Shown here: positions 1 through 64,000 of the stretch, in pieces
How positions within the stretch are numbered: the stretch's first letter is position 1
Layout of the letters: each line of letters starts with the position of its first letter
DNA from: Candidatus Micrarchaeota archaeon
GTDB taxonomy: Archaea; Micrarchaeota; Micrarchaeia; Anstonellales; Bilamarchaeaceae
NCBI GenBank assembly: GCA_043821365.1
Contig: JBDRCX010000002.1
Span: forward strand, 64,001-128,000
Length of the DNA stretch: 64,000 bases
Direction: 5' to 3'
Translations under genes and position numbers: made by a program
The notes under the pieces: model-generated
Database searches by the model: none
Seen by the model: the letters and a program-made list of their open reading frames with translations, nothing else
What the model was told of the DNA's origin: nothing

Positions 1-1341
1 GCAGATGTTTTTGAGTCATTTGTGGTTACTGTTATCGCAGCAATGTTGATTGGGTTGACGATGGCAGATAGTTTGTTAATTAACATCCCCCTTGCTATAG
101 CAGCAATAGGTGTTTTCTCAAGCATAATCGGTTCGTTTTTTGTTAGAATAGGAAGGAAAGCTACCAAGATAATGCCAGCATTCTATACTGGAATGCTAAT
201 AAGTGCATTGTTAATGATAATCCTGTCCTATGTTTATCTAACAAATATAGTTGGATTAACAGTTTCAGTAATGACATTATTTGTGCCAGTTATTCTTGGT
301 GCCATAGTGACATTATTACTATTTGTAATTAGTGAGTATTATACTGCAACTGAATTCGGCCCAGTAAAAGCAGTTGCAAAAGCAGCAACAACCGGTGCAG
401 GAACAAATCTAATCTCTGGTCTTGCAATTGGTATGGAATCAACTGCATTACCCACACTTGTGATTCTTTCTGCCATAGTTATTTCATATTCGGTTGGAGG
501 ATTATATGGGGTTGGCCTTGCAGCAGCAGCGATGCTTTCATTAAGTGCAATAGTAATTGCAATTGATGCATATGGTCCAATTACTGATAATGCAGGTGGA
601 ATTGCGGAGATGGCCCATCTTCCATCTACTGTTAGGAAAGTAACTGATGCATTGGATGCAGTTGGAAATACAACAAAAGCAACAACCAAAGGTTATGCAA
701 TTGGTGGTGCAGCACTTGGTGCTCTTGCATTATTTGTTGCATATGCAGAAGAAACACACCTTACTTCAGTAAACCTTCTTGACACACCGGTTGTAGTTGG
801 TTTATTTATAGGTGCATTACTTCCATTCATCTTCTCAAGTTTGCTTGTTCTTGCAGTTGGAAGAGCAGCATTCCAAATAGTTGAAGAAGTAAGAAGGCAG
901 TTCAAGGAAATTAAAGGCCTTATGGCTGGTACTGGAAGAGCGGACTATGCAAAATGTGTTGACATTGCAACTGCCACTGCTCTACGTGAACTTGCTCTTC
1001 CTGGTATTTTAGCTGTTGCAACTCCTTTGCTAGTTGGTTATTTGTTTGGTGCAGCAGCACTTGGTGGTTTATTGGCTGGTGTTATTGCAAGTGGGCTTAT
1101 GCTTGCTTTGATGATGACAACAGCAGGTGCTTCTTGGGATAATGCAAAGAAGTACATAGAAGAAGGTCACTATGGTGGAAAAGGTAGTGAGGCACACAAA
1201 GCAGCGGTTATTGGTGATACTGTCGGTGATCCGTTAAAAGACACAGCAGGCCCAGCACTAAATGCTTTGATTAAGGTTGTGAATACAGTCTCACTTGTGT
1301 TTGCTGGCCTTATAATTGCAAAGAGCTTGAACATTATATAA
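1..1341 (+). CDS. hppA: Membrane-bound pyrophosphatase (H+-PPase), C-terminal part; gene starts before the window
   Basis: Frame is open from base 1 (ADVFESF). Motifs DAYGPITDNAGGIAEM, GNTTKA, DNAKK and GDTVGDPLKDTAGP; many TM helices. Confidence 0.96.
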   Translation, partial: ADVFESFVVTVIAAMLIGLTMADSLLINIPLAIAAIGVFSSIIGSFFVRIGRKATKIMPAFYTGMLISALLMIILSYVYLTNIVGLTVSVMTLFVPVILGAIVTLLLFVISEYYTATEFGPVKAVAKAATTGAGTNLISGLAIGMESTALPTLVILSAIVISYSVGGLYGVGLAAAAMLSLSAIVIAIDAYGPITDNAGGIAEMAHLPSTVRKVTDALDAVGNTTKATTKGYAIGGAALGALALFVAYAEETHLTSVNLLDTPVVVGLFIGALLPFIFSSLLVLAVGRAAFQIVEEVRRQFKEIKGLMAGTGRADYAKCVDIATATALRELALPGILAVATPLLVGYLFGAAALGGLLAGVIASGLMLALMMTTAGASWDNAKKYIEEGHYGGKGSEAHKAAVIGDTVGDPLKDTAGPALNALIKVVNTVSLVFAGLIIAKSLNII

Positions 1342-1411
1342 TTTTTTTATTTTTCTATTTTTATATCCCAAAAATGTTATTTTTTAATTTCTTGTACTCA
1401 TAACCAAAACC

Positions 1412-1921
1412 ATGGAAACACCCGATACTCCGTGGGCGCAAAACCATGATATCAGAATACACAAACCAAAAATAGATAGTCCTCATCCTACGGCGGTTTT
1501 CTTCTTAGAATTTTTAAAATCAAAGAATATCAAATCTGGCAGACTAATCGAAATAGGTGGTGGAAACGGTAGAAATGCCGTTTTCTTTGCTGAGAAAGGC
1601 TTCGAAGTCCATTCTGTTGATAAAGAATCAATACAAGATCTTGATCTATATGGGGTGTTTCCTCATTCGCACAGTGTTGGTGATTTTTGGAATTTTGAAA
1701 ACGCATATTTCAATATTGCATTTGATAGTTCTTGTTATCATAAACTTTCTAATAATGAAAAACAAAATTATTGTAATGAACTTGGCCGTGTTATGGATTC
1801 CTGCGGTATCTTTCTCCTGTCTATTCCAGAAAAAGAAACTGAAAAAATAGAATTCCCTGGTTTTCAAATAAGTTTAAGAAAAAATATTGAAGATTTTACT
1901 GTATTTGTTTTAATCAAATAA
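1412..1921 (+). CDS. Class I SAM-dependent methyltransferase (TehB-like)
   Basis: Motif I LIEIGGGNGRNA; FDSSCYH post-motif region. Confidence 0.75.
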   Translation: METPDTPWAQNHDIRIHKPKIDSPHPTAVFFLEFLKSKNIKSGRLIEIGGGNGRNAVFFAEKGFEVHSVDKESIQDLDLYGVFPHSHSVGDFWNFENAYFNIAFDSSCYHKLSNNEKQNYCNELGRVMDSCGIFLLSIPEKETEKIEFPGFQISLRKNIEDFTVFVLIK

Positions 1922-1937
1922 ACATAAACTGATCTGC

Positions 1938-3347
1938 TTATTTGTCAATTTTCCTAACAACTCCCAGATTCCCATCCACCTCTATCATATCTCCGTTTTT
2001 GAAAATCTTCGTTGCAATCCTGGTTCCAACAATACATGGCAAATTAAGTTCTCTAGAAACAATTGCCGCATGGCATAGTACCCCACCTTCATTTGTAACA
2101 ATTGCACCTGCTCTTTTCATTGCAGTTACAAAATCAGGGGTAGTCATTGATGTTATAAGTATCTCACCTTTTTTGATTTGCCCTGCTTCTTTAGCACTCA
2201 TTGTAATTCTTGCAACTCCCCTAACAATCCCCTTATTCGCAACCATTCCACTTACTTCAGTTATATCATCTGAATGGCTGATCTCATGGAATATCTGTTT
2301 TTCTTTTTCTACAGCAAAAAGTCCACTTCCAAATTCAGATTTATTATGTTCAAAATTCCAATTGTAAATAAAGCGTTTCATTCTTTCTTGCATCTTTTCT
2401 CTGTCCAATCTACCTGTTATTATTTCTTCAGGCAATGCATATTTCATTTCTTTTAATGAAATCCCTTTCCTTGCCCCAACCTCTGCAACTATCCAGTCAA
2501 GGTAATGTAAAAGTTGCATTATATACTCTTTTCTATAATCTTGATACCAGGAAAACATGTCAAGTAGTCTTATCAATTTCTTGTCTTTTTCCCCTAGTTT
2601 AAGCGTTTCTATTAGTTTTTCTTTTTCTCTATTGGTCTTTTCAATTTCATCATCCATTGCCTTTATCTGTTCTTCTGGTTCTGGGTATTTCTCTTCGATA
2701 TTTTTTAGTTCATTTAGGAAAAATTGCCGATCCAAAACTTCAGTAGTAAAATAATTATTGTGGATCCAATAATATTTTTTTACATGGTTTTCAATAAGAT
2801 CATCCAAATCTCTCTCAGTTTTTTTTGCAATTAATATTTCAAGCATCCCTCTGAGTTCTCTTTTACTAAAAGATTCTCTGTTAGTTGAAGTGAGGAGTGA
2901 TATTGCTTTTTTATCATTGTTTGTTATTCTTTCTAATATTCTCTCTCCTTGATGCCCTACTGGTTCAACAAGTCCACCAGGAACAAACCATTCGGTCCAC
3001 ATCTGTTCTATTCTTTTATAGGTTTCTATAATCTCGTTATCACTCAGCATTCTAAGGTTCGTTTCGTCTAACTTCTTGAATTCCAGATCAAATTTTTCTG
3101 TTTGTTTTTTTAGTTCTTGTTCAAATTCATCCATATCTATCTTTTTTGTGAATGTCTCAATCAAATACTGTCCATAATGGAGAAGCTCTTCCCATTTGTT
3201 GTACCACCCAACTATATCATTATTGTAAATTATCACTGTTGTTGGCCAGCATTTCCCATAAGCATTAGTCATTGGTTTTTCCCAAGCACGCATACACATT
3301 ATTATTGGCAATACGGTTGCTTGTCGTTCCCATTGAAACCATTTCAT
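1938..3347 (-). CDS. PEP-utilising enzyme mobile (phospho-His swivel) domain protein with a large helical N-terminus and no ATP-grasp domain
   Basis: C-terminal TTPDF...AIVTNEGGVLCHAAIVSRELNLPCIVGT...VDGNLGVV motif. Confidence 0.85.
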   Translation of the reverse strand: MKWFQWERQATVLPIIMCMRAWEKPMTNAYGKCWPTTVIIYNNDIVGWYNKWEELLHYGQYLIETFTKKIDMDEFEQELKKQTEKFDLEFKKLDETNLRMLSDNEIIETYKRIEQMWTEWFVPGGLVEPVGHQGERILERITNNDKKAISLLTSTNRESFSKRELRGMLEILIAKKTERDLDDLIENHVKKYYWIHNNYFTTEVLDRQFFLNELKNIEEKYPEPEEQIKAMDDEIEKTNREKEKLIETLKLGEKDKKLIRLLDMFSWYQDYRKEYIMQLLHYLDWIVAEVGARKGISLKEMKYALPEEIITGRLDREKMQERMKRFIYNWNFEHNKSEFGSGLFAVEKEKQIFHEISHSDDITEVSGMVANKGIVRGVARITMSAKEAGQIKKGEILITSMTTPDFVTAMKRAGAIVTNEGGVLCHAAIVSRELNLPCIVGTRIATKIFKNGDMIEVDGNLGVVRKIDK

Positions 3348-3892
3348 ATTTCCCCCTCCACTTTTTCAGGCAATCCCAATTCATTCCGTATTCTCTTGAT
3401 TCTTTTATTATAGTGTTCAAGAATTTCTTTTGGTTTATCGTTGTAAATATAGTCTCCATAAAAGAAACAATCAAGACAATCTGCATCTTTTATTAGTTCA
3501 ACCAATTTATCATTACTGTAAATATGCTTATTACTGTGTTCATGAATTGCCATATAAATTTTTTCTATTTCATTTTTTTCAAAGTCCCTACTTTCTAATA
3601 GTTTCTTTGCTATCTCTGCACCCTTTTTTGCATGGCTTTCGTAATCCCCATTTACAATTACGTGTATGTCATGTAAACTTGCAGCTACAACGGCCAATTC
3701 TTCGTCAACTTCTCTTTTCTGTGCAAGTATTCTTGCCATTTGAATAACTCCAGAACTATGTTTTAGTTCCCATACTACGGAACTTTCTCTTTTTTCCTCA
3801 GGTACTTTCGAATTCAATATATGTTCAACAACTAAGAGTTGGATTTTTTCAGAGCGCGTAAGTCCGTTTCCTTTGAAATGATGGTAGGTCAT
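3344..3892 (-). CDS. HD-domain phosphohydrolase
   Basis: H..(LKHS), LHDIH, HAKKGA, EHS and DADCLD; ATGA overlap with the downstream gene. Confidence 0.85.
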   Translation of the reverse strand: MTYHHFKGNGLTRSEKIQLLVVEHILNSKVPEEKRESSVVWELKHSSGVIQMARILAQKREVDEELAVVAASLHDIHVIVNGDYESHAKKGAEIAKKLLESRDFEKNEIEKIYMAIHEHSNKHIYSNDKLVELIKDADCLDCFFYGDYIYNDKPKEILEHYNKRIKRIRNELGLPEKVEGEI

Positions 3893-3926
3893 GAGAAGTA
3901 AGCCTCATTTATTAAATATATTTATT

Positions 3927-3950
3927 TACTACTACTATGAGGTAGTAGTA
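3927..3950. promoter_or_regulatory. Perfect 9-bp inverted repeat TACTACTAC-N6-GTAGTAGTA; probable TrmB-family operator
   Basis: Read directly in the 57-bp divergent gap, beside the AT-rich TATA-like tract at 3909-3926. Contains TACT/AGTA half-sites. Confidence 0.65.
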
Positions 3951-4705
3951 TGAATCTTGAAATCCTATATAAACTGGGACTTACAGAAAATGAAATAAAA
4001 GTTTATCTTTCACTTCTCGAACTTGGTCAGTCGACGACAGGTCCTCTAATTAAAAAAACAAAAATTCCATCATCAAAAATCTATCAAATTTTGGATAGTT
4101 TAGTTGGCAAAGGCATTGTTGGATATATTGCACATGGTGGTGTGAAAAAATTTAGAGCAAACAGACCAATAGTTTTGAGGCATCTTCTTGATCTTAAAGA
4201 GAAAGAAGTTGAAAGGTTGAAAAATGAACTAGAGGCAGTTCTACCCTCTTTGGAAAATGAGTTTCATTCTGAAAAAGTTAATTACAAAGTAGAATTACTC
4301 GAGGGAGTTCGAGGTATAAAAACAGTTTATGATATTTCTTTAGATTTGTTAAAACCAGGCGAGGAGATGTGCACTATTGGTTATCCAGTACTGGCAAGTG
4401 AAATTTTTAATGCATATTTTAGAGACTATCACAAAAAACTTGCAAAGAAAAAATTAAAGGCAAAAATATTGTATGACTATGATACTTGGTTCTCAAAAAA
4501 ACGTGAATCAAGACCCCATGCAGATCAAAAGTACCTTCCAAAAGGCATTGTAACTCCTGCATTTATTCATATTTTCCAAGATTATGTTGGCATAATGGTT
4601 GTTACTGAGAAACAAAAACTAAGTATTCTTATAAAAAACAAAGAAGTTGCAGAAAGTTATTTTCAATATTTCAAACTCTTGTGGAGATTGGGAAAAGCAC
4701 CCTAA
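3950..4705 (+). CDS. TrmB-family transcriptional regulator
   Basis: LGLTENEIKVYLSLLELG...KIYQILDSLVGKGIV wHTH, coiled coil, and C-terminal effector domain (EGVRGIK). Confidence 0.9.
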   Translation: MNLEILYKLGLTENEIKVYLSLLELGQSTTGPLIKKTKIPSSKIYQILDSLVGKGIVGYIAHGGVKKFRANRPIVLRHLLDLKEKEVERLKNELEAVLPSLENEFHSEKVNYKVELLEGVRGIKTVYDISLDLLKPGEEMCTIGYPVLASEIFNAYFRDYHKKLAKKKLKAKILYDYDTWFSKKRESRPHADQKYLPKGIVTPAFIHIFQDYVGIMVVTEKQKLSILIKNKEVAESYFQYFKLLWRLGKAP

Positions 4706-4706
4706 T

Positions 4707-5654
4707 TTATCCATTTCTTGGTGTTTTAAACCAAACTACTGGTCTGTTTAGTATTTCGTCAGCGAATCCAACAAAAAACAGAATTGGTATTACAATCCCA
4801 TAGATGCCTACTAAAATGGGACTCAAAATAACATCTTTAATTTGGCTTTTTGCGGTTATCTGTCCTACACTCAAAATAAATAACAAAAGTCCAAATAATA
4901 AAATTGAAACTACTGGTTGTAAAACTAAAGTTATTAGGATGAGTATGGAAATTACAGGTAAAAATGAGTATGCAATAGCTGTCAATAGGGGTATCCTATG
5001 TGTAAAAAGTACCTGAGCTAGCCCTCTCATCCACCGTTTTCTCTGCCTTAGTAAAACTGATAATTTTGATGGACTTTCTTGCCATGCTACTGCTTCGGAT
5101 ATGTACGTTACCTTTTTCCCTTTTTTTATCAATCTCAAAGACAAGTCCACATCCTCTGTTAATTTATCTTCACTGCAGGTTGCAAGTTCTTTTTTTATAA
5201 AATAATTCGTTCCGTGGAGCAGTGTTGGTATATTGAATTTTTGTAAAATTCCATCCATTAAAAATGTATAATTGTATTCTATACTTCCTATTCTTTCAAC
5301 TAATCCAGTTTCGTGAATTTTTATCCTACCATATGAAACGTCTGAGCGGGTTATCTCATCTACTAATTTTTCTATTGCATTTTTTTCTGGTCTGCTATCT
5401 GCATCATATATGCCAACAACATTCCCTTTGCACTTAAGTAGGCCAGTATTTACTGCACTGCCCTTTGTTTTACCATGACATACTATTGCAATTGCATTTT
5501 CCTTTGCTATAACTAGTCCTCCATCATCTGGAGGCAGCACTACGATCATCTCATGGCCTAATCTCTTTAACACCTGCAAAGTTGTCCACAGGATTTTTTC
5601 TTCATCCTTTGCAGGTATAATGATAGAAACGTTTACCTTACCGTCTTTCACCAT
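4707..5654 (-). CDS. Glycosyltransferase family 2 (processive-like, C-terminal TM helices)
   Basis: IIIPAKDE, YDAD (DxD), TEDVD and LRQRKRW (QxxRW). Confidence 0.9.
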   Translation of the reverse strand: MVKDGKVNVSIIIPAKDEEKILWTTLQVLKRLGHEMIVVLPPDDGGLVIAKENAIAIVCHGKTKGSAVNTGLLKCKGNVVGIYDADSRPEKNAIEKLVDEITRSDVSYGRIKIHETGLVERIGSIEYNYTFLMDGILQKFNIPTLLHGTNYFIKKELATCSEDKLTEDVDLSLRLIKKGKKVTYISEAVAWQESPSKLSVLLRQRKRWMRGLAQVLFTHRIPLLTAIAYSFLPVISILILITLVLQPVVSILLFGLLLFILSVGQITAKSQIKDVILSPILVGIYGIVIPILFFVGFADEILNRPVVWFKTPRNG

Positions 5655-8367
5655 AATTCTCCATGAATTTTTTGTATTCTTTTAGTATATCCTGCGTGAC
5701 TGATGGTCTTCTTGTTTTTATTATGTCAATAACCATCTTTGTTGAAACTTCCTGGGCATTTCCTTCGAGTTTTGAGCGCAATGCCTTCATTTTTACATTC
5801 TGGCAAATATCTGCAATGTCTGCACCACTGAATCCTGGTGTCATTTCAGCTAATAATTTTAAATCAACTTTATCAGCAAATTTCGAAAGATGAATTTTAA
5901 ACATTTCTGCTCTTCCACTAGCTTCTGGTGGTGGAATATAGAATATTTTATCAAATCTTCCTGGTCTCATAATTGCAGCATCCATCAAAGCTGGTTTGTT
6001 AGTTGCTGCAATAATCAAAACTCCCTTTTGGCCTTTTACGCCATCCATCTCGGTAAGGAACTGTCCTAATATTTCGGATGATCCTGTGATCCCTCTAGCA
6101 GGTGCAAATGTTTCTATTTCATCAACAAATATAATTCCAGGTGGATTTTCTCTTGCACGATTAAATGCTTCTTTTATTACATTAACTGCTTGTGTGTATC
6201 CTTTTTTCATAACCTCGGCAGCACTAAGAGACTGGAATGATGCCTTAAGTTCAGTTGCTGCTGCTCTTACTATCAAAGTTTTACCAGTACCAGGAGGGCC
6301 AAATAAAAGTATACCCTTACTTGGCTTGACTTTGAATTCTTTCATTTCAGCTTCATGCAAAAGAGGCAATTCTATTGCTTCAAGTAGGGCTTTTTTAATG
6401 TCCTCCATGCCAGCAACATCTGACCATTTTACTGCGCTTTCTTTTGCTGATTCTTCTTGTTTTCCTTTGTCTGCTCCAACTCTTCTTTCAAAGTCCAATC
6501 TGAATTGTTCATAACCATCCAGCTGTGCAAGTCCTGTACTCGGTTTTACTGCTTCAAGAACCTTGCGGAAGTGGTTCATTGACACTGGGACTATAACTCC
6601 TTTGTTAGTTGCTTCTCTTGCTGCCAGCCTCTCGGACTCTGTTACTATATTCTTCAGATCTGCACCTGAAAATCTCTCTGTTTTTTTGACTATATAGTCC
6701 ATATCAAGATCAGTTGGTCTAACCCCTTTTTTCATCTTTTTTATGTAAGTATTCACTATTGCTTTTCGTGCTTCAGGATCTGGAAGATGCATGTAGATTA
6801 TTTTATCTAATCTTCCTGGTCTCAAAAGTGCAGCATCTATTTCGTTTGGTAGGTTTGTTGCACCAATAACCATTACTGTTGCCTTGCTTTTTGTTCCCCC
6901 ATCAACTTCTTGCAATATGGTTGTAAGTACTCTGGGTCCAACAGTGTCTAAAGAATCTGCTCCTCTTTTCTTTGCAACACTATCTATTTCATCAAAGAAC
7001 AAAACAGTTGGTGCATTTTTTCTTGCATTTGAAAATATCTCAGCAACATTCTTCTCTGATTCTCCATACCATTGAGAAAGGATTTGTGAACATCTAACTT
7101 CTATGAAATTATATTTGAGCTCTTTTGCAAGTGCCCTCATAAGCATTGTTTTACCAGTACCTGGAGGACCAAATAAAAGAATACCTGCAGGTGGTTTTAT
7201 ACCATAGGCAAATGCAATCTCTTTCTTTTCAAGAGGCATAATGATGGCATCACGAAGTTCTTGTTTTACATCTTCATAGCCACCAACATCATCAAGTGAT
7301 TTTTCTCCAGAACTGTCTGACATGTCTGCCATGCCAAACTTCCCATATGATTTCATCTTTTCTTTTCTGTCAATTTCAGATTCTCTGCTAATATTAAGTC
7401 CAAAATGTTCAAGTGCACCGAGCGCTATCATTGCAGCAAAAACCCCACCTATAAATTCAAATCTAAACTGGGTACCATACATCATAGATGCAATGAAATT
7501 GATTGGTATCATTATTATCAATACAACTGATGCTATCAACTGGGATTTGCCCTTCATCTTTATTTTAGGCGGTAGCCATCCAATAAGATACAAAACAATT
7601 CCCCATCCAATTAGTTGCAAAATCATAGAATCTTTCAAAGCCAGGTCTACGATCCTCAATGCAATCAACCCAAGCGAATTACCCATTTTGCTCATGGTGC
7701 CGAAGTCAAGCAGCTTCCCAAATGAGCTTGCTGCTGTTGATCCAAGTGTTCCTATATCCACTGGTGGCTTGCTAAACTTCAGGTCTGCGTCTCCTGGTTG
7801 ATAATTATCCATGTTCAATGGCATATAAGCAGTATTGTTAATGCCCCATATCGAGGATAAAAGAAGTATGGCAACAACTGCAAAAAGAGAAACGGCAAGG
7901 CTTTTCTTTGAACCAAAAAACAATGCCCCCATGCTCATTCCTATTATTGTTATGTATCCGATTAGGGGGAATCCACTAAATGCAAAAGGGGCCATAATAA
8001 GTATTTCGAGGACAGCTATAACCATCCATTCTTCAAATACTTTGAAGAGAACAAGTACTATTACTAGTAAGTAAAACCATGCAAAAATGGTGGATTGATA
8101 AAGAACAGCAGGCAATCCAAAAATTACCCCAAGAATAACTCCTATTGCTGGTTTTTTGAAAGCAATAGCACCACACAATGCTGCAATTAGTAATACTACA
8201 TATATGGGGTAGAATGCGATTGTTGATAGCAGCATCAATACTCCAAAGAAAACGATGACTGCTGCCCACAATTCTTCACTTTGTTCTGCTTGTGCTACAT
8301 ATGCTGCTATTTTCTGTCCTGCCATGCTTTGATTGGCTTGTTGTATTTGTTGTGCAGGTGGTTGCAT
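5638..8367 (-). CDS. Membrane-anchored tandem AAA+ ATPase (CDC48/p97-like D1-D2) with a polytopic N-terminal membrane domain
   Basis: Two GPPGTGKT Walker A; Walker B FFDEID and FVDEIE; two RPGR-F/L-DK second regions of homology; ~300 aa hydrophobic N-terminus. Confidence 0.88.
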   Translation of the reverse strand: MQPPAQQIQQANQSMAGQKIAAYVAQAEQSEELWAAVIVFFGVLMLLSTIAFYPIYVVLLIAALCGAIAFKKPAIGVILGVIFGLPAVLYQSTIFAWFYLLVIVLVLFKVFEEWMVIAVLEILIMAPFAFSGFPLIGYITIIGMSMGALFFGSKKSLAVSLFAVVAILLLSSIWGINNTAYMPLNMDNYQPGDADLKFSKPPVDIGTLGSTAASSFGKLLDFGTMSKMGNSLGLIALRIVDLALKDSMILQLIGWGIVLYLIGWLPPKIKMKGKSQLIASVVLIIMIPINFIASMMYGTQFRFEFIGGVFAAMIALGALEHFGLNISRESEIDRKEKMKSYGKFGMADMSDSSGEKSLDDVGGYEDVKQELRDAIIMPLEKKEIAFAYGIKPPAGILLFGPPGTGKTMLMRALAKELKYNFIEVRCSQILSQWYGESEKNVAEIFSNARKNAPTVLFFDEIDSVAKKRGADSLDTVGPRVLTTILQEVDGGTKSKATVMVIGATNLPNEIDAALLRPGRLDKIIYMHLPDPEARKAIVNTYIKKMKKGVRPTDLDMDYIVKKTERFSGADLKNIVTESERLAAREATNKGVIVPVSMNHFRKVLEAVKPSTGLAQLDGYEQFRLDFERRVGADKGKQEESAKESAVKWSDVAGMEDIKKALLEAIELPLLHEAEMKEFKVKPSKGILLFGPPGTGKTLIVRAAATELKASFQSLSAAEVMKKGYTQAVNVIKEAFNRARENPPGIIFVDEIETFAPARGITGSSEILGQFLTEMDGVKGQKGVLIIAATNKPALMDAAIMRPGRFDKIFYIPPPEASGRAEMFKIHLSKFADKVDLKLLAEMTPGFSGADIADICQNVKMKALRSKLEGNAQEVSTKMVIDIIKTRRPSVTQDILKEYKKFMENYGERR

Positions 8368-8397
8368 GCTACTTTCTCTCTGCTTTCTTTTTTTAAT

Positions 8398-9444
8398 CTA
8401 ACGCAAAACCAACTTTAGCTTGTTTATTGCATTTGTCATGGTCTCTTCTGGTTGGTTTAGGCATATTCTGATGAAATTATCAATGCCAAATTCACTACCT
8501 GGTGCAACAACCACACCATTCTCCAATGCCATTTCAAGGAATTTATCAGAATTCTTAATATTGGGGTGCGTTGCGAATATGTAAATTCCACCATCTGGTT
8601 TTACGAATTCAAACCCTGCTCTCTGTAAAAGTGTTTGTGTTGTTTGCGATCTTGTTTCCCATATTTGTTTGTTTCTTTCGAGTATCTCATTTTCGTTTTC
8701 TAGGCATGCAATTCCAGCTTTTTGAGCAAATGGTGGGACACATGTTATTGTTATCTGATTGAATCTTGTGATTTTTTCAACTACTTCTTTTGGTGCAATT
8801 GCATATCCTATCCTCCAGCCTTCCATATTGAATTCTTTTGAGAACGATCTCAATCGTATTGCATTTTCATATATTGGAATTTCTTTGAATGCAAGCCCTT
8901 TGTATGCCTCGTCAATAATGACAATTGCTCCGACTTTGTTTGCTTTATTTATTGTCTCTTGAATAAGAGTATTATCATATTCTGTGCTAGTTGGATTAAG
9001 TGGATTACAGATAATCAAAACATCATCCTTAGTGAGTTTTGGAATTAGGAAAGACCACATATTCTTCATTGATGTCTCTATTGTTTTGAATTCTAAACCA
9101 AGTTGTTTACAGATTAATCTATAAGCTGGCCAGTATGGTTTTGGTGTAATGACTTGTTTTTTTCCCAATACTGAAAGAAGTGCAAACAAAAGTGCCTTTG
9201 ATCCTGGTCCAACAACTACATTTTCTCTTTTGCATTTTTCCCGTTCTGCTATCTTATCTCTGAATTCATTTGTTCCAGCTGATGACACATACTGTGCTTT
9301 TGCCTTTTTCATGCTTTCAATTGCTGCGTTAGTTGCACATTCTGGGGTTGGTAAATTTGTATCTCCAATGTTTAGGCGAATGATCTTTTTCCCTGCTTTT
9401 TCCATTGCAAGAGCCTTTTCAGCAAGTTCATAGAATCCAACCAT
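8398..9444 (-). CDS. PLP-dependent aminotransferase class I/II; probable aromatic amino acid transaminase
   Basis: NPLNPTS, DEAY and SFSKEFNMEGWRIGY; last gene of the aro/phe/tyr block. Confidence 0.88.
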   Translation of the reverse strand: MVGFYELAEKALAMEKAGKKIIRLNIGDTNLPTPECATNAAIESMKKAKAQYVSSAGTNEFRDKIAEREKCKRENVVVGPGSKALLFALLSVLGKKQVITPKPYWPAYRLICKQLGLEFKTIETSMKNMWSFLIPKLTKDDVLIICNPLNPTSTEYDNTLIQETINKANKVGAIVIIDEAYKGLAFKEIPIYENAIRLRSFSKEFNMEGWRIGYAIAPKEVVEKITRFNQITITCVPPFAQKAGIACLENENEILERNKQIWETRSQTTQTLLQRAGFEFVKPDGGIYIFATHPNIKNSDKFLEMALENGVVVAPGSEFGIDNFIRICLNQPEETMTNAINKLKLVLR

Positions 9445-9448
9445 ACCA

Positions 9449-10222
9449 TCACCCTATATTCTCCCTTAATTTGTTGAAAAATTTCTTTGCTTCTTCGTAG
9501 TCTCTTGCTTTTATCACGTGTTTCAAAAATTCAAGTCTTGCTGTCACATGTTCTAGTTGCGTGAGTGAATATTTATTAAATAAAATTTCAGCAAGTAAAT
9601 TATCCTCTTCAGATAAAAGTCCTTTAGCGAGCAGTCGATGCTTTTTGAATGTTGTCCCTGGCACTGCTTTGGCATCCATACATGCAGCAAATACCATGGT
9701 TGATGCAAATGGCAATGTGAGAGAATATGCCATCATCTCATCATGCTCTTTGAAGGTATAATGGAAAATATTTATCTCCAGTTTCTTTGCAAGATCTTCA
9801 AAGAATTTTGCACCTTCTTGATCTGATTCTTTTATTATGGCCATGTTTTCATTTGAAAGTGCTTCAACATTTGCAAATGTTGGTCCGAACATTGGGTGAA
9901 CAGAAACAAATTTGTGTTTGCATCTCTGATAATATTCTAGTAATTCACCTTTAATCGATGCAACATCACAAATCATACATTTTTTGTCCAAGTGTTTCTC
10001 TATTTCTTGAAAAACTGATATTGTGTTCTCTAAACTTACTGCATTTATGAGTAAATCTGGTGCAGAAGTTTTTAATTCATCCAAACCAGCTAAGACCCTG
10101 CCAATTCCAACTCCGTCTGCTTTTTTTCTATTCCTATCATATAACAAAATCTCGTTATCTCTGGCAAGTTCTTTGGCAAGCCAACTTCCCATTTTTCCAG
10201 TACCTATAATCGCAATCTTCAT
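9449..10222 (-). CDS. tyrA: Prephenate dehydrogenase
   Basis: IIGTGKMG Rossmann motif, DVASIK, SVHPMFGP and EHDEMMA. Start set at the ATG overlapping the pheA stop. Confidence 0.9.
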   Translation of the reverse strand: MKIAIIGTGKMGSWLAKELARDNEILLYDRNRKKADGVGIGRVLAGLDELKTSAPDLLINAVSLENTISVFQEIEKHLDKKCMICDVASIKGELLEYYQRCKHKFVSVHPMFGPTFANVEALSNENMAIIKESDQEGAKFFEDLAKKLEINIFHYTFKEHDEMMAYSLTLPFASTMVFAACMDAKAVPGTTFKKHRLLAKGLLSEEDNLLAEILFNKYSLTQLEHVTARLEFLKHVIKARDYEEAKKFFNKLRENIG

Positions 10223-11274
10223 TTTCCTCCCTCTTTGTAACATCCTAAAAATTTGAACATGGCAGTTTCTTTCTTTACTTTTTCTAATGCGTCCACCACT
10301 TTTCCATCTTGGTCAGATCCTTGGAAATCAAGAAGAAATCCAAACTTTCCAGGATCTTTAACTATTGGTCTTGATTCTATCCTTGTCAAGTTGATGCCAG
10401 TATCAGAGAATATTTTTAAAACTCCAAATAATGCACCGGATTTATGTGCAGTTGAAAAAACAATCGAGCATTTATCTCCTTTTTCCTGGCTCTTTTCTCT
10501 TGATAGAACAACAAACCTAGTAAGATTTGATTCATGATCCTCTATGTTCTCTTTGAGAACCTCAAGTCCATATATATCTGCACAAAGCTTGCTTGCAATG
10601 GCAGCAGCTGCAGCTGGCCTTTCGTTGGAAATCATCATCGCAGCTCCAGCCGTATCATAGTATGGCCTTGCTTCAAGTTTATTTCTTGCAATAAATCCTC
10701 TGCACTGAGACAATGCCTGTGGGTGTGAATAAATAACTTTTATGTCTCGATGATCTGTTTCTGGTATAGTAAGCAAACAATGGTGAATTGGAACTTTTAT
10801 TTCCCCGACAATTTTTAGTCCTGTCTCAACAAGAAGGTCATTCACCTGGGTGACTGATCCGCCCAATGAATTTTCAACAGGCACTATGCCAAAGTCGAAC
10901 TGACCATTTTCTACACCGTTAAAGACTTCCCCAAATTCATTGCAAGGTATTGGTACCCATGATTTGTTCAATGCCCTAACAGCAACTTCACTATAGGCCC
11001 CATGCTCCCCTTGAAAACCAACTAACCGTGGGTCCTGTTCTTGCAGAAGTTTTGATTCTCCAAGTATTTCACTATAAACCTTTTCACTAAATTCTGGTCT
11101 TATCAATCCACGTTGCGTTTTCACTTTCTTCATTATTTCAGTTTCCCTTACTGGGTCAGGAACTTCTTGTTTCAATTTCTTTGTCCTAAGTGCAAACTCC
11201 ATCCTTTTGTTGAGCAATTTAAGTATTTCAGAATCTATCAAATCTATTCTTTTACGTAATTCATTCAATTCCAT
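10219..11274 (-). CDS. pheA: Chorismate mutase/prephenate dehydratase (P-protein) with ACT domain
   Basis: LRKRIDLIDSEILKLLNKR (AroQ), FQGEHGAYSE, VPVENS, SHPQALSQC and NLTRIESRP. Confidence 0.95.
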   Translation of the reverse strand: MELNELRKRIDLIDSEILKLLNKRMEFALRTKKLKQEVPDPVRETEIMKKVKTQRGLIRPEFSEKVYSEILGESKLLQEQDPRLVGFQGEHGAYSEVAVRALNKSWVPIPCNEFGEVFNGVENGQFDFGIVPVENSLGGSVTQVNDLLVETGLKIVGEIKVPIHHCLLTIPETDHRDIKVIYSHPQALSQCRGFIARNKLEARPYYDTAGAAMMISNERPAAAAAIASKLCADIYGLEVLKENIEDHESNLTRFVVLSREKSQEKGDKCSIVFSTAHKSGALFGVLKIFSDTGINLTRIESRPIVKDPGKFGFLLDFQGSDQDGKVVDALEKVKKETAMFKFLGCYKEGGK

Positions 11275-11275
11275 T

Positions 11276-12271
11276 CTAATCCCTCCAAATTCTTGGTATT
11301 TTTTGCTCCAAGAGCATAAGGTCAGCAAATACGATTGCAGCTACAGCTTCAACAACAACCGGAATTCGTAATGCTATACATGAATCGTGCCTTCCTTCTA
11401 CGCGTATCTCTGTATTCTTATTTGTCTTTAGATCAATAGTTTTGCCTTCTTTTCCTATGCTTGAAGTTGGTTTTACAACAACTCTAAAGACGATTTCGTT
11501 TCCATTTGTTAATCCCCCATTTATACCGCCTGCGTTGTTTGTTGTTGTTTTTCCATTTCTATCAATAATAGCATCATTACATTCGCTTCCTTTCATCTTT
11601 GCACTAGCAAAACCAGAACCAAACTCAATTCCTTTGATTGCAGGTATCGAGAAGATGATGTGGCTGATCAATGATTCAACAGAATCAAAAAATGGTTCAC
11701 CAAGTCCAATAGGAACTTCATCTATTTTACATTCAACTATTCCGCCTATTGAATCTCCCTCACTAATTGCAGTTTCTACATTCTTTTCTATATCGTTACT
11801 TCCGCCTACTTCTGTTAATTTCGCTTCAATTTTTGATGGTGCAACAAGTTTTTTTGCAACAACTCCAGCAGCAACAAGTCCAGTAGTTAAACGTCCTGAG
11901 AAATGCCCTCCTCCTCTGTAATCATTAAATCCATGGAATTTCTGAAATGCAACAAAGTCTGCGTGTCCGGGTCTTGGTGTATTCTTTATTTTTTCATAAG
12001 AAGAAGAATCCACATTTTTATTTTCGAATTCAATGACTATTGGTGCACCAGTTGTTTTCCCATTAAATACTCCACTCTTTATCTTTGGTGAATCACTTTC
12101 TTTTCTCGGTGTGGTTCCTTTTTTACCAGCTTTTCTTCTTTCCAAATCAAATTCCAATTCATTCTCCTCTAGTGGCAATCCTGCTGGGCATCCCTCAATG
12201 ACTACCCCAACTATTTGACCATGTGATTCTCCAAACATAGTTACTCTAAATAATCTTCCAAATGTGTTCAT
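11276..12271 (-). CDS. aroC: Chorismate synthase
   Basis: FGESHG, PRPGHAD, GGGHFSGRLT and GRHDSC. Confidence 0.97.
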   Translation of the reverse strand: MNTFGRLFRVTMFGESHGQIVGVVIEGCPAGLPLEENELEFDLERRKAGKKGTTPRKESDSPKIKSGVFNGKTTGAPIVIEFENKNVDSSSYEKIKNTPRPGHADFVAFQKFHGFNDYRGGGHFSGRLTTGLVAAGVVAKKLVAPSKIEAKLTEVGGSNDIEKNVETAISEGDSIGGIVECKIDEVPIGLGEPFFDSVESLISHIIFSIPAIKGIEFGSGFASAKMKGSECNDAIIDRNGKTTTNNAGGINGGLTNGNEIVFRVVVKPTSSIGKEGKTIDLKTNKNTEIRVEGRHDSCIALRIPVVVEAVAAIVFADLMLLEQKIPRIWRD

Positions 12272-13503
12272 GCTCTCAACCTCTTCAAGTCTTCAAAAAA
12301 TTTAGGGTAGGATTTTGATACGCATTCGTGGTTTTTTATTTCAACACCAGTTTCAGAGTTTAGTGCTGCTATTGCTCCTGCCATTGCGATCCTATGGTCC
12401 CCGTGGGAATCGATGATCCCACCTTTTAGCTTCCCACCTACTATTTCCATTCTATCATCAATAATCTTTATGTTGGCTCCAATTTTTGTAAACTCATCTA
12501 GAAGTGCGGTTGCTCTATTGCTTTCTTTGTGCAATAATCTGCCAACACCGCTAATAACACTTTTACCTTTACAATTGCATGCTAATGCAACAAGTGGTGG
12601 AAATAGATCTGGTGAATTTGTTGCATCAAATTCAAATGCTTGGAGTTCTGATCTTGAAACAGAAACTGAATTTTTACTTAATTTAATATTTGCCCATGTC
12701 TTCACTAAAACTGACAATATCTCTTGGTCAGGTTGATCACTATCTGTTAATTCTTCTAATCCTACTTCGCCTGCAATTGCCCCTGCAACAAGCATAAAAG
12801 CTGCCCCAGACCAATCACCTTCAATTGTTATCTCTCTGCCTTTGTAAGCTTGGTTCCCATCAACTTCAAGCATTGTCATTCCTTCATCTAATCTGACACT
12901 ACCACCAAACGAAGAAACAACTGATTTAGTCATTGTTACATATGATTTACTTTTCAAATTTACTATCTTGACTACAGAATCATTTCTACACATTGGCAAT
13001 GCAATTAACAATCCACTTACAAATTGCGAACTTACACTACCGTCTACTGTTATTTCTCCGCCTTTTATCGGTCCTTTTACTGTTATTGGTGGTTTTTTGT
13101 TGTTAGTGCTAACCTCTGCGCCCATATCCCTTAATGGTTTTTCTATCATATCAACTGGTCTGTTTAGCAAAGAACTCTTTCCAGTTATTGATATTTTTTT
13201 ATTGAAGAGAGCTGCAATTGGTGTGAACATCCTCATGCAAAACCCTGATTCATTGCAATTTAATGTATCTGATACTGGTCCATTCTCACTACCGATTATT
13301 TCAACAAAGTCATTGTTGACAACTACTCTTGCACCTAATGCTTTTACTATTTCAATTGCTGCAAGTGAATCATCACAAAAAGAAGGATTTGCTATTGTTG
13401 ATGTGCCTTTAGCTAATGCTGCTATTGCAACAGCGCGTTGCATCATGCTTTTTGATGGTGGTGCTTTTATTTTACCAGCAACACTACCAGGCGTTATCTT
13501 CAT
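12268..13503 (-). CDS. aroA: EPSP synthase
   Basis: PPSKS, NESG..MR, SSQFVSG, KESNRA and DHRIAMA. Confidence 0.97.
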   Translation of the reverse strand: MKITPGSVAGKIKAPPSKSMMQRAVAIAALAKGTSTIANPSFCDDSLAAIEIVKALGARVVVNNDFVEIIGSENGPVSDTLNCNESGFCMRMFTPIAALFNKKISITGKSSLLNRPVDMIEKPLRDMGAEVSTNNKKPPITVKGPIKGGEITVDGSVSSQFVSGLLIALPMCRNDSVVKIVNLKSKSYVTMTKSVVSSFGGSVRLDEGMTMLEVDGNQAYKGREITIEGDWSGAAFMLVAGAIAGEVGLEELTDSDQPDQEILSVLVKTWANIKLSKNSVSVSRSELQAFEFDATNSPDLFPPLVALACNCKGKSVISGVGRLLHKESNRATALLDEFTKIGANIKIIDDRMEIVGGKLKGGIIDSHGDHRIAMAGAIAALNSETGVEIKNHECVSKSYPKFFEDLKRLRA

Positions 13504-14767
13504 TTAGAATCCTCTCGGTTATTTGTTTTGGTATTCTGCCATCAGTTATTATTATGGCATCAGCTGTTTTTGCGTAAAGTGCCTTTCTTTTTTCAAGTAT
13601 CTGCTTTATTACTTCGCTGCGTTCATCAACATTAAGCAATGGTCTTTCCTTTCCCTGAACTCGTTTTTCTATTGTCTCAGGTGTTGCCCACAACCAAAAA
13701 ACAACTGCATTCTGTTTGATTATTTCTATGTTTTCTTGGTTCAGTACAACGCCGCCTCCACATGCAACTATTTTGTCTTTTATGTTGGCTAATTTTCTGA
13801 TCTGTGCTATTTCCATCTCTCTGAACTTGTCTTCTCCGTACTCCTGAAATATTGCACTTATCTTTTGTTCGTGCTGTGTTTCTATCTCATGATCACTATC
13901 AAAGATTCCTTTTCCTGTTCTCTCTGCCAATTCTATTGCGTTGGCTGTTTTTCCACTTCCCATCATTCCTACAAGTGCAATGTTAGTTGGTTTTGTTGTC
14001 TTCTGATCAATTACTGTTCTTATCATTTCAAAAGGTACTTTCCTCCCTGTGAATAATTCGAATACTTTTACTCCATGGTGGGCAAGCCATTCCTTTCCAT
14101 CTATTGTTTTACAGCCAACCTCTTTTCCATCTTTAATTAGTTGTGTTTCTTTCGCATAATTGGCATCAATAATTATCATTTCTTTTTTCAAAAGTTCTTT
14201 TGGTACAACTCTTTCATATGTGCTCAATGCAGAAATTAGAATGCAATTAGGTTCTAATTGTTTTTCTAATTCAGAAAGAGGAGAATATTCACATCCAAAT
14301 ATGTTTGCAATTTCCTTTGCTTTTTCAACAGTTCTGTTTACAACTGTGACTTTCATTCCTAAAGAAACAACTGCTGCAATGGCTGCTTTTGCAGCACCCC
14401 CTGCACCAAGCACAACTATCCTCTTATTATCAGTATCTTCTGCAGATAAAATTCCCACAACTCCGTCCACGTCTGTATTCATTCCAATTGTCTTTTCATT
14501 ATCAAACAATATTGTGTTCACCGCACCAAGTTTTTTTGCAACTGGATCAAGTTCGACTATTTTGGCCATTTCCTCTTTGAAAGGAGTTGTTATATTCAGT
14601 GCTTTGATTCCAATGGCCTTTGCAGTTTCAAGAGCTTCTTCAGCATTTTCTGCAGCTAAGCGTGTATAAACTGCATCAACTCCAAGTTCCTGAAACACAG
14701 AGTTCATCATCTGCGGGCTTCTACTATGTAATATTGGTTTTCCAACAACAGCAAAAATATCAGTCAT
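13484..14767 (-). CDS. aroE: Shikimate dehydrogenase-shikimate kinase fusion (AroE-AroK)
   Basis: N-terminal HSRSP, NITTPFK, AVNT, NTDVDG and LGAGGAA. C-terminal P-loop GMMGSGKT, FREME, CGGGVV and RPLL. Start set at the ATG overlapping the aroD stop. Confidence 0.92.
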   Translation of the reverse strand: MTDIFAVVGKPILHSRSPQMMNSVFQELGVDAVYTRLAAENAEEALETAKAIGIKALNITTPFKEEMAKIVELDPVAKKLGAVNTILFDNEKTIGMNTDVDGVVGILSAEDTDNKRIVVLGAGGAAKAAIAAVVSLGMKVTVVNRTVEKAKEIANIFGCEYSPLSELEKQLEPNCILISALSTYERVVPKELLKKEMIIIDANYAKETQLIKDGKEVGCKTIDGKEWLAHHGVKVFELFTGRKVPFEMIRTVIDQKTTKPTNIALVGMMGSGKTANAIELAERTGKGIFDSDHEIETQHEQKISAIFQEYGEDKFREMEIAQIRKLANIKDKIVACGGGVVLNQENIEIIKQNAVVFWLWATPETIEKRVQGKERPLLNVDERSEVIKQILEKRKALYAKTADAIIITDGRIPKQITERILNEDNAW

Positions 14768-15402
14768 TCTATCCCTAATTTCCCAAGAATCTCTTGGATT
14801 TCTGATTTTGTCATCTGCCCTTCTGCAGTTTCTTTTCCTTTTTCCAAACATGCAAATGTAAATGGGCTTCCTAAAATCGGTGCAACTATTCTTGTTATTT
14901 TTCCTTTCCCTCCCATCCCTATGACTATTATTTTTTTCTCACTATCTATCAACCCCAAAAGCCTTGCATTGTCTCTATTGGTATTCACCAAACAAGCTAT
15001 TTTTGCAATGTCTGCACCTGATTGAAAGCACCAATTCACTATTTGAGATAGTTCTGCTTCTGAAGGTGTTTTTTTGTAGTCATGGTAGGAAACTATAACT
15101 TTGCAATTTTTTGCCTTTGCCATATTTATGATTTCTTTTTTGTATTCATCACTAGCATCAACTTCAATATCAACAAAAGAAGCCCCGAAATTTATTGCGT
15201 TCAATAATATCCTCTTTCTTTCAGCGTCAGTGAGATTTTCAGGTCTGCATGTTGCAATTAGTTTTATTTTTTGTGAAAAAATCTCCTTTATGGTCTGACT
15301 GTCATTTGGAGTCTTGTCTAGTCTTATTTCTGCTAATTCAAGACCTTGGAGCACATTTATGCATTTTTCCAAATCAGGTTCAGCAATACTAACACAAATC
15401 AT
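14764..15402 (-). CDS. aroD: 3-dehydroquinate dehydratase type I
   Basis: EIRLD, IATCRP, VSYHDY, DIAKIA and GMG..G...R. Confidence 0.93.
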   Translation of the reverse strand: MICVSIAEPDLEKCINVLQGLELAEIRLDKTPNDSQTIKEIFSQKIKLIATCRPENLTDAERKRILLNAINFGASFVDIEVDASDEYKKEIINMAKAKNCKVIVSYHDYKKTPSEAELSQIVNWCFQSGADIAKIACLVNTNRDNARLLGLIDSEKKIIVIGMGGKGKITRIVAPILGSPFTFACLEKGKETAEGQMTKSEIQEILGKLGIE

Positions 15403-16414
15403 TCACAACACCTTCCAATTCTTCGATGCTGATCTCATCTATTTTACATCTACCTATCCCCTGAAGTAATGCCATCCTTATCTTATTACCGAATTTTTTC
15501 TTGTCTTTTTTGATGGCATCAATGAGTTTTTCTTTATTATCAGTTTTTGTTGGTAACCTGTATTGTCTAATCAAATTTTCTATTCTTTCTGCATCTTTTT
15601 TCTCTAATAATCCTTTTTGTAAAGATAAATTTGTTGCTGCTACCATGCCAATTGCTACTGCTTCGCCGTGCGGTATCTTTGTTGTTTTTTCAATTGCATG
15701 CCCAATGGTATGGCCAAAATTTAGTTTCATCCGTTCTCCTTTTTCTAATTCATCTTTTTTTACAATACTTAGTTTGACATTGATAGAATCATGGACTATT
15801 TTTTCTATTGTTGTTCTGTGGAGAGAAAGTGCCTTCTCATTATTTGTTTCCAAATATGAGAACAATGAAGAATCACCAATTGCTGCTTGTTTGATGACTT
15901 CTGCAAAACCACATCGCAATTCAATCAATGGCAATGTCTTCAGAACGTCGAAATCACATATGCAAAAATTTGGTTGGTTGATCACACCAACTAGGTTTTT
16001 GTAACCCTCGAGGTTCACTCCATTTTTTCCTCCAATACTGGCATCAACTTGCGCAAGAAGGGTTGTTGGAACAAAACCAAATTGTATTCCCCTCAAATAT
16101 GTTGATGCAACAAAACCAGTAACATCACAAACAATGCCCCCCCCAACACCAACTAATAATGAAGATCTGTCAATCTCACTGTCAAGTAATTTTTTGTAGA
16201 CTTTTTTTACTGTTTCAAGTGTTTTGTTTTCTTCACCTGGATTAATCTCAATAACCTCAAACCCATCCAACTTATCTGCATGAAATCTCCTGACATTGCT
16301 ATCTGTTATAATGGTGGTTTTTCTTTCTTCACAGTGGCTTCTGAGGTTTTCTATCGAATCCCCAAGTATTATCTGGCATTTTCCTCTCATACCATCAAGT
16401 TCAATTACTCTCAT
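15389..16414 (-). CDS. aroB: 3-dehydroquinate synthase
   Basis: [36 protein letters not shown] and HGEAVAIGM. Confidence 0.96.
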
Positions 16415-17223
16415 TTAAGCTCCCCCATCTTTTCTTTAAGCTGCCTAACCTTCTTAGCCATATCTGTAAATTGGGGCGGTGTCAATGCCTGGTCCTTATC
16501 ACTCAATGCTTCTGGAGGGTTTCTGTGTACCTCTACTATTATTCCATCTGCACCACATGCAACTGATGCCAGACTCATTGGTTCTATCAGACTGATCCTT
16601 CCTGTTCCATGAGTTGGATCAGTAATTACTGGGAGGTGAGTTAATTCTTTTACTGCCGGTACTGAGCTTAGATCAAGCGTGTTTCTTGTGTAAGTTTCGA
16701 ATGTTCTTATTCCACGTTCACATAGAATGACATCTGGATTTCCATCATTGAGTATGTACTCAGCACAGTTCAACCATTCCTCAATAGTAGAGTACATTCC
16801 TCTTTTGAGCAGGATTGGTTTGTTTGCTCGGCCAACTTCCTTTAACAAAGAGAAATTCTGCATATTTCTTGCTCCAATCTGTAGAACATCTGCGTATTCA
16901 CAAACCCAGGAAACATCTCGTGTGTCAATGACTTCAGTTACAATTGGCAAGCCAGTTTCATCCCTTGCTTTTTCAAGTATTTTCAATCCCTTGAGACCAA
17001 GACCCTGGAAAGCATAAGGTGAAGTTCTTGGTTTGAATGCCCCTCCTCGGAGCATATCTGCTCCTGCTTCTTTCACTGCTCTTGCAGTTTCAAGTGTTTG
17101 TTCTTCACTTTCAACACTACACGGGCCTGCAATTATTGTAAATCCCTGTCCAACCTTTACATTTCCAATGCGGACAACTGTTCTTCCGCTTCCATTTAAT
17201 CCAGCTAATTTTATATTTTTCAT
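16411..17223 (-). CDS. aroF: DAHP synthase, type I-beta, catalytic domain only
   Basis: [35 protein letters not shown] and DPTHGTG. Start chosen from the GAGGT SD 8 nt upstream. Confidence 0.94.
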
Positions 17224-17240
17224 AATCATATACCTCATTC

Positions 17241-17352
17241 AATCAAAATCAACTCGCCAACGTCGAGTTCATCAAATAAAAATCAATACCTCTAATCATC
17301 ATAAGCATCAGGAAAACCCCATTAATATAATTTGTTTAGTGGTTCTCCTGAT
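17241..17352 (-). promoter_or_regulatory. Candidate attenuator region: hairpins and U-tracts between the leader ORF and aroF
   Basis: RNA AUCAGGAGAACC pairs with GGUUUUCCUGAU (17341-17352/17307-17318); U-tract at 17274-17286; hairpin AACUCG/CGAGUU (17251-17269) followed by a second U-rich tract. Confidence 0.5.
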
Positions 17353-17413
17353 ATCGATAGCTAAAGCTGAAATAATAGAAGAAGTTTTTCCAATTGTTTT
17401 CAGCTATCGTCAT
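17336..17413 (-). CDS. Putative aromatic amino acid leader peptide MTIAENNWKNFFYYFSFSYRYQENH
   Basis: Hand-translated 25-codon ORF in the trpA-aroF gap; 9 aromatic residues (1 W, 4 F, 4 Y) within residues 8-21. Confidence 0.7.
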   Translation of the reverse strand: MTIAENNWKNFFYYFSFSYRYQENH

Positions 17414-17468
17414 GTGAACCATCAATTTTATATGTTCATTAAATTTCTGATATCTTTTATTTATATAG

Positions 17469-18269
17469 CTATGTATCATCTTTCTCCCTCAGAACTTTTG
17501 TTATTTTCTTAGTGAATTCTGCAATTTCATCACATGCTTTATCTACGTCATCTAGATGATTTGAATAAATATCTACTAATTTACTGCCAATAATTATACC
17601 ATCTGCATCTGAATTTGAAAATATTCTGGCTTGTTTTTCATCTGATATTCCAAATCCTGCAACTATTGGTGTTTTTGTGATTTTTTTTGCCTGCTTTATT
17701 AGTTCAATTGCTTCTGATGATACTGTGTCTCGCATTCCAGTGGTTCCAAGAACTGATACTGCATATAAAAAACCAGCAGACTTTTCAGCAATTTTTTTCA
17801 TGCGATTTTCTGGTGTGTTTGGCGTAATGAAATATATCAAGGCAATTCCATTTTTTTTACATAAATTATCTAGTTCTTCTGACTCATCAATAGTAATATC
17901 AGGCACTATAAGTCCATCTGCCCCTGCTTCTTTTATTTCATTTACGAAGTTTTCAATTCCGTTTGAGTAAACTATGTTGTAATAGGTCATTACCATAATT
18001 GGTACATTGATTTTCATTTCACGTAATTTTGAAATAATATCAAGTGCTTTTTTCGGTGTCATTCCATTAGTTAGTGCTCTGTTTGATGCAGTTTGTATGA
18101 GTTTTCCGTCAGCAATTGGATCAGAAAAAGGAATGCCAAGTTCTATTGCTCCTGCTCCGTTTGCAACGAGTGTTTGAATAATTCTTATTGTGAACTCTTC
18201 TGATGGATCACCGCAGCATACATAAGGCATGAACACAGTTTCATTTTGGAATAAATTATCTAACGTCAT
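17469..18269 (-). CDS. trpA: Tryptophan synthase alpha chain
   Basis: [31 protein letters not shown] and GFGIS. Confidence 0.97.
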
Positions 18270-19429
18270 AATATCCCCTCTAACCTTCTAACATAATCAA
18301 CATCTTTGTCTCCTCTTCCTGAAAGATTTACAATAATTACTTTGTCCTGTTCAAGATTTTTTGCTATTTTAACTGCATGCGCTATCGCATGTGCACTTTC
18401 AAGAGCAGGTATGATTCCTTCTGTTGATGATAACATATGGAATGCATCTAGTGCTTCATCATCATTTGCAGTTACGTATTCTACCTTGTCCATTTCATCA
18501 AGCATCGCATGTTCTGGTCCAACAGCAGGATAATCTAAACCAGCTGAAACAGAATGCGTTTCTTTTACTTGGCCTGCATCATCTTGGAGCAAGTAAGTCA
18601 ACATACCATGTAAGACTCCCCTCTTCCCATCACCACAGAGTCTTGCTGCATGTTTTTTTCCATCTCCGCCTGCTTCAACCCCGATCATCCTAATATTATC
18701 ATTAAGAAACGGGTGAAACAATCCAATTGCATTGCTTCCTCCACCCACACATGCAATCAAGCAATCTGGTAATTTGTTTTCATAATCTATTATCTGTTTT
18801 TTTGCTTCTTTTCCAATTACTGATTGAAAATCACGTACCATTGTTGGATAAGGATGTGGGCCAAGAGCTGACCCTATAAGGTAATGAGTTGTTCCAAAAT
18901 TAGCAGTATAATCACGCATTGCATCGTTTATTGCATCCTTGAGTGTCTTAGAACCGGTTTCAACTATTCTTAATTTAGCACCAAGCAGTTTCATCCGATA
19001 AACATTGGGTGTCTGACGTTCTGCATCTGTTTTACCCATATAAATATCACATTCCATACCAAGAAGGGCAGCAACAGTTGCAGTTGCAACTCCATGTTGG
19101 CCTGCTCCAGTTTCTGCAATTATTCTTTTTTTCCCCATTTTTTTTGCTAACAATGCCTGCCCCAATGCATTGTTTATTTTATGTGCGCCCGTGTGAAGTA
19201 AATCTTCTCTCTTAAGGTAGATTTTTGCTCCACCAACTTCTCCAGTCAATCTCTCTGCAAAATAAAGTGGTGTTTCTCTTCCTGCGTATGTTTTTAGGTA
19301 ATTATCCAGCATGTTTTGGAATTCTTTGTCCATTTTTATTTCTCCATATGCATGCTCAAGTTCTGTTAATGCTGGAACTAATGTTTCTGGTATAAACTGT
19401 CCGCCATATTTCCCAAAGTATCTATCCAT
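18266..19429 (-). CDS. trpB: Tryptophan synthase beta chain (TrpB1 type)
   Basis: [39 protein letters not shown] and NLSGRGDKD. Confidence 0.98.
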
Positions 19430-20195
19430 TTTTTGCACCTTCCTTAAGCTCTTTTATTTTCTCTTCAATGTTATCTGATTTCCAGATAGCAGTTCCAACT
19501 AAAACTCCGCTTGCACCTGATGATCTAACAAATGCAACATCATTTGCATTTCTAATTCCACTTTCGCTTATCACTGGTCTATCTACGTTTCCAATATCAT
19601 CAAGGATTTTCTTTGTTCTTCCAATGTCTATTTTCAAAGTATCAAGATCTCGATTATTTATTCCTAAAATGTCTGCTTTGGTTTTCATTGCAGTTCTCAT
19701 TTCATCTTCGTCATAACTTTCAAGAAGTACTTCAAGTTCGTTTTCATGTGCTATTTCTATAAGTTCATCAAGGTCAAGTTCGAGTTTTTTAGCAACTTTT
19801 ACAATAAGCAGTATTGCATCTGCTCCAACATTTCTTGCTGCTTCGATTTGTTTTCGTTCAATTATGAAATCTTTGAATAATACAGGCAATCCTGCCTTTT
19901 TCGCCAAAGGTACGTCTCCTATATTTCCCTTGAATATTGTTGGTTCAACAACCACTGAAATTGCATCTGCCCCACTATTGACAAAACTCATGGCAGAACC
20001 TTCAACATCCATTTCATCAAAAGAATACTCTCCTGCAGGTGAAGCATGCTTTATTTCTGTTATTATGATGAATTTTTCAGATCTGATTCTTTGTATTAAT
20101 GAGCATCTGGGACCAACAACTCGTGATCGGACATTATAGTACCCAGTGGATATATTTTCCTTTGCGTGTTCTATAAATTTATCAAGCAAGTTCAT
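19422..20195 (-). CDS. trpC: Indole-3-glycerol-phosphate synthase (no TrpF domain fused)
   Basis: EIKHASP, LFKDFI, GINNRDL, ISESGI and LVGTA. Confidence 0.95.
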
Positions 20196-21186
20196 TTTCT
20201 TCACCATCAAATTTCATTAGTTCATTCAATTTTTCCATTGCCTTTCCAGAATCAATGGAATCAGTTGCCTTTGTTATTCCATCTTCAAAACTACCCATAC
20301 CACTAACATAGATGGCTGCAGCAGCATTCAGAACTGCAATATCCCTTGCAGGGCTTGTTTTTCCTTTAAGTATCTCTAGTATTGTTTCTGCACTTTTTTC
20401 TTTGGAGTCGACTATCAGCATCTCTGTTTTCTTAAAACCAAATTCGTTTGCATCAATTATGTATTCTTCAATACTTCCATCGTTTATTTCTGCCACATTT
20501 GTTTTTTCTAATCCTATTTCGTCTGTTCCATCAGAATGCACTACCATTGCTTTTTTTGTGCCTAATTCTACTAGTGCCTCTGCCATTGTTTTGATGAGAG
20601 TTCTATCAAAAACACCAAGTACTTGTGCATGTGCGCTTGCAGGGTTTGTTAGTGGTCCGAGTATGTTGAAAACCGTTCTAACTCCAAGTTCTTTTCTTAC
20701 TGGTGCAACATATTTCATTGCAGGGTGGAAGTATGGTGCAAACATAAATCCAATTCCAATTTTTTCTATGCATTTTTCTACTTTCTTAGGTTCAAGCATT
20801 TTTACCCCAAGTTTTTCAAGTACATCTGCTGAACCACATTTACTTGAAACTGAACGATTGCCATGCTTTGCAATTTTTATTCCTGCTCCAGCTGCTATCA
20901 GAGCTGCAGTTGTTGATATGTTGAATGTATTTGACGAATCTCCCCCAGTTCCGCATGTGTCAACTAAATTCCCAACATTTGGTTTGATCCTAATTGCATT
21001 TTTTCTCATTACACTTGCGAATGCTGCTATTTCTGTTTTTGTTTCTCCCTTCATTTTCAATGATGTAAGGAGAGCAGCTATTCTTGTCTGGCTTTCTGAT
21101 CCTGACATAATTCTTGTCATAATTGATTCTGCTTCTTCACATGTAAGATCCTGCTTTTCCATGAGTTTCTGGAGTATATTTGTCAT
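20182..21186 (-). CDS. trpD: Anthranilate phosphoribosyltransferase
   Basis: DTCGTGGD, NISTT, KHGNRSVSSKCGSAD and RTVFNILGPLTNP. Confidence 0.97.
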   Translation of the reverse strand: MTNILQKLMEKQDLTCEEAESIMTRIMSGSESQTRIAALLTSLKMKGETKTEIAAFASVMRKNAIRIKPNVGNLVDTCGTGGDSSNTFNISTTAALIAAGAGIKIAKHGNRSVSSKCGSADVLEKLGVKMLEPKKVEKCIEKIGIGFMFAPYFHPAMKYVAPVRKELGVRTVFNILGPLTNPASAHAQVLGVFDRTLIKTMAEALVELGTKKAMVVHSDGTDEIGLEKTNVAEINDGSIEEYIIDANEFGFKKTEMLIVDSKEKSAETILEILKGKTSPARDIAVLNAAAAIYVSGMGSFEDGITKATDSIDSGKAMEKLNELMKFDGEENELA

Positions 21187-21755
21187 ACTGCCAACTCCAA
21201 GAAATTTTTCAGAATTTTCTCCCCATTCTCTGTCATTATACTTTCTGGATGGAATTGCACACCATAAATAGGAAGGCTCTTGTGTCTGATCGCCATAATC
21301 ATGTTGTCATCGTTGCTTTTTGCAATCACTTCTATACAATCTGGAATTTTTGTTCCTACAAGAGAATGATACCGCATCACACGCATTGGACTTTTCAATC
21401 CGTTGAAAATTCCATTTTCACTATGGCTTATGTTGCTTGTTTTTCCATGCATTGGTTTTGTTGCTTTTCCAACAACTCCACCAAAATAATGGATAATCCC
21501 CTGGTGACCAAGACACACCCCAAGTATCTTTGTTTTGTTCATTTGTGGAATTATGTCTGCACACACTCCGAAATCTCGTTTATTAGCAGGATGGCCTGGG
21601 CCTGGAGATAGGATTATTGCATCTGGCCTCAGTTTTTTTATTGCATCAATGGTAATCTGATCATTGCGAATTACTCTCACATCTTTGTCCAATTTGCTTA
21701 GGTACTGGAAAAGATTGTAAACAAATGAATCATAATTATCTATTATCAAAATCAA
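21183..21755 (-). CDS. trpG: Anthranilate synthase component II (glutamine amidotransferase)
   Basis: IDNYDSF, SPGPGHP, GVCLGHQ and QFHPES. Confidence 0.96.
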   Translation of the reverse strand: MILIIDNYDSFVYNLFQYLSKLDKDVRVIRNDQITIDAIKKLRPDAIILSPGPGHPANKRDFGVCADIIPQMNKTKILGVCLGHQGIIHYFGGVVGKATKPMHGKTSNISHSENGIFNGLKSPMRVMRYHSLVGTKIPDCIEVIAKSNDDNMIMAIRHKSLPIYGVQFHPESIMTENGEKILKNFLELAV

Positions 21756-23164
21756 AATCTCACCTCCAGTGCTTGCATAAGTGAGCGCATTTTGTTTTCA
21801 GTTTCATGGTATTCCTTTTCAGGAATTGAATCATACACTATTCCGGCTCCAGCCTGGACATATGCGTTTTGTCGTTGTGCTATCAATGTCCTTATGGTAA
21901 TTGCAAAATCACAATTTCTATTAAATGAAAAATATCCAACAGCCCCACCATAAGCACCTCTTCTATTTTTTTCAAGTTCTTCAATTATTTCCATTGCACG
22001 GACTTTTGGTGCTCCACTCAATGTTCCTGCAGGAAAAATTCCATCAAAAACATCAAAACAGTCTTTTTTATCAGCCAATTCACCACAGACATGGGAACTT
22101 AAATGCTGGACATGACGATACTTATGAACTTCCATAAGTTCTGGAACTGATACTGAACCAGGAGCAGAAACCTTTCCAAGATCATTTCTTGTAAGATCAA
22201 CAAGCATAAGATGTTCTGCCCTTTCTTTTTCATCATTGATAAGTTTTTGTTCAAATATTTTGTCTTCTTCTATTGTTTTTCCCCTTGGCATTGTACCAGC
22301 CAAAGTTGCATAGCTGTCAATTTTCTTTCCTTCAACTCTTACTAAATTTTCTGGACTGGATCCAATTATTTTTCTATCCCCAAAATTAAGGCAGTACATA
22401 TATGGAGAAGGATTTGTTTGTTTTAGATAATTATAAAACCTAAGCAAATTCCCTTCATATGGCAAGGTGTATCTTCTTGATAAGACAACTTGGAATATAT
22501 CGCCTTCAACTATTCTTTCTTTTGCAGTTTCAACTGCCTTTTCAAATTCATCCTTTTCCATATTTGATTTTGGATTACCAGCTTCAAATGGCCCTGAAAA
22601 AACATCTTCTTTTGAAAGCGAAAGAATCTCTGCTGATCTATCATCTCCATGACTCAGGTAGTGCACTGTTCTATCTCTCTGATCATAAATAATACAATCA
22701 TCAAAAATACCAAATTCAAAATCAGGGAATTTCAAATCATCTTTTGTTTTTTCCGGAAGCTTCTCTATGTTTCTGATATAGTCATAGGCAAAATATCCAA
22801 CAGCTCCACCAGCGAAACCTTCTTTTTCTATGTTTATTTTCGGAATGTTATCTGCAAGTGTTCGTATTGGTTTTTGCGAATCAATTTCTTCGTCACCAAC
22901 AGTTACAACTTTTTCTTTTGCAGTTATCATCTTTTTTGGATTAAAACCAATAAAAGAAAATCTTGCAAGCTTTTCCTTTTCACTGGATTGACTATCTGTG
23001 GCATTTGAAGAAGCTTGCATCTCCTTTGTATCAATAGACTCAAGCAGAAATGTTTCTCTGTACTGTCTGTTTATCAGCAAATATAGCTGGTATGGGTTGA
23101 GAGTAATTTTTAGTTTTTTATATATCAATTTACACACCTTTTTGTTTGACTCAAACTTACTCAT
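21752..23164 (-). CDS. trpE: Anthranilate synthase component I
   Basis: [35 protein letters not shown] and [14 protein letters not shown]. Confidence 0.96.
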
Positions 23165-23190
23165 TAGTCAATACTTCAACTGCTCACAAA

Positions 23191-23244
23191 TCAACGTATA
23201 GATTCATGAGTCAAGGTCCATCTTGCTAATGTTATCATTGTCAT
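23191..23244 (-). CDS. Putative trp leader peptide MTMITLARWTLTHESIR
   Basis: Hand-translated 17-codon ORF with one Trp codon, ending 26 nt before the trpE ATG. Its ATG lies 22-29 nt downstream of TATA box TTTAAATA. Confidence 0.5.
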   Translation of the reverse strand: MTMITLARWTLTHESIR

Positions 23245-23261
23245 CTATAATTAGCACCAAT

Positions 23262-23280
23262 GATATATTTAAAGCTTTTA
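23262..23280. promoter_or_regulatory. Overlapping divergent TATA/BRE region for trpE and trpY
   Basis: Minus strand reads AAAAGC-TTTAAATA; plus-strand ATATTTAAAG lies 25-34 nt before the trpY ATG. Confidence 0.6.
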
Positions 23281-23296
23281 TGTACAAAAATATACA
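23281..23296. promoter_or_regulatory. Tandem TRP boxes TGTACA-N4-TATACA (TrpY operator)
   Basis: One perfect and one single-mismatch copy of the TGTACA consensus known for Methanothermobacter TrpY, between the trpE promoter and the trpY start. Confidence 0.75.
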
Positions 23297-23298
23297 TT

Positions 23299-23802
23299 AT
23301 GTATCCTATTCTAGAAGATGCGTTTTTACGCTATCCAATGCGCAAAAAGGTGGCCGAGCTTTTGCTAAAATATGGCCTTAGAGTGGACAAAAAAGCTGTA
23401 ATTTACTGTGGTGAAATAGAACTCAGTCCAGCAAAAATTGCAAGATCACTTAGGGTTGATCGTAGGGTTGTCATCGAAACAGCACAAATGATCGCAGAAG
23501 TAGAAGAACTGTCAAACATTTTTGAGGATTTAATTCCAAAAGCATTTATTAGTGGAGTAGCAAAACATCTTGGATTTGAAGTTCTTGAAATAGAATCAAA
23601 ACCTCATGCTGTTGGTATTGTAAGTGCAGTTACCAGGATAATCGCAGATGCCCGAATAAGTATCCGACAAGTAGTAACTGACGATCCTGACATTTATCCA
23701 AATCCAAAATTAACAATAATTCTTGAGAAAAAACTTTCTGGTTCAGCATTGATAAAATTAAGAGAACTAAAATACATAAAGAAAATATCTCTGGAGTCAT
23801 GA
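23299..23802 (+). CDS. trpY: TrpY-family tryptophan-responsive regulator (HTH + ACT)
   Basis: YP.R.KVA...GLRVD..IYCG..E...IAR...VDRR and ISIRQ...DP...P.LTII; divergent from trpE. Confidence 0.85.
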   Translation: MYPILEDAFLRYPMRKKVAELLLKYGLRVDKKAVIYCGEIELSPAKIARSLRVDRRVVIETAQMIAEVEELSNIFEDLIPKAFISGVAKHLGFEVLEIESKPHAVGIVSAVTRIIADARISIRQVVTDDPDIYPNPKLTIILEKKLSGSALIKLRELKYIKKISLES

Positions 23803-26800
23803 TTTTTTTCGTTTTTTTCTGGTTGTTTTTGAGGATTCGATTTTTGGTTTTTTCAATAGGAATACTGCGGCTCCTAGTGCCGCACCAACTACCCCAACCA
23901 CGGCAACGGCGCCAATTATAGTCAGACTAGCATCCAAGTCATTCTTTTCTATTGGTTCTTCTTTTTTACAGTCAATACAGCTTTCATTTTTCTTTATTGT
24001 GATATTTGTTGTTGTATTTGTTTCTGGCAGTTGCACCTCGATAGTCAAGCAACTGTTATTGCTACATATTTGATTGGTGCCACATTCATTGTCCCAACAA
24101 CAGTCATAATAATTCCATCTATGATTTGCTGCATATCCGCAGATGCCAGTTACTTCCTTACATTCACCACCAAGACATGCTTTGCTGTCTGAACATTCAG
24201 AATCAATTGTACATTCTGGTTTGGTTACATTTGTTTGGTGGATTATAGTTACATTTTTGTCAGTTGTGGCAGCTCCTCCACTACCTCCTCCGCCACCTCC
24301 TCCCCCCCCTCCACTACCTCCGGAGGTAATTATAAGATCCCATTCTTGGCTTAGGTCAGAATTACCAGCAAGATCTGTACAGATTACATACCAAGTGTGG
24401 TCACCTAATGATAATACAGATGAAGTTAACTGAGTGTTTGTATCGTTGTCAACAGTTGTATCTGTTGCTTCAAGGTCATCATCAACATATAAAGAACAAT
24501 TTGCTGTTGGTGATGTTGTATCAGTATACCTGAAAGTGAAGGTTGGTGTGGTGTCAGTTGTTGATGAACCATCGGATGGCGAGATTAATATTGTCGTTGG
24601 ATTATTTGTGTCCACAGTGAAATTCCTTACTTCACTATAACCAATATTGTATCCGTCACTGCAATTAACACTCCAGTTGTGCCTGCCATCATCCAAAAGA
24701 CCAATACTATGTGGTCCAGTAGTACTTCCGTTTGTTAAGACAAATATTCCTGACCCCACTTCGTCAACATATAATGAGCATGTCAATGAGAGTGCTTTGT
24801 CATCCGTAACATTCCATCGGAATGATACATTAGAATCGTTTGTATTGTAGTCTTCTATTGGTTGTATCAGACTAACATTAGGCTGCGTTAGGTCGACAAA
24901 TGTTATCCACATAGGACTACTCCATGCCATCTGTCCATTATTCTGTGTTGCCTGAATGAAGATATAATCCTCTTCTCCTGGCCTCAAAGTTTGTATGAAG
25001 CTTCCTGATGTATTTGCTGTATTGACAATGGTATGATTCACTATAACTCCGTTGTAGAATAAACTTACGTTGGCAATGAGCAAGCCATCACTTGCATTGA
25101 TTGTGTAATCAATTGTTATATTTGGAGATAATGATGCGAATATATCTCCCATTATGTAGACTGCCGAACCATTATCTGCAGTAACTTGCATGATTGTTTT
25201 ATTCTCTGCTGCCCATGTATGTCTCTTTAATACAGTTTCCAAAACTCCAAGGCGTGTCCAATTTGGTGGATTGGCAAGTCCAATGAAACAATCAGCTGAA
25301 AAAGGCGATGAATGATCATCGCTGCTACAACTAAATCCAAGATGATGTCCATTGTCCAGTGCATATTTAACCCAACCAGTACCTTCGGGGTGGCCTCCAC
25401 TTGGATCATGAGGGTTTGTATAGTTTGTACAACCCGAGCCATCAGAACAGTTCCAATAATAATTCCAATGCCATTCACCCTTATTTTGCATGTCAACTAA
25501 TGGTATCCAGCTATCATTAGTCTTTGTTGGGTCACTGAAATCAGTTTGGCTTCCTGCATTCCTTGCAGGATGGTTATGCTCACCAAAACCTTGATTATTA
25601 GAAAGCCACTCTGCAAGTTCTGCAACTGTATTAAAATCTGGATTTGCAGCACTCATCACAGTTGTGTTCGGGTTGGCAGTTATGTAATAAATATGATTAC
25701 TTGTAGAAGTCCATTCTGCTCCAAAAAAGTATGTAAAATTTCCATCAATGTTGTCTGCATTTGTTCTGCTAATAATATCAGTCCATTCTGTCTGATCCAA
25801 ACTTGTATCGTGATCATTCCAGCCAGCACAGTCATAATTCATTTTGAGTGTGCTTGTAAATTCGTCTTGTTCAAAATCTCCATCACTATATGTTGTGTGC
25901 ATGCTATGGAATCCACACCAAACCGGTGAGCTGTCCTGTATAATTATTGTTCTTGAAGACGAACTATTCGTGTTCCCTCTACTGTCATTTACATAAACAC
26001 TATAGTTTATCACGCCGTTTGATTGATCTGTCACATTAACATAACAATTTGTGTCTGTTCTTGTCATTGAAATATTAGTTATGCTTCCGTTATTCCATAC
26101 GACCCAACATGAGTCTGGATTTGGTTCTGTAAATGTTACGTTTATGTAAATCCAGCTTCTGTTTGTTATTGAAGTATTCTCAAGAGTAGGTGCTACAAAT
26201 TGAATGTTTGATGGTGGGTATACGTCTGGACAGTTTATTGGATAGTTTTCATATCTCATCACTCTGCCAGAATCTTCAGCTATGAATAATGTTGTTTCTG
26301 TGTTTGGACAAGCAGGTAAAAAGGTTATCCCCTCCTGGTTAAGGCCTGGTGCTGGGTACTCTGTAATGTATGTATTATTGCTTGTAATCTCTCTTATGAA
26401 ATTGTCAGTATCATATAACACATACAATGTTTCTGTTTCAGTGCTGAAGAACAAATCTGAGATGTCAGTTCTACCTGGTACTGGTATAAAAGAATCAATC
26501 AATGTTGCAGTACTCAAGCCAAAATCTACATCCACTACGTATATTACTCCGTTTTCTTGTACGCCAAAGTAGAATAATCCACCTGCCGAAGAGTTGGAGT
26601 ATGGGTGATCTCCATTTGGAACGTAAGCTATACCCTCAATTCCAGAATTTGGGTTGCCTGTTGCCGGAATAATTCCAGTTAGACTGATCTGTGCAGATAC
26701 CACTCCTTGTGATGCATTGAACCTAATTATTTCAAATGGATATTCTACAGCAACATAAACATAATCCAAATTTTGGTTTGCTACTGAAACTCCTTCGAAA

Positions 26801-29800
26801 TCCCCTCCAATATTCCAATTAACTACGTTTGCACCATCAATATCAATCTTGCTTATGTTGCCTCCATCACCAACTAAAAATAATGAATCAAAGTATGGAT
26901 GCCATACAATTCCACTTGGTTCATACCCATCCGGGAGGTTTTGTTGGATTTCAGTACCTGTCCCAGCCCAACTGCTTACAAGTATTATGGAGGTATTTAC
27001 AGGCTCTGCTTCGTTACCATTACCATCTTTACACTGATAATATACAGTTTTATTACCAAGTTCGCTTGTTAGGTTCCATGTTTTTGTTGTTGAATAATTT
27101 TCATAGTTTGTGTATTCGGTGCCGTTGTTTGAGTAATGGCATTGTAATGTTGTTGCATCACTAGCATGTAAGGTTAAGCTCACTGTTGCGTTACCTGTGT
27201 TGGCAGCACCGCTGTTTATTATAATCGAAAGATCTGTTGGTGGTTCCACATCCAACCATTCAATTATTTTCTTCATTAATATGTTTCTATCATTTGCAGA
27301 GTTTACTGTTTCAAAATTAAATGCCAAATAAACTAATTGGTAAGAATCATTGTATCTTAATCCTGCATATCCGTCCCCAGTGTATGTGAATATTTCAGTA
27401 GAACCATCTAGTGGCAAAATCTCATCCGGGAAGTCATTGTCATCTGCTCCATCTCCACCAGCTAATCCCAAGGCCATTCCATTGGTTATTGAATCGTCTA
27501 CTATACCCTGCACACTATTAATTCCAGAATCATCGTTAAGATAAAAAGCTTTCAAGTAGTCTCCATAAAATGCGGTGGCTCCTGCGTAATATCCAACTTC
27601 CTGTCCAGAAAGAAATAAGCTTTTGTTTTCATCAAGGTAATTTTGCAGAACTGCCGCTTCATCTGAGGTAATTGTTTCTGAATATTCCTGACCAGTAAAC
27701 CATACCACTATTTGGAATTCATCCACCATGTCGCTATTTGGTATACCCTGGGTGTCAGTGTTCCAGCTTTCATAATCATAATTATTTGCAGCTAGGGCGT
27801 TTTCAAAATATGTCTCATAGAGGTCCCCTCCATCGTCATCAATAAGCAATATTTTTTTATCAGTTACGGTTATTTCTGTGCTTTGTTGGTTATCATCTGT
27901 CTCCGTCTCACCAGTCACAGGGACAACATAAATTGTTAAGTTGTAATTACCAATATTTGTGCTATTACTCCAATTAAGTGAAACGACTGTTGATGTTAAT
28001 GTTTCAAGACCTGCAATAGTTGTGTTTGTATATTCAGTTCCGTTTTGAAGTAATTTTATTTCAATGTCACTCTCGTTATTTGTTCCAAAATTCCATATGG
28101 TGGCCGTCACTGATACTGTGCCTTCTTGTTGTATGATTGAGGGGACAGTTGTTATTTCAGTAACAATTAGGTTGTGTTCTTCACTACTGCCAGCAAGAAC
28201 TACTGAATATGATTCTATTGCATCGCCGTTTGAGCTGTTTTTTGCTATAGCAAGCACACCTTCATCATAATCTGCAGCATTACCAAAGATAATCGAGCCA
28301 TCAAAATTCCCATCCAAAATAATTTGTTCAATGGTATATTCACTGCCATTCTTTTTTATGAGGTAAATAGCATAATCGCTGCTGCCATCGAAGAGAATAA
28401 TGATATTCTGAAATGAGGCGTTTCTGACATTTATGAAATCAATACCCCACCTGTTTATTGTTCCTGCTACAGTTGCACTATCTCCACTCCATACTGGGTT
28501 TGTTTTTGTGACATTGTCATGGTATTGTCCCCAGCTTTGGTTGTTGCTTCCATCTGCTTCGCCCCATGTAAAATTCTTTGTATAAATAGCAATTGCAAGA
28601 TCAGCTATAACTTCACCGAAACTATCATGACCACCTGGAAGTGCCACTACTTGGTCTATAATATTCTCTAGTCCAGTGTCATAGGGTTCAGCATAATTTG
28701 TGAGGTTATATTCTATTCCTCTTATTGCTTCTATACCATTGTGCTGGTAAATAAAGCCCCATACAAGTGCATAACTATATGAGAATGCACCAAGTGCCCT
28801 ATCCGTATTTAGTAAATAAGAATTATGTTCATCTATTGTTGATGCTGTGAGAGCACCATTTACCCATGTGCTTGCATTTGGGTATGCAATACTCTCACTG
28901 TTTCTTGCCATACCTTCCACATTAGTATTCCTGCCTGCCCATCCGTTTGCTCCCCACTGTAAATTGTGGTAGAATTCATGCTCAATAATCACATTTTGCA
29001 TATCTCTTTCAGTTTCAAACTCCCAGCCATATCCAACTATTATTGATTCAAGATTAACTCTGGTACAAAACCTTCCATCATTTCCACTATGTGAGTGGGC
29101 ATTTGGAGGTAAGTCTCTCGGCGCATTCTGGTCAGGGTCAAACCATGCAGATTCAATATTATTGCCATTGGTGATAAAGACCTGGAATGTTTGGTCTGGA
29201 TCAGGACTTTCAAAACCCCAGTCCAGAACATCTATGTTGTATGCATTTGCGCAAGCATTTGAGCTATCATTTGCATATTCATCTGCTCTTGTTCTATCCC
29301 ATCCAAATGATGCGCTGAAATAATATGCCTTACATATGAAATTATCATCACTTGAATTTCTTTGTGCAATCTTTTCAATAATAAAATAACAGTCTGTTGT
29401 GCAGCCATTATTGATGGCTGTATTGTAGTATGATGCGTTGTTTGTCGGATCACTAAGCTGCACGGCACGGATATCCCCCACACCACTATGAGTATCTGTT
29501 TGTGGGGTGTACGTCCAGGTGTATTCCCCTGCCCCGTCTGTGGTTATGTTCGTTACATTGATTGTTTGTGCAATTGTTGAACCCATGCCTGATACTGGAT
29601 ATGAGAACAAAACCACGCTGATTTCTACTGTTGTGCTTGGATCAAAACCTACCAGATCGACTTGTACTGTTTCAACATTTATTTCTGTTTCTGTCCATAA
29701 AATATCAAGATAGCTATCATTTACTGTTATTGTTTGTGATGGGTAGAGTCCAGTAACTTCTTCTGGTTCGTCTTCAATTTCTTCTTCATATTCATCCCCG

Positions 29801-30372
29801 ATAAGAACTGATGCATGTTCCCAATCAAGTTCAGCATCACCAATTCCAATAGCAAGAACCTCCCATTTTATTTTTTCTATTTTACTTTTTTTAGTGGTTA
29901 GAGTCCATTTTATAAGTACGCCGTTTGTTTGGCTCCAGGTGTATGCAATTATTTTGTTGCCTTTTTTTGAAAGTGGTTCTATTTCATCTTTCCATTTTTT
30001 GTCAACTTTTCCGGGGATGTCCTTTATAGATTCAAGTAATTTTCTAACATGAAATCTCTCTGGGTTTGATGTTCCTATATAAACTAGGGCCATTTCGTCT
30101 GTATCATCAGTCGAAAATGCTTCTGATGCATAAAGATCGCCACTATGCTCTATCACAAAACTTTCTTTTGGTGGCATTGTTTCATAGCTGAGAATTTGAT
30201 ATATTTTCAAGTTTTCTATGTGTAATCCAGTTTCGTTCTTTTCAAGTTGTCTCACGTCTGCTTTGACCTTATGTGTTTGTTCAAATGTTTTTTTTATCCC
30301 TGGTGCTTTATCTATTGATGCGAACACCAAACTTGCTATTAAAATGAAGATCAAAATTGTTCGTATTCGCAT
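23797..30372 (-). CDS. Giant (2191 aa) secreted, C-terminally anchored multi-domain surface protein
   Basis: Signal peptide; HEFYH zincin motif; CARDB-like Ig domain; propeller-like repeats; PHP-like HSMHTTYSDG...HNHP...SDDH; Ig repeats; poly-Gly linker; Cys-rich repeats; TM helix and basic tail. Confidence 0.85.
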   Translation of the reverse strand: MRIRTILIFILIASLVFASIDKAPGIKKTFEQTHKVKADVRQLEKNETGLHIENLKIYQILSYETMPPKESFVIEHSGDLYASEAFSTDDTDEMALVYIGTSNPERFHVRKLLESIKDIPGKVDKKWKDEIEPLSKKGNKIIAYTWSQTNGVLIKWTLTTKKSKIEKIKWEVLAIGIGDAELDWEHASVLIGDEYEEEIEDEPEEVTGLYPSQTITVNDSYLDILWTETEINVETVQVDLVGFDPSTTVEISVVLFSYPVSGMGSTIAQTINVTNITTDGAGEYTWTYTPQTDTHSGVGDIRAVQLSDPTNNASYYNTAINNGCTTDCYFIIEKIAQRNSSDDNFICKAYYFSASFGWDRTRADEYANDSSNACANAYNIDVLDWGFESPDPDQTFQVFITNGNNIESAWFDPDQNAPRDLPPNAHSHSGNDGRFCTRVNLESIIVGYGWEFETERDMQNVIIEHEFYHNLQWGANGWAGRNTNVEGMARNSESIAYPNASTWVNGALTASTIDEHNSYLLNTDRALGAFSYSYALVWGFIYQHNGIEAIRGIEYNLTNYAEPYDTGLENIIDQVVALPGGHDSFGEVIADLAIAIYTKNFTWGEADGSNNQSWGQYHDNVTKTNPVWSGDSATVAGTINRWGIDFINVRNASFQNIIILFDGSSDYAIYLIKKNGSEYTIEQIILDGNFDGSIIFGNAADYDEGVLAIAKNSSNGDAIESYSVVLAGSSEEHNLIVTEITTVPSIIQQEGTVSVTATIWNFGTNNESDIEIKLLQNGTEYTNTTIAGLETLTSTVVSLNWSNSTNIGNYNLTIYVVPVTGETETDDNQQSTEITVTDKKILLIDDDGGDLYETYFENALAANNYDYESWNTDTQGIPNSDMVDEFQIVVWFTGQEYSETITSDEAAVLQNYLDENKSLFLSGQEVGYYAGATAFYGDYLKAFYLNDDSGINSVQGIVDDSITNGMALGLAGGDGADDNDFPDEILPLDGSTEIFTYTGDGYAGLRYNDSYQLVYLAFNFETVNSANDRNILMKKIIEWLDVEPPTDLSIIINSGAANTGNATVSLTLHASDATTLQCHYSNNGTEYTNYENYSTTKTWNLTSELGNKTVYYQCKDGNGNEAEPVNTSIILVSSWAGTGTEIQQNLPDGYEPSGIVWHPYFDSLFLVGDGGNISKIDIDGANVVNWNIGGDFEGVSVANQNLDYVYVAVEYPFEIIRFNASQGVVSAQISLTGIIPATGNPNSGIEGIAYVPNGDHPYSNSSAGGLFYFGVQENGVIYVVDVDFGLSTATLIDSFIPVPGRTDISDLFFSTETETLYVLYDTDNFIREITSNNTYITEYPAPGLNQEGITFLPACPNTETTLFIAEDSGRVMRYENYPINCPDVYPPSNIQFVAPTLENTSITNRSWIYINVTFTEPNPDSCWVVWNNGSITNISMTRTDTNCYVNVTDQSNGVINYSVYVNDSRGNTNSSSSRTIIIQDSSPVWCGFHSMHTTYSDGDFEQDEFTSTLKMNYDCAGWNDHDTSLDQTEWTDIISRTNADNIDGNFTYFFGAEWTSTSNHIYYITANPNTTVMSAANPDFNTVAELAEWLSNNQGFGEHNHPARNAGSQTDFSDPTKTNDSWIPLVDMQNKGEWHWNYYWNCSDGSGCTNYTNPHDPSGGHPEGTGWVKYALDNGHHLGFSCSSDDHSSPFSADCFIGLANPPNWTRLGVLETVLKRHTWAAENKTIMQVTADNGSAVYIMGDIFASLSPNITIDYTINASDGLLIANVSLFYNGVIVNHTIVNTANTSGSFIQTLRPGEEDYIFIQATQNNGQMAWSSPMWITFVDLTQPNVSLIQPIEDYNTNDSNVSFRWNVTDDKALSLTCSLYVDEVGSGIFVLTNGSTTGPHSIGLLDDGRHNWSVNCSDGYNIGYSEVRNFTVDTNNPTTILISPSDGSSTTDTTPTFTFRYTDTTSPTANCSLYVDDDLEATDTTVDNDTNTQLTSSVLSLGDHTWYVICTDLAGNSDLSQEWDLIITSGGSGGGGGGGGGGSGGAATTDKNVTIIHQTNVTKPECTIDSECSDSKACLGGECKEVTGICGYAANHRWNYYDCCWDNECGTNQICSNNSCLTIEVQLPETNTTTNITIKKNESCIDCKKEEPIEKNDLDASLTIIGAVAVVGVVGAALGAAVFLLKKPKIESSKTTRKKRKKS

Positions 30373-30408
30373 ACTCTCTACCCTGTTTGTTTAAATCCTT
30401 TTCTGAAA

Positions 30409-30678
30409 CTATCCAACCCTAATATCTGGTTCAACCTTTCTCCAATCCCCATTCATATATTGCCAAAGCTGTTTCAATACAGAATCATAAACCAGATTAT
30501 TTTTTGATGCACTTTCCTTTGGTCTGTCTATCTCAATTAAAATAAATCTGCGCATCCAATCTATTTCTTCCCCGAATGGATTTCTTTCAATAACGTATAT
30601 TCTATTCCTTTCTTTCTTTACTTTCTCACACCATTCTACAACTTTGTCTATCTCATCTTTACTAACCATATTTTTCAT
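30409..30678 (-). CDS. Small hypothetical protein
   Basis: Fills the gap with typical composition; TATA-like TTTAAA upstream. Confidence 0.7.
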   Translation of the reverse strand: MKNMVSKDEIDKVVEWCEKVKKERNRIYVIERNPFGEEIDWMRRFILIEIDRPKESASKNNLVYDSVLKQLWQYMNGDWRKVEPDIRVG

Positions 30679-30720
30679 TCAATGTTAATCTTTAAATAAA
30701 GTGCCAGTAAACTACTAAAT

Positions 30721-31023
30721 ATGATAGAACTATTATCTGCAACAAGCTCTTCATCAGCAGGTGCATTAGCTGGTATGATGGGTCTGATGGCAGGATTTTG
30801 GGGAGTCATGGGACTAATTTATTGTTTGTTCTTAGTTTTTGCATTAATTTTCTTTATCTTTTGGGTTTGGATGCTTATAGACGCTTTATCAAGAAAAGAT
30901 TATGATACTGAGAATGAAAAACTACTTTGGTGTCTTGTTATTTTCTTTGGAGGGACACTTGGCGGAGTAATCTATTTCTTCCTCATTAAGCAGAAGAAAG
31001 ATCCAATTGTGCTAAAAAAATAA
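30721..31023 (+). CDS. Small membrane protein with a PLDc N-terminal-like domain
   Basis: FWVWMLID...K.LW..VIFF.G.LG..IYF pattern. Confidence 0.75.
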   Translation: MIELLSATSSSSAGALAGMMGLMAGFWGVMGLIYCLFLVFALIFFIFWVWMLIDALSRKDYDTENEKLLWCLVIFFGGTLGGVIYFFLIKQKKDPIVLKK

Positions 31024-31028
31024 TTTTT

Positions 31029-32105
31029 TTACCTTTTTACAATTTGTATTATATCTCCATCAGCCACTACATGTACTAATCCAACCCTCTGTGGCTGGTG
31101 CTTAACACTCTTCCCCCATATTAAAGCATACCTAAAATCTCTTCTAAGATCTCTGTGTAGTTTCTCACAAACCTTACCAACACTTATTCCCTTTCTTACA
31201 ACCAGAGGTTCTGTTAGGTCTGCATCTTCTCCTCTTTTTTTAGTGTAAATATTAATCAATTCAAGTTTCTCATAAATTGCTTTTTTCAATTCTTCAATTC
31301 CAATCCCTTTCTCAGCAGAAAGTGGTATATAAGGGTGGGGGAGCTTTGGTAGTTCTTTTACAAGGTCACATTTGCTTAATGCAATTATTGTTGGGATGTA
31401 TGCACGGTTTCCTTCCAAACCATCAATGAACTCGTCTATGCTTATGTCATTTCTTATGACAACATTGGCATTGAATATGCTATATCCACTCATTGCAGCA
31501 AGTATCTCTTTTTCAGTAATTTTTGTGAGTGGCACGGTGGAATTTATTGTTACCCCGCCACGGACTTGTTTTCCTATTGAAACATCTGGTTTTTTTCCAT
31601 TCGGCCGAATGCCAAAACCATAAAGTTCAGTTTCAATTATCTTAAGCTGTCTTGGGTTTGTTGCTTCAATCAAAATCAATATCAAATCTGAGCTTCTTGC
31701 AACTGCAATGACTTCTCTTCCTCTACCTTTGCCATCCTTTGCTCCTTCAATAATTCCTGGTAGGTCTAAAAGCTGAATTTTTGTTTGGTTGTATTCCATC
31801 ACTCCAGGTATGCATTTAAGTGTGGTAAAAGAGTATGCAGCTATTTTTGAATCTGCATTAGTGAGTTTGTTTAGTAAGGTTGATTTACCAACACTCGGAA
31901 GCCCTATTATGGCAACAGTTGCATCACCACTTTTCTTAATATCAAATCCTCCTGCACTTGCCCCATGTTTTCTTGGTGATATTACTTCTCTTCTTAATTG
32001 TGCTATTTTTGACTTAATAATACCTATGTGATACTCAGTAGCCTTGTTCTTTTGAGTTCTTGCAAGTTCGTCTTCCAACTGTTTTAGTTTTTCCTTGATT
32101 CCCAT
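31029..32105 (-). CDS. DRG/OBG-family GTPase with TGS domain
   Basis: GLPSVGKST, YSFTTL, DLPGIIEGA and C-terminal TGS (HVVADGDIIQI). Confidence 0.95.
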   Translation of the reverse strand: MGIKEKLKQLEDELARTQKNKATEYHIGIIKSKIAQLRREVISPRKHGASAGGFDIKKSGDATVAIIGLPSVGKSTLLNKLTNADSKIAAYSFTTLKCIPGVMEYNQTKIQLLDLPGIIEGAKDGKGRGREVIAVARSSDLILILIEATNPRQLKIIETELYGFGIRPNGKKPDVSIGKQVRGGVTINSTVPLTKITEKEILAAMSGYSIFNANVVIRNDISIDEFIDGLEGNRAYIPTIIALSKCDLVKELPKLPHPYIPLSAEKGIGIEELKKAIYEKLELINIYTKKRGEDADLTEPLVVRKGISVGKVCEKLHRDLRRDFRYALIWGKSVKHQPQRVGLVHVVADGDIIQIVKR

Positions 32106-32118
32106 TCTTTTGCTCCTA

Positions 32119-32679
32119 TTAGATTTTTTTGAGGTTCTTTCGCCAATCACGTGCTTTGGTTTTTTTTATTTTTTTCAACAATAGAATCGCACTTTTTGTT
32201 TGAAGTTTTTTTTCTATTTTCTTTAACCATCCAATTGTCTGATATCCTATGTCTGCGTATTCCTTTGCCTGAAATGCACATTCAAGGTAATCAGCATCCT
32301 TTAATATTAATTTCTCAGCTTTTGTTAGGTTAAGGTTTTTCCCCATTGCTTCTCTAAGTTTTTTTGGTAATTTCTCTGTTTGTTCATCCTCAACTCTTTT
32401 TTCAACTTTACTAGTAACTGTTATATATCTAGAAACAAGTTTATTCAAATCCAGTATCCTGGTTTCGTGAACATCATGGAAAATTGATGCTGTGCAAATT
32501 TTATTTGCTTCTTTATCTTGCAATCCTTCCATTTTTGCTAATATGAATGCAATGACTGCGGTTCTAAAGCTATGTTCTGCTACTGTCTCTGGATACTTGA
32601 CACTTTCAGTCCACCAACCGCTTCGTGCTACTTTTTTTAGCATTCCTGTTTCAAAAATGTATTTGACAACTGAATCCAT
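32119..32679 (-). CDS. HD-domain hydrolase (YfbR/HDDC2-like 5'-deoxynucleotidase)
   Basis: LKKVARSGW, ETVAEHSF, FHDVHETR..D and KDADYLE. Confidence 0.85.
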   Translation of the reverse strand: MDSVVKYIFETGMLKKVARSGWWTESVKYPETVAEHSFRTAVIAFILAKMEGLQDKEANKICTASIFHDVHETRILDLNKLVSRYITVTSKVEKRVEDEQTEKLPKKLREAMGKNLNLTKAEKLILKDADYLECAFQAKEYADIGYQTIGWLKKIEKKLQTKSAILLLKKIKKTKARDWRKNLKKI

Positions 32680-32729
32680 ATCAAATACCTACTATCAAAT
32701 CGTTTTTAACCTTTCAATTCCAATCAATT

Positions 32730-33302
32730 ATGATGGTTAAGCATCTTAAAGATGAATTAAGGAAAGAAATCCTCGAAAAACGCTCTTCTCTTTCTAAAGA
32801 TGAGGTTATTACTCTAAGCATTTCAATTGCAAAAAATCTGTTTGAACAAAAAGAATTTACCGATGCAAAAGTTGTTGGATTCTATCTTCCTAAGGGAAAT
32901 GAAGTTGATACAAGAAAAATGATTGAATATGCTTTAGAAAAAAAGAAAGAGATAGTAGTACCAGTTACTGATTCTGAGGTTAAGTTCTACAAATTTATTT
33001 CATTTGATGATCTCATCCCTGGTAAATTCAATGTATTGGAACCAAAAACAAGAATTCTACCATCCAAAGAACCTGATCTGATTATTACTCCAGGTGTTTG
33101 CTTTGGTTTGTGTATGCATAGGGTTGGCTATGGTAAGGGATATTACGACGTGCATCTATCAAAATCAAAAGCATATAGAATCGGCATCTGCTATGATTTT
33201 CAAGTAGTTGAGAAACTCCCAACTCATGCCCATGATCAAAAAATGAATTGCATAATTACTGAGAAAAGAATCATCTGTTCTTCTAAAGAAGGACAAGACT
33301 AA
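32730..33302 (+). CDS. 5-formyltetrahydrofolate cyclo-ligase
   Basis: EVDT, PG..F.....R.GYGKGYYD and HDQKM..IITE. Confidence 0.9.
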   Translation: MMVKHLKDELRKEILEKRSSLSKDEVITLSISIAKNLFEQKEFTDAKVVGFYLPKGNEVDTRKMIEYALEKKKEIVVPVTDSEVKFYKFISFDDLIPGKFNVLEPKTRILPSKEPDLIITPGVCFGLCMHRVGYGKGYYDVHLSKSKAYRIGICYDFQVVEKLPTHAHDQKMNCIITEKRIICSSKEGQD

Positions 33303-33331
33303 TCAATAAAGTTAATAAATGTCGATGGCTA

Positions 33332-33640
33332 TTGGTTAATAGTGATCAGATGGACCTCAAAAGAACGATAAGATGCTCAAATTGCGGTAATGAATCAAGT
33401 GTTCAAATATCAAGCGATTTAGAGATGAAGGAGCTTTTAATCGCAGGGAAATGTGTCAAATGCGGTAGTGCGATGCAGTTAAACTATACTCTTGTTCATG
33501 GTGCCACTGATTCAAATCCACTCTCACATCTTTCAACTCAAGAAGCAGATAATGCTTTACCTGATCTAGATGAAAATCTATTCGGCTCTACAAAATCTGA
33601 ATCTGACAATGATATGCTCAAGGACCTAATGGAAGATTGA
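33332..33640 (+). CDS. Small zinc-ribbon protein with acidic tail
   Basis: CSNC...CVKC pairs. Confidence 0.65.
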   Translation: MVNSDQMDLKRTIRCSNCGNESSVQISSDLEMKELLIAGKCVKCGSAMQLNYTLVHGATDSNPLSHLSTQEADNALPDLDENLFGSTKSESDNDMLKDLMED

Positions 33641-34408
33641 GGGCAGTTCAGCTACGGATTTAAAGATATAATCTGGTTTTTCATTCTTTTTCAATTTTTT
33701 CAAATCATCTTTTTTAGAAACCCCCGTCAGAACAAGTGCTGTTTGTATTCCTGCTTTTTTACCAAATACAATATCAGTCTCTATTCGATCACCAACCATG
33801 AGAACCTCGCTTTTTTTAACGTTGAAACGTTTCAGAATCATTTTCAAAATGAACGTATTTGGCTTTCCGACAATTTTTGGTTTTTTCCCACTTGCGCGTT
33901 CTATTGAAGCCACCATAGCACCTGCTCCTGGTAAATACCCATTTTCAATTGGAAATGTTGCATCAGTATTTGTTGCAATAAATTCTGCGCCTCTTGCAAC
34001 TGCTTGGTATGCGTCGGACATTTTTTTGTAGTTAAAATCAGGATCCCAACCAACAACTACTAGGTCTGCTTTTTTTGCACCCACTACCGGCACTCCATGA
34101 AGTCTAAGCTCTTCTTCCACTCCTTTCTGACCAACATAATATACCTTTCTTTTTGATTTTGGGTATTTTTCTAAAATATAATGAGAAACAGCATAAGAGG
34201 TGGTAAACATTTCACTTTCTTTAGCAGGTACTCCGAGATTAATCATCTTACAAATTCTTCCTTTTCTTGAACTACTGCACGCATTTGTTAGAAATGCTGT
34301 TTTTATGCTCTGGGATCTAAGCCAATTTACTGTTTTGTCTGCACCTTTAATAAGTGTCTCACCACGGTAAATGACGCCGTCTAAGTCGAAAATTACTAAT
34401 TTTATCAT
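33626..34408 (-). CDS. HAD-IIA (NagD-like) phosphatase
   Basis: FDLDGVIY, LTN, GKP and MVGDRIETDI. Confidence 0.92.
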   Translation of the reverse strand: MIKLVIFDLDGVIYRGETLIKGADKTVNWLRSQSIKTAFLTNACSSSRKGRICKMINLGVPAKESEMFTTSYAVSHYILEKYPKSKRKVYYVGQKGVEEELRLHGVPVVGAKKADLVVVGWDPDFNYKKMSDAYQAVARGAEFIATNTDATFPIENGYLPGAGAMVASIERASGKKPKIVGKPNTFILKMILKRFNVKKSEVLMVGDRIETDIVFGKKAGIQTALVLTGVSKKDDLKKLKKNEKPDYIFKSVAELPSIFH

Positions 34409-34440
34409 GTTTTAAAGGTTAGTGATTAGAGAATAAAAAC

Positions 34441-35076
34441 ATGTTGGTGGCTGTTCTCTTTTCAGGAGGCAAAGATTCAACCTATGCTGCAGGTTGGGCA
34501 CTTGAACAAGGATTCGAGGTTATACTTGTTACAGTGAAACCACCAGAATACTCAATGATGTTTCACCATCCAAATGTTCTTGTAACAAAACTCCAAGCAG
34601 AAGCCATGGGATTAGAACAAAAATTTGTAGAAACAACTGAAGAAAATTGGAGAGATCAACTTGTCCAGACATTTAAACAACTAAAAGTTGACGGAATTGT
34701 TTCTGGAGCTGTTGCAAGCGAATACCAAAAATCCCGTCTTGATTCAATTGCTGCTGAACTTGGACTGAAAAAATTTGCACCATTGTGGCATGCTGACGAA
34801 CAAACTTTGCAAAAAATGCTAAATTCAATGGAAATTTTCGTTATTGCGGTTTCTGCTGAAGGTCTTGACGAAAGATTCCTAGGTCAACCACTTCGTAAAC
34901 TAACAGAAGCAAAAGTAAAAAATGTCCATCCATTTTTAGAAGGTGGTGAGGGGGAAACATTCGTTACTGATGCTTCTTTTTTCAAAAAAAGAATAAAAAT
35001 CAAAAAATGGAATAAGAAATGGGATGGAGTCAGGGGAGTTGCTGAAATAGTTGAGGCTGAATTGGAAAATAAATAA
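34441..35076 (+). CDS. dph6: Diphthine-ammonia ligase (PP-loop)
   Basis: LFSGGKDS, SMMFH, GAVASEYQ and GEGGEGET-like motif. Confidence 0.88.
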   Translation: MLVAVLFSGGKDSTYAAGWALEQGFEVILVTVKPPEYSMMFHHPNVLVTKLQAEAMGLEQKFVETTEENWRDQLVQTFKQLKVDGIVSGAVASEYQKSRLDSIAAELGLKKFAPLWHADEQTLQKMLNSMEIFVIAVSAEGLDERFLGQPLRKLTEAKVKNVHPFLEGGEGETFVTDASFFKKRIKIKKWNKKWDGVRGVAEIVEAELENK

Positions 35077-35078
35077 AA

Positions 35079-36065
35079 TTACAACGTCAAATCAATCTCC
35101 TTCTTCCCATTGACTAGCCAGACACCTTTTTTATCAGTTATCTTACCAATTATCCCAGCTTCTACGCCGTGCTTTTTGGCAATATTCATAACAGTGTCTG
35201 CTCTGTCTTCTGGTAGGATGATTGTCATTCCAATGCCCATGTTGAATGTTTTGTACATATCACCGATATTCGGTACTTTCTCGTGAAGTGCTTCAAAAAT
35301 GGGTTTTGGTTTTGGCATATCGGTAAGCTTAAATCCAACATTTTGATTCAACCTTGTTAGTTTTGAAAATCCACCACCAGTTATGTGTGCAATTCCATGC
35401 ACATCACAGGCATCAATAACCTCAGAAATAGTGCTGGCATAGATCTTCGTAGGGGTAAGCATGTCCTTTCCCCATTTCTTTATATCAAGTGCTTTTCTGG
35501 CAAGTGTATAACCATTGGAATGTATGCCTGAACTTTCAAGCCCGACGATTACATCTCCTTTTGTTATTTCATTCCCAAGAATAAGTTTTTTTACTCGCCC
35601 AACAACGGTAAACGTCAAATCAAATGGTCTTTTACCCTCCTTAATAATGTCTGGTACTATTGCAGTTTCACCACCAATGATCGCACATCCACTCTCCTCT
35701 GCTCCTTTCACAAGTCCATCCATTAACTCATTTACTAGTTCGTCATCTTCTTTTGCAAGTGCGATATAATCAACACCAACAAGTGGTTCTGCACCAACAC
35801 AGAGTATGTCGTTTACTGACATGGCAACAGCATCTATACCCACAGTATCATATATTCCAAGTTCTTGTGCAACTATTATCTTTGTTCCAACGCCGTCAGT
35901 ATGTATCACCAACTGTTGGTCACCGCACTTAAAGATCCCACCATAATGTCCAAATACTGGAACTGGTTCTCCATATCCCTTTCTGAATGAAAATGATGTT
36001 TTTATTTTATCCCATATGCTTCTTTGGATTTTCTTAACATGCCCTACGTCTATCTGATATTTCAT
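35079..36065 (-). CDS. purM: Phosphoribosylformylglycinamidine cyclo-ligase (AIR synthase)
   Basis: TDGVGTK, GIDAVAMSVND, GGETA, SSGIHSNGY, AHITGGG and TFNMGIG. Confidence 0.95.
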   Translation of the reverse strand: MKYQIDVGHVKKIQRSIWDKIKTSFSFRKGYGEPVPVFGHYGGIFKCGDQQLVIHTDGVGTKIIVAQELGIYDTVGIDAVAMSVNDILCVGAEPLVGVDYIALAKEDDELVNELMDGLVKGAEESGCAIIGGETAIVPDIIKEGKRPFDLTFTVVGRVKKLILGNEITKGDVIVGLESSGIHSNGYTLARKALDIKKWGKDMLTPTKIYASTISEVIDACDVHGIAHITGGGFSKLTRLNQNVGFKLTDMPKPKPIFEALHEKVPNIGDMYKTFNMGIGMTIILPEDRADTVMNIAKKHGVEAGIIGKITDKKGVWLVNGKKEIDLTL

Positions 36066-36176
36066 AAAATCAATTACGCTCCCGAGATTTAAAATCCATT
36101 TGCTTTTTTATACAATTTGATACTAACCTCATAGACCTAGCGATAGTTTATTAACTTTACTCGTATTATTTCTCTG

Positions 36177-36650
36177 ATGCGTTTTATCGGTGGATTTTTC
36201 CAATTTGCTCGACGTGTGATTGATGCAGCAAAAAAGGGTGGCCTTAGTGCCATAGATGTCAAAAAATTAGATAATCTACTTCTAAGAACCGGCAAAAGAA
36301 ACGCAATAGTTGCAAAAGGCATTTTAACTGCACTCAGCGCAGGGGGGGCAACTGATGCAGATGTTAAGCGTTTTGGCGAGCTTTTGCAATTGGCAGAAAA
36401 TAGAATAAGGGATGATAAAAATCCTTTCACAATTCATGATAAAACAGAGCTTACCTCAATTTTCAAAAGAGCATATATATCTGCAAAAACAGCAAGATGG
36501 TTCTCAGCGCAAATAGATGAATTGCTTGCAGAAGAAATAAACGAATTTATTTCTGGTTCTCAGAGGGTGGATGTCGGGATACCATCTAAAAAAATAGTGA
36601 AGTTTGAAAAAAATGAGGAAAAAGAAACTCAAAAAAAGGTCAAGACTTAG
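36177..36650 (+). CDS. Hypothetical helical protein
   Basis: Open frame; co-oriented with the next gene (3-bp gap). Confidence 0.6.
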   Translation: MRFIGGFFQFARRVIDAAKKGGLSAIDVKKLDNLLLRTGKRNAIVAKGILTALSAGGATDADVKRFGELLQLAENRIRDDKNPFTIHDKTELTSIFKRAYISAKTARWFSAQIDELLAEEINEFISGSQRVDVGIPSKKIVKFEKNEEKETQKKVKT

Positions 36651-36653
36651 TTA

Positions 36654-37169
36654 ATGGGCTGGTTTTCAATGAAGGTGAAATTAAGTCCGGATCTTTCTTA
36701 TATTATAGGCCTTTGGCGTAAATCTCGTTGTAGTGATGGAATTGGAGTTAGGGGAAGTAAAGATCTTCTTGAAATTTTTTCTAAAGAAGTACTTGATAAA
36801 CAATTAATAACTCCTGATAAACTTCTTACCGGAGAAGATAAAGTTTATTTCTATCATACTGCTTACAGAAAATTTTTCCAACAAATAGAAGCCGAACAAC
36901 TCGAGCGTTTCAAGTATCTCAATGAATATGCAGCAAATTATATTGCAGGTATGTTTGATTCTGCTGGTAGTATTGACGATAGGGGAATAGTTTCGTTGTC
37001 ATGTGCAACCAAACAGGATGAGATAATGCTACTACGACTTGGATTTGTGACTAAAAGAAGAGCTGATTATCTTATTATGGAAAGACCCATAGTATTTTTG
37101 ACTTTTATAAAAAACTATGTTAAAATTTTTAAGGACCATAAGGTTTTTGATTACATAAAAAAGAACTAG
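36654..37169 (+). CDS. Free-standing LAGLIDADG-like protein with degenerate catalytic motifs
   Basis: Two LAGLIDADG-like helices, LSYIIGLWRKSR and YIAGMFDSAGSI. Confidence 0.55.
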   Translation: MGWFSMKVKLSPDLSYIIGLWRKSRCSDGIGVRGSKDLLEIFSKEVLDKQLITPDKLLTGEDKVYFYHTAYRKFFQQIEAEQLERFKYLNEYAANYIAGMFDSAGSIDDRGIVSLSCATKQDEIMLLRLGFVTKRRADYLIMERPIVFLTFIKNYVKIFKDHKVFDYIKKN

Positions 37170-38134
37170 ATCTCGGGCATGTAGTTTAATTTCAAATTCT
37201 TTACCAATGAGTAATACCTGTACCTTCTGATGTCATTGGGAAATTTTGATTTGAAATTGTCCATCATTTCAGTAAATTTTTCAAAGCTTTCTATCTCGAC
37301 ATCAAATTCAAAATCACTTGTAACCATGCTTTTTTCAGTGTAAATTATGTTTGGGTGGGATAATACGTTCTCTTTTATCTGTTCTGCATTGTCAAATTTT
37401 CTAAACCAAAGATCAACTTTATAATATTCTTTTCCAAGAGCTCGAAGATTTAATATTGGTCTAAAACCTATTATCACTTTTTTTTCGATTAATTTTTTTA
37501 GGTGATATCTAACAGTGACAACACTTGTTTTCAATTTTTTTGCTATTTCAACCAATGAAGCGCGGGCATTATTTGCCAAAAACACAAGCAGCCTAAGGTC
37601 AATGGGATCTAATTTTTCTGGTTCGCTTTTTATTATTGTTGTGAATGTTAATTTCTCATTTGTATTTGATGGGAGGAGATAGGGTCTAGTAAATTCAAAA
37701 TATTCTGCCATAACTGAAAGGTGGTACTCTGCAAGATACTCACCAAATTTATTTTTAAAATTAAGCCAAAATTCCTCATATTCCCAAGGTGTTTTTGCCC
37801 ATGTTGCAAGTGCAATCTGGAAAGGTCCATTTACTCGATAAAATATTGAAATATTTTTTGAATTAATCAAATAATTCTCTATTTCTCTTTCTATTTCTGG
37901 TGATGTATTCTGCAGGCTTATGTAGGTTCTATATAAGGTAAAACCTAATTTTGAGAAATTCAATACAGTATAAAATCCAGATATTATATCTTTTTGCTGC
38001 AATTGTTTGATTCTATATTTGACAGTTTCTTTGGCTACTCGAATCTTTTTTCCAAGTTCACTATAGCTTATTCTTGCATTTCTATCTAATTCAGATAAGA
38101 TTTTTCTATCAATTAAATCAAGATCAGCCATCAT
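37166..38134 (-). CDS. Tandem (double) Lrp/AsnC-family regulator
   Basis: Two LDxID..L....NAR.S..EL.KK HTH units, each followed by a RAM-like domain. Confidence 0.88.
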   Translation of the reverse strand: MMADLDLIDRKILSELDRNARISYSELGKKIRVAKETVKYRIKQLQQKDIISGFYTVLNFSKLGFTLYRTYISLQNTSPEIEREIENYLINSKNISIFYRVNGPFQIALATWAKTPWEYEEFWLNFKNKFGEYLAEYHLSVMAEYFEFTRPYLLPSNTNEKLTFTTIIKSEPEKLDPIDLRLLVFLANNARASLVEIAKKLKTSVVTVRYHLKKLIEKKVIIGFRPILNLRALGKEYYKVDLWFRKFDNAEQIKENVLSHPNIIYTEKSMVTSDFEFDVEIESFEKFTEMMDNFKSKFPNDIRRYRYYSLVKNLKLNYMPEI

Positions 38135-38961
38135 TCTGCCTCTTGCTCTTTTAAATATTCATCAAACTTTCCCATTAATTCAACAAGTTCTTTTGACGGT
38201 TTTCCGAATTCTATATCGTCTATCTTGTTTATCGGAACTATCCTACTTGAAGTGCTTGTAAGGAAAGCTGATTTGTACCCTTCCAAATCCTCTAATTTTA
38301 TCATCTCTTCTTTTACAGTGTAATTATTTTTCCTTGCTATCTCTATCACATATCTTCTTGTTACTCCATTCAATACCTCTTCTTCAGGTGCAGTTACTAT
38401 CGTCTTCCCATCAATGACAAAAAAATTAGTTCTACTTCCTTCAATTACATTGTTTTGTTTATCTACAAATAGCACATCATAACATCCTTGATTTTTAGCT
38501 TCAGAATAATATACATAACTCGGGAGCATATTCAATGTTTTTGCCTGAGGCATCCAACGTTCATATTTTTTTGTTAATGTTTTTACACCATCACGATATA
38601 ATTTTCTATCAATGAAATGCGGATTTAATGGCAAAATATAAAGGGTTGTATCTTTCTTTTGTTTAGCTCCCATCAACACCATTTTCAGATTAATATTAAT
38701 CTTCTGATCAGATAACTTTTGGATCAATTGGTTTATACTTTTACTAATATCAGTTTTGGAAAAACCATGTTCCATCCTTACCAAACTAGCAGAAGAAAAC
38801 AATCTTGTTATGTGCTCATCCAAAAAGCATGGTTTACTATTCTTTATTTTTATGTTTTCATATACTCCAAAACCATAGTTATGTTCAATATTGAAAAGAG
38901 AAATTACTGCTTCTGAGACCGGGCAAATCTTGTTATTTTTAATAAAATATTTCAATTCCAT
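38131..38961 (-). CDS. PLP-dependent aminotransferase class IV (BCAT/D-amino acid AT/ADC lyase family)
   Basis: YGFGVYE, HITRL, KTLN (PLP Lys), EGSRTNFF, LNGVTR and FLTSTS. Confidence 0.9.
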   Translation of the reverse strand: MELKYFIKNNKICPVSEAVISLFNIEHNYGFGVYENIKIKNSKPCFLDEHITRLFSSASLVRMEHGFSKTDISKSINQLIQKLSDQKININLKMVLMGAKQKKDTTLYILPLNPHFIDRKLYRDGVKTLTKKYERWMPQAKTLNMLPSYVYYSEAKNQGCYDVLFVDKQNNVIEGSRTNFFVIDGKTIVTAPEEEVLNGVTRRYVIEIARKNNYTVKEEMIKLEDLEGYKSAFLTSTSSRIVPINKIDDIEFGKPSKELVELMGKFDEYLKEQEAE

Positions 38962-39080
38962 ACTTGCTATTTTTTATAAAATTATATAAAAAACTATCTT
39001 TTTTCGTAAAAATCTACTAATTAATTTAATATATATGAAATGCACAGATAAATTCACAAATTAACACAATTGGTGGGATA

Positions 39081-40148
39081 ATGAAGCTTCTATATTTTCA
39101 TGCAAAAGAGTTGCGAATTGAAGCAGGCATTTCAGGTAACCCAAGCAAACAAAGACAAACTGAACGGACTTTGCGCGAGCGTCTTGGCAATGCACTTCCA
39201 ATATTAGATACTCACAATAATCTAACTGAATCAAAAAACGCTCTTCTTGTTTTTGTCTGTGCAGAAAAAGAAGATGGTGTTCTTGATCTTACTAATATTC
39301 GTGATGATATACTAAAATCAAGAGCAATGCTCGGTGTAGATGACATTGTGCTTGGTGCATTTGGTCATTTAAGTGAAGAAACCGCTGATCCATTGTTAGC
39401 AAGAAGAATAATAGATGATCTTCTGAGTATGGTTCAATCCAGTTATCCGTCTACTAAATCATTCCCTTTTGGTTGGGACAAATCACTCGATATAAAGGTT
39501 CCATTACATCATTTTAATGCATCATTCAAGTCCTATGGAACTGGATTAGACTTTTGGAGTTCAGTTGCAACTCATTTTGATGAGTATATGCAAGAAACTG
39601 GTCACTATCATGCACAAGCAACATTGCTTAACAGGTTTTTTGAGTCAATGCCAAGTTCTCAAATACTTGATATCTGTTGTGGTGGAGGATTTGCCATACA
39701 TCATCTGACAAAAACCATTCATCCGGAGAATCAAGTTTTTGGTTTAGATAGTTCTGAAAAGATGCTTGAAATAGCAAGAAAAAGATCTAGTGGTAGTTTT
39801 ATTTGTGGAAAGGCAGAGTATTTAGATCTATTTTTCAATGGACATAAATTTGACGTTGTGCTTGCTATCAATGCAGTTGCATATGTTGATATGGTGTTGG
39901 TCCTATCAAGACTTCGTAAAATAATGAAGCCGGGATCGGGGTTTATTGTGATGGAAGAAGAGCCATTTATCTCTGGGTTTTCGATCCCATCAGACACAAA
40001 AATACCTGAAGAACTAAAATTAGCCCATCTAAGTATCAAGGAAATAGAAAAGTCTGTTATTCAGAGTGGTTTCAGGTTAATTGCCAAAACAGATAGTCCA
40101 ATAGATCAAAGGCACAGATTAGTTGGTTTAGCATTCCAATTAGTTTAG
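39081..40148 (+). CDS. Fusion: archaeal ThrRS editing (DTD-fold) domain + class I SAM methyltransferase
   Basis: N-terminal MKLLYFHA, LVFVCAEKED, AFGHLS and PFGWDK; C-terminal ILDICCGGG, GLDSSEKMLE and FDVV. Confidence 0.75.
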   Translation: MKLLYFHAKELRIEAGISGNPSKQRQTERTLRERLGNALPILDTHNNLTESKNALLVFVCAEKEDGVLDLTNIRDDILKSRAMLGVDDIVLGAFGHLSEETADPLLARRIIDDLLSMVQSSYPSTKSFPFGWDKSLDIKVPLHHFNASFKSYGTGLDFWSSVATHFDEYMQETGHYHAQATLLNRFFESMPSSQILDICCGGGFAIHHLTKTIHPENQVFGLDSSEKMLEIARKRSSGSFICGKAEYLDLFFNGHKFDVVLAINAVAYVDMVLVLSRLRKIMKPGSGFIVMEEEPFISGFSIPSDTKIPEELKLAHLSIKEIEKSVIQSGFRLIAKTDSPIDQRHRLVGLAFQLV

Positions 40149-40208
40149 TGACAAAGTTCTGAAAAAACTGTCAATATTTATAAACTTGCAAAACTATTTC
40201 TTTATGCT

Positions 40209-40222
40209 TTTTCTATAGAAAA
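40209..40222. promoter_or_regulatory. Perfect 14-bp palindrome TTTTCTATAGAAAA near the predicted thrS transcription start
   Basis: Lies about 25 nt downstream of TATA box TTTATAAA (40177-40184) and just before the AGGTGA SD. Confidence 0.35.
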
Positions 40223-40236
40223 GCTCAGGTGAAATC

Positions 40237-42651
40237 ATGAGAATATTAACAATTCATGCAGATTACATAGAAGTAGAACCAATGAAGAAGGCAATAAAGG
40301 ATGCAGAAGAACTGAAGCATAAAGGAAAAGAAAGATTCGATGAAGTTCTTGTTGTATTTACTGCCGTAGAAAAAGATGATGATGAAAACAGTGGAGAAAG
40401 GCTTGCTAATGAGACAAAGTCAGTTGCTGATCAAGTCAAAACAAAAAAATTATTACTATATCCTCTTGTTCACCTAACATCAAAACCATCCTCTCCATCA
40501 CTTGCAAAAAAAGTTATGGCAAAAGCAGAATCAATCCTTAAAGAACAAGGATTCGAAGTTTCCCACTCTCCTTTTGGATGGTACAAAGGTTATACACTCA
40601 AGTGCAAAGGTCACCCACTTTCTGAACTATCAAGAGAGTTTTATGCTAGTGAAACAGCAGAAATATCTAAGGAATTAGTATCTGATAATAGCACATACAA
40701 AAAATTGATGGACTTTCTTAACCAAAATAAGGCCACCTACAAGCTTATTGATCATCCACCCGAGGGCAGAACAGCAATAGTAAGTAAGATGAGAGGCAAC
40801 CTGCTTTCTCAGGCAGCGCATTGTATAATAGTAATGATAGATGTTGGAAAGAACAAGAAGAAATATATTCTAGCTGTTGTTCCTGGGGATTCCAGAGTGG
40901 ATATGGACGCAGTCAAATTATTATTTAACGGTTCCTATGCCTCTTTTGCTGATAAGGAGACTGCTGAGAGATTATCTGGAAGTATCTCAGGAACAATCCT
41001 ACCGTTTACTTTTAACCAAGAACTAGAACTAGTGGTGGATCCGAGATTGTTGGAACATGATGAACTATTCTTTAATGCAGCCCGTTTGGATAAGTCTTTG
41101 ATACTAAAGTCAAGCGACTACAAACGCATTGCTAAGCCTACGATAAAGTCAATATCTGTGATTTCTGAGGAAGGAGAAAAAGATGTTAGCAATGCCTTTA
41201 AAGCCGAGAAGAAGCTTGTGTCGATTTTTCATATTCTTGACAGCGAGGGAGAAGTACACAAGATTGAATATGACAAGGAAAAGAAGAAATTTGCTGGTTT
41301 CGACTTCTCAAACCATGAGAACCTGAAGAAATTTGCATCATATGAGATGGCCAAGGATAGGGCAGTGAATGAAGAACCACCACACGTGGCTCTGATGAAA
41401 AAGCACGAACTGGTGGATTATGAGCCTGGTTCTGATCCTGGAAATCTTAGATATTATCCAAAAGGACGTTTCATGAAAGGTCTTATTGAGAGATATGTTA
41501 CCCAGGTTGTGAAGCAGAATGGTGGAATGGAAATCGAATCACCAATCATGTATGATTTTGAACATCCTTCACTGAAAAGCTATCTTAACAGATTCCCTGC
41601 AAGACAGTATACAATTGAAACGCCCAACAAAAAGGTGTTCTTAAGGTTTGCTGCATGCTTCGGTGGCTTCCTTATGGCACATGATACTAACATTTCCTAT
41701 AAGCAGCTTCCTGTGTGGCTCTACGAGCTTACTAGATATAGCTTTAGGGTGGAGCAAAGAGGAGAGCTGACTGGTTTGAGGCGGTTGAGGTCATTTACTA
41801 TGCCTGATTGCCATGCATTCTGCAAAGACGAGGGACAAGCAAAAGCTGAAATAATAAGAAGGTTTGAAATGAGTAGGGAAATGCAGAACAAGATGGGTAT
41901 AAATTCCAAAAACGATCTTGAATTCGCAATAAGGGTAACACGACAGTTTTATGAGAAAAATAAGGAATTTCTTGTCGATCTGGTGAAGCGGTGGGGCAAA
42001 CCAACACTTCTTGAAATGTGGGACGAACAGTTTTTCTACTTCGTATTTAAGTATGAATTTAATTTTGTTGACAATCTTGGCAAGTGTTCTGCACTTACCA
42101 CTGATCAAATTGATATCGAGAACGCAAAAAGATACGGAATTGAGTACGTTGACGAGAATGGAGAAAAGAAGAACCCATTAATATTACATCTTTCTCCATC
42201 TGGTGCAGTTGAAAGAATAATATATGCACTGCTTGAAAAAGCAGCATTTGATATGAAAAAAGGTAACGTCCCCAGCCTTCCATTGTGGCTATCGCCAACG
42301 CAGATCCGCATAATCCCAGTTTCAAAAGAGAAACATCTTAATTTCAGCGAAAAACTAGCAGAAAGAATTTCAAATATGGATATCCGAGTTGATGTTGATG
42401 ATCGAGATGAAAGCGTTGGTAAAAAGATACGAAATGCTGGCCAGGAGTGGACTCCTTATACCATTGTAGTTGGTGACAAGGAAATTGAGAGCCAAGATAA
42501 ATTTATGGTAAGGGACAGGGAAAATAACCAGGAAAGAGAAATGCACATTGAAGAGTTGGTAAAAACAATAAAAGAAAAAACAGAAGGAATGCCTTTTGAT
42601 ACTCTTCCACTTCCGAGGAACTTAAGCAAGCGAATTATTTTTGTTGGTTGA
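40237..42651 (+). CDS. thrS: Archaeal threonyl-tRNA synthetase with an inserted YbaK/ProXp domain
   Basis: N-terminal editing domain (PFGWYK...CKGHPLSELSR); insert at residues ~153-307; catalytic LRFAAC, FRVEQRGEL.GL.RLR.FTMPD.H and HLSPSGAVER; anticodon-binding domain. Confidence 0.96.
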   Translation: MRILTIHADYIEVEPMKKAIKDAEELKHKGKERFDEVLVVFTAVEKDDDENSGERLANETKSVADQVKTKKLLLYPLVHLTSKPSSPSLAKKVMAKAESILKEQGFEVSHSPFGWYKGYTLKCKGHPLSELSREFYASETAEISKELVSDNSTYKKLMDFLNQNKATYKLIDHPPEGRTAIVSKMRGNLLSQAAHCIIVMIDVGKNKKKYILAVVPGDSRVDMDAVKLLFNGSYASFADKETAERLSGSISGTILPFTFNQELELVVDPRLLEHDELFFNAARLDKSLILKSSDYKRIAKPTIKSISVISEEGEKDVSNAFKAEKKLVSIFHILDSEGEVHKIEYDKEKKKFAGFDFSNHENLKKFASYEMAKDRAVNEEPPHVALMKKHELVDYEPGSDPGNLRYYPKGRFMKGLIERYVTQVVKQNGGMEIESPIMYDFEHPSLKSYLNRFPARQYTIETPNKKVFLRFAACFGGFLMAHDTNISYKQLPVWLYELTRYSFRVEQRGELTGLRRLRSFTMPDCHAFCKDEGQAKAEIIRRFEMSREMQNKMGINSKNDLEFAIRVTRQFYEKNKEFLVDLVKRWGKPTLLEMWDEQFFYFVFKYEFNFVDNLGKCSALTTDQIDIENAKRYGIEYVDENGEKKNPLILHLSPSGAVERIIYALLEKAAFDMKKGNVPSLPLWLSPTQIRIIPVSKEKHLNFSEKLAERISNMDIRVDVDDRDESVGKKIRNAGQEWTPYTIVVGDKEIESQDKFMVRDRENNQEREMHIEELVKTIKEKTEGMPFDTLPLPRNLSKRIIFVG

Positions 42652-42788
42652 TATTGCATCTTTCCTTGCCGAGCAGCAGTTATCATAATTTTTTCTTTTC
42701 TATTCGTAAGGTTCTAATTAGTCGTGTCTTTCGGTAAATAAAAATGGTTCTGATTTTCCGAGCATAAAACCTCTCTTTAAAATAATTC

Positions 42789-44618
42789 ATGATACAATTC
42801 TGCCCTATGGCGGGTAGGCTAGTCAGTGCTTTTGATGCAAGACCAAATTCAAAACAACGAAATATGCAATTTGATGGTGCACCACTAGTTGAAAGAAATC
42901 TTACTTTGGTTAATAGATTTGGTGAACAAAGGTCATTACGTGGTCTTGTTCCCTTGGGTATTGATAAAGTCGAAGAGGTTCAATTTATTCTTTCACAAAA
43001 CGGTGGTACCTGCAATATTGAAAAAGGAACCGGTGATCTATCAGAGTTTACGTGGATAAAAAGCATTGCATTAAGTGATGGGTTTACTGTTGCTGATTGG
43101 CTTCAAATAAGAAACAGAAGTATGGAATTTGAGATTGGCAGATTGAAAGACGGCCGTTCTTTTTGGGAGAATGCCAACACACTAAAAGTCAAAGAAGCAG
43201 GTGCAACTGTTATTACAGAAGATTATGGTATGACTGCAGAATTGCCTGATACTAGTGACATACTAAATGGAAAGAAAGCTTGCGGAGGTTGCGGAGGGGA
43301 CATGTCAAAAGATTCCCTTGAAGCTGCCAGAATTGCCATAAGATATGGTTGGGATAGGGATGAATTTTCTGTCAATCCTGATACAGGCGAAGTAAAAGAG
43401 CAAGCAAAATATGCTGATGGTCTTGCAATCTCTATTGATGTAACTCAAATAATTCCAGGCCCTAATAATCCTATTGTTCAAGATGTATATACAAAGTCTA
43501 ATGAGACTGGCGGGTTTGGAAATGGGTTATTAGTAAAATTACTTCTTAGTAGCCAATCTTCTGAAGAAAGCTTCAGAAACCAACCTGTTATATTAACCTC
43601 TCCAATACCAGTCACCCAGACTGATGTTCCAAAACCAGAGAAACAAATGTGTGAACAATACACACCAGAAGAGTCTATGATCTTACGTTTATTGATGAAT
43701 CCAACAGAAAGAAAATTATGGGGGCGTCTTTATGGTCTTCCTGATGATGAAGCTTCCCCTATTGTTCTTGAAAAACTCGTTCTACAATCCCTTCAAACAA
43801 TAAGAGCACCAACTCCACTATCAGTTCAACATCAAAAACAATTACCAACAAAGTCCCAAGATGAAGACAAACCAGTACAACAACCAAAACTCCCAAGATT
43901 AGTTTTCTCATCAATTAAAATAGATACAGAATCCAAACCACAAGAAGTTTCATCAAAACAAAAACATCCGGTGCAAGTCTCAACTCAACAACATTTTCAA
44001 AAACCAAAATCACCAGGAATAAAACAAAAACCAGTTAGAACTAAAACACCCAAGAAAAAACCAGTTTCTGAATTGGAATCAACAAGAACAAACAAAAAGA
44101 GGCATGAAATACGTGATGCCGAACCTACTGGAAAAATACCAAAATCAAGAAAGGCTCCAAAACCAGTTAGTCTGGATGAAGTAAAGGACGAAACTAAAAA
44201 ACCAAAAAGAAGAAAATCTACGAAGAAAACATCAGACGAGCTGGAATCTACTAAAAAACTATCAGATGAAAAGAAAAAAGCTAAAAAAAGAAAACACCCA
44301 GAACCAGAAATCGAAGGAATTCAAAAGAAAGAAAAAAAGGCAAGAAGAATCAAGAAACAGTTGGAATCACCAGAGCCTCTAAAGAAACAAAAAACCAAAA
44401 GAATAAATGATCAAATGGAACAAGATGAAAAAACCAGAAAAAAATCAAAGATCCATCATCCAGCAGCATCAAAAAGAAAATCGAATAATCCTAAAAACCA
44501 TACTTTAGCAAAGAAAAAAAGACGTAAAAAACGAGTTAGTCGCTACTATCTATTAGATATGCTTGGAGTTATAAATAAAAGAAAAAAATCTAATGGAAAA
44601 GTAGTGGTAAGAAATTAA
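42789..44618 (+). CDS. Hypothetical protein: globular N-terminus (CGGC motif) and long Lys/Glu/Ser/Pro-rich basic tail
   Basis: 609-aa open frame; the C-terminal ~250 aa are low-complexity and basic. Confidence 0.7.
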   Translation: MIQFCPMAGRLVSAFDARPNSKQRNMQFDGAPLVERNLTLVNRFGEQRSLRGLVPLGIDKVEEVQFILSQNGGTCNIEKGTGDLSEFTWIKSIALSDGFTVADWLQIRNRSMEFEIGRLKDGRSFWENANTLKVKEAGATVITEDYGMTAELPDTSDILNGKKACGGCGGDMSKDSLEAARIAIRYGWDRDEFSVNPDTGEVKEQAKYADGLAISIDVTQIIPGPNNPIVQDVYTKSNETGGFGNGLLVKLLLSSQSSEESFRNQPVILTSPIPVTQTDVPKPEKQMCEQYTPEESMILRLLMNPTERKLWGRLYGLPDDEASPIVLEKLVLQSLQTIRAPTPLSVQHQKQLPTKSQDEDKPVQQPKLPRLVFSSIKIDTESKPQEVSSKQKHPVQVSTQQHFQKPKSPGIKQKPVRTKTPKKKPVSELESTRTNKKRHEIRDAEPTGKIPKSRKAPKPVSLDEVKDETKKPKRRKSTKKTSDELESTKKLSDEKKKAKKRKHPEPEIEGIQKKEKKARRIKKQLESPEPLKKQKTKRINDQMEQDEKTRKKSKIHHPAASKRKSNNPKNHTLAKKKRRKKRVSRYYLLDMLGVINKRKKSNGKVVVRN

Positions 44619-45945
44619 GTGCAAAGAAAAACAAAGCACCATAGCTTACTAATTTCACTATTGTTTTGTTTTCCACATTAATGTCAATTATCCTGAAACC
44701 ATCAAACATTGGCACTGGTAGAATATTTACAGTACCAACAATGAAGTTAAGTGCAAGGCTCAATCCAACAAGGAGGTAAATGAACTGCAGTATTCCATTA
44801 TTATAATGGGCAGCAAGAGAGCTTTTGTAAATGGGATAATATTGTATTCCCACCTTACCTGTTTCATTAGCCATCATAGTTACGTCTCCCATATTCGTTT
44901 GGAATATAACTTCACTATTCGGAGTCAGATTCATGGGAGTATGATTATAGACGTTTAACAGTTCCCCATCTATACCATATATGACTGTTCCTGGTTCCAT
45001 TCCAGATACAACCAACAATCCTTCTTCTCTGAATGATCCTGTTGCAAAGAAAAATCCCATAAATAAAAAGAATAATACTACAGAAGTTATCAGATTTGCA
45101 GTTGGTCCAGCAACTAATACTCTAGTTTGCTTTTTTGCATCTACTTTCACTAGTTTCTTTTCATCAGGTTCTACAAAAGCACCTATCGGTATTATACCAA
45201 ATAAGACTATTCCAGATGATAAAACTGGGACTTTTGCAATTCTAGCTAAAACTGCATGTGCAACTTCATGCACAACCATGACTATTGCAAGAGCCAATAC
45301 TCCCTCTAAAAATGGTAAATTTATGCCAGGAAGTAAGAAAGTTCCACCAGCAGCAGTTTGGGATATGGTGTCTGTTCCAAAGAAAATGGTGGTTATCAAT
45401 GCCTTCAAAACAACAATACCATAAAAAACCAAACCAAAAACTATGAACAAGAACATTCCACCAACAAACAATATCCCACTTATGAGTAGCAATCCAAGAC
45501 TAGGGTCGTCTGTTAGTCCTGTTACTGTTTTCTCAGTCGCACCCACTTTTACTACATTTAATATGAACGACAAAGCAACAGGAGCAACAAATAACGATAG
45601 GAAAAATAATACAACTAAACCAGGAATTAAAGTTTTCCATGTTGTTGTTTTCTTCATTAGTAAAAGACTCAAAAGCCCATATGAAATAGAACTTCCAACA
45701 TCAGCTAGATAATTGAAAATTTTCTCGTGGTGGGCTAGTTTATCTATCCATACAATCCCTTTCTTACTTTTCAAAAGAACAAGACCAAGCTCACTTGAAA
45801 GCTTATATTTTTTGATAAGTATTTGGCTTACAGCCAACATTTCTATTACCACTAATACAAATTTGACTAGACCTGAAACCTCCAATTGCAGTATTGCATA
45901 AAACAATCCCAATGCTATGGCTATCAATAACAGAATAACAATCAT
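44590..45945 (-). CDS. Site-2 protease (peptidase M50)
   Basis: HEVAH, GAFVEPD, VAGPTAN and NILPVPMFDG; many TM helices. Confidence 0.93.
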   Translation of the reverse strand: MIVILLLIAIALGLFYAILQLEVSGLVKFVLVVIEMLAVSQILIKKYKLSSELGLVLLKSKKGIVWIDKLAHHEKIFNYLADVGSSISYGLLSLLLMKKTTTWKTLIPGLVVLFFLSLFVAPVALSFILNVVKVGATEKTVTGLTDDPSLGLLLISGILFVGGMFLFIVFGLVFYGIVVLKALITTIFFGTDTISQTAAGGTFLLPGINLPFLEGVLALAIVMVVHEVAHAVLARIAKVPVLSSGIVLFGIIPIGAFVEPDEKKLVKVDAKKQTRVLVAGPTANLITSVVLFFLFMGFFFATGSFREEGLLVVSGMEPGTVIYGIDGELLNVYNHTPMNLTPNSEVIFQTNMGDVTMMANETGKVGIQYYPIYKSSLAAHYNNGILQFIYLLVGLSLALNFIVGTVNILPVPMFDGFRIIDINVENKTIVKLVSYGALFFFALNFLPLLFH

Positions 45946-45997
45946 AAATATGCTACGAAGTTAGGTCTTTTTATAGTTATGGAAGAATAGAATTATC

Positions 45998-46474
45998 ATG
46001 GCAGAGCTCTATTGTGACATTTGTGGGAATACTCCAGTCCGTGCTCAGATCTTGGTTGAAGGAGCCAAGATGTTAGCCTGTGGCAGGTGTATGAAAAGTG
46101 GGAAGGTAATAATGAGGCTTGATGAGGATGATGGTCTTCCAATTGCACGTCCAGCGCCAACCAATTTAGGTTCTAATGAGGAAATAACCGAGGGGTACGG
46201 TAGAATCATAATCAATGCAAGGGAAAAATCAGGACTACCAATAGCAGTTGTTGCAGAGAGAATAAAGGAAAAAGAAAGCTATCTTCATGCAATAGAACAC
46301 GAACGACTTTCACCAACCATGGCGGTTGCTAAAAAATTAGAAAAAGAACTTGGCATTAAGTTAATCGAAAAAGTTAGCAATACAATGGCACCGAGTGTTT
46401 CACCGTCCTCCAAAAACTTCCAACCTCTTACTCTGGGTGATATGGTGGATGCCAAAAAGAAAAAGGAGAAATAA
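45998..46474 (+). CDS. Archaeal multiprotein bridging factor aMBF1
   Basis: CDICG...C..C zinc ribbon, Cro/C1 HTH (AREKSGL...KLEKELGIKL) and LTLGD tail. Confidence 0.92.
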   Translation: MAELYCDICGNTPVRAQILVEGAKMLACGRCMKSGKVIMRLDEDDGLPIARPAPTNLGSNEEITEGYGRIIINAREKSGLPIAVVAERIKEKESYLHAIEHERLSPTMAVAKKLEKELGIKLIEKVSNTMAPSVSPSSKNFQPLTLGDMVDAKKKKEK

Positions 46475-46567
46475 TGCTTTTAAGACATATTGGGGGGTTC
46501 ATCATGGGTAGTGGGTATATGATGGGGATAGAAAACCCCAAGAAGAAAAACGTAGAGGGTTTTCATC

Positions 46568-47605
46568 ATGGGTGTTGATTTAGGCGATCTTAGTGTAAAA
46601 CATCCTATTTCATTAGATTCACTTTCTGGCAAAGCAATTGCCATCGATGCATACAATATGCTTTATCAGTTTTTGGCATCAATACGTCAAGAAGATGGAA
46701 TGCCTTTAATGGACTTCAAAGGAAATGTAACTGCCCATTTGTCAGGTTTATTCTATCGTACTTGCAAACTTATGGAGAATGGAATCAAACCAATCTATGT
46801 TTTTGATGGCAAGCCAAATGTGATGAAAGGAAAAGTCCAAGCACAAAGATCAGAAATAAAGAAAAAGGCAGAGGAGAAATGGAAAGAAGCACTTGAACAT
46901 GGTAGGTATCAGGATGCAAAAAAATATGCTCAGGCAACTTCAAAATTAACTAAAGAAATGGTTGCTGAAAGCAAAATTCTTCTACAGGGAATGGGAGTCC
47001 CATTTGTCCAGGCATCTTCTGATGGTGAAGCACAAGCATCAATGATGGTTGAAAAAGGAATTGCATATGCAACTGCTTCTCAAGATTATGATGCCTTATT
47101 ATTTGGCTCAAATAGGTTAGTCAGGAATTTGTCAATAACTGGAAGACGAAAAGTCCCACGTCAGGATCGTTATATTCTTGTAGAGCCTGAAATGATTGAA
47201 CTTAAGGAAACACTTGCTTCTTTGGGCATCGGTAGAGACGGGCTGATATTTATCGGCATTCTACTTGGTACTGATTTCAATGATGGTGTGAAACGAGTTG
47301 GGCCTAAAACTGCACTAAAAATAGTAAAAGAAAATAAAACACTTGATTCTATTGTTGATTATGTAAAACAAAAATACGACTACCAATTTGAAGTTGATGC
47401 TGAAGATGTTTTCAATATCTTTCTTGATCCACCGTATGTTCAAGCGGATAATCTAAAATGGAATAAACTAAACACAGATGCTCTTACCAAGCTTCTTGTT
47501 GATCAACATGATTTCTCAAAAGATAGAGTTGGAAATACTCTAACCAATCTACAAAAAATTATGGACGAAAGATCTGCTCAGAGTAAATTAGACGAATGGT
47601 TCTAG
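46568..47605 (+). CDS. fen: Flap endonuclease 1
   Basis: MGV, IDAYN..YQFL, VFDG, SDGEAQ, SQDYD.LLFG, GTDFN and PIP box QSKLDEWF. Confidence 0.97.
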   Translation: MGVDLGDLSVKHPISLDSLSGKAIAIDAYNMLYQFLASIRQEDGMPLMDFKGNVTAHLSGLFYRTCKLMENGIKPIYVFDGKPNVMKGKVQAQRSEIKKKAEEKWKEALEHGRYQDAKKYAQATSKLTKEMVAESKILLQGMGVPFVQASSDGEAQASMMVEKGIAYATASQDYDALLFGSNRLVRNLSITGRRKVPRQDRYILVEPEMIELKETLASLGIGRDGLIFIGILLGTDFNDGVKRVGPKTALKIVKENKTLDSIVDYVKQKYDYQFEVDAEDVFNIFLDPPYVQADNLKWNKLNTDALTKLLVDQHDFSKDRVGNTLTNLQKIMDERSAQSKLDEWF

Positions 47606-47625
47606 TCCAAACCAGTGGTTTTCCT

Positions 47626-48186
47626 TTATCTGATCTTCTTTCCTTCAACCAGATCTATTATCGCTGACGGTCTTTTATACTTAGTTTCTCCACCATCAAC
47701 AGCCAAATTTGAACTTTCCAAAACTTTTTTATCAACTTCATCTAATCTATGTGCTGGTTTTTGTTTTGTTATATTAGCGCTAGTAGTGACTATTGGTTTA
47801 CCGAATCTTTTACACAAAAATATGCAAAATTCGTCTTCTGGAATTCTAATTCCAAGTTTGTTTCCTCTACTTGAGGCAATTTCTTTCTTTTTCTTAAGTA
47901 AAAACGTATATGGGCCAGGAAGTTTTTTTCTTATCGTTTCTTCTTGTTCCTTATTAAGTTTACAATATTCCTTTACCATATCCATATCTGCTACAATTAC
48001 TGAAAGGGGTTTTTCCTTTGCAATTTTCTTAATTTTATATACTTTTGCAACTGCTTTTTCCGATGTTGCATCGCAGCCAATACCGTAAACTGTGTCAGTT
48101 GGATAAATGAGTATTTTCCCTTGTTCTAAAACTTTTACTGCCTCTTCAATAGCCAGTGCAGTTTTTGCGTCTAAAATAAGAACCAT
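47626..48186 (-). CDS. Threonylcarbamoyl-AMP synthase (YrdC/TsaC domain only)
   Basis: YPTDTVYGIGC, K.PLS, PGPYT, GIRIP and TTSAN. Confidence 0.92.
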   Translation of the reverse strand: MVLILDAKTALAIEEAVKVLEQGKILIYPTDTVYGIGCDATSEKAVAKVYKIKKIAKEKPLSVIVADMDMVKEYCKLNKEQEETIRKKLPGPYTFLLKKKKEIASSRGNKLGIRIPEDEFCIFLCKRFGKPIVTTSANITKQKPAHRLDEVDKKVLESSNLAVDGGETKYKRPSAIIDLVEGKKIR

Positions 48187-49710
48187 TTAAACCCCAAAAT
48201 CCTTTTTAATTTGCTTTATTCCTAAGGCGGCTATGAGTTTACCCATTCGTGGACCTTTTGGTTTTGAAATAAGAGCATCATACACTTCTGCAAACATTTG
48301 TTTTGGCTCGATTGAATTTGTTTTTGCAAATTCAAATACCTTATTGTGTATTGCCAATGCATCCATTCCTTCACTAAGTTCACTAAAGAATTTTTTCACA
48401 TTCTCAGTTGCTGGTTTTGCATTTGGCTGATATTTGAATTTATATTCTTCCGGCATGAATCCTCTATTTACCCATTCTTCAATGTATTGACGTAAGTATT
48501 CAACTCCCTTCTCATCCTCAAGTATTTTGCCAACCTTATCCCAATCACCGTAAATTTGATAGTAAAGTAAAATATCCAGGAAAGACACAGTCCAATTTTG
48601 CTTATTAGTTGATAATTTAAACGCTATTGCCTTTTTTCTTTCTGATCTTTCAAGTTCGCCTTCTTTCTTTGCCAGTTCTGCTGCATTCTGAAACTCATCA
48701 TATATTTTGAGCATATTTTCTGGAGTCGGGTTAATATCTGTGTTTTCTTCTAAATCTGGCCTCAGAAGTATATACTTTACTATTTCTGGTGGCATGAGTT
48801 TAACTATCTCAGTCACACCCATACCGGTTCCTTTTGATTTTGAATATTTTTTTCCTTGGAATAGTATGAAACCATATCTGTATGGTATGTGATATTCTTT
48901 TTTCATAAGATCAAGAGTTACTACTTTGCAGGTGTCTTCGCTTCCTCCACGTGTATGGTGGTCTACTCCTGCACCCTCAATGGATGTACCGAATATCTGT
49001 TTCCATGTTGGCCAGTGTAATCTCCACACTATCTTGTACTTATGATCGCCTATAGCTGCACTTCCTTGATGGCCACATCCTTTTGTGTATTTTACATCCT
49101 TATCACAAACATACTCATATTTTTCTCCATCATGTGATAGAACTCTTGTTGTGGCAATCTTTCCACATTGTTGACAGATAGGCATTATTGGTGACCAGTC
49201 CTTTTTCTCTTGTTTTCCGCTAGTGTCTTCAATAATTTTTTTTGCTTCGTTCTCATGCTTCAAGAAAAATCTAGCATATTCATCGAATTTTCCTTTTTCA
49301 TAATATTCATTTATTCTTATTATATCGCAATCTATCTCGAATCGTTTTACCATCTCACGCGCTTCATCAAGATAATGATCTCCAAAACTTTTGCTTTTTC
49401 CAGTCGGGTCTGGCACATTACACAAAGGCTTCCCCAAGTGAGGTTCAAGTTGTTCTTTGTATTTTTCCATATCCAAAGGGACAGAATCAAATGCATCAAG
49501 AATATCTGCCACAAAATAAAATTCGCATTTTTTACCCTTACTTTCAAGCATCTTCTTTATTGTTGCAGGAAACAGAAATTCACATAAAGTTCCAAAGTGC
49601 AGGGGACCTGAAGTGGTCATACCACCGCTAATTACATATGGTTCTTTTTTCTCTTGTATAACTCTTTCTGCTAGCCATTCTGACCAATGCATGTGTTTTG
49701 TTTCTGTCAT
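48187..49710 (-). CDS. lysS: Class I lysyl-tRNA synthetase
   Basis: MHWSE, SGPLHFGT, WRLHWP..W, GVDHHTRGGS and KYSKSKG. Confidence 0.95.
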   Translation of the reverse strand: MTETKHMHWSEWLAERVIQEKKEPYVISGGMTTSGPLHFGTLCEFLFPATIKKMLESKGKKCEFYFVADILDAFDSVPLDMEKYKEQLEPHLGKPLCNVPDPTGKSKSFGDHYLDEAREMVKRFEIDCDIIRINEYYEKGKFDEYARFFLKHENEAKKIIEDTSGKQEKKDWSPIMPICQQCGKIATTRVLSHDGEKYEYVCDKDVKYTKGCGHQGSAAIGDHKYKIVWRLHWPTWKQIFGTSIEGAGVDHHTRGGSEDTCKVVTLDLMKKEYHIPYRYGFILFQGKKYSKSKGTGMGVTEIVKLMPPEIVKYILLRPDLEENTDINPTPENMLKIYDEFQNAAELAKKEGELERSERKKAIAFKLSTNKQNWTVSFLDILLYYQIYGDWDKVGKILEDEKGVEYLRQYIEEWVNRGFMPEEYKFKYQPNAKPATENVKKFFSELSEGMDALAIHNKVFEFAKTNSIEPKQMFAEVYDALISKPKGPRMGKLIAALGIKQIKKDFGV

Positions 49711-49761
49711 AAAAATCTCTCTTGATTTTTATTATTGATCGTCTCTACGATCAATGTCATT

Positions 49762-50685
49762 CTATCCCTTACTTATAAGCTTCCAATAATTATATTGTGC
49801 AGTTATCTCAATAAGATTCTGTAATGTTGCAATTGCTATGATTAATACCAAGAATACAATTGCCAATATAACTAAACCAACAGGGATAATCAGGTACATT
49901 ACACCTGATAGGGCGCTTGCACCAATCATTCCCAATCCAAATAATACTAATCCGATTACTATTCCTATTCCTACTAAAACAAGGAGGAGTATCATCATTA
50001 CTGCAGATATTATTGCCCAAAGTAACAATGAGAATAAGAATGTCTCAAGAAGGTTGTTTTTAACAATATCAATACTTCGTTTGAAGCTTTCCACTATACC
50101 CTTTCTTGCTATGATCACTTCGAAAATAGCAAATTGGATAAAAAGGTGCAATATTGCAGCCACAATAGATATAATCACCCTCAAAACTAATTCAATCAAG
50201 GATCCTGCGAGGATCAGCATCGGGCTTCCACTAAAATTAGTACCAAGACTTATGATGAGATATATAACATAAAACGGCCCCAATATCACAAGAGTAATCA
50301 ATATATTTGCAATAACGTATAGGAAAAATGGAACAATGTTGACTCTGATTTGCGCAATTATGTCTAATTCTTCATTCTTGCATTTCTTGTCTATAAAATT
50401 GTAAGATACTGAATTTACTACTCCTGAAAAAAATAGCGCCACAAACAAGATAATCACTGCGAATATGGTTATTATCAGTGCTGATCCGACCAGTGATGGT
50501 CCTGCTAATCCAAATGCACTAATACCAAGTAGTAAATATGGTGCAATTGCTATTCCAATACCAATCAGAACTACTATGGTGGCAAGAAATTGTATTAGAA
50601 ATATTCCTTTAAAGATACTAAAAAAATCCTTTTTTAATAATTCTATAGTTTTTCCAAGTGAATCAGTTATAAACTCAAGTGCCAT
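49762..50685 (-). CDS. Polytopic membrane protein of unknown function
   Basis: Multiple hydrophobic helices; GIVESFKRS..IVK pattern. Confidence 0.75.
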   Translation of the reverse strand: MALEFITDSLGKTIELLKKDFFSIFKGIFLIQFLATIVVLIGIGIAIAPYLLLGISAFGLAGPSLVGSALIITIFAVIILFVALFFSGVVNSVSYNFIDKKCKNEELDIIAQIRVNIVPFFLYVIANILITLVILGPFYVIYLIISLGTNFSGSPMLILAGSLIELVLRVIISIVAAILHLFIQFAIFEVIIARKGIVESFKRSIDIVKNNLLETFLFSLLLWAIISAVMMILLLVLVGIGIVIGLVLFGLGMIGASALSGVMYLIIPVGLVILAIVFLVLIIAIATLQNLIEITAQYNYWKLISKG

Positions 50686-50794
50686 CTTTACACCACATCT
50701 AGATTTAGTAAAAAAATATTCCTATTTTTTACATTATTTTATGATAAAACGTCTATAGTAATGTTTAAAAACAGGTAATAGCATAATAATCTCT

Positions 50795-50910
50795 TGTCAG
50801 CGGTCATAGGTAGGGGGAAACACCTGATCCCGTTTCGAACTCAGAAGTTAAGCCCCTTCACGGTGTTATGAGTACTGCCCCACGGGCGGGAAATTGCACT
50901 GCTGCTGACA
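50795..50910 (+). rRNA. rrf: 5S rRNA, unlinked from 16S/23S
   Basis: Terminal helix TGTCAGCGG/CTGCTGACA; conserved CGGTCATAG, ACACCTGATCCCGTTTCGAAC, GAAGTTAAGCC and AGTACTG...GGGAAA. Confidence 0.93.
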
Positions 50911-50974
50911 CTTATCTTTCTCTTATATCTTATGGCCTATTGATAGCCAAATGAAATTACTATTATATAATATA

Positions 50975-51568
50975 CTAATTCTTCATTTGATCCAGAAGTT
51001 CTCTTGCTCTATTTCTCACAGTTTGGTCTACATCCCTATCTCTTCCAGTATCGTGTGCTCCTATAATACTAGATAGTTCCCATCTTTTTCCTCTATCAGC
51101 TAGTTCTTGAACTGCCCACAAAGCAATCCCAACATCTCTTGCAATAAATCCAACTGAACCTAGCTCACTTGTACAATCTCGTGCAATTAAAATTCGCATA
51201 GCTGTTTCTTGTGTTGGTCTATCGGTATGTCTTGATGCAACCATTCCAACTAATGCGTTGCTTTCTAATTTGTCTACTATATTGCCCATTTGATCTACTA
51301 TCATTGCTATTTGAGGTTCTAATTGGGTATAGGGTACTCCTCGACATAAATCAGACAATGCTCTATCTCGTGTTTTTGGATCTACAATGCCAACTAACTC
51401 TCTAAGTATGCTTTTTTGTCTTCTTTCATCTGCTGTATAAAATTCAGCTCTAAGTTCTCTTATTCTAGATGCACCAAGAACTTTTACGTCCTGCCCAGTT
51501 CCACTTGTTGGTACTCTTGCATTACTCTGTTGTCTCAAATCTCTTGCTAATTGTCTCATAATTATCAC
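50975..51568 (-). CDS. Hypothetical helical-repeat protein
   Basis: 197-aa frame with HEAT-like periodicity. Confidence 0.6.
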   Translation of the reverse strand: MIIMRQLARDLRQQSNARVPTSGTGQDVKVLGASRIRELRAEFYTADERRQKSILRELVGIVDPKTRDRALSDLCRGVPYTQLEPQIAMIVDQMGNIVDKLESNALVGMVASRHTDRPTQETAMRILIARDCTSELGSVGFIARDVGIALWAVQELADRGKRWELSSIIGAHDTGRDRDVDQTVRNRARELLDQMKN

Positions 51569-51666
51569 TGATATTAGTTGTAATTTATCTTTATTGATGT
51601 TTTTAAATGTATGTTACAATTCCAAGTTAAGGAATTAATTTTAATACATCCATTCAAAAGAAAATT

Positions 51667-52182
51667 ATGAAATTTTATGATGTTCTGCAGAACAGGCATA
51701 CTTGCAGAGATTTTACTGACAAACCTGTTGAAACTCAAAAGATAAAAAATATCATTAACGCAACAATGGGTGCTCCGTCTGCTGGAAATCTACAAGCATA
51801 CAAAATCTATATTGTTCAGTCACAAGAACAAAAAGAATCACTGCTATCAGCTACGAATTACAAGGAATTTATGACCAAAGCCCCACTGATTCTTATTTTT
51901 GTTGCTGATCAGAAACAATCAGAATCAAAATACGGTGCTCGTGGTTTTGAACTTTATTCAGTTCAAGATGCAACTATTGCAACTACCTACGCTCAACTTG
52001 CAGCAACAGCAGAAGGACTTGCATCAGTGTGGGTTGGTGCATTTGAACCACTTGAGGTTTCACGAGTTATCAATCTTATGGCTTATGAGGTTCCAGTTGC
52101 TATTCTTGCCATTGGATATCAAAATGGCCCTGTTAAGCCTACCACAAGAAGACCAATTGAAGACATGGTGAAGGAAATATGA
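51667..52182 (+). CDS. Nitroreductase-family flavoprotein
   Basis: R.T.R.F, APSAGN.Q, QD..IA and GL.SVWVG.F. Confidence 0.92.
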   Translation: MKFYDVLQNRHTCRDFTDKPVETQKIKNIINATMGAPSAGNLQAYKIYIVQSQEQKESLLSATNYKEFMTKAPLILIFVADQKQSESKYGARGFELYSVQDATIATTYAQLAATAEGLASVWVGAFEPLEVSRVINLMAYEVPVAILAIGYQNGPVKPTTRRPIEDMVKEI

Positions 52183-52430
52183 TGGAACATAAAGAACGCG
52201 CAAAAAAAGATATAGACAAACTTGATCGTGTAGTCTCCATATTCAAAAAATTAAAATTAGATGAGAAATATCCTAGAGTAATGGAATATGTTGAAAATTA
52301 TTGTTCTGATGCAAAACATTTTTTTGAAAAAGAAGATTACTTTACTGCATTTGGTGCAGCAAACTATGCATATGGTTTCATCGATGCTATTCTTGTTATA
52401 GAGGGTAAAAAAGATGAAATCATACTCTGA
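52179..52430 (+). CDS. DUF357-like archaeal small protein
   Basis: Y.SDA.HF.EK.D...AF.A.NYA.G..DA pattern. Confidence 0.85.
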   Translation: MMEHKERAKKDIDKLDRVVSIFKKLKLDEKYPRVMEYVENYCSDAKHFFEKEDYFTAFGAANYAYGFIDAILVIEGKKDEIIL

Positions 52431-53163
52431 TAGAAATAAAAAATTAGGTCAATGTTTTCTTGAAGACCAGAACATTCTAAAATTGGAAGCAAAAATTGCA
52501 AATATAAAAAATAAAGTTGTTTTGGAAATTGGAGCAGGTGATGGAAGATTAACATCATGGTTGCTACAAGCAAACCCAAAAAGACTAATTGTAGTTGAAT
52601 TAGATCCAAGATTCGTATCAATTCTAAAAGAAAAATTTTCTGATAAGATCGAGGTAATTGAAGGTGATTTTCTTGAGCTGGTACCACCCGAAGTTGATAT
52701 TGTAGTTGGTAATATCCCATATTACATTTCATCAGATATTGTTTTTAAGTTAGCAAAATTAAAAATTGAAAAAGCAATTTTAATGGTGCAGAAAGAATTT
52801 GCACAAAAAATGATAGCAAACCCAAAAGAAAAAAATTATGGAAGATTAAGTGTGACATCACAAATTGCGTTTGATGTTAAGCTTGAGCGAATAGTTCTGC
52901 GACATCTTTTCAAGCCAACACCAAAAGTTGATTCTGCAATTATTATTTTGAAGCCCACCGGCGTTAAAATCAATCAATTTCAGGAAAATATAATTCGGTG
53001 GTTGTTTCAACATAAAAATAAAACTGTAAGGAATTCTTTGCTTGATTCAAAAATGTTTAATAAAAATGAAATTGAGATTCTTGGGGAATATCTGAAAAAA
53101 AGACCACGAATTCTTACAAAAGAAAATTGTTTAGAAATTGCAAAAATTTTAGCGAAGGTTTAA
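52414..53163 (+). CDS. rsmA: 16S rRNA m6,2A dimethyltransferase KsgA/Dim1
   Basis: LGQCFL, LEIGAG.G.LT, VELD, GNIPYYISS and F.P.PKVDSA. Confidence 0.95.
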   Translation: MKSYSDRNKKLGQCFLEDQNILKLEAKIANIKNKVVLEIGAGDGRLTSWLLQANPKRLIVVELDPRFVSILKEKFSDKIEVIEGDFLELVPPEVDIVVGNIPYYISSDIVFKLAKLKIEKAILMVQKEFAQKMIANPKEKNYGRLSVTSQIAFDVKLERIVLRHLFKPTPKVDSAIIILKPTGVKINQFQENIIRWLFQHKNKTVRNSLLDSKMFNKNEIEILGEYLKKRPRILTKENCLEIAKILAKV

Positions 53164-53197
53164 AACGTTTGTGTGTTTTGTTCTTACTGTGATTCAA

Positions 53198-53284
53198 ATG
53201 GCAAAAAAAACAAAAAGAAAAGCCGTTAAGAAAAAACCAGTAAAGAAAAAAGCAGTAAAGAAGAAAAAAAGCAGAAGACGATAA
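53198..53284 (+). CDS. 28-aa Lys/Arg-rich microprotein MAKKTKRKAVKKKPVKKKAVKKKKSRRR
   Basis: Hand-translated; GTGAT SD-like element upstream; (A/P)VKKK repeated three times; stop abuts the dnaJ stop. Confidence 0.65.
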   Translation: MAKKTKRKAVKKKPVKKKAVKKKKSRRR

Positions 53285-54406
53285 TTAGATAATACCTAAA
53301 AGTTTATCGTCTTTTTCACTTTCTTCATCGAATTGATGAAGTATTTCTTTCTGTTTTTTATTTATTTTTTTTGGAATGTTTATTATTATTCTAACTAATT
53401 GATCTCCTTTTCTATTCGTTCCTAATCTTGGCATTCCTTCTCCTTTTAATCTGAAAATAGTATGTGATTGTGTTCCTACAGGTATGTTGAGATTTGCTTT
53501 TCCAAATAATGTTGGTACTTCTACTTTACCTCCAAGAACAGCGTTACTAAAGTTTATTGGTATTTCAATATACAAATCATCTTCTTTTCTTTGGAATTTT
53601 TTATGTTCATCAACATAAACTTTTACAAAGAGGTCTCCTGGTCCATCACGTCCATATTCACCCAGATCTTCTAATCTTAAACTCATTCCATTGTGAATTC
53701 CTGCAGGGATGTTTACTTTTATGTGTTCAGTTGCACTAACTTTTCCAGAACCTCTACAATCTTTACACGGGTTCTCAATTGCATTGCCAACGCCATGGCA
53801 TTTATTACATGTTGTTACTGTGTAAAATGCCATCGGTCCCATTCTCTTTGTTTGTTGCACCTGGCCCCTGCCATTACAATTTGGACATGCTTTTCTTTGA
53901 CTTCCAGGTTCGCTTCCATTTCCCTTACAACGTTGGCATGCTTTACTTCTGCTATAATCAATATCTTTTTTCGTTCCTTTTGCAGCTTCTTCAAGTTTTA
54001 TTTCGATTGATGTTTCCAAATTAGCTCCATAATCTCTTCCACGTCCTCCGCGTCTACCAAATCCACCAAACATTGATCCAAATGCCCCTCCAAATGGATC
54101 TCCGAATCCAAAATTTTCAAACATATCTTGGAAATCACTAAAATCAGCATTTCTAAAAATGTCTTCCTGACTGTACATTTGATCAAAGCCTGCATGACCA
54201 TATTGATCATACTGGGATCTTTTTTTACTGTCATTCAGAACTGCGTATGCTTCTGATATATCTTTGAATTTTTGTTCAGCATCTTGGCTTTTATTTCTGT
54301 CAGGATGGTATTCGAATGCAAGTTTTCTGTATGCTTTTTTTATTTCATCTGTACTTGCATTTTTAGGAACTCCCAGAACTTCGTAATAGTCTCTTTTTGA
54401 TGCCAT
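53285..54406 (-). CDS. dnaJ: Chaperone DnaJ (type I)
   Basis: J domain with HPD, G/F region, four CxxCxGxG repeats and C-terminal domain. Confidence 0.98.
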
Positions 54407-54414
54407 GTTGTCGC

Positions 54415-54708
54415 CTAGCGATAGCTACTATTTTGTTTACTATTTTCCATCTCATACCATCTTCTTATTACTCCTGCAGTCCAAATGTCATCCTCGTTCA
54501 TTTCTGGTTCGTTTTGTTTCCTGATTGGTTTTTCTTTTCCAACTAGTACTGCGTATGCTTCGTTTATTTCCCTGAATTTCTCTGCTGCATTGGCATCTTT
54601 GTTTTTGTCAGGATGATATTTCAAAGCAAGCTTTCGGTAGGCTTTTTTTATTTGCCTTTCATCTGCATCCTCTGAAACACCAAGTACTTGGTAGTAATTT
54701 TTCATCAA
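54415..54708 (-). CDS. Small J-domain-only protein
   Basis: NYYQVLGV...[14 protein letters not shown]...[10 protein letters not shown]. Confidence 0.9.
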
Positions 54709-56609
54709 TCAACCTTTTCGTATTTTCCATCTACTACATCGTCTTCAGAACCTTTCTTCTTTCCCTTTTTTATATGCTCGTAACCTTGTTCACTGTCCTC
54801 GCTTCCGCTCGGGGTGAACCCCGATCCACCGTTACCTGGTCCACTGCCCATTTCAGGACCACCCTGCTGCTGGTACATTGAACCACCAACTTCTTCAAGT
54901 GCCTTTTTCAGATTTTCAGTTTCAGCTCTTATTTTTGCCACATCTTCTCCTTTCATTGCATCTTCAAGCTTTGCTTTTGATGCAATAATCTTTTCATATT
55001 GGTCTTTTGACATCTTGTCTTTTAGTTCATCAACTGTTTTTTTAGCAACATATAGCATCGATTCTCCTTCATTTTTCGCAGTGGCAAGTTCGTATGCTTT
55101 TTTATCTTCTTCAGAGAATTTTTCAGCATCTGCCATCTTTGATTTTATTTCGTTCTCTGCCATTTTGAGTGGTGCAATCACTTTCATTGTCTGTTCTTTT
55201 CCAGTTGCTTTGTCTTTTGCACCAACATGCAAGATGCCATTTGCATCAATGTCAAATGTTACTTCAACTTGAGGCACACCGCGCATTGCAGGAGGAATCC
55301 CAACAAGACTAAACTTTCCAAGTGAAACATTGTCCTTTCCCATTGGCCTCTCACCCTGTAATATGTGTATGTCAACAGCAGTTTGCATATCTGCTGCAGT
55401 TGAGAAAACCTGGCTCTTTTTGGTTGGAATAGTTGTATTTCTGTCTATAAGCTTTGTCATTACTCCCCCAAGTGTTTCAATACCAAGTGAAAGCGGAGTT
55501 ACATCTAGTAAAAGAACATCTTTCACTTCCCCTGAAAGTACTCCTCCTTGGACTGCTGCCCCCATGGCAACACATTCCATTGGGTCAACTCCTCTTTCAA
55601 CTTTCTTTCCTAGAGTGTCCTCAACGAATTTTTGTACTATTGGCATTCTTGTTGGTCCACCGACCATTATTATTTTGTCAATATCTCCAGGTGCCAATTT
55701 GGCGTCTTTCAGTGCATTTTCCATTGGTCCTCTGCATCTTTCAATCACTGGTCTAACCAAGTCATCAAGTTTTGCTCTTGTTACTTTGTGAACAAAATGT
55801 TTTGGTTGATTGTCAACAGATGTTAAGAATGGTAAATTTACTTCTGATTCTAATGAAGTTGATAATTCTATTTTAGCTTTTTCTGCTGCTTCTAAAATTC
55901 TTTGTTGTGCTTGTCTATCTTTTGTTATATCAACTCCACTTTCTTTTCTGAACTGATCTGTTAAATACTCTGAAATAATTTTGTCCATATCAGTTCCGCC
56001 AAGCTGAGTGTCACCATTTGTTGATTTTACTTCAAATACTCCACCACCAAATTCCATTATTGTGACATCCAAGGTTCCTCCACCAAGGTCGAAAACAAGA
56101 ATCTTCATGTCCTTTCCTGCTTTATCTACTCCATAGGCAAGACATGCTGCAGTTGGTTCATTTACCAATCTTACAACTTCTAATCCTGCAATTTCTCCAG
56201 CATCTTTTGTTGCCTGCCTTTGATTGTCATTAAAATAAGCTGGCACTGTAATAACTGCTTTACTTACCGCTTCGCCAAGAAATTCTTCTGCATCTTTTTT
56301 TATCTTTTGTAATATGAATGCAGAAAGTTCCTGTGGCCTGTATTCTTTATTGAATATCTTATACTTGTGATCAGTTCCCATTTTTCTTTTAAAAGCACTT
56401 ACTGTTCCTTCTGGATTTGTTACTGCCTGTCTTCTTGCTGGTTCGCCAATTATTCTTTGGCCATCACGTGTAAATGCAATATAACTTGGAAATGCCTTTC
56501 CATATTGAGTTATTCCCTCAGCACTTGGGATGATCTTTGGTCTACCTCCCTCTAAAAATGCAGCTGCTGAATTACTTGTCCCTAAATCAATACCAATTAT
56601 TTTTCCCAT
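54705..56609 (-). CDS. dnaK: Chaperone DnaK/Hsp70
   Basis: [29 protein letters not shown] and [10 protein letters not shown]. Confidence 0.99.
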
Positions 56610-56637
56610 TTTTTCACCTCTTACCTTCTAAGGAGAT

Positions 56638-57204
56638 TCAAAAAGAACCTGGGTTCTTTTTATCCTCCTTTTTACCTACTACAACTTTTGCATGCCTCAA
56701 AATTTTTCCATTAATATAATATCCTTTTTGTACTACTTCGATTACTTTTCCATCATCACCATCTGCCTGCCTTATTGCATCATGCTTAAATGGATCGAAA
56801 TTTTCCCCTTTTGCTTTCATCTCCTGCACTCCATCTTTCTTTAACATATCAAGGAGTTTTGCATAGATTAATTCCACTCCGTGTTTGAATTCTTTTGGTG
56901 GGGCATTATCAATATGTGCCATTGCTCCATCAAGTTCATCAACAATTGCCAGAATTTTAATCATTGAATCTGCATTTGCCTTTTCTTTTATGTTTTCGTT
57001 TTCTCTCATCACCCTCTTTTTATAATTTTCAAATTCTGCTTGGACCCTCATCAATTTCTCTTCAAGTTCTTTTACTTGTTTATCTTTTTGGTGAAGTCCT
57101 TCTGCTTCATCACCTAAAAGTTTCACTTCTTCAGGTGCTTTGACCATCTTATGTTCTTCCGGGGGAAGAATCTCTTCAGATTTTTTATTCCCAATTTCTT
57201 TCGT
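56638..57204 (-). CDS. grpE: Nucleotide exchange factor GrpE; probable ACG start at 57204, first ATG at 57147
   Basis: AEFENYKKR, FDPFKHDA and QKGY..NG.ILRHA.V.V. AGGTGA SD followed by 4 nt and an in-frame ACG. Confidence 0.92.
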   Translation of the reverse strand, partial: TKEIGNKKSEEILPPEEHKMVKAPEEVKLLGDEAEGLHQKDKQVKELEEKLMRVQAEFENYKKRVMRENENIKEKANADSMIKILAIVDELDGAMAHIDNAPPKEFKHGVELIYAKLLDMLKKDGVQEMKAKGENFDPFKHDAIRQADGDDGKVIEVVQKGYYINGKILRHAKVVVGKKEDKKNPGSF

Positions 57205-57224
57205 ATAATCACCTGGTTAATATT

Positions 57225-57239
57225 TTAACAATTTGTTTA
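57225..57239. promoter_or_regulatory. Imperfect palindrome TTAAC-N5-GTTTA; candidate heat-shock operator
   Basis: Lies in the grpE/regulator divergent gap and resembles the A. fulgidus HSR1 site CTAAC-N5-GTTAG. Confidence 0.35.
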
Positions 57240-57282
57240 ATATTTAGTAAACCTTTTAAATCTTTTTATGGAAAGTTAAATT

Positions 57283-57684
57283 ATGACGCAACGGCGCTAT
57301 TACCGCCAAATAGTTATTCGATATATCTCAGTTCCAACTAAGGATGAATCTAATGATACTGAGCTTGATTATATATATCAATGTCTTGGACTTGGAGATG
57401 AAAAAGACGACGTTGGACCTCTTGTTTTCAAAGCACTGGTTAAAGCAAGCATGGATGGAACCGGAATATCATCCAGAGATATCATGCAATTAAGTGAGGT
57501 AAGCCAAGCTGCAGTAATATATCATCTGAATCTGTTTCAACGTTCCGGTCTTGTTATCAGAGACGGAAGAATGTACTATTTACGTGGCCGTACACTTGAA
57601 GATACATTAGGTGAGATGCAAAATGATATGCACAGAAGATTCGGACATCTTAAGGAAATTGCAAGAAAAATAGAAAAAATATAA
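57283..57684 (+). CDS. ArsR-like winged-helix regulator divergent from grpE-dnaK
   Basis: ISSRDIMQLSEVSQAAVIYHLNLFQRSGLV wHTH and C-terminal helix. Confidence 0.8.
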   Translation: MTQRRYYRQIVIRYISVPTKDESNDTELDYIYQCLGLGDEKDDVGPLVFKALVKASMDGTGISSRDIMQLSEVSQAAVIYHLNLFQRSGLVIRDGRMYYLRGRTLEDTLGEMQNDMHRRFGHLKEIARKIEKI

Positions 57685-58581
57685 TTATTTACTTGTTGTC
57701 AAAATTATGCTGTATTCTCTATTATACGATAATGGTTGCCATTGTGTTTCTGTTGCTATGCTTGTTTTAGAATCAACTGATAAACTCATTTCTTTTGTAT
57801 ATTCATTTCCAGGGTTATTCTTATCTATTGTATTATAATGTACATAGAAAACATCACTCACTGGTTTTTTCTCTTCACCTTGCTCAACTTTCATAACTAT
57901 CCAATATTTTCCTGCAGGTATTTCTTGTTGTTGTGCAAAGTCAAAATTAATCCAGTTTTCAGTAAGAGTTGCTGCGTTTGTTGGTTTTTTTACTGTAGAA
58001 ACTAGTGGTCCTGGATTGCCATTATTATCAGCTCTTAATTCCACTACCATCATATTGTTAGGGTCAGTGCTTGATGCCAGTCTTTTCATATAAATTCTTA
58101 TTCTAGCTGGAGTTATGTTTGCATCAGTTTCTATTGCAACTGCTCTCCACTCCTTAAAAGAAACACCGTCGGTGTCACTTCCTGCAGTATTATTATTTCC
58201 TATGGGAGCAACATACAAGCTTTTTGCCTGGATAATAATCCCATTATTCTCTATTGTCATTTGAACTGTTCCGTCTTTTGATGGTGCAAAACCAAGATTC
58301 AGAACTGTAGTGTCATTTGTACTTAGGGTTGCACTTGCAACTTCAACACCATCTAATTTTACTATGTATGTTTCTCCTGCACCACAATCAATAGTTGCAA
58401 TCAAATCTGTTGTTTCACCAAGAGTTACTGTGCTTATTTGTGAAAAAGTATAATCAAGAGTACATTCTTCTATTGTTGGCCCAAGCTGTAATTGGGGCGT
58501 ATCCGAAACAGGTGTGTTCCCAGTACATCCAAAGAATAATAGTATTGCTAAAGCTAAAATCAAGTTTTTCATGATTAACAT
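57685..58581 (-). CDS. Predicted lipoprotein with beta-rich extracellular domains
   Basis: Lipobox ILLFFGC; C-terminal VELRADNNGNPG...W..F.F......GKYWIV beta-sandwich-like motif. Confidence 0.7.
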   Translation of the reverse strand: MLIMKNLILALAILLFFGCTGNTPVSDTPQLQLGPTIEECTLDYTFSQISTVTLGETTDLIATIDCGAGETYIVKLDGVEVASATLSTNDTTVLNLGFAPSKDGTVQMTIENNGIIIQAKSLYVAPIGNNNTAGSDTDGVSFKEWRAVAIETDANITPARIRIYMKRLASSTDPNNMMVVELRADNNGNPGPLVSTVKKPTNAATLTENWINFDFAQQQEIPAGKYWIVMKVEQGEEKKPVSDVFYVHYNTIDKNNPGNEYTKEMSLSVDSKTSIATETQWQPLSYNREYSIILTTSK

Positions 58582-58594
58582 TCAGTTTGAATGT

Positions 58595-58936
58595 TTAAAA
58601 ATCAGTTGTTGCTATTTCTTTGACTCCATCTATCCAACCACGCAAATATTCCTGCCATTCAAGTTCTCTTTCTTTGTTTAATACTGAAAAATGCAATTTT
58701 TCATTATGTGGCAAAATCAGACTATCAAATTCTTCGTGGTTTAATTCACTCCACTCTTTCATCTCGTAATAATCAGCAAAATCACTGGCCCAGATCCTAC
58801 CCCTATGCAAGCCAACAAAGTATGCTTTGTTTTTGCTTGATCCCTCGATCTTCAAAAGAGATTCTATTACACCAGGCATACTTTTATTATGCATAAAAGT
58901 CTTTATAAATATATGCGATTTCCCACTTTTCACCAC
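58595..58936 (-). CDS. Hypothetical protein
   Basis: 113-aa frame in operon context. Confidence 0.6.
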   Translation of the reverse strand: MVKSGKSHIFIKTFMHNKSMPGVIESLLKIEGSSKNKAYFVGLHRGRIWASDFADYYEMKEWSELNHEEFDSLILPHNEKLHFSVLNKERELEWQEYLRGWIDGVKEIATTDF

Positions 58937-58996
58937 ATTTATTCAAAATCACAAACACACTATCCTAAGAGGCTTGGAGGTAACTGCAGTCTAGCA

Positions 58997-60013
58997 TCAT
59001 ACGCTAATTGATTCAACGTTTCCTTTGAATTCTTTCAAAATACCAGTATTAAGCAGGTGTATTATATTCTGAGTATCTGCTCCTCGTATTAATTTCATTC
59101 TAATTACAAATTCGCATGCTCCGTTTTTGACGCCGTTGACAAATATCTTTGGTTTTGAATCATCTGGTATATCCTTCAATTCAATAGTTAACCTAGATGA
59201 AATGCTATGGAGTTTAGAACTCATTTTTTCAACATCATTCCCCTTTATTCTGGCATAGACACTTATCTCGTTCATATCTGTTTTGTGGAGTGTCAACATT
59301 TTTTTGAAAAACATGTAGTTTGGTATTGCCACCATTTTCCCATCAATTGTTCTCAATAATGTCGAACGTGCATAAATTCTCTCTATGAATCCTTTCTTCC
59401 CATCTATCTCTACTAGATCTCCTTCTTCTAGATAATAATTCGTTAATTGGAAACCAGCAGCTATACTCCTTATTTGTGAGTGGAAAACTGTAAAGAAAAA
59501 TAACCCAAGTAAAGTAACTAAAATTGCAACTACAAAACCAGCCTCAGTATCTAACACCTGTATCGATAAAATGAAAGCCAAACTGTAGATTAATATGCTC
59601 ACTGCACTTTTCAACATTGGTAAAGAACGATAGAGAGTTGCAATCTCAGCTATTCTTGTTTTTCTATATCTTATGTCTATCATGCTGAGAATTATCTTAG
59701 CGATTATATTCACGATAATGAAGATTACAAGTATGTTCCATATCTTGAATAATGGGTTTGTAAGTATATCACTCTGTACCGATGAAAGTCCGAAATAAAT
59801 ACTAATCAAGAAGATGCCAATAGCAATTGATGGAGTCAGACTACGCATTATTTCTGGTATAAAATAGAGGCTACCTTTCGCAAAAGCTTTGCTACCAATT
59901 CTTAGTAAAATACTCCAGACCAGAATACCAATAAGGAATACAATGGCAAATACTGCCCCTCCTATCCAAATACCATCCCATGTTATGTTTGTTAAATCCA
60001 TTATAAACACCAA
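58997..60013 (-). CDS. MscS-family mechanosensitive channel
   Basis: N-terminal TM helices; GDLVEIDG..G.IERI..RST..RT.DG..V.IPN. Confidence 0.88.
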   Translation of the reverse strand: MVFIMDLTNITWDGIWIGGAVFAIVFLIGILVWSILLRIGSKAFAKGSLYFIPEIMRSLTPSIAIGIFLISIYFGLSSVQSDILTNPLFKIWNILVIFIIVNIIAKIILSMIDIRYRKTRIAEIATLYRSLPMLKSAVSILIYSLAFILSIQVLDTEAGFVVAILVTLLGLFFFTVFHSQIRSIAAGFQLTNYYLEEGDLVEIDGKKGFIERIYARSTLLRTIDGKMVAIPNYMFFKKMLTLHKTDMNEISVYARIKGNDVEKMSSKLHSISSRLTIELKDIPDDSKPKIFVNGVKNGACEFVIRMKLIRGADTQNIIHLLNTGILKEFKGNVESISV

Positions 60014-61324
60014 TTATTTACACAAACTTTTTGCGTAATCTATCTCACTTCGAAATCTTTTTGAGAAATATAAAGCCAAATAATTTGCCAAATCATCGCT
60101 CATAGTTTCTCCCTGAACGTATCCATTCTTTACTGCAAGTTCTATTATCTCATCAGATACCGTTTTCTTTTCTTTTAATATCTTCCTTATTGGGATCAGG
60201 AATTTTGATTTCTTTGATCTTGGACTTATCTTATCTACTAAACTAAGCAATCTTTTGCAATAAGTGTAAACTGTTTCCGAATCCAATCCGCTTGTTGTTG
60301 CCAAATATTCAAGATGCTTTACATGGCTATGTGGGGGGAGATATATTATGTCATCTTCCAGTAAAAAGGGTTCACTCATACCAAGGTCAGATGGCAGAGT
60401 ACTGTATTTTTCATTTTCTATTGCCTCTAGTGCATATCTCATCAATGCAGTTAAAGCAAGTGTGTATGTTGGATAATTCATATCAGGACCCCGGTATTCA
60501 AAAGTCCCTATCTTATTCACTCTTACTGGTCCCCACATAAATTTAAGTGCCGGAACCCCCATCACATCAACCAAATGTTTGAATTTTCTTTTTTGGAGCA
60601 GTCTGATCCATTCTGTTTTCCTTCTATCAGCCATAACTCGTAGATCATTTAATGTAAATTCATAGTTTGGTAATGCCCCAAATATTGGGAGATAGTAATG
60701 TATGCCATTTATTTTACTATAATCATTCAATGCAAAATCCCTGTAGACTAAAATCCTACAATCTTTTGCATATTGTTTTCCCTGCCAAAATGGTGATGAT
60801 TGGCAAAGTCCAATACCAATGGGGTCCATTGCTATTAGAAAATTATATTGATTTAGAAAAACTTCTTTAGCATGAGAATGTTTTGACATGATTATCTTTT
60901 CTTCCTTTACTATTCTCTCTGGCAATTCATAATGAATGTGATATCCGCAAATACTTGCTTCTTTCAGTACCCCACTTCCAAGTACCATTTTTTTTGCACG
61001 GTACCAGGTATTATCATTTAATTCTGGAGCTGTTTTTCCAGGATAGGTTGCCAATGGTAATAATTTGTAAGAATGTTTTTCGCTTATGTCAACTAATTTT
61101 TCCAATCTATCAAAGAAAGAAATTGCAGTTTCCTTTACATTTTCTTTTGCATCTGCTCCTATCTCTACCATAATTTTTGATATTTCTTTTCTTGCATGGG
61201 TATATCCTTCTTTTTCTAATATTTTGAAAAGTTCGTTTGCTTTATTGGCTGGGCTACCATGTTCATCAAGAAGAAAGAATTCCATCTCCCAGCCTACTCT
61301 GGCTGTTCTAAGTATTGATGTCAT
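60014..61324 (-). CDS. Glutamate-cysteine ligase family 2 (GCS2/YbdK-like carboxylate-amine ligase)
   Basis: VGWEMEFFLLD, ...MVEI, GYHIHY, SSPFW.G and WGPVR...GTFEYR.PD. Confidence 0.8.
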   Translation of the reverse strand: MTSILRTARVGWEMEFFLLDEHGSPANKANELFKILEKEGYTHARKEISKIMVEIGADAKENVKETAISFFDRLEKLVDISEKHSYKLLPLATYPGKTAPELNDNTWYRAKKMVLGSGVLKEASICGYHIHYELPERIVKEEKIIMSKHSHAKEVFLNQYNFLIAMDPIGIGLCQSSPFWQGKQYAKDCRILVYRDFALNDYSKINGIHYYLPIFGALPNYEFTLNDLRVMADRRKTEWIRLLQKRKFKHLVDVMGVPALKFMWGPVRVNKIGTFEYRGPDMNYPTYTLALTALMRYALEAIENEKYSTLPSDLGMSEPFLLEDDIIYLPPHSHVKHLEYLATTSGLDSETVYTYCKRLLSLVDKISPRSKKSKFLIPIRKILKEKKTVSDEIIELAVKNGYVQGETMSDDLANYLALYFSKRFRSEIDYAKSLCK

Positions 61325-61487
61325 CTAGCCAAACACCCAGTTCTCAGCATATTTCATACAACTATGATTCTGCGTACAAATAAAAACAACTCTGTTCCAC
61401 AATCGTAGATTGACCCATCGATGATAGTGGAACAGCGTAATTTAAATAATTAATAACTATATTGGTATCTAGGAGGAACATCATCTT

Positions 61488-61709
61488 ATGCGGAATAGTC
61501 GAAAAACTATAACGATTTTTGAGAAAGATAGAATTGGGCTTGTTACTGAAATTGTGAATATGCTAGAGCGAGAAAGAGTAAAAGTTGATTTTGTTGAAGC
61601 TGATCTTGTTGAAGATAAAGCTAAGATCACATTGGGAATCTCTAATTTTGCAAAAGCAAAAAAATTGCTTGTTAGTGCAGGCTATGCAGTGGTTACTGAT
61701 AAGAGATAA
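61488..61709 (+). CDS. Stand-alone ACT-domain protein
   Basis: DRIGLVTEI...L....V.V pattern; 73 aa. Confidence 0.7.
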   Translation: MRNSRKTITIFEKDRIGLVTEIVNMLERERVKVDFVEADLVEDKAKITLGISNFAKAKKLLVSAGYAVVTDKR

Positions 61710-61711
61710 CT

Positions 61712-61831
61712 TTACTTTCGTTCTTTGGTTGCATTTCTAAGTACCTTTCTTTGATTTTCAATTTGGGCTTTGTTTTTGTTGAAAATCTTTTTACTTTTCA
61801 TGTGTCTGATGTGACTTGCAGGAACTTTCAT
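61712..61831 (-). CDS. 39-aa basic microprotein MKVPASHIRHMKSKKIFNKNKAQIENQRKVLRNATKERK
   Basis: Hand-translated; GGTGA-N4-ATG SD with the same spacing as thrS and dnaK. Confidence 0.6.
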   Translation of the reverse strand: MKVPASHIRHMKSKKIFNKNKAQIENQRKVLRNATKERK

Positions 61832-61884
61832 TATTTCACCCAGTATATGTTAATCAATGATTGCATAAAAATAGAGCGCCTTAT

Positions 61885-62020
61885 TTTTGATCGACGTTTC
61901 GATCAAAACAGTCGTTCCGGCGGTGTTCACAGCGAGCACTCCGAGTGCGAGCTCAGTGAACAAAAACGCCTTGTCCATGAACTTCGTTCATGACAGTCGA
62001 AATTTTTCAGAAAAAATTTC
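61885..62020. repeat. Cluster of nested GC-rich palindromes (REP/MITE-like) downstream of tRNA-Asp
   Basis: TTTTGATCGA-N4-TCGATCAAAA; GTTCAC...GTGAAC enclosing GCACT-CCG-AGTGC; CATGAAC-TTC-GTTCATG; GAAATTTTT-N4-AAAAATTTC. Confidence 0.55.
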
Positions 62021-62133
62021 GCCTTGGCCGGGATTCGAACCCGGGTCGCAAGAGTGACAGTCTTGTATGCTAACCATTGAACGCTAAATGCGTTCAAATA
62101 TTGAACGCATTCAATGCTCTACACTACCAAGGC
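62020..62133 (-). tRNA. tRNA-Asp(GTC) with a ~42-nt D-loop intron (approx. 62077-62118); CCA not encoded
   Basis: Acceptor GCCTTGG/CCAAGGC, anticodon arm CAAGA-CTGTCAC-TCTTG, T arm CCGGG-TTCGAAT-CCCGG. Removing 42 nt gives a 72-nt cloverleaf. Confidence 0.92.
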
Positions 62134-62305
62134 ATGACAAATCGGAAATTTGTCTATTTAGAAATTTCCTAACTTCTAATGCATAAAAGTAACAGGAATC
62201 TGCTGCCTTAATCTTAAAAAGCATTCGTTTAGTACCAAGTTACTGTTTCCAATGACTATCTTAGTTCTATGAAAGTATAAATACAACTTCGTCTATTAAT
62301 TATAT

Positions 62306-63169
62306 ATGATTGATCTGCACACACACACTACTGCCTCAGACGGTTCCTTTAGTTATGATGAATTGGTTACTAGGTCAAGAATCATTGGTCTAAAAGCAAT
62401 TGCAATAACAGATCATGATACTGTCGCAAATATACTAAACATAAAAAAAACCTCTGGAATAGAGGTTGTTCCTGGTATTGAACTTTCTGTTTTTGATCGT
62501 GAATTAGATTACATGGATGTTCATGTGCTTGGACTTTATATTGATCCAAAAAATAAAACATTAAACGAAAAACTGAAAAAACTTTCACAAGAAAGGGTGA
62601 ATCAGAAAAAGGCAACTGTAGAAAAACTCAATGAATTGGGGTACAAAATAACTTTTGATGAAGTTAAAAAGAAAGCAACTGGGACAGTTGGCCGTCCACA
62701 CATAGCAAAAGTTCTTTTGGAAAAATATCCAAATGATTTTTGTTCTATTTCTGATATTTTTATCAAATTATTAGGGCGCGGTAAATCTGCATACGTTGAG
62801 CGTGATATTGGTTTCCAGTTACATGAAGCAGTGGACCTTATTCATTCTGCCAATGGTTTAGCATTCCTTGCCCATCCATTTGTCTATCCATATGATAGCA
62901 AAAAAATAGTTAACACATTCAAGGAAATGGGTGGGGATGGGTTAGAAACATTTTATGATTATGTAACCAATCGTCCGGAAGTTAAAATCACAGAAAAAGA
63001 AAACATTGCCATGATAGTGCGCGCAGAGCATATGGCTCTTGATCTTAATATGCTTGAATGCGGCGGATCTGATTTTCATGGAGAAAATAAAGGACAAAGG
63101 TTAGGTACTTTTTGCGCACCATATGAAATGCTTGAAATGATAAAGCATGCCAGATTTAGCTATTCCTAG
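62306..63169 (+). CDS. PHP-domain phosphoesterase (TrpH/YciV-like)
   Basis: DLHTHTTASDG, ITDHDT, PGIELS, VHVLG, GRPHIA, LAHP and GGSDFHG. Confidence 0.92.
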   Translation: MIDLHTHTTASDGSFSYDELVTRSRIIGLKAIAITDHDTVANILNIKKTSGIEVVPGIELSVFDRELDYMDVHVLGLYIDPKNKTLNEKLKKLSQERVNQKKATVEKLNELGYKITFDEVKKKATGTVGRPHIAKVLLEKYPNDFCSISDIFIKLLGRGKSAYVERDIGFQLHEAVDLIHSANGLAFLAHPFVYPYDSKKIVNTFKEMGGDGLETFYDYVTNRPEVKITEKENIAMIVRAEHMALDLNMLECGGSDFHGENKGQRLGTFCAPYEMLEMIKHARFSYS

Positions 63170-64000
63170 CAACAAAACCAACAATCCTTTCAAATCCTTC
63201 TTGTATTTTTTCAACTGGTGAAAGGAAAACTGCACGGAACCAAAGTCGTTCACATTCTGGTTCTCCCCTGGTAAATCCACTTCCAGGAAGAATATAAACT
63301 GCTTCTTGATCTTGCAGTGCTTTTACAAAATCCGTATCTTTTTCAAAAGCAGAATTGCGTATACCCCACCAAAGATAGAAACCTGCTTGGGGGGTTATTA
63401 ATCGTGTATCTGAAATTGAAGTAACACCATCAATCATTGCGTTTGCCCTAATTTTAAGTTCAGCAATCATTGGTTCAATATGTTCTGTACCATTTTTTAC
63501 AGCAGCAAATGCACCCATTTGTCCTGGTGCGTTTGCACATAGCCTTGTTGTACATCTTTTTACTAATGCAGCTTCCAAGTCTGCTAACTCTGGATTAATG
63601 TTATAAAAAGCTAACCAACCAACCCTATGCCCACACATAAGATACTTCTTTGAAAAACTTTCAAGTTGGATTATAGGAACATCTGATGTCAAATCTCTTA
63701 TCCTTAGTGCAGGTCTATCAAAAGTCAAATCATGATAAACTTCATCAGCAACTATGGCAAGTCCATGCCTTCTTGCAATTTCGATAACTCCTTCTAAAGC
63801 CTTCCTCGAATAAGACATACCAGTTGGATTATTTGGATTTATTACGAGTATGGCAACAGTATTTGGTGTTATCTTTCCTTCTATATCTTGAAGATCTGGG
63901 CCATGCTCAAAATCAACCCTATAGACTTTTGCTTCTTTACCTGCGTATTCATGGCCTTCTAAATATGGTGGAAAACACGGACTTGGCATCAATATGTGCC
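63156..64000 (-). CDS. PLP-dependent aminotransferase class I/II (alanine/tyrosine AT-like); 5' end outside the window
   Basis: INPNNPTG, ADEVY and SFSKKYLMCGHRVGW. Confidence 0.9.
   Translation of the reverse strand, partial: HILMPSPCFPPYLEGHEYAGKEAKVYRVDFEHGPDLQDIEGKITPNTVAILVINPNNPTGMSYSRKALEGVIEIARRHGLAIVADEVYHDLTFDRPALRIRDLTSDVPIIQLESFSKKYLMCGHRVGWLAFYNINPELADLEAALVKRCTTRLCANAPGQMGAFAAVKNGTEHIEPMIAELKIRANAMIDGVTSISDTRLITPQAGFYLWWGIRNSAFEKDTDFVKALQDQEAVYILPGSGFTRGEPECERLWFRAVFLSPVEKIQEGFERIVGFVARNS

Follow-up and report, generated by a model that had tools for sequence, protein, structure and literature searches.

Ribosome-mediated attenuation is a textbook result of transcription being coupled to translation in bacteria, and control by a leader can also depend on a factor, as in tnaC of E. 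coli, which involves Rho. DAHP synthase catalyzes the entry step that the three aromatic amino acids share. The trpY mRNA of M. thermautotrophicus contains a two-codon Met-Trp minigene that affects its translation, the nearest archaeal precedent for the leader described here. Bacterial leader-peptide attenuators, such as trpL, pheL, and pheM of E. coli, have been summarized previously (PMC4046766, PMC8576121), and the leader peptide of Corynebacterium glutamicum aroF contains the residues Phe-Tyr-Phe (PMC4046766). The archaeal control by aromatic amino acids that has been described for trp and aro operons acts through TrpY in M. thermautotrophicus and through Tar (TK0271) in T. kodakarensis (PMC6737238). 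A review of archaeal coupling does not mention attenuation (PMC8116511), and functional evidence for coupling in archaea has been called scarce (PMC13681488). No archaeal leader-peptide attenuator was found in the literature, with subscription papers largely outside the coverage.

The window, a 64,000-nucleotide stretch of a Candidatus Micrarchaeota genome, contains a real, conserved aromatic leader that, judged from comparison with its relatives, is almost certainly translated and belongs to a covarying RNA switch. The element resembles trpL, pheL, and pheM in that a short ORF rich in end-product codons heads the operon, the position of the ribosome would select the helix, and the stop codon is located on the switching segment. 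It differs from them in its archaeal host and in its strong hairpin, which seems to be the ON structure. Furthermore, no intrinsic terminator hairpin with a U-tract was found among the relatives as a conserved part of the element, and the element has no match among the Rfam leader, T-box, and riboswitch families (best E 0.25, far under the gathering scores). Because the sensing side is like that of trpL and pheL but such a conserved terminator is lacking, the element is not classified as a member of the classical attenuators.

The closest functional match is the aroF leader of C. glutamicum, which, together with bacterial leaders of the same aroF group, shares with the archaeal element the mixed aromatic codons in front of a DAHP synthase. 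However, the bacterial aroF-group loci examined mostly have classical terminators formed by a hairpin and a U-run, which the archaeal element lacks, and the archaeal element, unlike bacterial aroF leaders, also heads aspartokinase/aroA'/aroB' operons. The covariance model of the archaeal element, R1, has no match at E up to 1 in the bacterial aroF-group loci searched. Bacterial loci from Ignavibacteria, Chlorobi, Syntrophorhabdaceae, Desulfobacteraceae, and Spirochaetes (L058, L065, L068, L072, L074, L084, L089, L094, L096, L104, and L109) have F/Y/W leaders upstream of aroF, most of them followed by hairpin-plus-U terminators; these loci are probable unannotated aromatic attenuators.

The host genome has a size of 1.2 Mb and a GC content of 36%. 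The genes trpE-G-D-C-B-A on the minus strand of the window are followed by a 245-nt gap and by aroF, aroB, aroD, aroE-K, aroA, aroC, pheA, tyrA, and an aminotransferase gene (Table 1). The assignments of aroE-K, pheA, tyrA, and the aminotransferase are based on Pfam; aroB, aroD, aroA, and aroC are named from sequence motifs. The product of aroF has no N-terminal regulatory domain (profile NF006421 was matched from position 79 of 338). It may therefore lack feedback inhibition, in which case the control of expression would matter more. In most of the 46 relatives, a TATA-like motif begins approximately 45–57 nt upstream of the leader start, and the leader thus probably opens its own transcript. 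We infer a transcription start near position 17440 of the window.

Table 1 Features of the aromatic leader and its surroundings in the window.
Feature	Position	Strand	Basis or comment
trpA, which ends the upstream trpEGDCBA operon	17469..18269	-	ORF list; close homologue in L144 matches Pfam Trp_syntA
TATA box, probable operon promoter	17460..17467	-	Sequence; 54 nt before leader start, just past trpA stop
Segment 0, weak Shine-Dalgarno (SD)-like motif, can pair with segment 3 (helix P0)	17416..17421	-	GUGGUU in most relatives
Leader ORF, 25 codons	17336..17413	-	Residues 8-21 hold the aromatic control codons; the stop lies at the 3' end of segment 3
Segment 1, codons 2-5, 5' arm of helix P1	17398..17411	-	Cognate pairing, covariation, folding of the window
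Segment 2, core encoding FSFSY, 3' arm of P1	17355..17371	-	May instead form a 3-bp mini-hairpin
Segment 3, 5' arm of helix P3	17339..17352	-	Covered by ribosome at leader stop (model)
P3 loop	17321..17338	-	67% pyrimidine across the family, with a U4 tract in 31/41; U-richness only moderate in host genome
Segment 4, 3' arm of P3, conserved U-run 17316-17313	17307..17320	-	Candidate termination/FttA cleavage signal when unpaired (putative role)
Segment 5, conserved primary-sequence motif beginning YAGWG	17282..17294	-	Candidate polymerase pause or protein site
Hairpin with U-rich tail, genome-specific, outside conserved element	17251..17269	-	Folding z −3.6
aroF, type I-beta DAHP synthase, operon gene 1	16411..17223	-	Probable start 17223; SD 17236-17232
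Operon remainder: aroB, aroD, aroE-aroK fusion, aroA, aroC, pheA, tyrA, class I/II aminotransferase	8398..16414	-	Basis given in the text

TrpY and Tar are DNA-binding proteins acting at initiation, unlike the leader, and a TrpY-like gene adjoins trpE in the window. This gene of a TrpY-family regulator (23299–23802, plus strand) is divergent from trpE and matches NF053754 with 166.7 bits, below the cut-off of 180. A TGTACA palindrome (23281–23286) and the motif TGTATA (23291–23296) are positioned just before its probable start. A motif similar to TGTACA, the TRP box targeted by TrpY, occurs no more than 80 nt from the leader start in 5 of the 46 relatives; the host genome has none there. The trp operon may be controlled by a repressor, while the aro operon may be controlled by its leader. 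The trp cluster (17469–23164) comprises trpE, G, D, C, B, and A, with no trpF among the listed ORFs of the window. A 2191-residue ORF beside the trpY-like gene (23797–30372, minus strand) looks secreted or surface-anchored.

The original prediction described a 25-codon ORF with nine aromatics among residues 8–21 inside the trpA–aroF gap, and the sequence agrees with this description. The aromatic density of the ORF, nine in 14 codons, is the highest among the short ORFs of 415 upstream intergenic regions of the same genome, and dinucleotide shuffles of the gap contain an equally aromatic ORF in 3 of 20,000 cases. These comparisons with other intergenic and shuffled DNA answer the original caveat that the aromatic codons might reflect AT-richness. 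In the host genome, no further leader specific for an amino acid was conspicuous, and the leader peptide has no entry in the protein collection searched. The motif of segment 0, compared with the 16S end and the SD profile of the genome, is positioned 3–5 nt before the leader start.

The relatives of the aroF of the window are mostly from Micrarchaeota metagenome-assembled genomes, including Bilamarchaeum and Anstonellaceae records, and the host very probably belongs to the order Anstonellales. Matches to aroF were identified in 55 of 176 genomes of this order (56 matches). The expected conservation of a short F/Y/W-rich ORF upstream of related aroF genes was borne out: an aromatic leader precedes 49 of the 56 matches, and the seven without a leader include one aroF abutting trpA directly and one second copy. 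The 46 curated leaders are 20–40 codons long, contain no internal stops, and consist of 33% Phe, Tyr, and Trp, compared with 9% in the proteome; Phe is present in all 46, Tyr in 45, and Trp in 35. In 30 of 31 cases, the start after the SD-like motif shares the reading frame of the core, an anchor set at the nucleotide level. The sole exception is a spurious SD motif at a locus that also has an in-frame start. The distances from start to core are 42, 45, 48, 51, 54, 57, and 90 nt, seven length classes that are all multiples of three, and we estimate the chance of six independent frame-neutral changes at about 1 in 700. Upstream of the core, the codons and residues vary, with the aromatic residues retained. 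The related genomes are non-independent samples, and the helix tests presented below are uncorrected for relatedness. The preserved frame, the seven length classes, and the absence of internal stops indicate that the ORF is under selection for translation, and translation of the leader is, on this comparative evidence, close to certain.

Some loci deviate from the common organization. The leaders of L009, L020, and L078 contain in-frame insertions of more than 10 codons within or after the aromatic core; the insertions of L009 and L020 are related to each other and look self-complementary. In L055, approximately 370 nt, with inserted repeated palindromic units, separate segment 5 from aroF. 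The leaders of L026, L027, L024, and L120, which precede divergent DAHP synthases (48–57% identity), have longer terminal aromatic runs and weak or no R1 matches.

Model R1 has one full-length match per genome in 35 of 151 genomes of the order and one match in another order of the class. The four previously unseen matches all precede aromatic genes: two are located before aspartokinase-asd-aroA' (one with aroB' in view), one before aroF, and one before a lone aroA. The same leader in metagenome locus L136/L144 follows trpA and precedes the genes for aspartokinase, asd, a DeoC-family aldolase, and DHQ synthase II, a set that we take to be the archaeal alternative entry route. Since the leader also heads these non-homologous operons, the element follows the pathway and not the aroF gene. 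The pattern scan of metagenomes was too loose, with 19 of its 22 matches due to chance and three true. The aroF tree is unresolved at its deep nodes, and therefore no donor or direction is claimed. The aspartokinase-led operon of L144 (15011–19224) contains aroD-aroE-aroK and aroA-aroC fusions. The leader before the lone aroA (L148:4078–4260, G036) is frameshifted, and aroF was not found in that genome with the query used; either the leader has apparently decayed together with the pathway, or the assembly is in error. Thermoplasmata aroF loci (L064, L079, L099, L103, and L108) have short frames ending in FSY/YSY-like codons approximately 240–330 nt before aroF. They share similar flanking sequence, have no R1 match, and represent a possible second archaeal leader family.

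The trpA–aroF region folds better than its shuffles (z −3.8). Helices 1:2 (P1) and 3:4 (P3) of the original prediction are stable in the window, with −22.8 kcal/mol for P1 with its 5' extension P0 (z −3.9 against shuffles) and −18.8 kcal/mol for P3 (z −5.6), and they covary in the relatives. When each segment of 41 leaders was paired with its own partner or with that of another genome, cognate partners were preferred for P1 (codons 2–9 with the core, z −8.0), P3 (z −10.4), and P0 (z −4.0), compared with z from +0.8 to −2.1 for control pairs. Five leaders with mis-set landmarks (L019, L040, L042, L054, and L078) are included in this test and omitted from the 36-leader folding, the 4:5, U-tract, and footprint-spacing counts, and the segment 4 tests. 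In a sequence-only alignment, two-sided changes occur at 11 pairs of P1 and P3 (53 cells), which exceeds 500 of 500 shuffles in both cells and score, and also all slid registers. P0 is 77% paired, and its covariation is not significant. RNAalifold applied to a MAFFT alignment returned solely the invariant mini-hairpin of segment 2, and so no covariation there, because the registers of the helices shift among the leaders.

The core is constrained at the nucleotide level. It has AGC in 39 of 39 leaders, even though AGC makes up 10% of Ser codons genome-wide, and the exchange of Ser for Gly tracks the pairing: all four UUC-GGC core variants have the matching CGAA change in segment 1. P1 and P3 are not mutually exclusive, and both form in naked RNA. 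By contrast, P0 excludes P3; no terminator helix was found. Comparison of the genomes thus demonstrates, at the level of sequence, a promoter-proximal and frame-conserved F/Y/W leader with helices P1 and P3 and a stop codon at or in segment 3.

The RNA expected outside the polymerase at segment 5 was folded for 36 leaders with a mask for the ribosome that extends 9, 12, or 15 nt beyond the A-site. P3 of at least 6 bp forms in 27–34 of the 36 leaders when the modelled A-site is positioned up to core+6 and in none when the ribosome is at the stop. The modelled unpaired fraction of the U-run is 0.08–0.16 with the ribosome on the codons and approximately 0.6 with the ribosome at the stop; in the host genome, it changes from 0 to 0.98. 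Of the 382 aromatic codons, 271 are located no further along than core+6 and 316 no further than core+12; a stall on the remaining approximately 17% would not protect P3. Before segment 4 is made, an untranslated leader forms P0 and P1 in 33 of 36 cases, and the naked full-length RNA relaxes to P1 and P3, with P3 in 29 of 36 at equilibrium. Conservation, frame, covariation, and constrained folding all support the earlier idea that a stalled ribosome would allow 3:4 to form and that a ribosome at the stop would mask segment 3.

We somewhat favor the interpretation of the element as a ribosome-read, attenuator-like switch of the aromatic pathway that operates without a terminator hairpin. The leader very likely senses aromatic amino acids, and it appears to do so by tRNA charging rather than by peptide arrest. 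When any aromatic aminoacyl-tRNA is scarce, the ribosome would stall upstream of segment 3, and P3 would form and hide the U-run of segment 4, so that the operon is transcribed. As the structure of the starvation state, P3 should be ON for a biosynthetic operon, an assignment that we consider probable. Under ample supply, the ribosome would arrive at the stop and cover segment 3, and the U-rich loop and segment 4 would emerge unpaired. They would then constitute a hairpin-less archaeal terminator, most likely acting via FttA/aCPSF1 with the polymerase at YAGWG. This unpaired loop with segment 4 is the putative conserved OFF feature and predicts an RNA end near 17315. In the absence of translation, P0 and P1 may sequester segment 3 while segment 4 has yet to be made, which would also be OFF. 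Because the naked RNA also forms P3, the OFF state requires that the ribosome dwell at the stop or that P0 act as a kinetic trap, and timing matters. Premature termination is the output that we lean towards in this model, and FttA is tentatively suggested as the specific termination factor.

Terminators of archaea are rich in U and have no hairpin, and two U4 tracts are preferred by aCPSF1 (PMC8716108). The exposed loop and segment 4 contain a U4 tract in 41 of 41 leaders and at least two in about two thirds of them. FttA is encoded in the host genome by a 637-residue frame with a KH_TffA match over the cut-off. The footprint of FttA, as predicted by its structure, includes U at −23 and U-rich sequence at −30 to −36 (PMC11616081), and this pattern peaks with the RNA end on the AG of YAGWG in 22 of 36 leaders; the spacing match is post hoc and suggestive only, with the motif sought in a 13-nt interval downstream of the U-run. 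The footprint is weak in the host genome, in which the loop has three U at −30 to −36 and there is one U4 tract. It has been hypothesized that a ribosome close behind the polymerase may itself exclude FttA (PMC11616081). The element would resemble tnaC/Rho control and FttA/aCPSF1 termination (PMC8716108, PMC11616081) in having a ribosome that gates an unstructured, pyrimidine-rich factor signal. It would differ from tnaC/Rho in its apparent sensing by tRNA charging, not peptide arrest, and in having a nuclease as the factor. Neither PMC8716108 nor PMC11616081 describes a leader in which FttA is used in a regulated way. It is plausible that a hairpin set by the ribosome hides or exposes the FttA/aCPSF1 cleavage site, with a conserved pause motif for the polymerase at the reach of the nuclease, which would amount to regulated premature termination by a nuclease, coupled to tRNA charging and independent of a terminator hairpin.

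The region downstream of P3 bears on where transcription might end. YAGWG and the ten bases that follow it are conserved in sequence and are located 20–23 nt after the U-run of segment 4 in 29 of 36 leaders; no pairing partner, covarying or otherwise, was found for segment 5. The apparent covariation of a 2:5 pairing in the three closest genomes did not generalize, and neither this pairing nor those of the 5'UTR with segment 5 and of segment 4 with the aroF binding site show a cognate preference. By eye, a K-loop-like sequence of the box C'/D' kind that the window contains is not conserved, nor is a his-type pause consensus in segment 5. The original prediction placed the terminator here, with a 4:5 hairpin as the OFF structure and RNA ends in the U-tract at 17274–17286. 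The host genome does contain the 5-bp pairing and the U-tract, and the CUG/YAG positions are partly conserved among the relatives. However, the pairing does not surpass shuffles in stability within the window (z +0.24), and across relatives it is no better than shuffles or chimeras (cognate z +0.7), and segment 5 is followed by U4 in only 6 of 36 relatives and by an A-tract in 25 of 36. With neither the pairing nor the U-tract conserved, a terminator at this site is quite improbable. The final hairpin (17269–17251), also part of the original prediction, is real in the host genome, but it is absent from the two closest relatives and is therefore not a feature of the element.

The wiring could also be the inverse of that proposed, with P3 as an OFF hairpin for pausing or termination and P0 as an antiterminator that forms once the stalled ribosome leaves the SD motif. 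P3 ends approximately 12 nt before the YAG motif, a distance like that of his-type pause hairpins, naked RNA folds to P3, and P0 is conserved and competes with P3. Nevertheless, P3 prevails over P0 in 27–34 of the 36 leaders with a modelled stalled ribosome, a ribosome at the stop blocks P3, no U-tract follows P3, and the covariation of P0 is weak, which makes the inverse wiring unlikely. An output at the level of translation, in which unpaired segment 4 would occlude the ribosome-binding site of the first gene, is suggested by the distance of 70–110 nt from the leader stop to that gene at many loci and by the weak pairing of the pyrimidine-rich segment 4 with purine-rich binding sites (approximately −7 kcal/mol). 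This pairing has no significant cognate preference (z −1.7), the distance reaches 183, 248, 289, and 462 nt, and the element serves different first genes, so that we consider translational output quite unlikely. A nascent aromatic peptide that, as in TnaC, holds the ribosome at the stop together with the free amino acid and so prolongs the OFF state would solve the problem of dwell time and would agree with the conserved FSFSY core. Arrest motifs have a fixed spacing to the stall site, whereas here the core and the stop are between 15 and 66 nt apart, and the constraint on the core is that of nucleotides; such an arrest is quite improbable. The least probable alternative, given only a slim chance, is an untranslated structured RNA or a protein-binding leader, the U-rich sequence of which merely reads as aromatic codons. 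It would account for the fixed core codons and for the sequence motif of segment 5, but not for frame-preserving length changes that extend to the insertions in L009 and L020, 46 leaders free of stops, and aromatic residues kept amid variable codons.

The proposed ribosome-read switch matters for several aspects of archaeal biology. The element of approximately 150 nt, with dozens of natural variants and mapped helices, is a compact reporter for the regulatory use of coupling in archaea, and it could show whether a ribosome can gate FttA/aCPSF1. It would represent fine metabolic control in a DPANN lineage with reduced genomes, and a control module that has been retained across a swap of the entry enzymes of the pathway.

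What the first reader, a model, noticed from the sequence alone, without database searches (positions are those of the whole stretch)
40693..41157. ThrRS carries an inserted YbaK/ProXp (YeaK/ProXp-ST1-like) domain with the conserved Lys replaced by His
Seen: residues ~153-307 (LMDFLNQNKATYKLIDHPPEGRT...QAAHCII...VVPGDSRVD...GTILPF...FFNAARLDKSLILKSSDY) lie between the archaeal editing domain and the catalytic core. They closely follow the YeaK pattern and retain the GxxxP loop, but have His (codon 40819) where INS-superfamily members have a conserved Lys. Established: INS/YbaK domains occur in ProRS or free-standing; ProXp-ST1 deacylates Ser- and Thr-tRNAs; archaeal ThrRS edits Ser-tRNA(Thr) with a DTD-fold domain. 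Inference: this is a two-editing-domain ThrRS, and the insert must avoid hydrolysing cognate Thr-tRNA, so it may be re-tuned or inactivated. I am not aware of this architecture being described.
Basis: partly seen in the sequence, partly recalled or inferred. Interest (0 to 1): 0.75.

Follow-up and report, generated by a model that had tools for sequence, protein, structure and literature searches.

The report
FthB-type proofreading domain inside threonyl-tRNA synthetase
The enzyme that loads threonine onto tRNA in this small archaeon carries a second proofreading domain whose closest studied relative removes the toxic look-alike fluorothreonine; the same fusion recurs in over 100 microbes, so it probably screens out threonine mimics that normal proofreading misses.

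Summary
Confirmed: the only ThrRS found in this Micrarchaeota genome (40237-42651, 804 aa) carries an in-frame YbaK/ProXp-fold domain (residues 153-307) with His195 at the conserved INS Lys. The domain is of the FthB type (59% identical to the S. cattleya fluorothreonyl-tRNA deacylase, 36% to YeaK). The fusion recurs in 117 full-length ThrRSs on three scaffolds (DPANN archaea, CPR, Chloroflexota). All keep their native editing motif, so it adds to Ser editing. Lys-to-His/Asn occurs in 25/117 fused copies and in no free copy examined. His inserts are under purifying selection (dN/dS 0.08, 0.14) and show recent transfer. This gene is a chimera: native N-terminal editing domain plus foreign insert and core, at the syntenic thrS locus; 0/39 genus relatives have the insert. 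Best reading (0.45): a cis third sieve against threonine analogues, attenuated by His. Activity and substrate are untested. I found no paper on this architecture, but three key papers were unreadable. The scan noted this gene earlier from an overlapping window, and YbaK fusions to TrpRS elsewhere; no ThrRS fusion on other DNA appeared.

The parts
40237..42651 (+). thrS, 804-aa archaeal-type threonyl-tRNA synthetase, the only ThrRS found in the genome
   Evidence: (NF003068, 798 bits)
40237..40638 (+). Archaeal N-terminal DTD-fold editing domain (res 1-134), motif intact; native to the genus
   Evidence: (genus clade 97/92)
40639..40692 (+). Flexible linker (res 135-152), approximate crossover between native N-terminus and foreign insert plus core
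   Evidence: genus matches end at res ~135-151; pLDDT <50 at 125-150
40693..41157 (+). FthB-type YbaK/ProXp (INS superfamily) domain, res 153-307
40819..40821 (+). His195 (CAT) in place of the near-invariant INS Lys
40990..41004 (+). GxxxP loop G252-P256, intact
41074..41091 (+). N280-D285 motif, FthB-type (Ala-Arg where YeaK has Gly-Met)
41377..42276 (+). Class II catalytic core; C474, H526, H651 (likely Zn ligands) invariant; groups with foreign insert-bearing ThrRSs
   Evidence: (100/100)
42301..42579 (+). Anticodon-binding domain, res 689-781

Best explanation
The insert is an FthB-type aminoacyl-tRNA deacylase captured in cis by ThrRS as a third sieve. ThrRS charges some threonine mimics (4-fluorothreonine and beta-ethynylserine are documented; other 4-substituted threonines are plausible) onto tRNA(Thr). 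The native editing domain is built to take Ser and reject Thr, so Thr-sized mimics would escape it. The tethered FthB domain binds the CCA end of the mischarged tRNA and hydrolyses the analogue while mostly sparing Thr. The synthetase already holds the tRNA, so the Lys that docks the C75-A76 phosphate in free enzymes is partly dispensable; His or Asn would weaken docking and may lower wasteful Thr-tRNA hydrolysis at high local concentration. The module spreads by recombination between thrS genes of scavenging microbes as a resistance trait. SHOWN: fusion, fold, FthB affinity, intact native editors, Lys loss limited to fusions, purifying selection, chimeric origin. INFERRED: catalysis, substrate, the role of His, reach to the CCA end.
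For: 59% identity without gaps to the pSCAT gene lying between fluorothreonine transaldolase and an EamA exporter, i.e. FthB by gene order, against 36% to YeaK. Of 60 positions at least 97% invariant in free relatives, the insert keeps 55, FthB 59, YeaK 33. FthB selectively hydrolyses fluorothreonyl-tRNA(Thr) (PMC13149037; PMC7408626). Of 120 listed long proteins with this domain, 114 are full ThrRS, 4 are ThrRS pieces and 2 are cupin fusions; none is ProRS, SerRS, ValRS or AlaRS, which ties the substrate to tRNA(Thr). All 117 full fusions keep the native editing motif. His/Asn in 25/117 fused, against 0/120, 0/55 and 0/115 in three free sets, with about 5 state changes on the tree. dN/dS of His inserts 0.14 and 0.08. 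Synonymous divergence dips in the insert of His pair L040/L041: 0.08 against 0.36 and 0.50 in the flanks, p 1e-9 and 2e-20. Chimera supported by AU tests, p 3e-36 and 0.002.
Against: Lys-to-Ala dramatically impairs deacylation in every INS member tested (PMC10164551), and the ProRS K279A cis domain is editing-defective (PMC3973320), so tethering does not automatically rescue. Most free relatives are not near fluorothreonine genes (0 FTase and 1 FthC-like neighbour in 55 loci), so fluorothreonine selectivity may be special to producers. This copy also changes other conserved residues (K202D, K206N, E180A). The natural analogue in these habitats is unknown. Domain placement in the full-length model is uncertain (pTM 0.61). 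The selection and transfer evidence comes from a few related His sequences and does not include this gene itself, whose dS is saturated.
Confidence: 0.45

Rival explanations
1. The His and Asn copies are catalytically silent or nearly so and are kept as binding modules: an analogue sensor or sponge, or a clamp for aminoacyl-tRNA. The Lys-bearing fusions would still be active editors.
For: The Lys is needed for activity in all tested INS members. All other pocket residues are conserved, which suits binding as well as catalysis. Other basic residues are also relaxed in fused copies (K/R columns 0.86 against 0.95 for the rest).
Against: Catalysis in this fold uses the tRNA A76 2'-OH; the Lys is a docking residue. 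His inserts moved recently between genes, which needs a benefit that mere binding explains less easily.
Confidence: 0.2
2. A YeaK/ProXp-ST1-like generalist: it removes Ser from tRNA(Thr) as a back-up, or Ser/Thr from other tRNAs, and fusion to ThrRS (plus His) protects Thr-tRNA(Thr). This is.
For: FthB belongs to the ProXp-ST1 cluster, and ThrRS shields Thr-tRNA(Thr) from ProXp-ST1 (PMC11295145). Free relatives lack producer-cluster context.
Against: The insert differs from YeaK at most subfamily-invariant sites (33/60 shared). Native Ser editors are intact in 117/117 fusions, so back-up Ser editing is redundant.
Confidence: 0.22
3. A neutral passenger dropped into a permissive linker, now decaying (His as the first step).
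For: The same junction holds an unrelated ~150-aa insert in genus relative G003. Distribution is patchy: 5/176 genomes of the order, 3/401 of the phylum sample.
Against: dN/dS 0.08-0.14; His inserts are more conserved than the cores beside them; the partner is almost always ThrRS; 55/60 invariant sites are kept.
Confidence: 0.06
4. Assembly chimera of a free YbaK gene and thrS.
For: Reads could not be checked. The gene is a phylogenetic mosaic.
Against: One open frame; the same junction in 27 other proteins from many assemblies; syntenic flanks.
Confidence: 0.01

Closest known systems
FthB, fluorothreonyl-tRNA deacylase of Streptomyces (Streptantibioticus) cattleya (McMurry and Chang 2017, as summarised in PMC13149037 and PMC7408626)
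   Same: 59% identity over all 155 residues without gaps; same fold, GxxxP loop and subfamily motifs; acts on tRNA(Thr) charged by ThrRS.
   Different: FthB is free-standing, keeps the Lys and sits in a producer's cluster with a transaldolase and an exporter. Here the domain is fused into the housekeeping ThrRS of an archaeon in which no transaldolase was found, and has His.
E. coli YeaK / ProXp-ST1 (Ser/Thr-tRNA deacylase)
   Same: Same INS cluster and fold; 36% identity.
   Different: Shares only 33 of 60 subfamily-invariant positions; free-standing; hydrolyses Thr-tRNA(Thr) in vitro.
ProRS INS domain and ProXp-ala-ProRS fusions
   Same: An INS-fold deacylase built into a class IIa synthetase for cis editing.
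   Different: Host is ThrRS; the domain lies N-terminal to the core, not between motifs 2 and 3; it comes on top of an intact native editor; 16-18% identity.
Archaeal ThrRS with DTD-fold N-terminal editing domain (NCBIfam NF003068)
   Same: N-terminal editor, catalytic core and anticodon domain are all present with intact motifs.
   Different: An extra ~170-180 residues between editor and core; relatives without the insert are ~620 aa.

Membership tests
INS/YbaK/ProXp superfamily | YbaK/ProX fold | tested here: met
   pLDDT 95.6; Foldseek 1WDV TM 0.87, 2CX5 0.83, 1DBX 0.81; PF04073 above cut-off
INS/YbaK/ProXp superfamily | GxxxP loop | tested here: met
   G252-P256
INS/YbaK/ProXp superfamily | Strictly conserved Lys that docks the C75-A76 phosphate | tested here: not met
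   His195; 92 of 117 fusions keep Lys
INS/YbaK/ProXp superfamily | Aminoacyl-tRNA deacylase activity | not testable with these tools
   needs an assay
FthB subfamily | Closer in sequence to FthB than to YeaK; subfamily-invariant residues kept | tested here: met
   59% against 36%; 55/60 positions; hits fall in two bands, 52-62% and 29-38%
FthB subfamily | Free-standing gene beside fluorothreonine transaldolase and FthC exporter | tested here: not met
   fused to ThrRS; no transaldolase found in the 87%-complete genome, only an SHMT-like hit at 29%
FthB subfamily | Selective hydrolysis of fluorothreonyl- over threonyl-tRNA(Thr) | not testable with these tools
   needs an assay
YeaK/ProXp-ST1 proper | YeaK-type residues at subfamily-diagnostic sites | tested here: not met
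   e.g. T179/C, C196/A, L255/P, R283/M insert/YeaK
Archaeal-type ThrRS | DTD-fold editing domain with intact motif, class II core with Cys/His/His, anticodon domain | tested here: met

The most novel reading that the evidence does not exclude
ThrRS has repeatedly acquired a mobile, cis-acting anti-mimic editing module from the FthB resistance family. This would be a synthetase with a built-in proofreading domain against non-proteinogenic threonine analogues, spreading by recombination among DPANN archaea, CPR and Chloroflexota. Its His/Asn variants would be active INS-fold deacylases without the supposedly essential Lys, and they would point to a widespread, still unidentified natural threonine antimetabolite.
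Probability: 0.35. Interest if true: 0.82.

Novelty: new variant of a known kind. Interest (0 to 1): 0.66.

Why it matters
A 2024 review knows INS-superfamily domains only in ProRS or free-standing. A ThrRS-fused class of at least 117 proteins extends this and gives natural experiments on two open points: whether the conserved INS Lys is needed once a synthetase delivers the tRNA, and what the many FthB-like proteins outside fluorothreonine producers act on. Fusion almost only to ThrRS is a Rosetta-stone hint that this subfamily works on tRNA(Thr). If the module is resistance to threonine mimics, it marks chemical pressure on small-genome scavengers and offers a ready cis-editing part for synthetase engineering.

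Tried and rejected
McMurry and Chang 2017, Liu 2015, Danhart 2017 and Bartholow 2014 are not held and Kuzmishin Nagy 2020 has no open copy, so an earlier mention of the fusion there cannot be excluded. Nine literature searches found no description of it. Replacement of a lost Ser editor was rejected: motifs are intact in 117/117. The host as a fluorothreonine producer was rejected as far as the assembly shows: no transaldolase; the one SAM_HAT gene belongs to a family present in 8 of 14 control genomes and was not shown to be a fluorinase. A shared neighbourhood of free relatives was not found, except a recurrent cupin gene. The number of independent fusions is unresolved: the domain tree needs 4 changes but starred branches do not exclude one origin. 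The synonymous dip is absent in CPR and Chloroflexota pairs, so recent transfer is claimed only for the archaeal His clade. DNA for a Lys-bearing control pair was unavailable. No reliable intron-less tRNA(Thr) was found in the assembly, so identity elements were not examined.

Full report
Observation. The ORF 40237-42651 encodes an 804-aa archaeal-type ThrRS. Pfam places the archaeal editing domain at 1-134, a tRNA_edit (YbaK) domain at 199-297, the class II core at 458-668 and the anticodon domain at 689-781. Residue 195 is His (CAT at 40819) and aligns with the conserved Lys of YbaK, YeaK and FthB. The insert folds confidently (pLDDT 95.6) as a YbaK/ProX domain (TM up to 0.87). In the full-length model it lies between low-confidence linkers (125-150, 310-321; pTM 0.61). 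It is the only ThrRS found in the genome. The host is a Micrarchaeota archaeon: genes from two same-family genomes are identical to records labelled Ca. Micrarchaeota and Ca. Bilamarchaeaceae.

What the domain is. An earlier scan note on a fluorothreonine resistance pair prompted a test against FthB. The insert's plasmid hits fall in two bands, 52-62% (actinomycetes) and 29-38% (mostly YeaK-like). The 59% hit on S. cattleya pSCAT lies between an SHMT plus aldolase-II protein (fluorothreonine transaldolase) and an EamA exporter, the fthB/fthC arrangement described in PMC7162832 and PMC7408626; the record has no annotation, so the identification rests on gene order. The insert aligns to it without gaps at 59% identity, against 36% for E. 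coli YeaK. Of 60 positions nearly invariant in 120 free relatives, the insert keeps 55, FthB 59 and YeaK 33. FthB is a ProXp-ST1-related deacylase that selectively removes fluorothreonine from tRNA(Thr); from memory of the 2017 abstract the preference is about 670-fold, which I could not check. So the domain works like FthB by sequence, but fails two FthB features (free-standing cluster gene, Lys), and I do not file it as FthB.

How common. Two searches gave 117 full-length ThrRS fusions at 90% clustering, a lower bound: 13 with archaeal editor, insert and archaeal core; 15 with archaeal editor, insert and bacterial core; 89 with the domain at the N-terminus of a bacterial ThrRS, mostly without TGS. 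Hosts include Micrarchaeota, Woesearchaeota, Peregrinibacteria/Peribacteria, Gottesmanbacteria, Amesbacteria, Chloroflexota and single bins labelled Methanosarcinales and Gammaproteobacteria. Among the 120 long proteins listed, 118 are ThrRS or ThrRS pieces and 2 are cupin fusions; no ProRS, SerRS, ValRS or AlaRS fusion appeared (the search scored only 8000 candidates and its query included fused sequences). Rare other partners are a PLP decarboxylase, a P450 and one Lys/Asp/Asn-type ligase paralog. The trait is rare near this genome: 5 of 176 genomes of the order (4 fused, 1 free), 0 of 39 others in the genus, 3 of 401 in a phylum sample. All 117 keep their native editing motif, so the domain is additive.

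The Lys. In fusions the position is Lys 92, Asn 16, His 9. It is Lys in 120/120 nearest free relatives, although the His query would favour free His copies; in 55/55 free GTDB loci; and in 111/115 diverse free representatives, the rest being 3 Arg and 1 Glu. With the column removed, the tree needs about 5 state changes, with a large Asn clade in CPR and a His group in archaea; kin are not independent, so this is a few events, not 25. Literature: this Lys docks the C75-A76 phosphate, Ala mutants are severely impaired in all members tested, and chemistry uses the A76 2'-OH. His inserts are not decaying: dN/dS is 0.14 (P0004/P0005) and 0.08 (P0003/L036). In L040/L041 the synonymous difference is 0.08 in the insert, 0.36 upstream and 0.50 downstream (p 1e-9, 2e-20); a weaker dip against the core is seen in other His pairs and none in CPR or Chloroflexota pairs. 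The simplest reading is recent transfer of the His insert between archaeal thrS genes, on a small sample.

Origin of this gene. The N-terminal editor is up to 76% identical to genus relatives and sits in their clade (97/92); the core is 53-58% identical to them and groups with foreign insert-bearing enzymes (100/100). AU tests reject the core with the genus (p 3e-36) and the editor with the foreign group (p 0.002). The gene occupies the genus's thrS site between purM and the M50-MBF1-FEN1 genes. GC3 is 0.21 in the editor and 0.38 in insert and core. So the 3' part of native thrS was replaced in place by an insert-bearing version; the donor is not identified.

Mechanism. ThrRS charges Thr mimics such as fluorothreonine and beta-ethynylserine. 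The archaeal editor is specific for Ser and avoids Thr; that Thr-sized mimics escape it is my inference. An FthB-type domain in cis would fill this gap without destroying Thr-tRNA, and tethering could make the docking Lys partly dispensable or make its loss useful as attenuation. The host has no threonine synthase above cut-off (87% complete), consistent with scavenging and so exposure to environmental mimics. I give this 0.45. Rivals: YeaK-like Ser/Thr generalist (0.22), silent binder (0.20), passenger (0.06), artefact (0.01). The main weakness is that most free relatives lie outside fluorothreonine clusters, so the true substrate is unknown, and that no INS domain without this Lys has been shown to be active in the papers I could read.

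Novelty. The 2024 review lists INS-family members as single-domain except in ProRS, and nine searches found no ThrRS fusion; databases label these proteins plain threonine--tRNA ligase. Three key papers were unreadable. Verdict: a real and recurrent new variant of a known kind, interest 0.66.

Noticed in passing
window 39081-40148 (+): Gene directly upstream of thrS: a divergent ThrRS-editing-like (DTD-fold) domain with a degenerate editing motif, fused to a SAM methyltransferase; homologues in 8/40 genus genomes, some without the methyltransferase.
   Followed up: partly
window 37166-38961 (-): Lrp-type regulator with two HTH domains and a class IV aminotransferase, divergent from the editing-like gene; the cassette is missing from the syntenic site in seven relatives examined, yet also precedes thrS in G024 (L135). 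Possibly a second amino-acid quality-control module.
   Followed up: partly
L005 (G003 thrS), residues ~140-295: A same-genus ThrRS has a different ~150-aa insert at the same editor/core junction, not homologous to the FthB domain; the junction looks like an insertion hotspot.
   Followed up: no
L029-L032: Several genus members have hybrid ThrRSs: archaeal editor, degenerate bacterial N2 domain, bacterial-type core.
   Followed up: partly
L110, L111, L130: In some bacterial loci (two are Chloroflexota) an EamA transporter gene lies directly upstream of the FthB-ThrRS fusion, echoing the fthB/fthC pair.
   Followed up: partly
L046, L047, L058, L072, L075, L076, L079, L091, L105, L115, L117; P0252, P0254: Free FthB-like genes are often next to, or fused with, a small cupin, perhaps a partner in analogue handling.
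   Followed up: no
window 42789-44618 (+): 609-aa ORF with no Pfam hit and a long Lys/Arg-rich C-terminal half, between thrS and the M50 peptidase; no match at this site in seven relatives.
   Followed up: no
L001 (G000 contig C6): A second, free-standing YbaK-family gene (~155 aa) of another subfamily that keeps the Lys.
   Followed up: no
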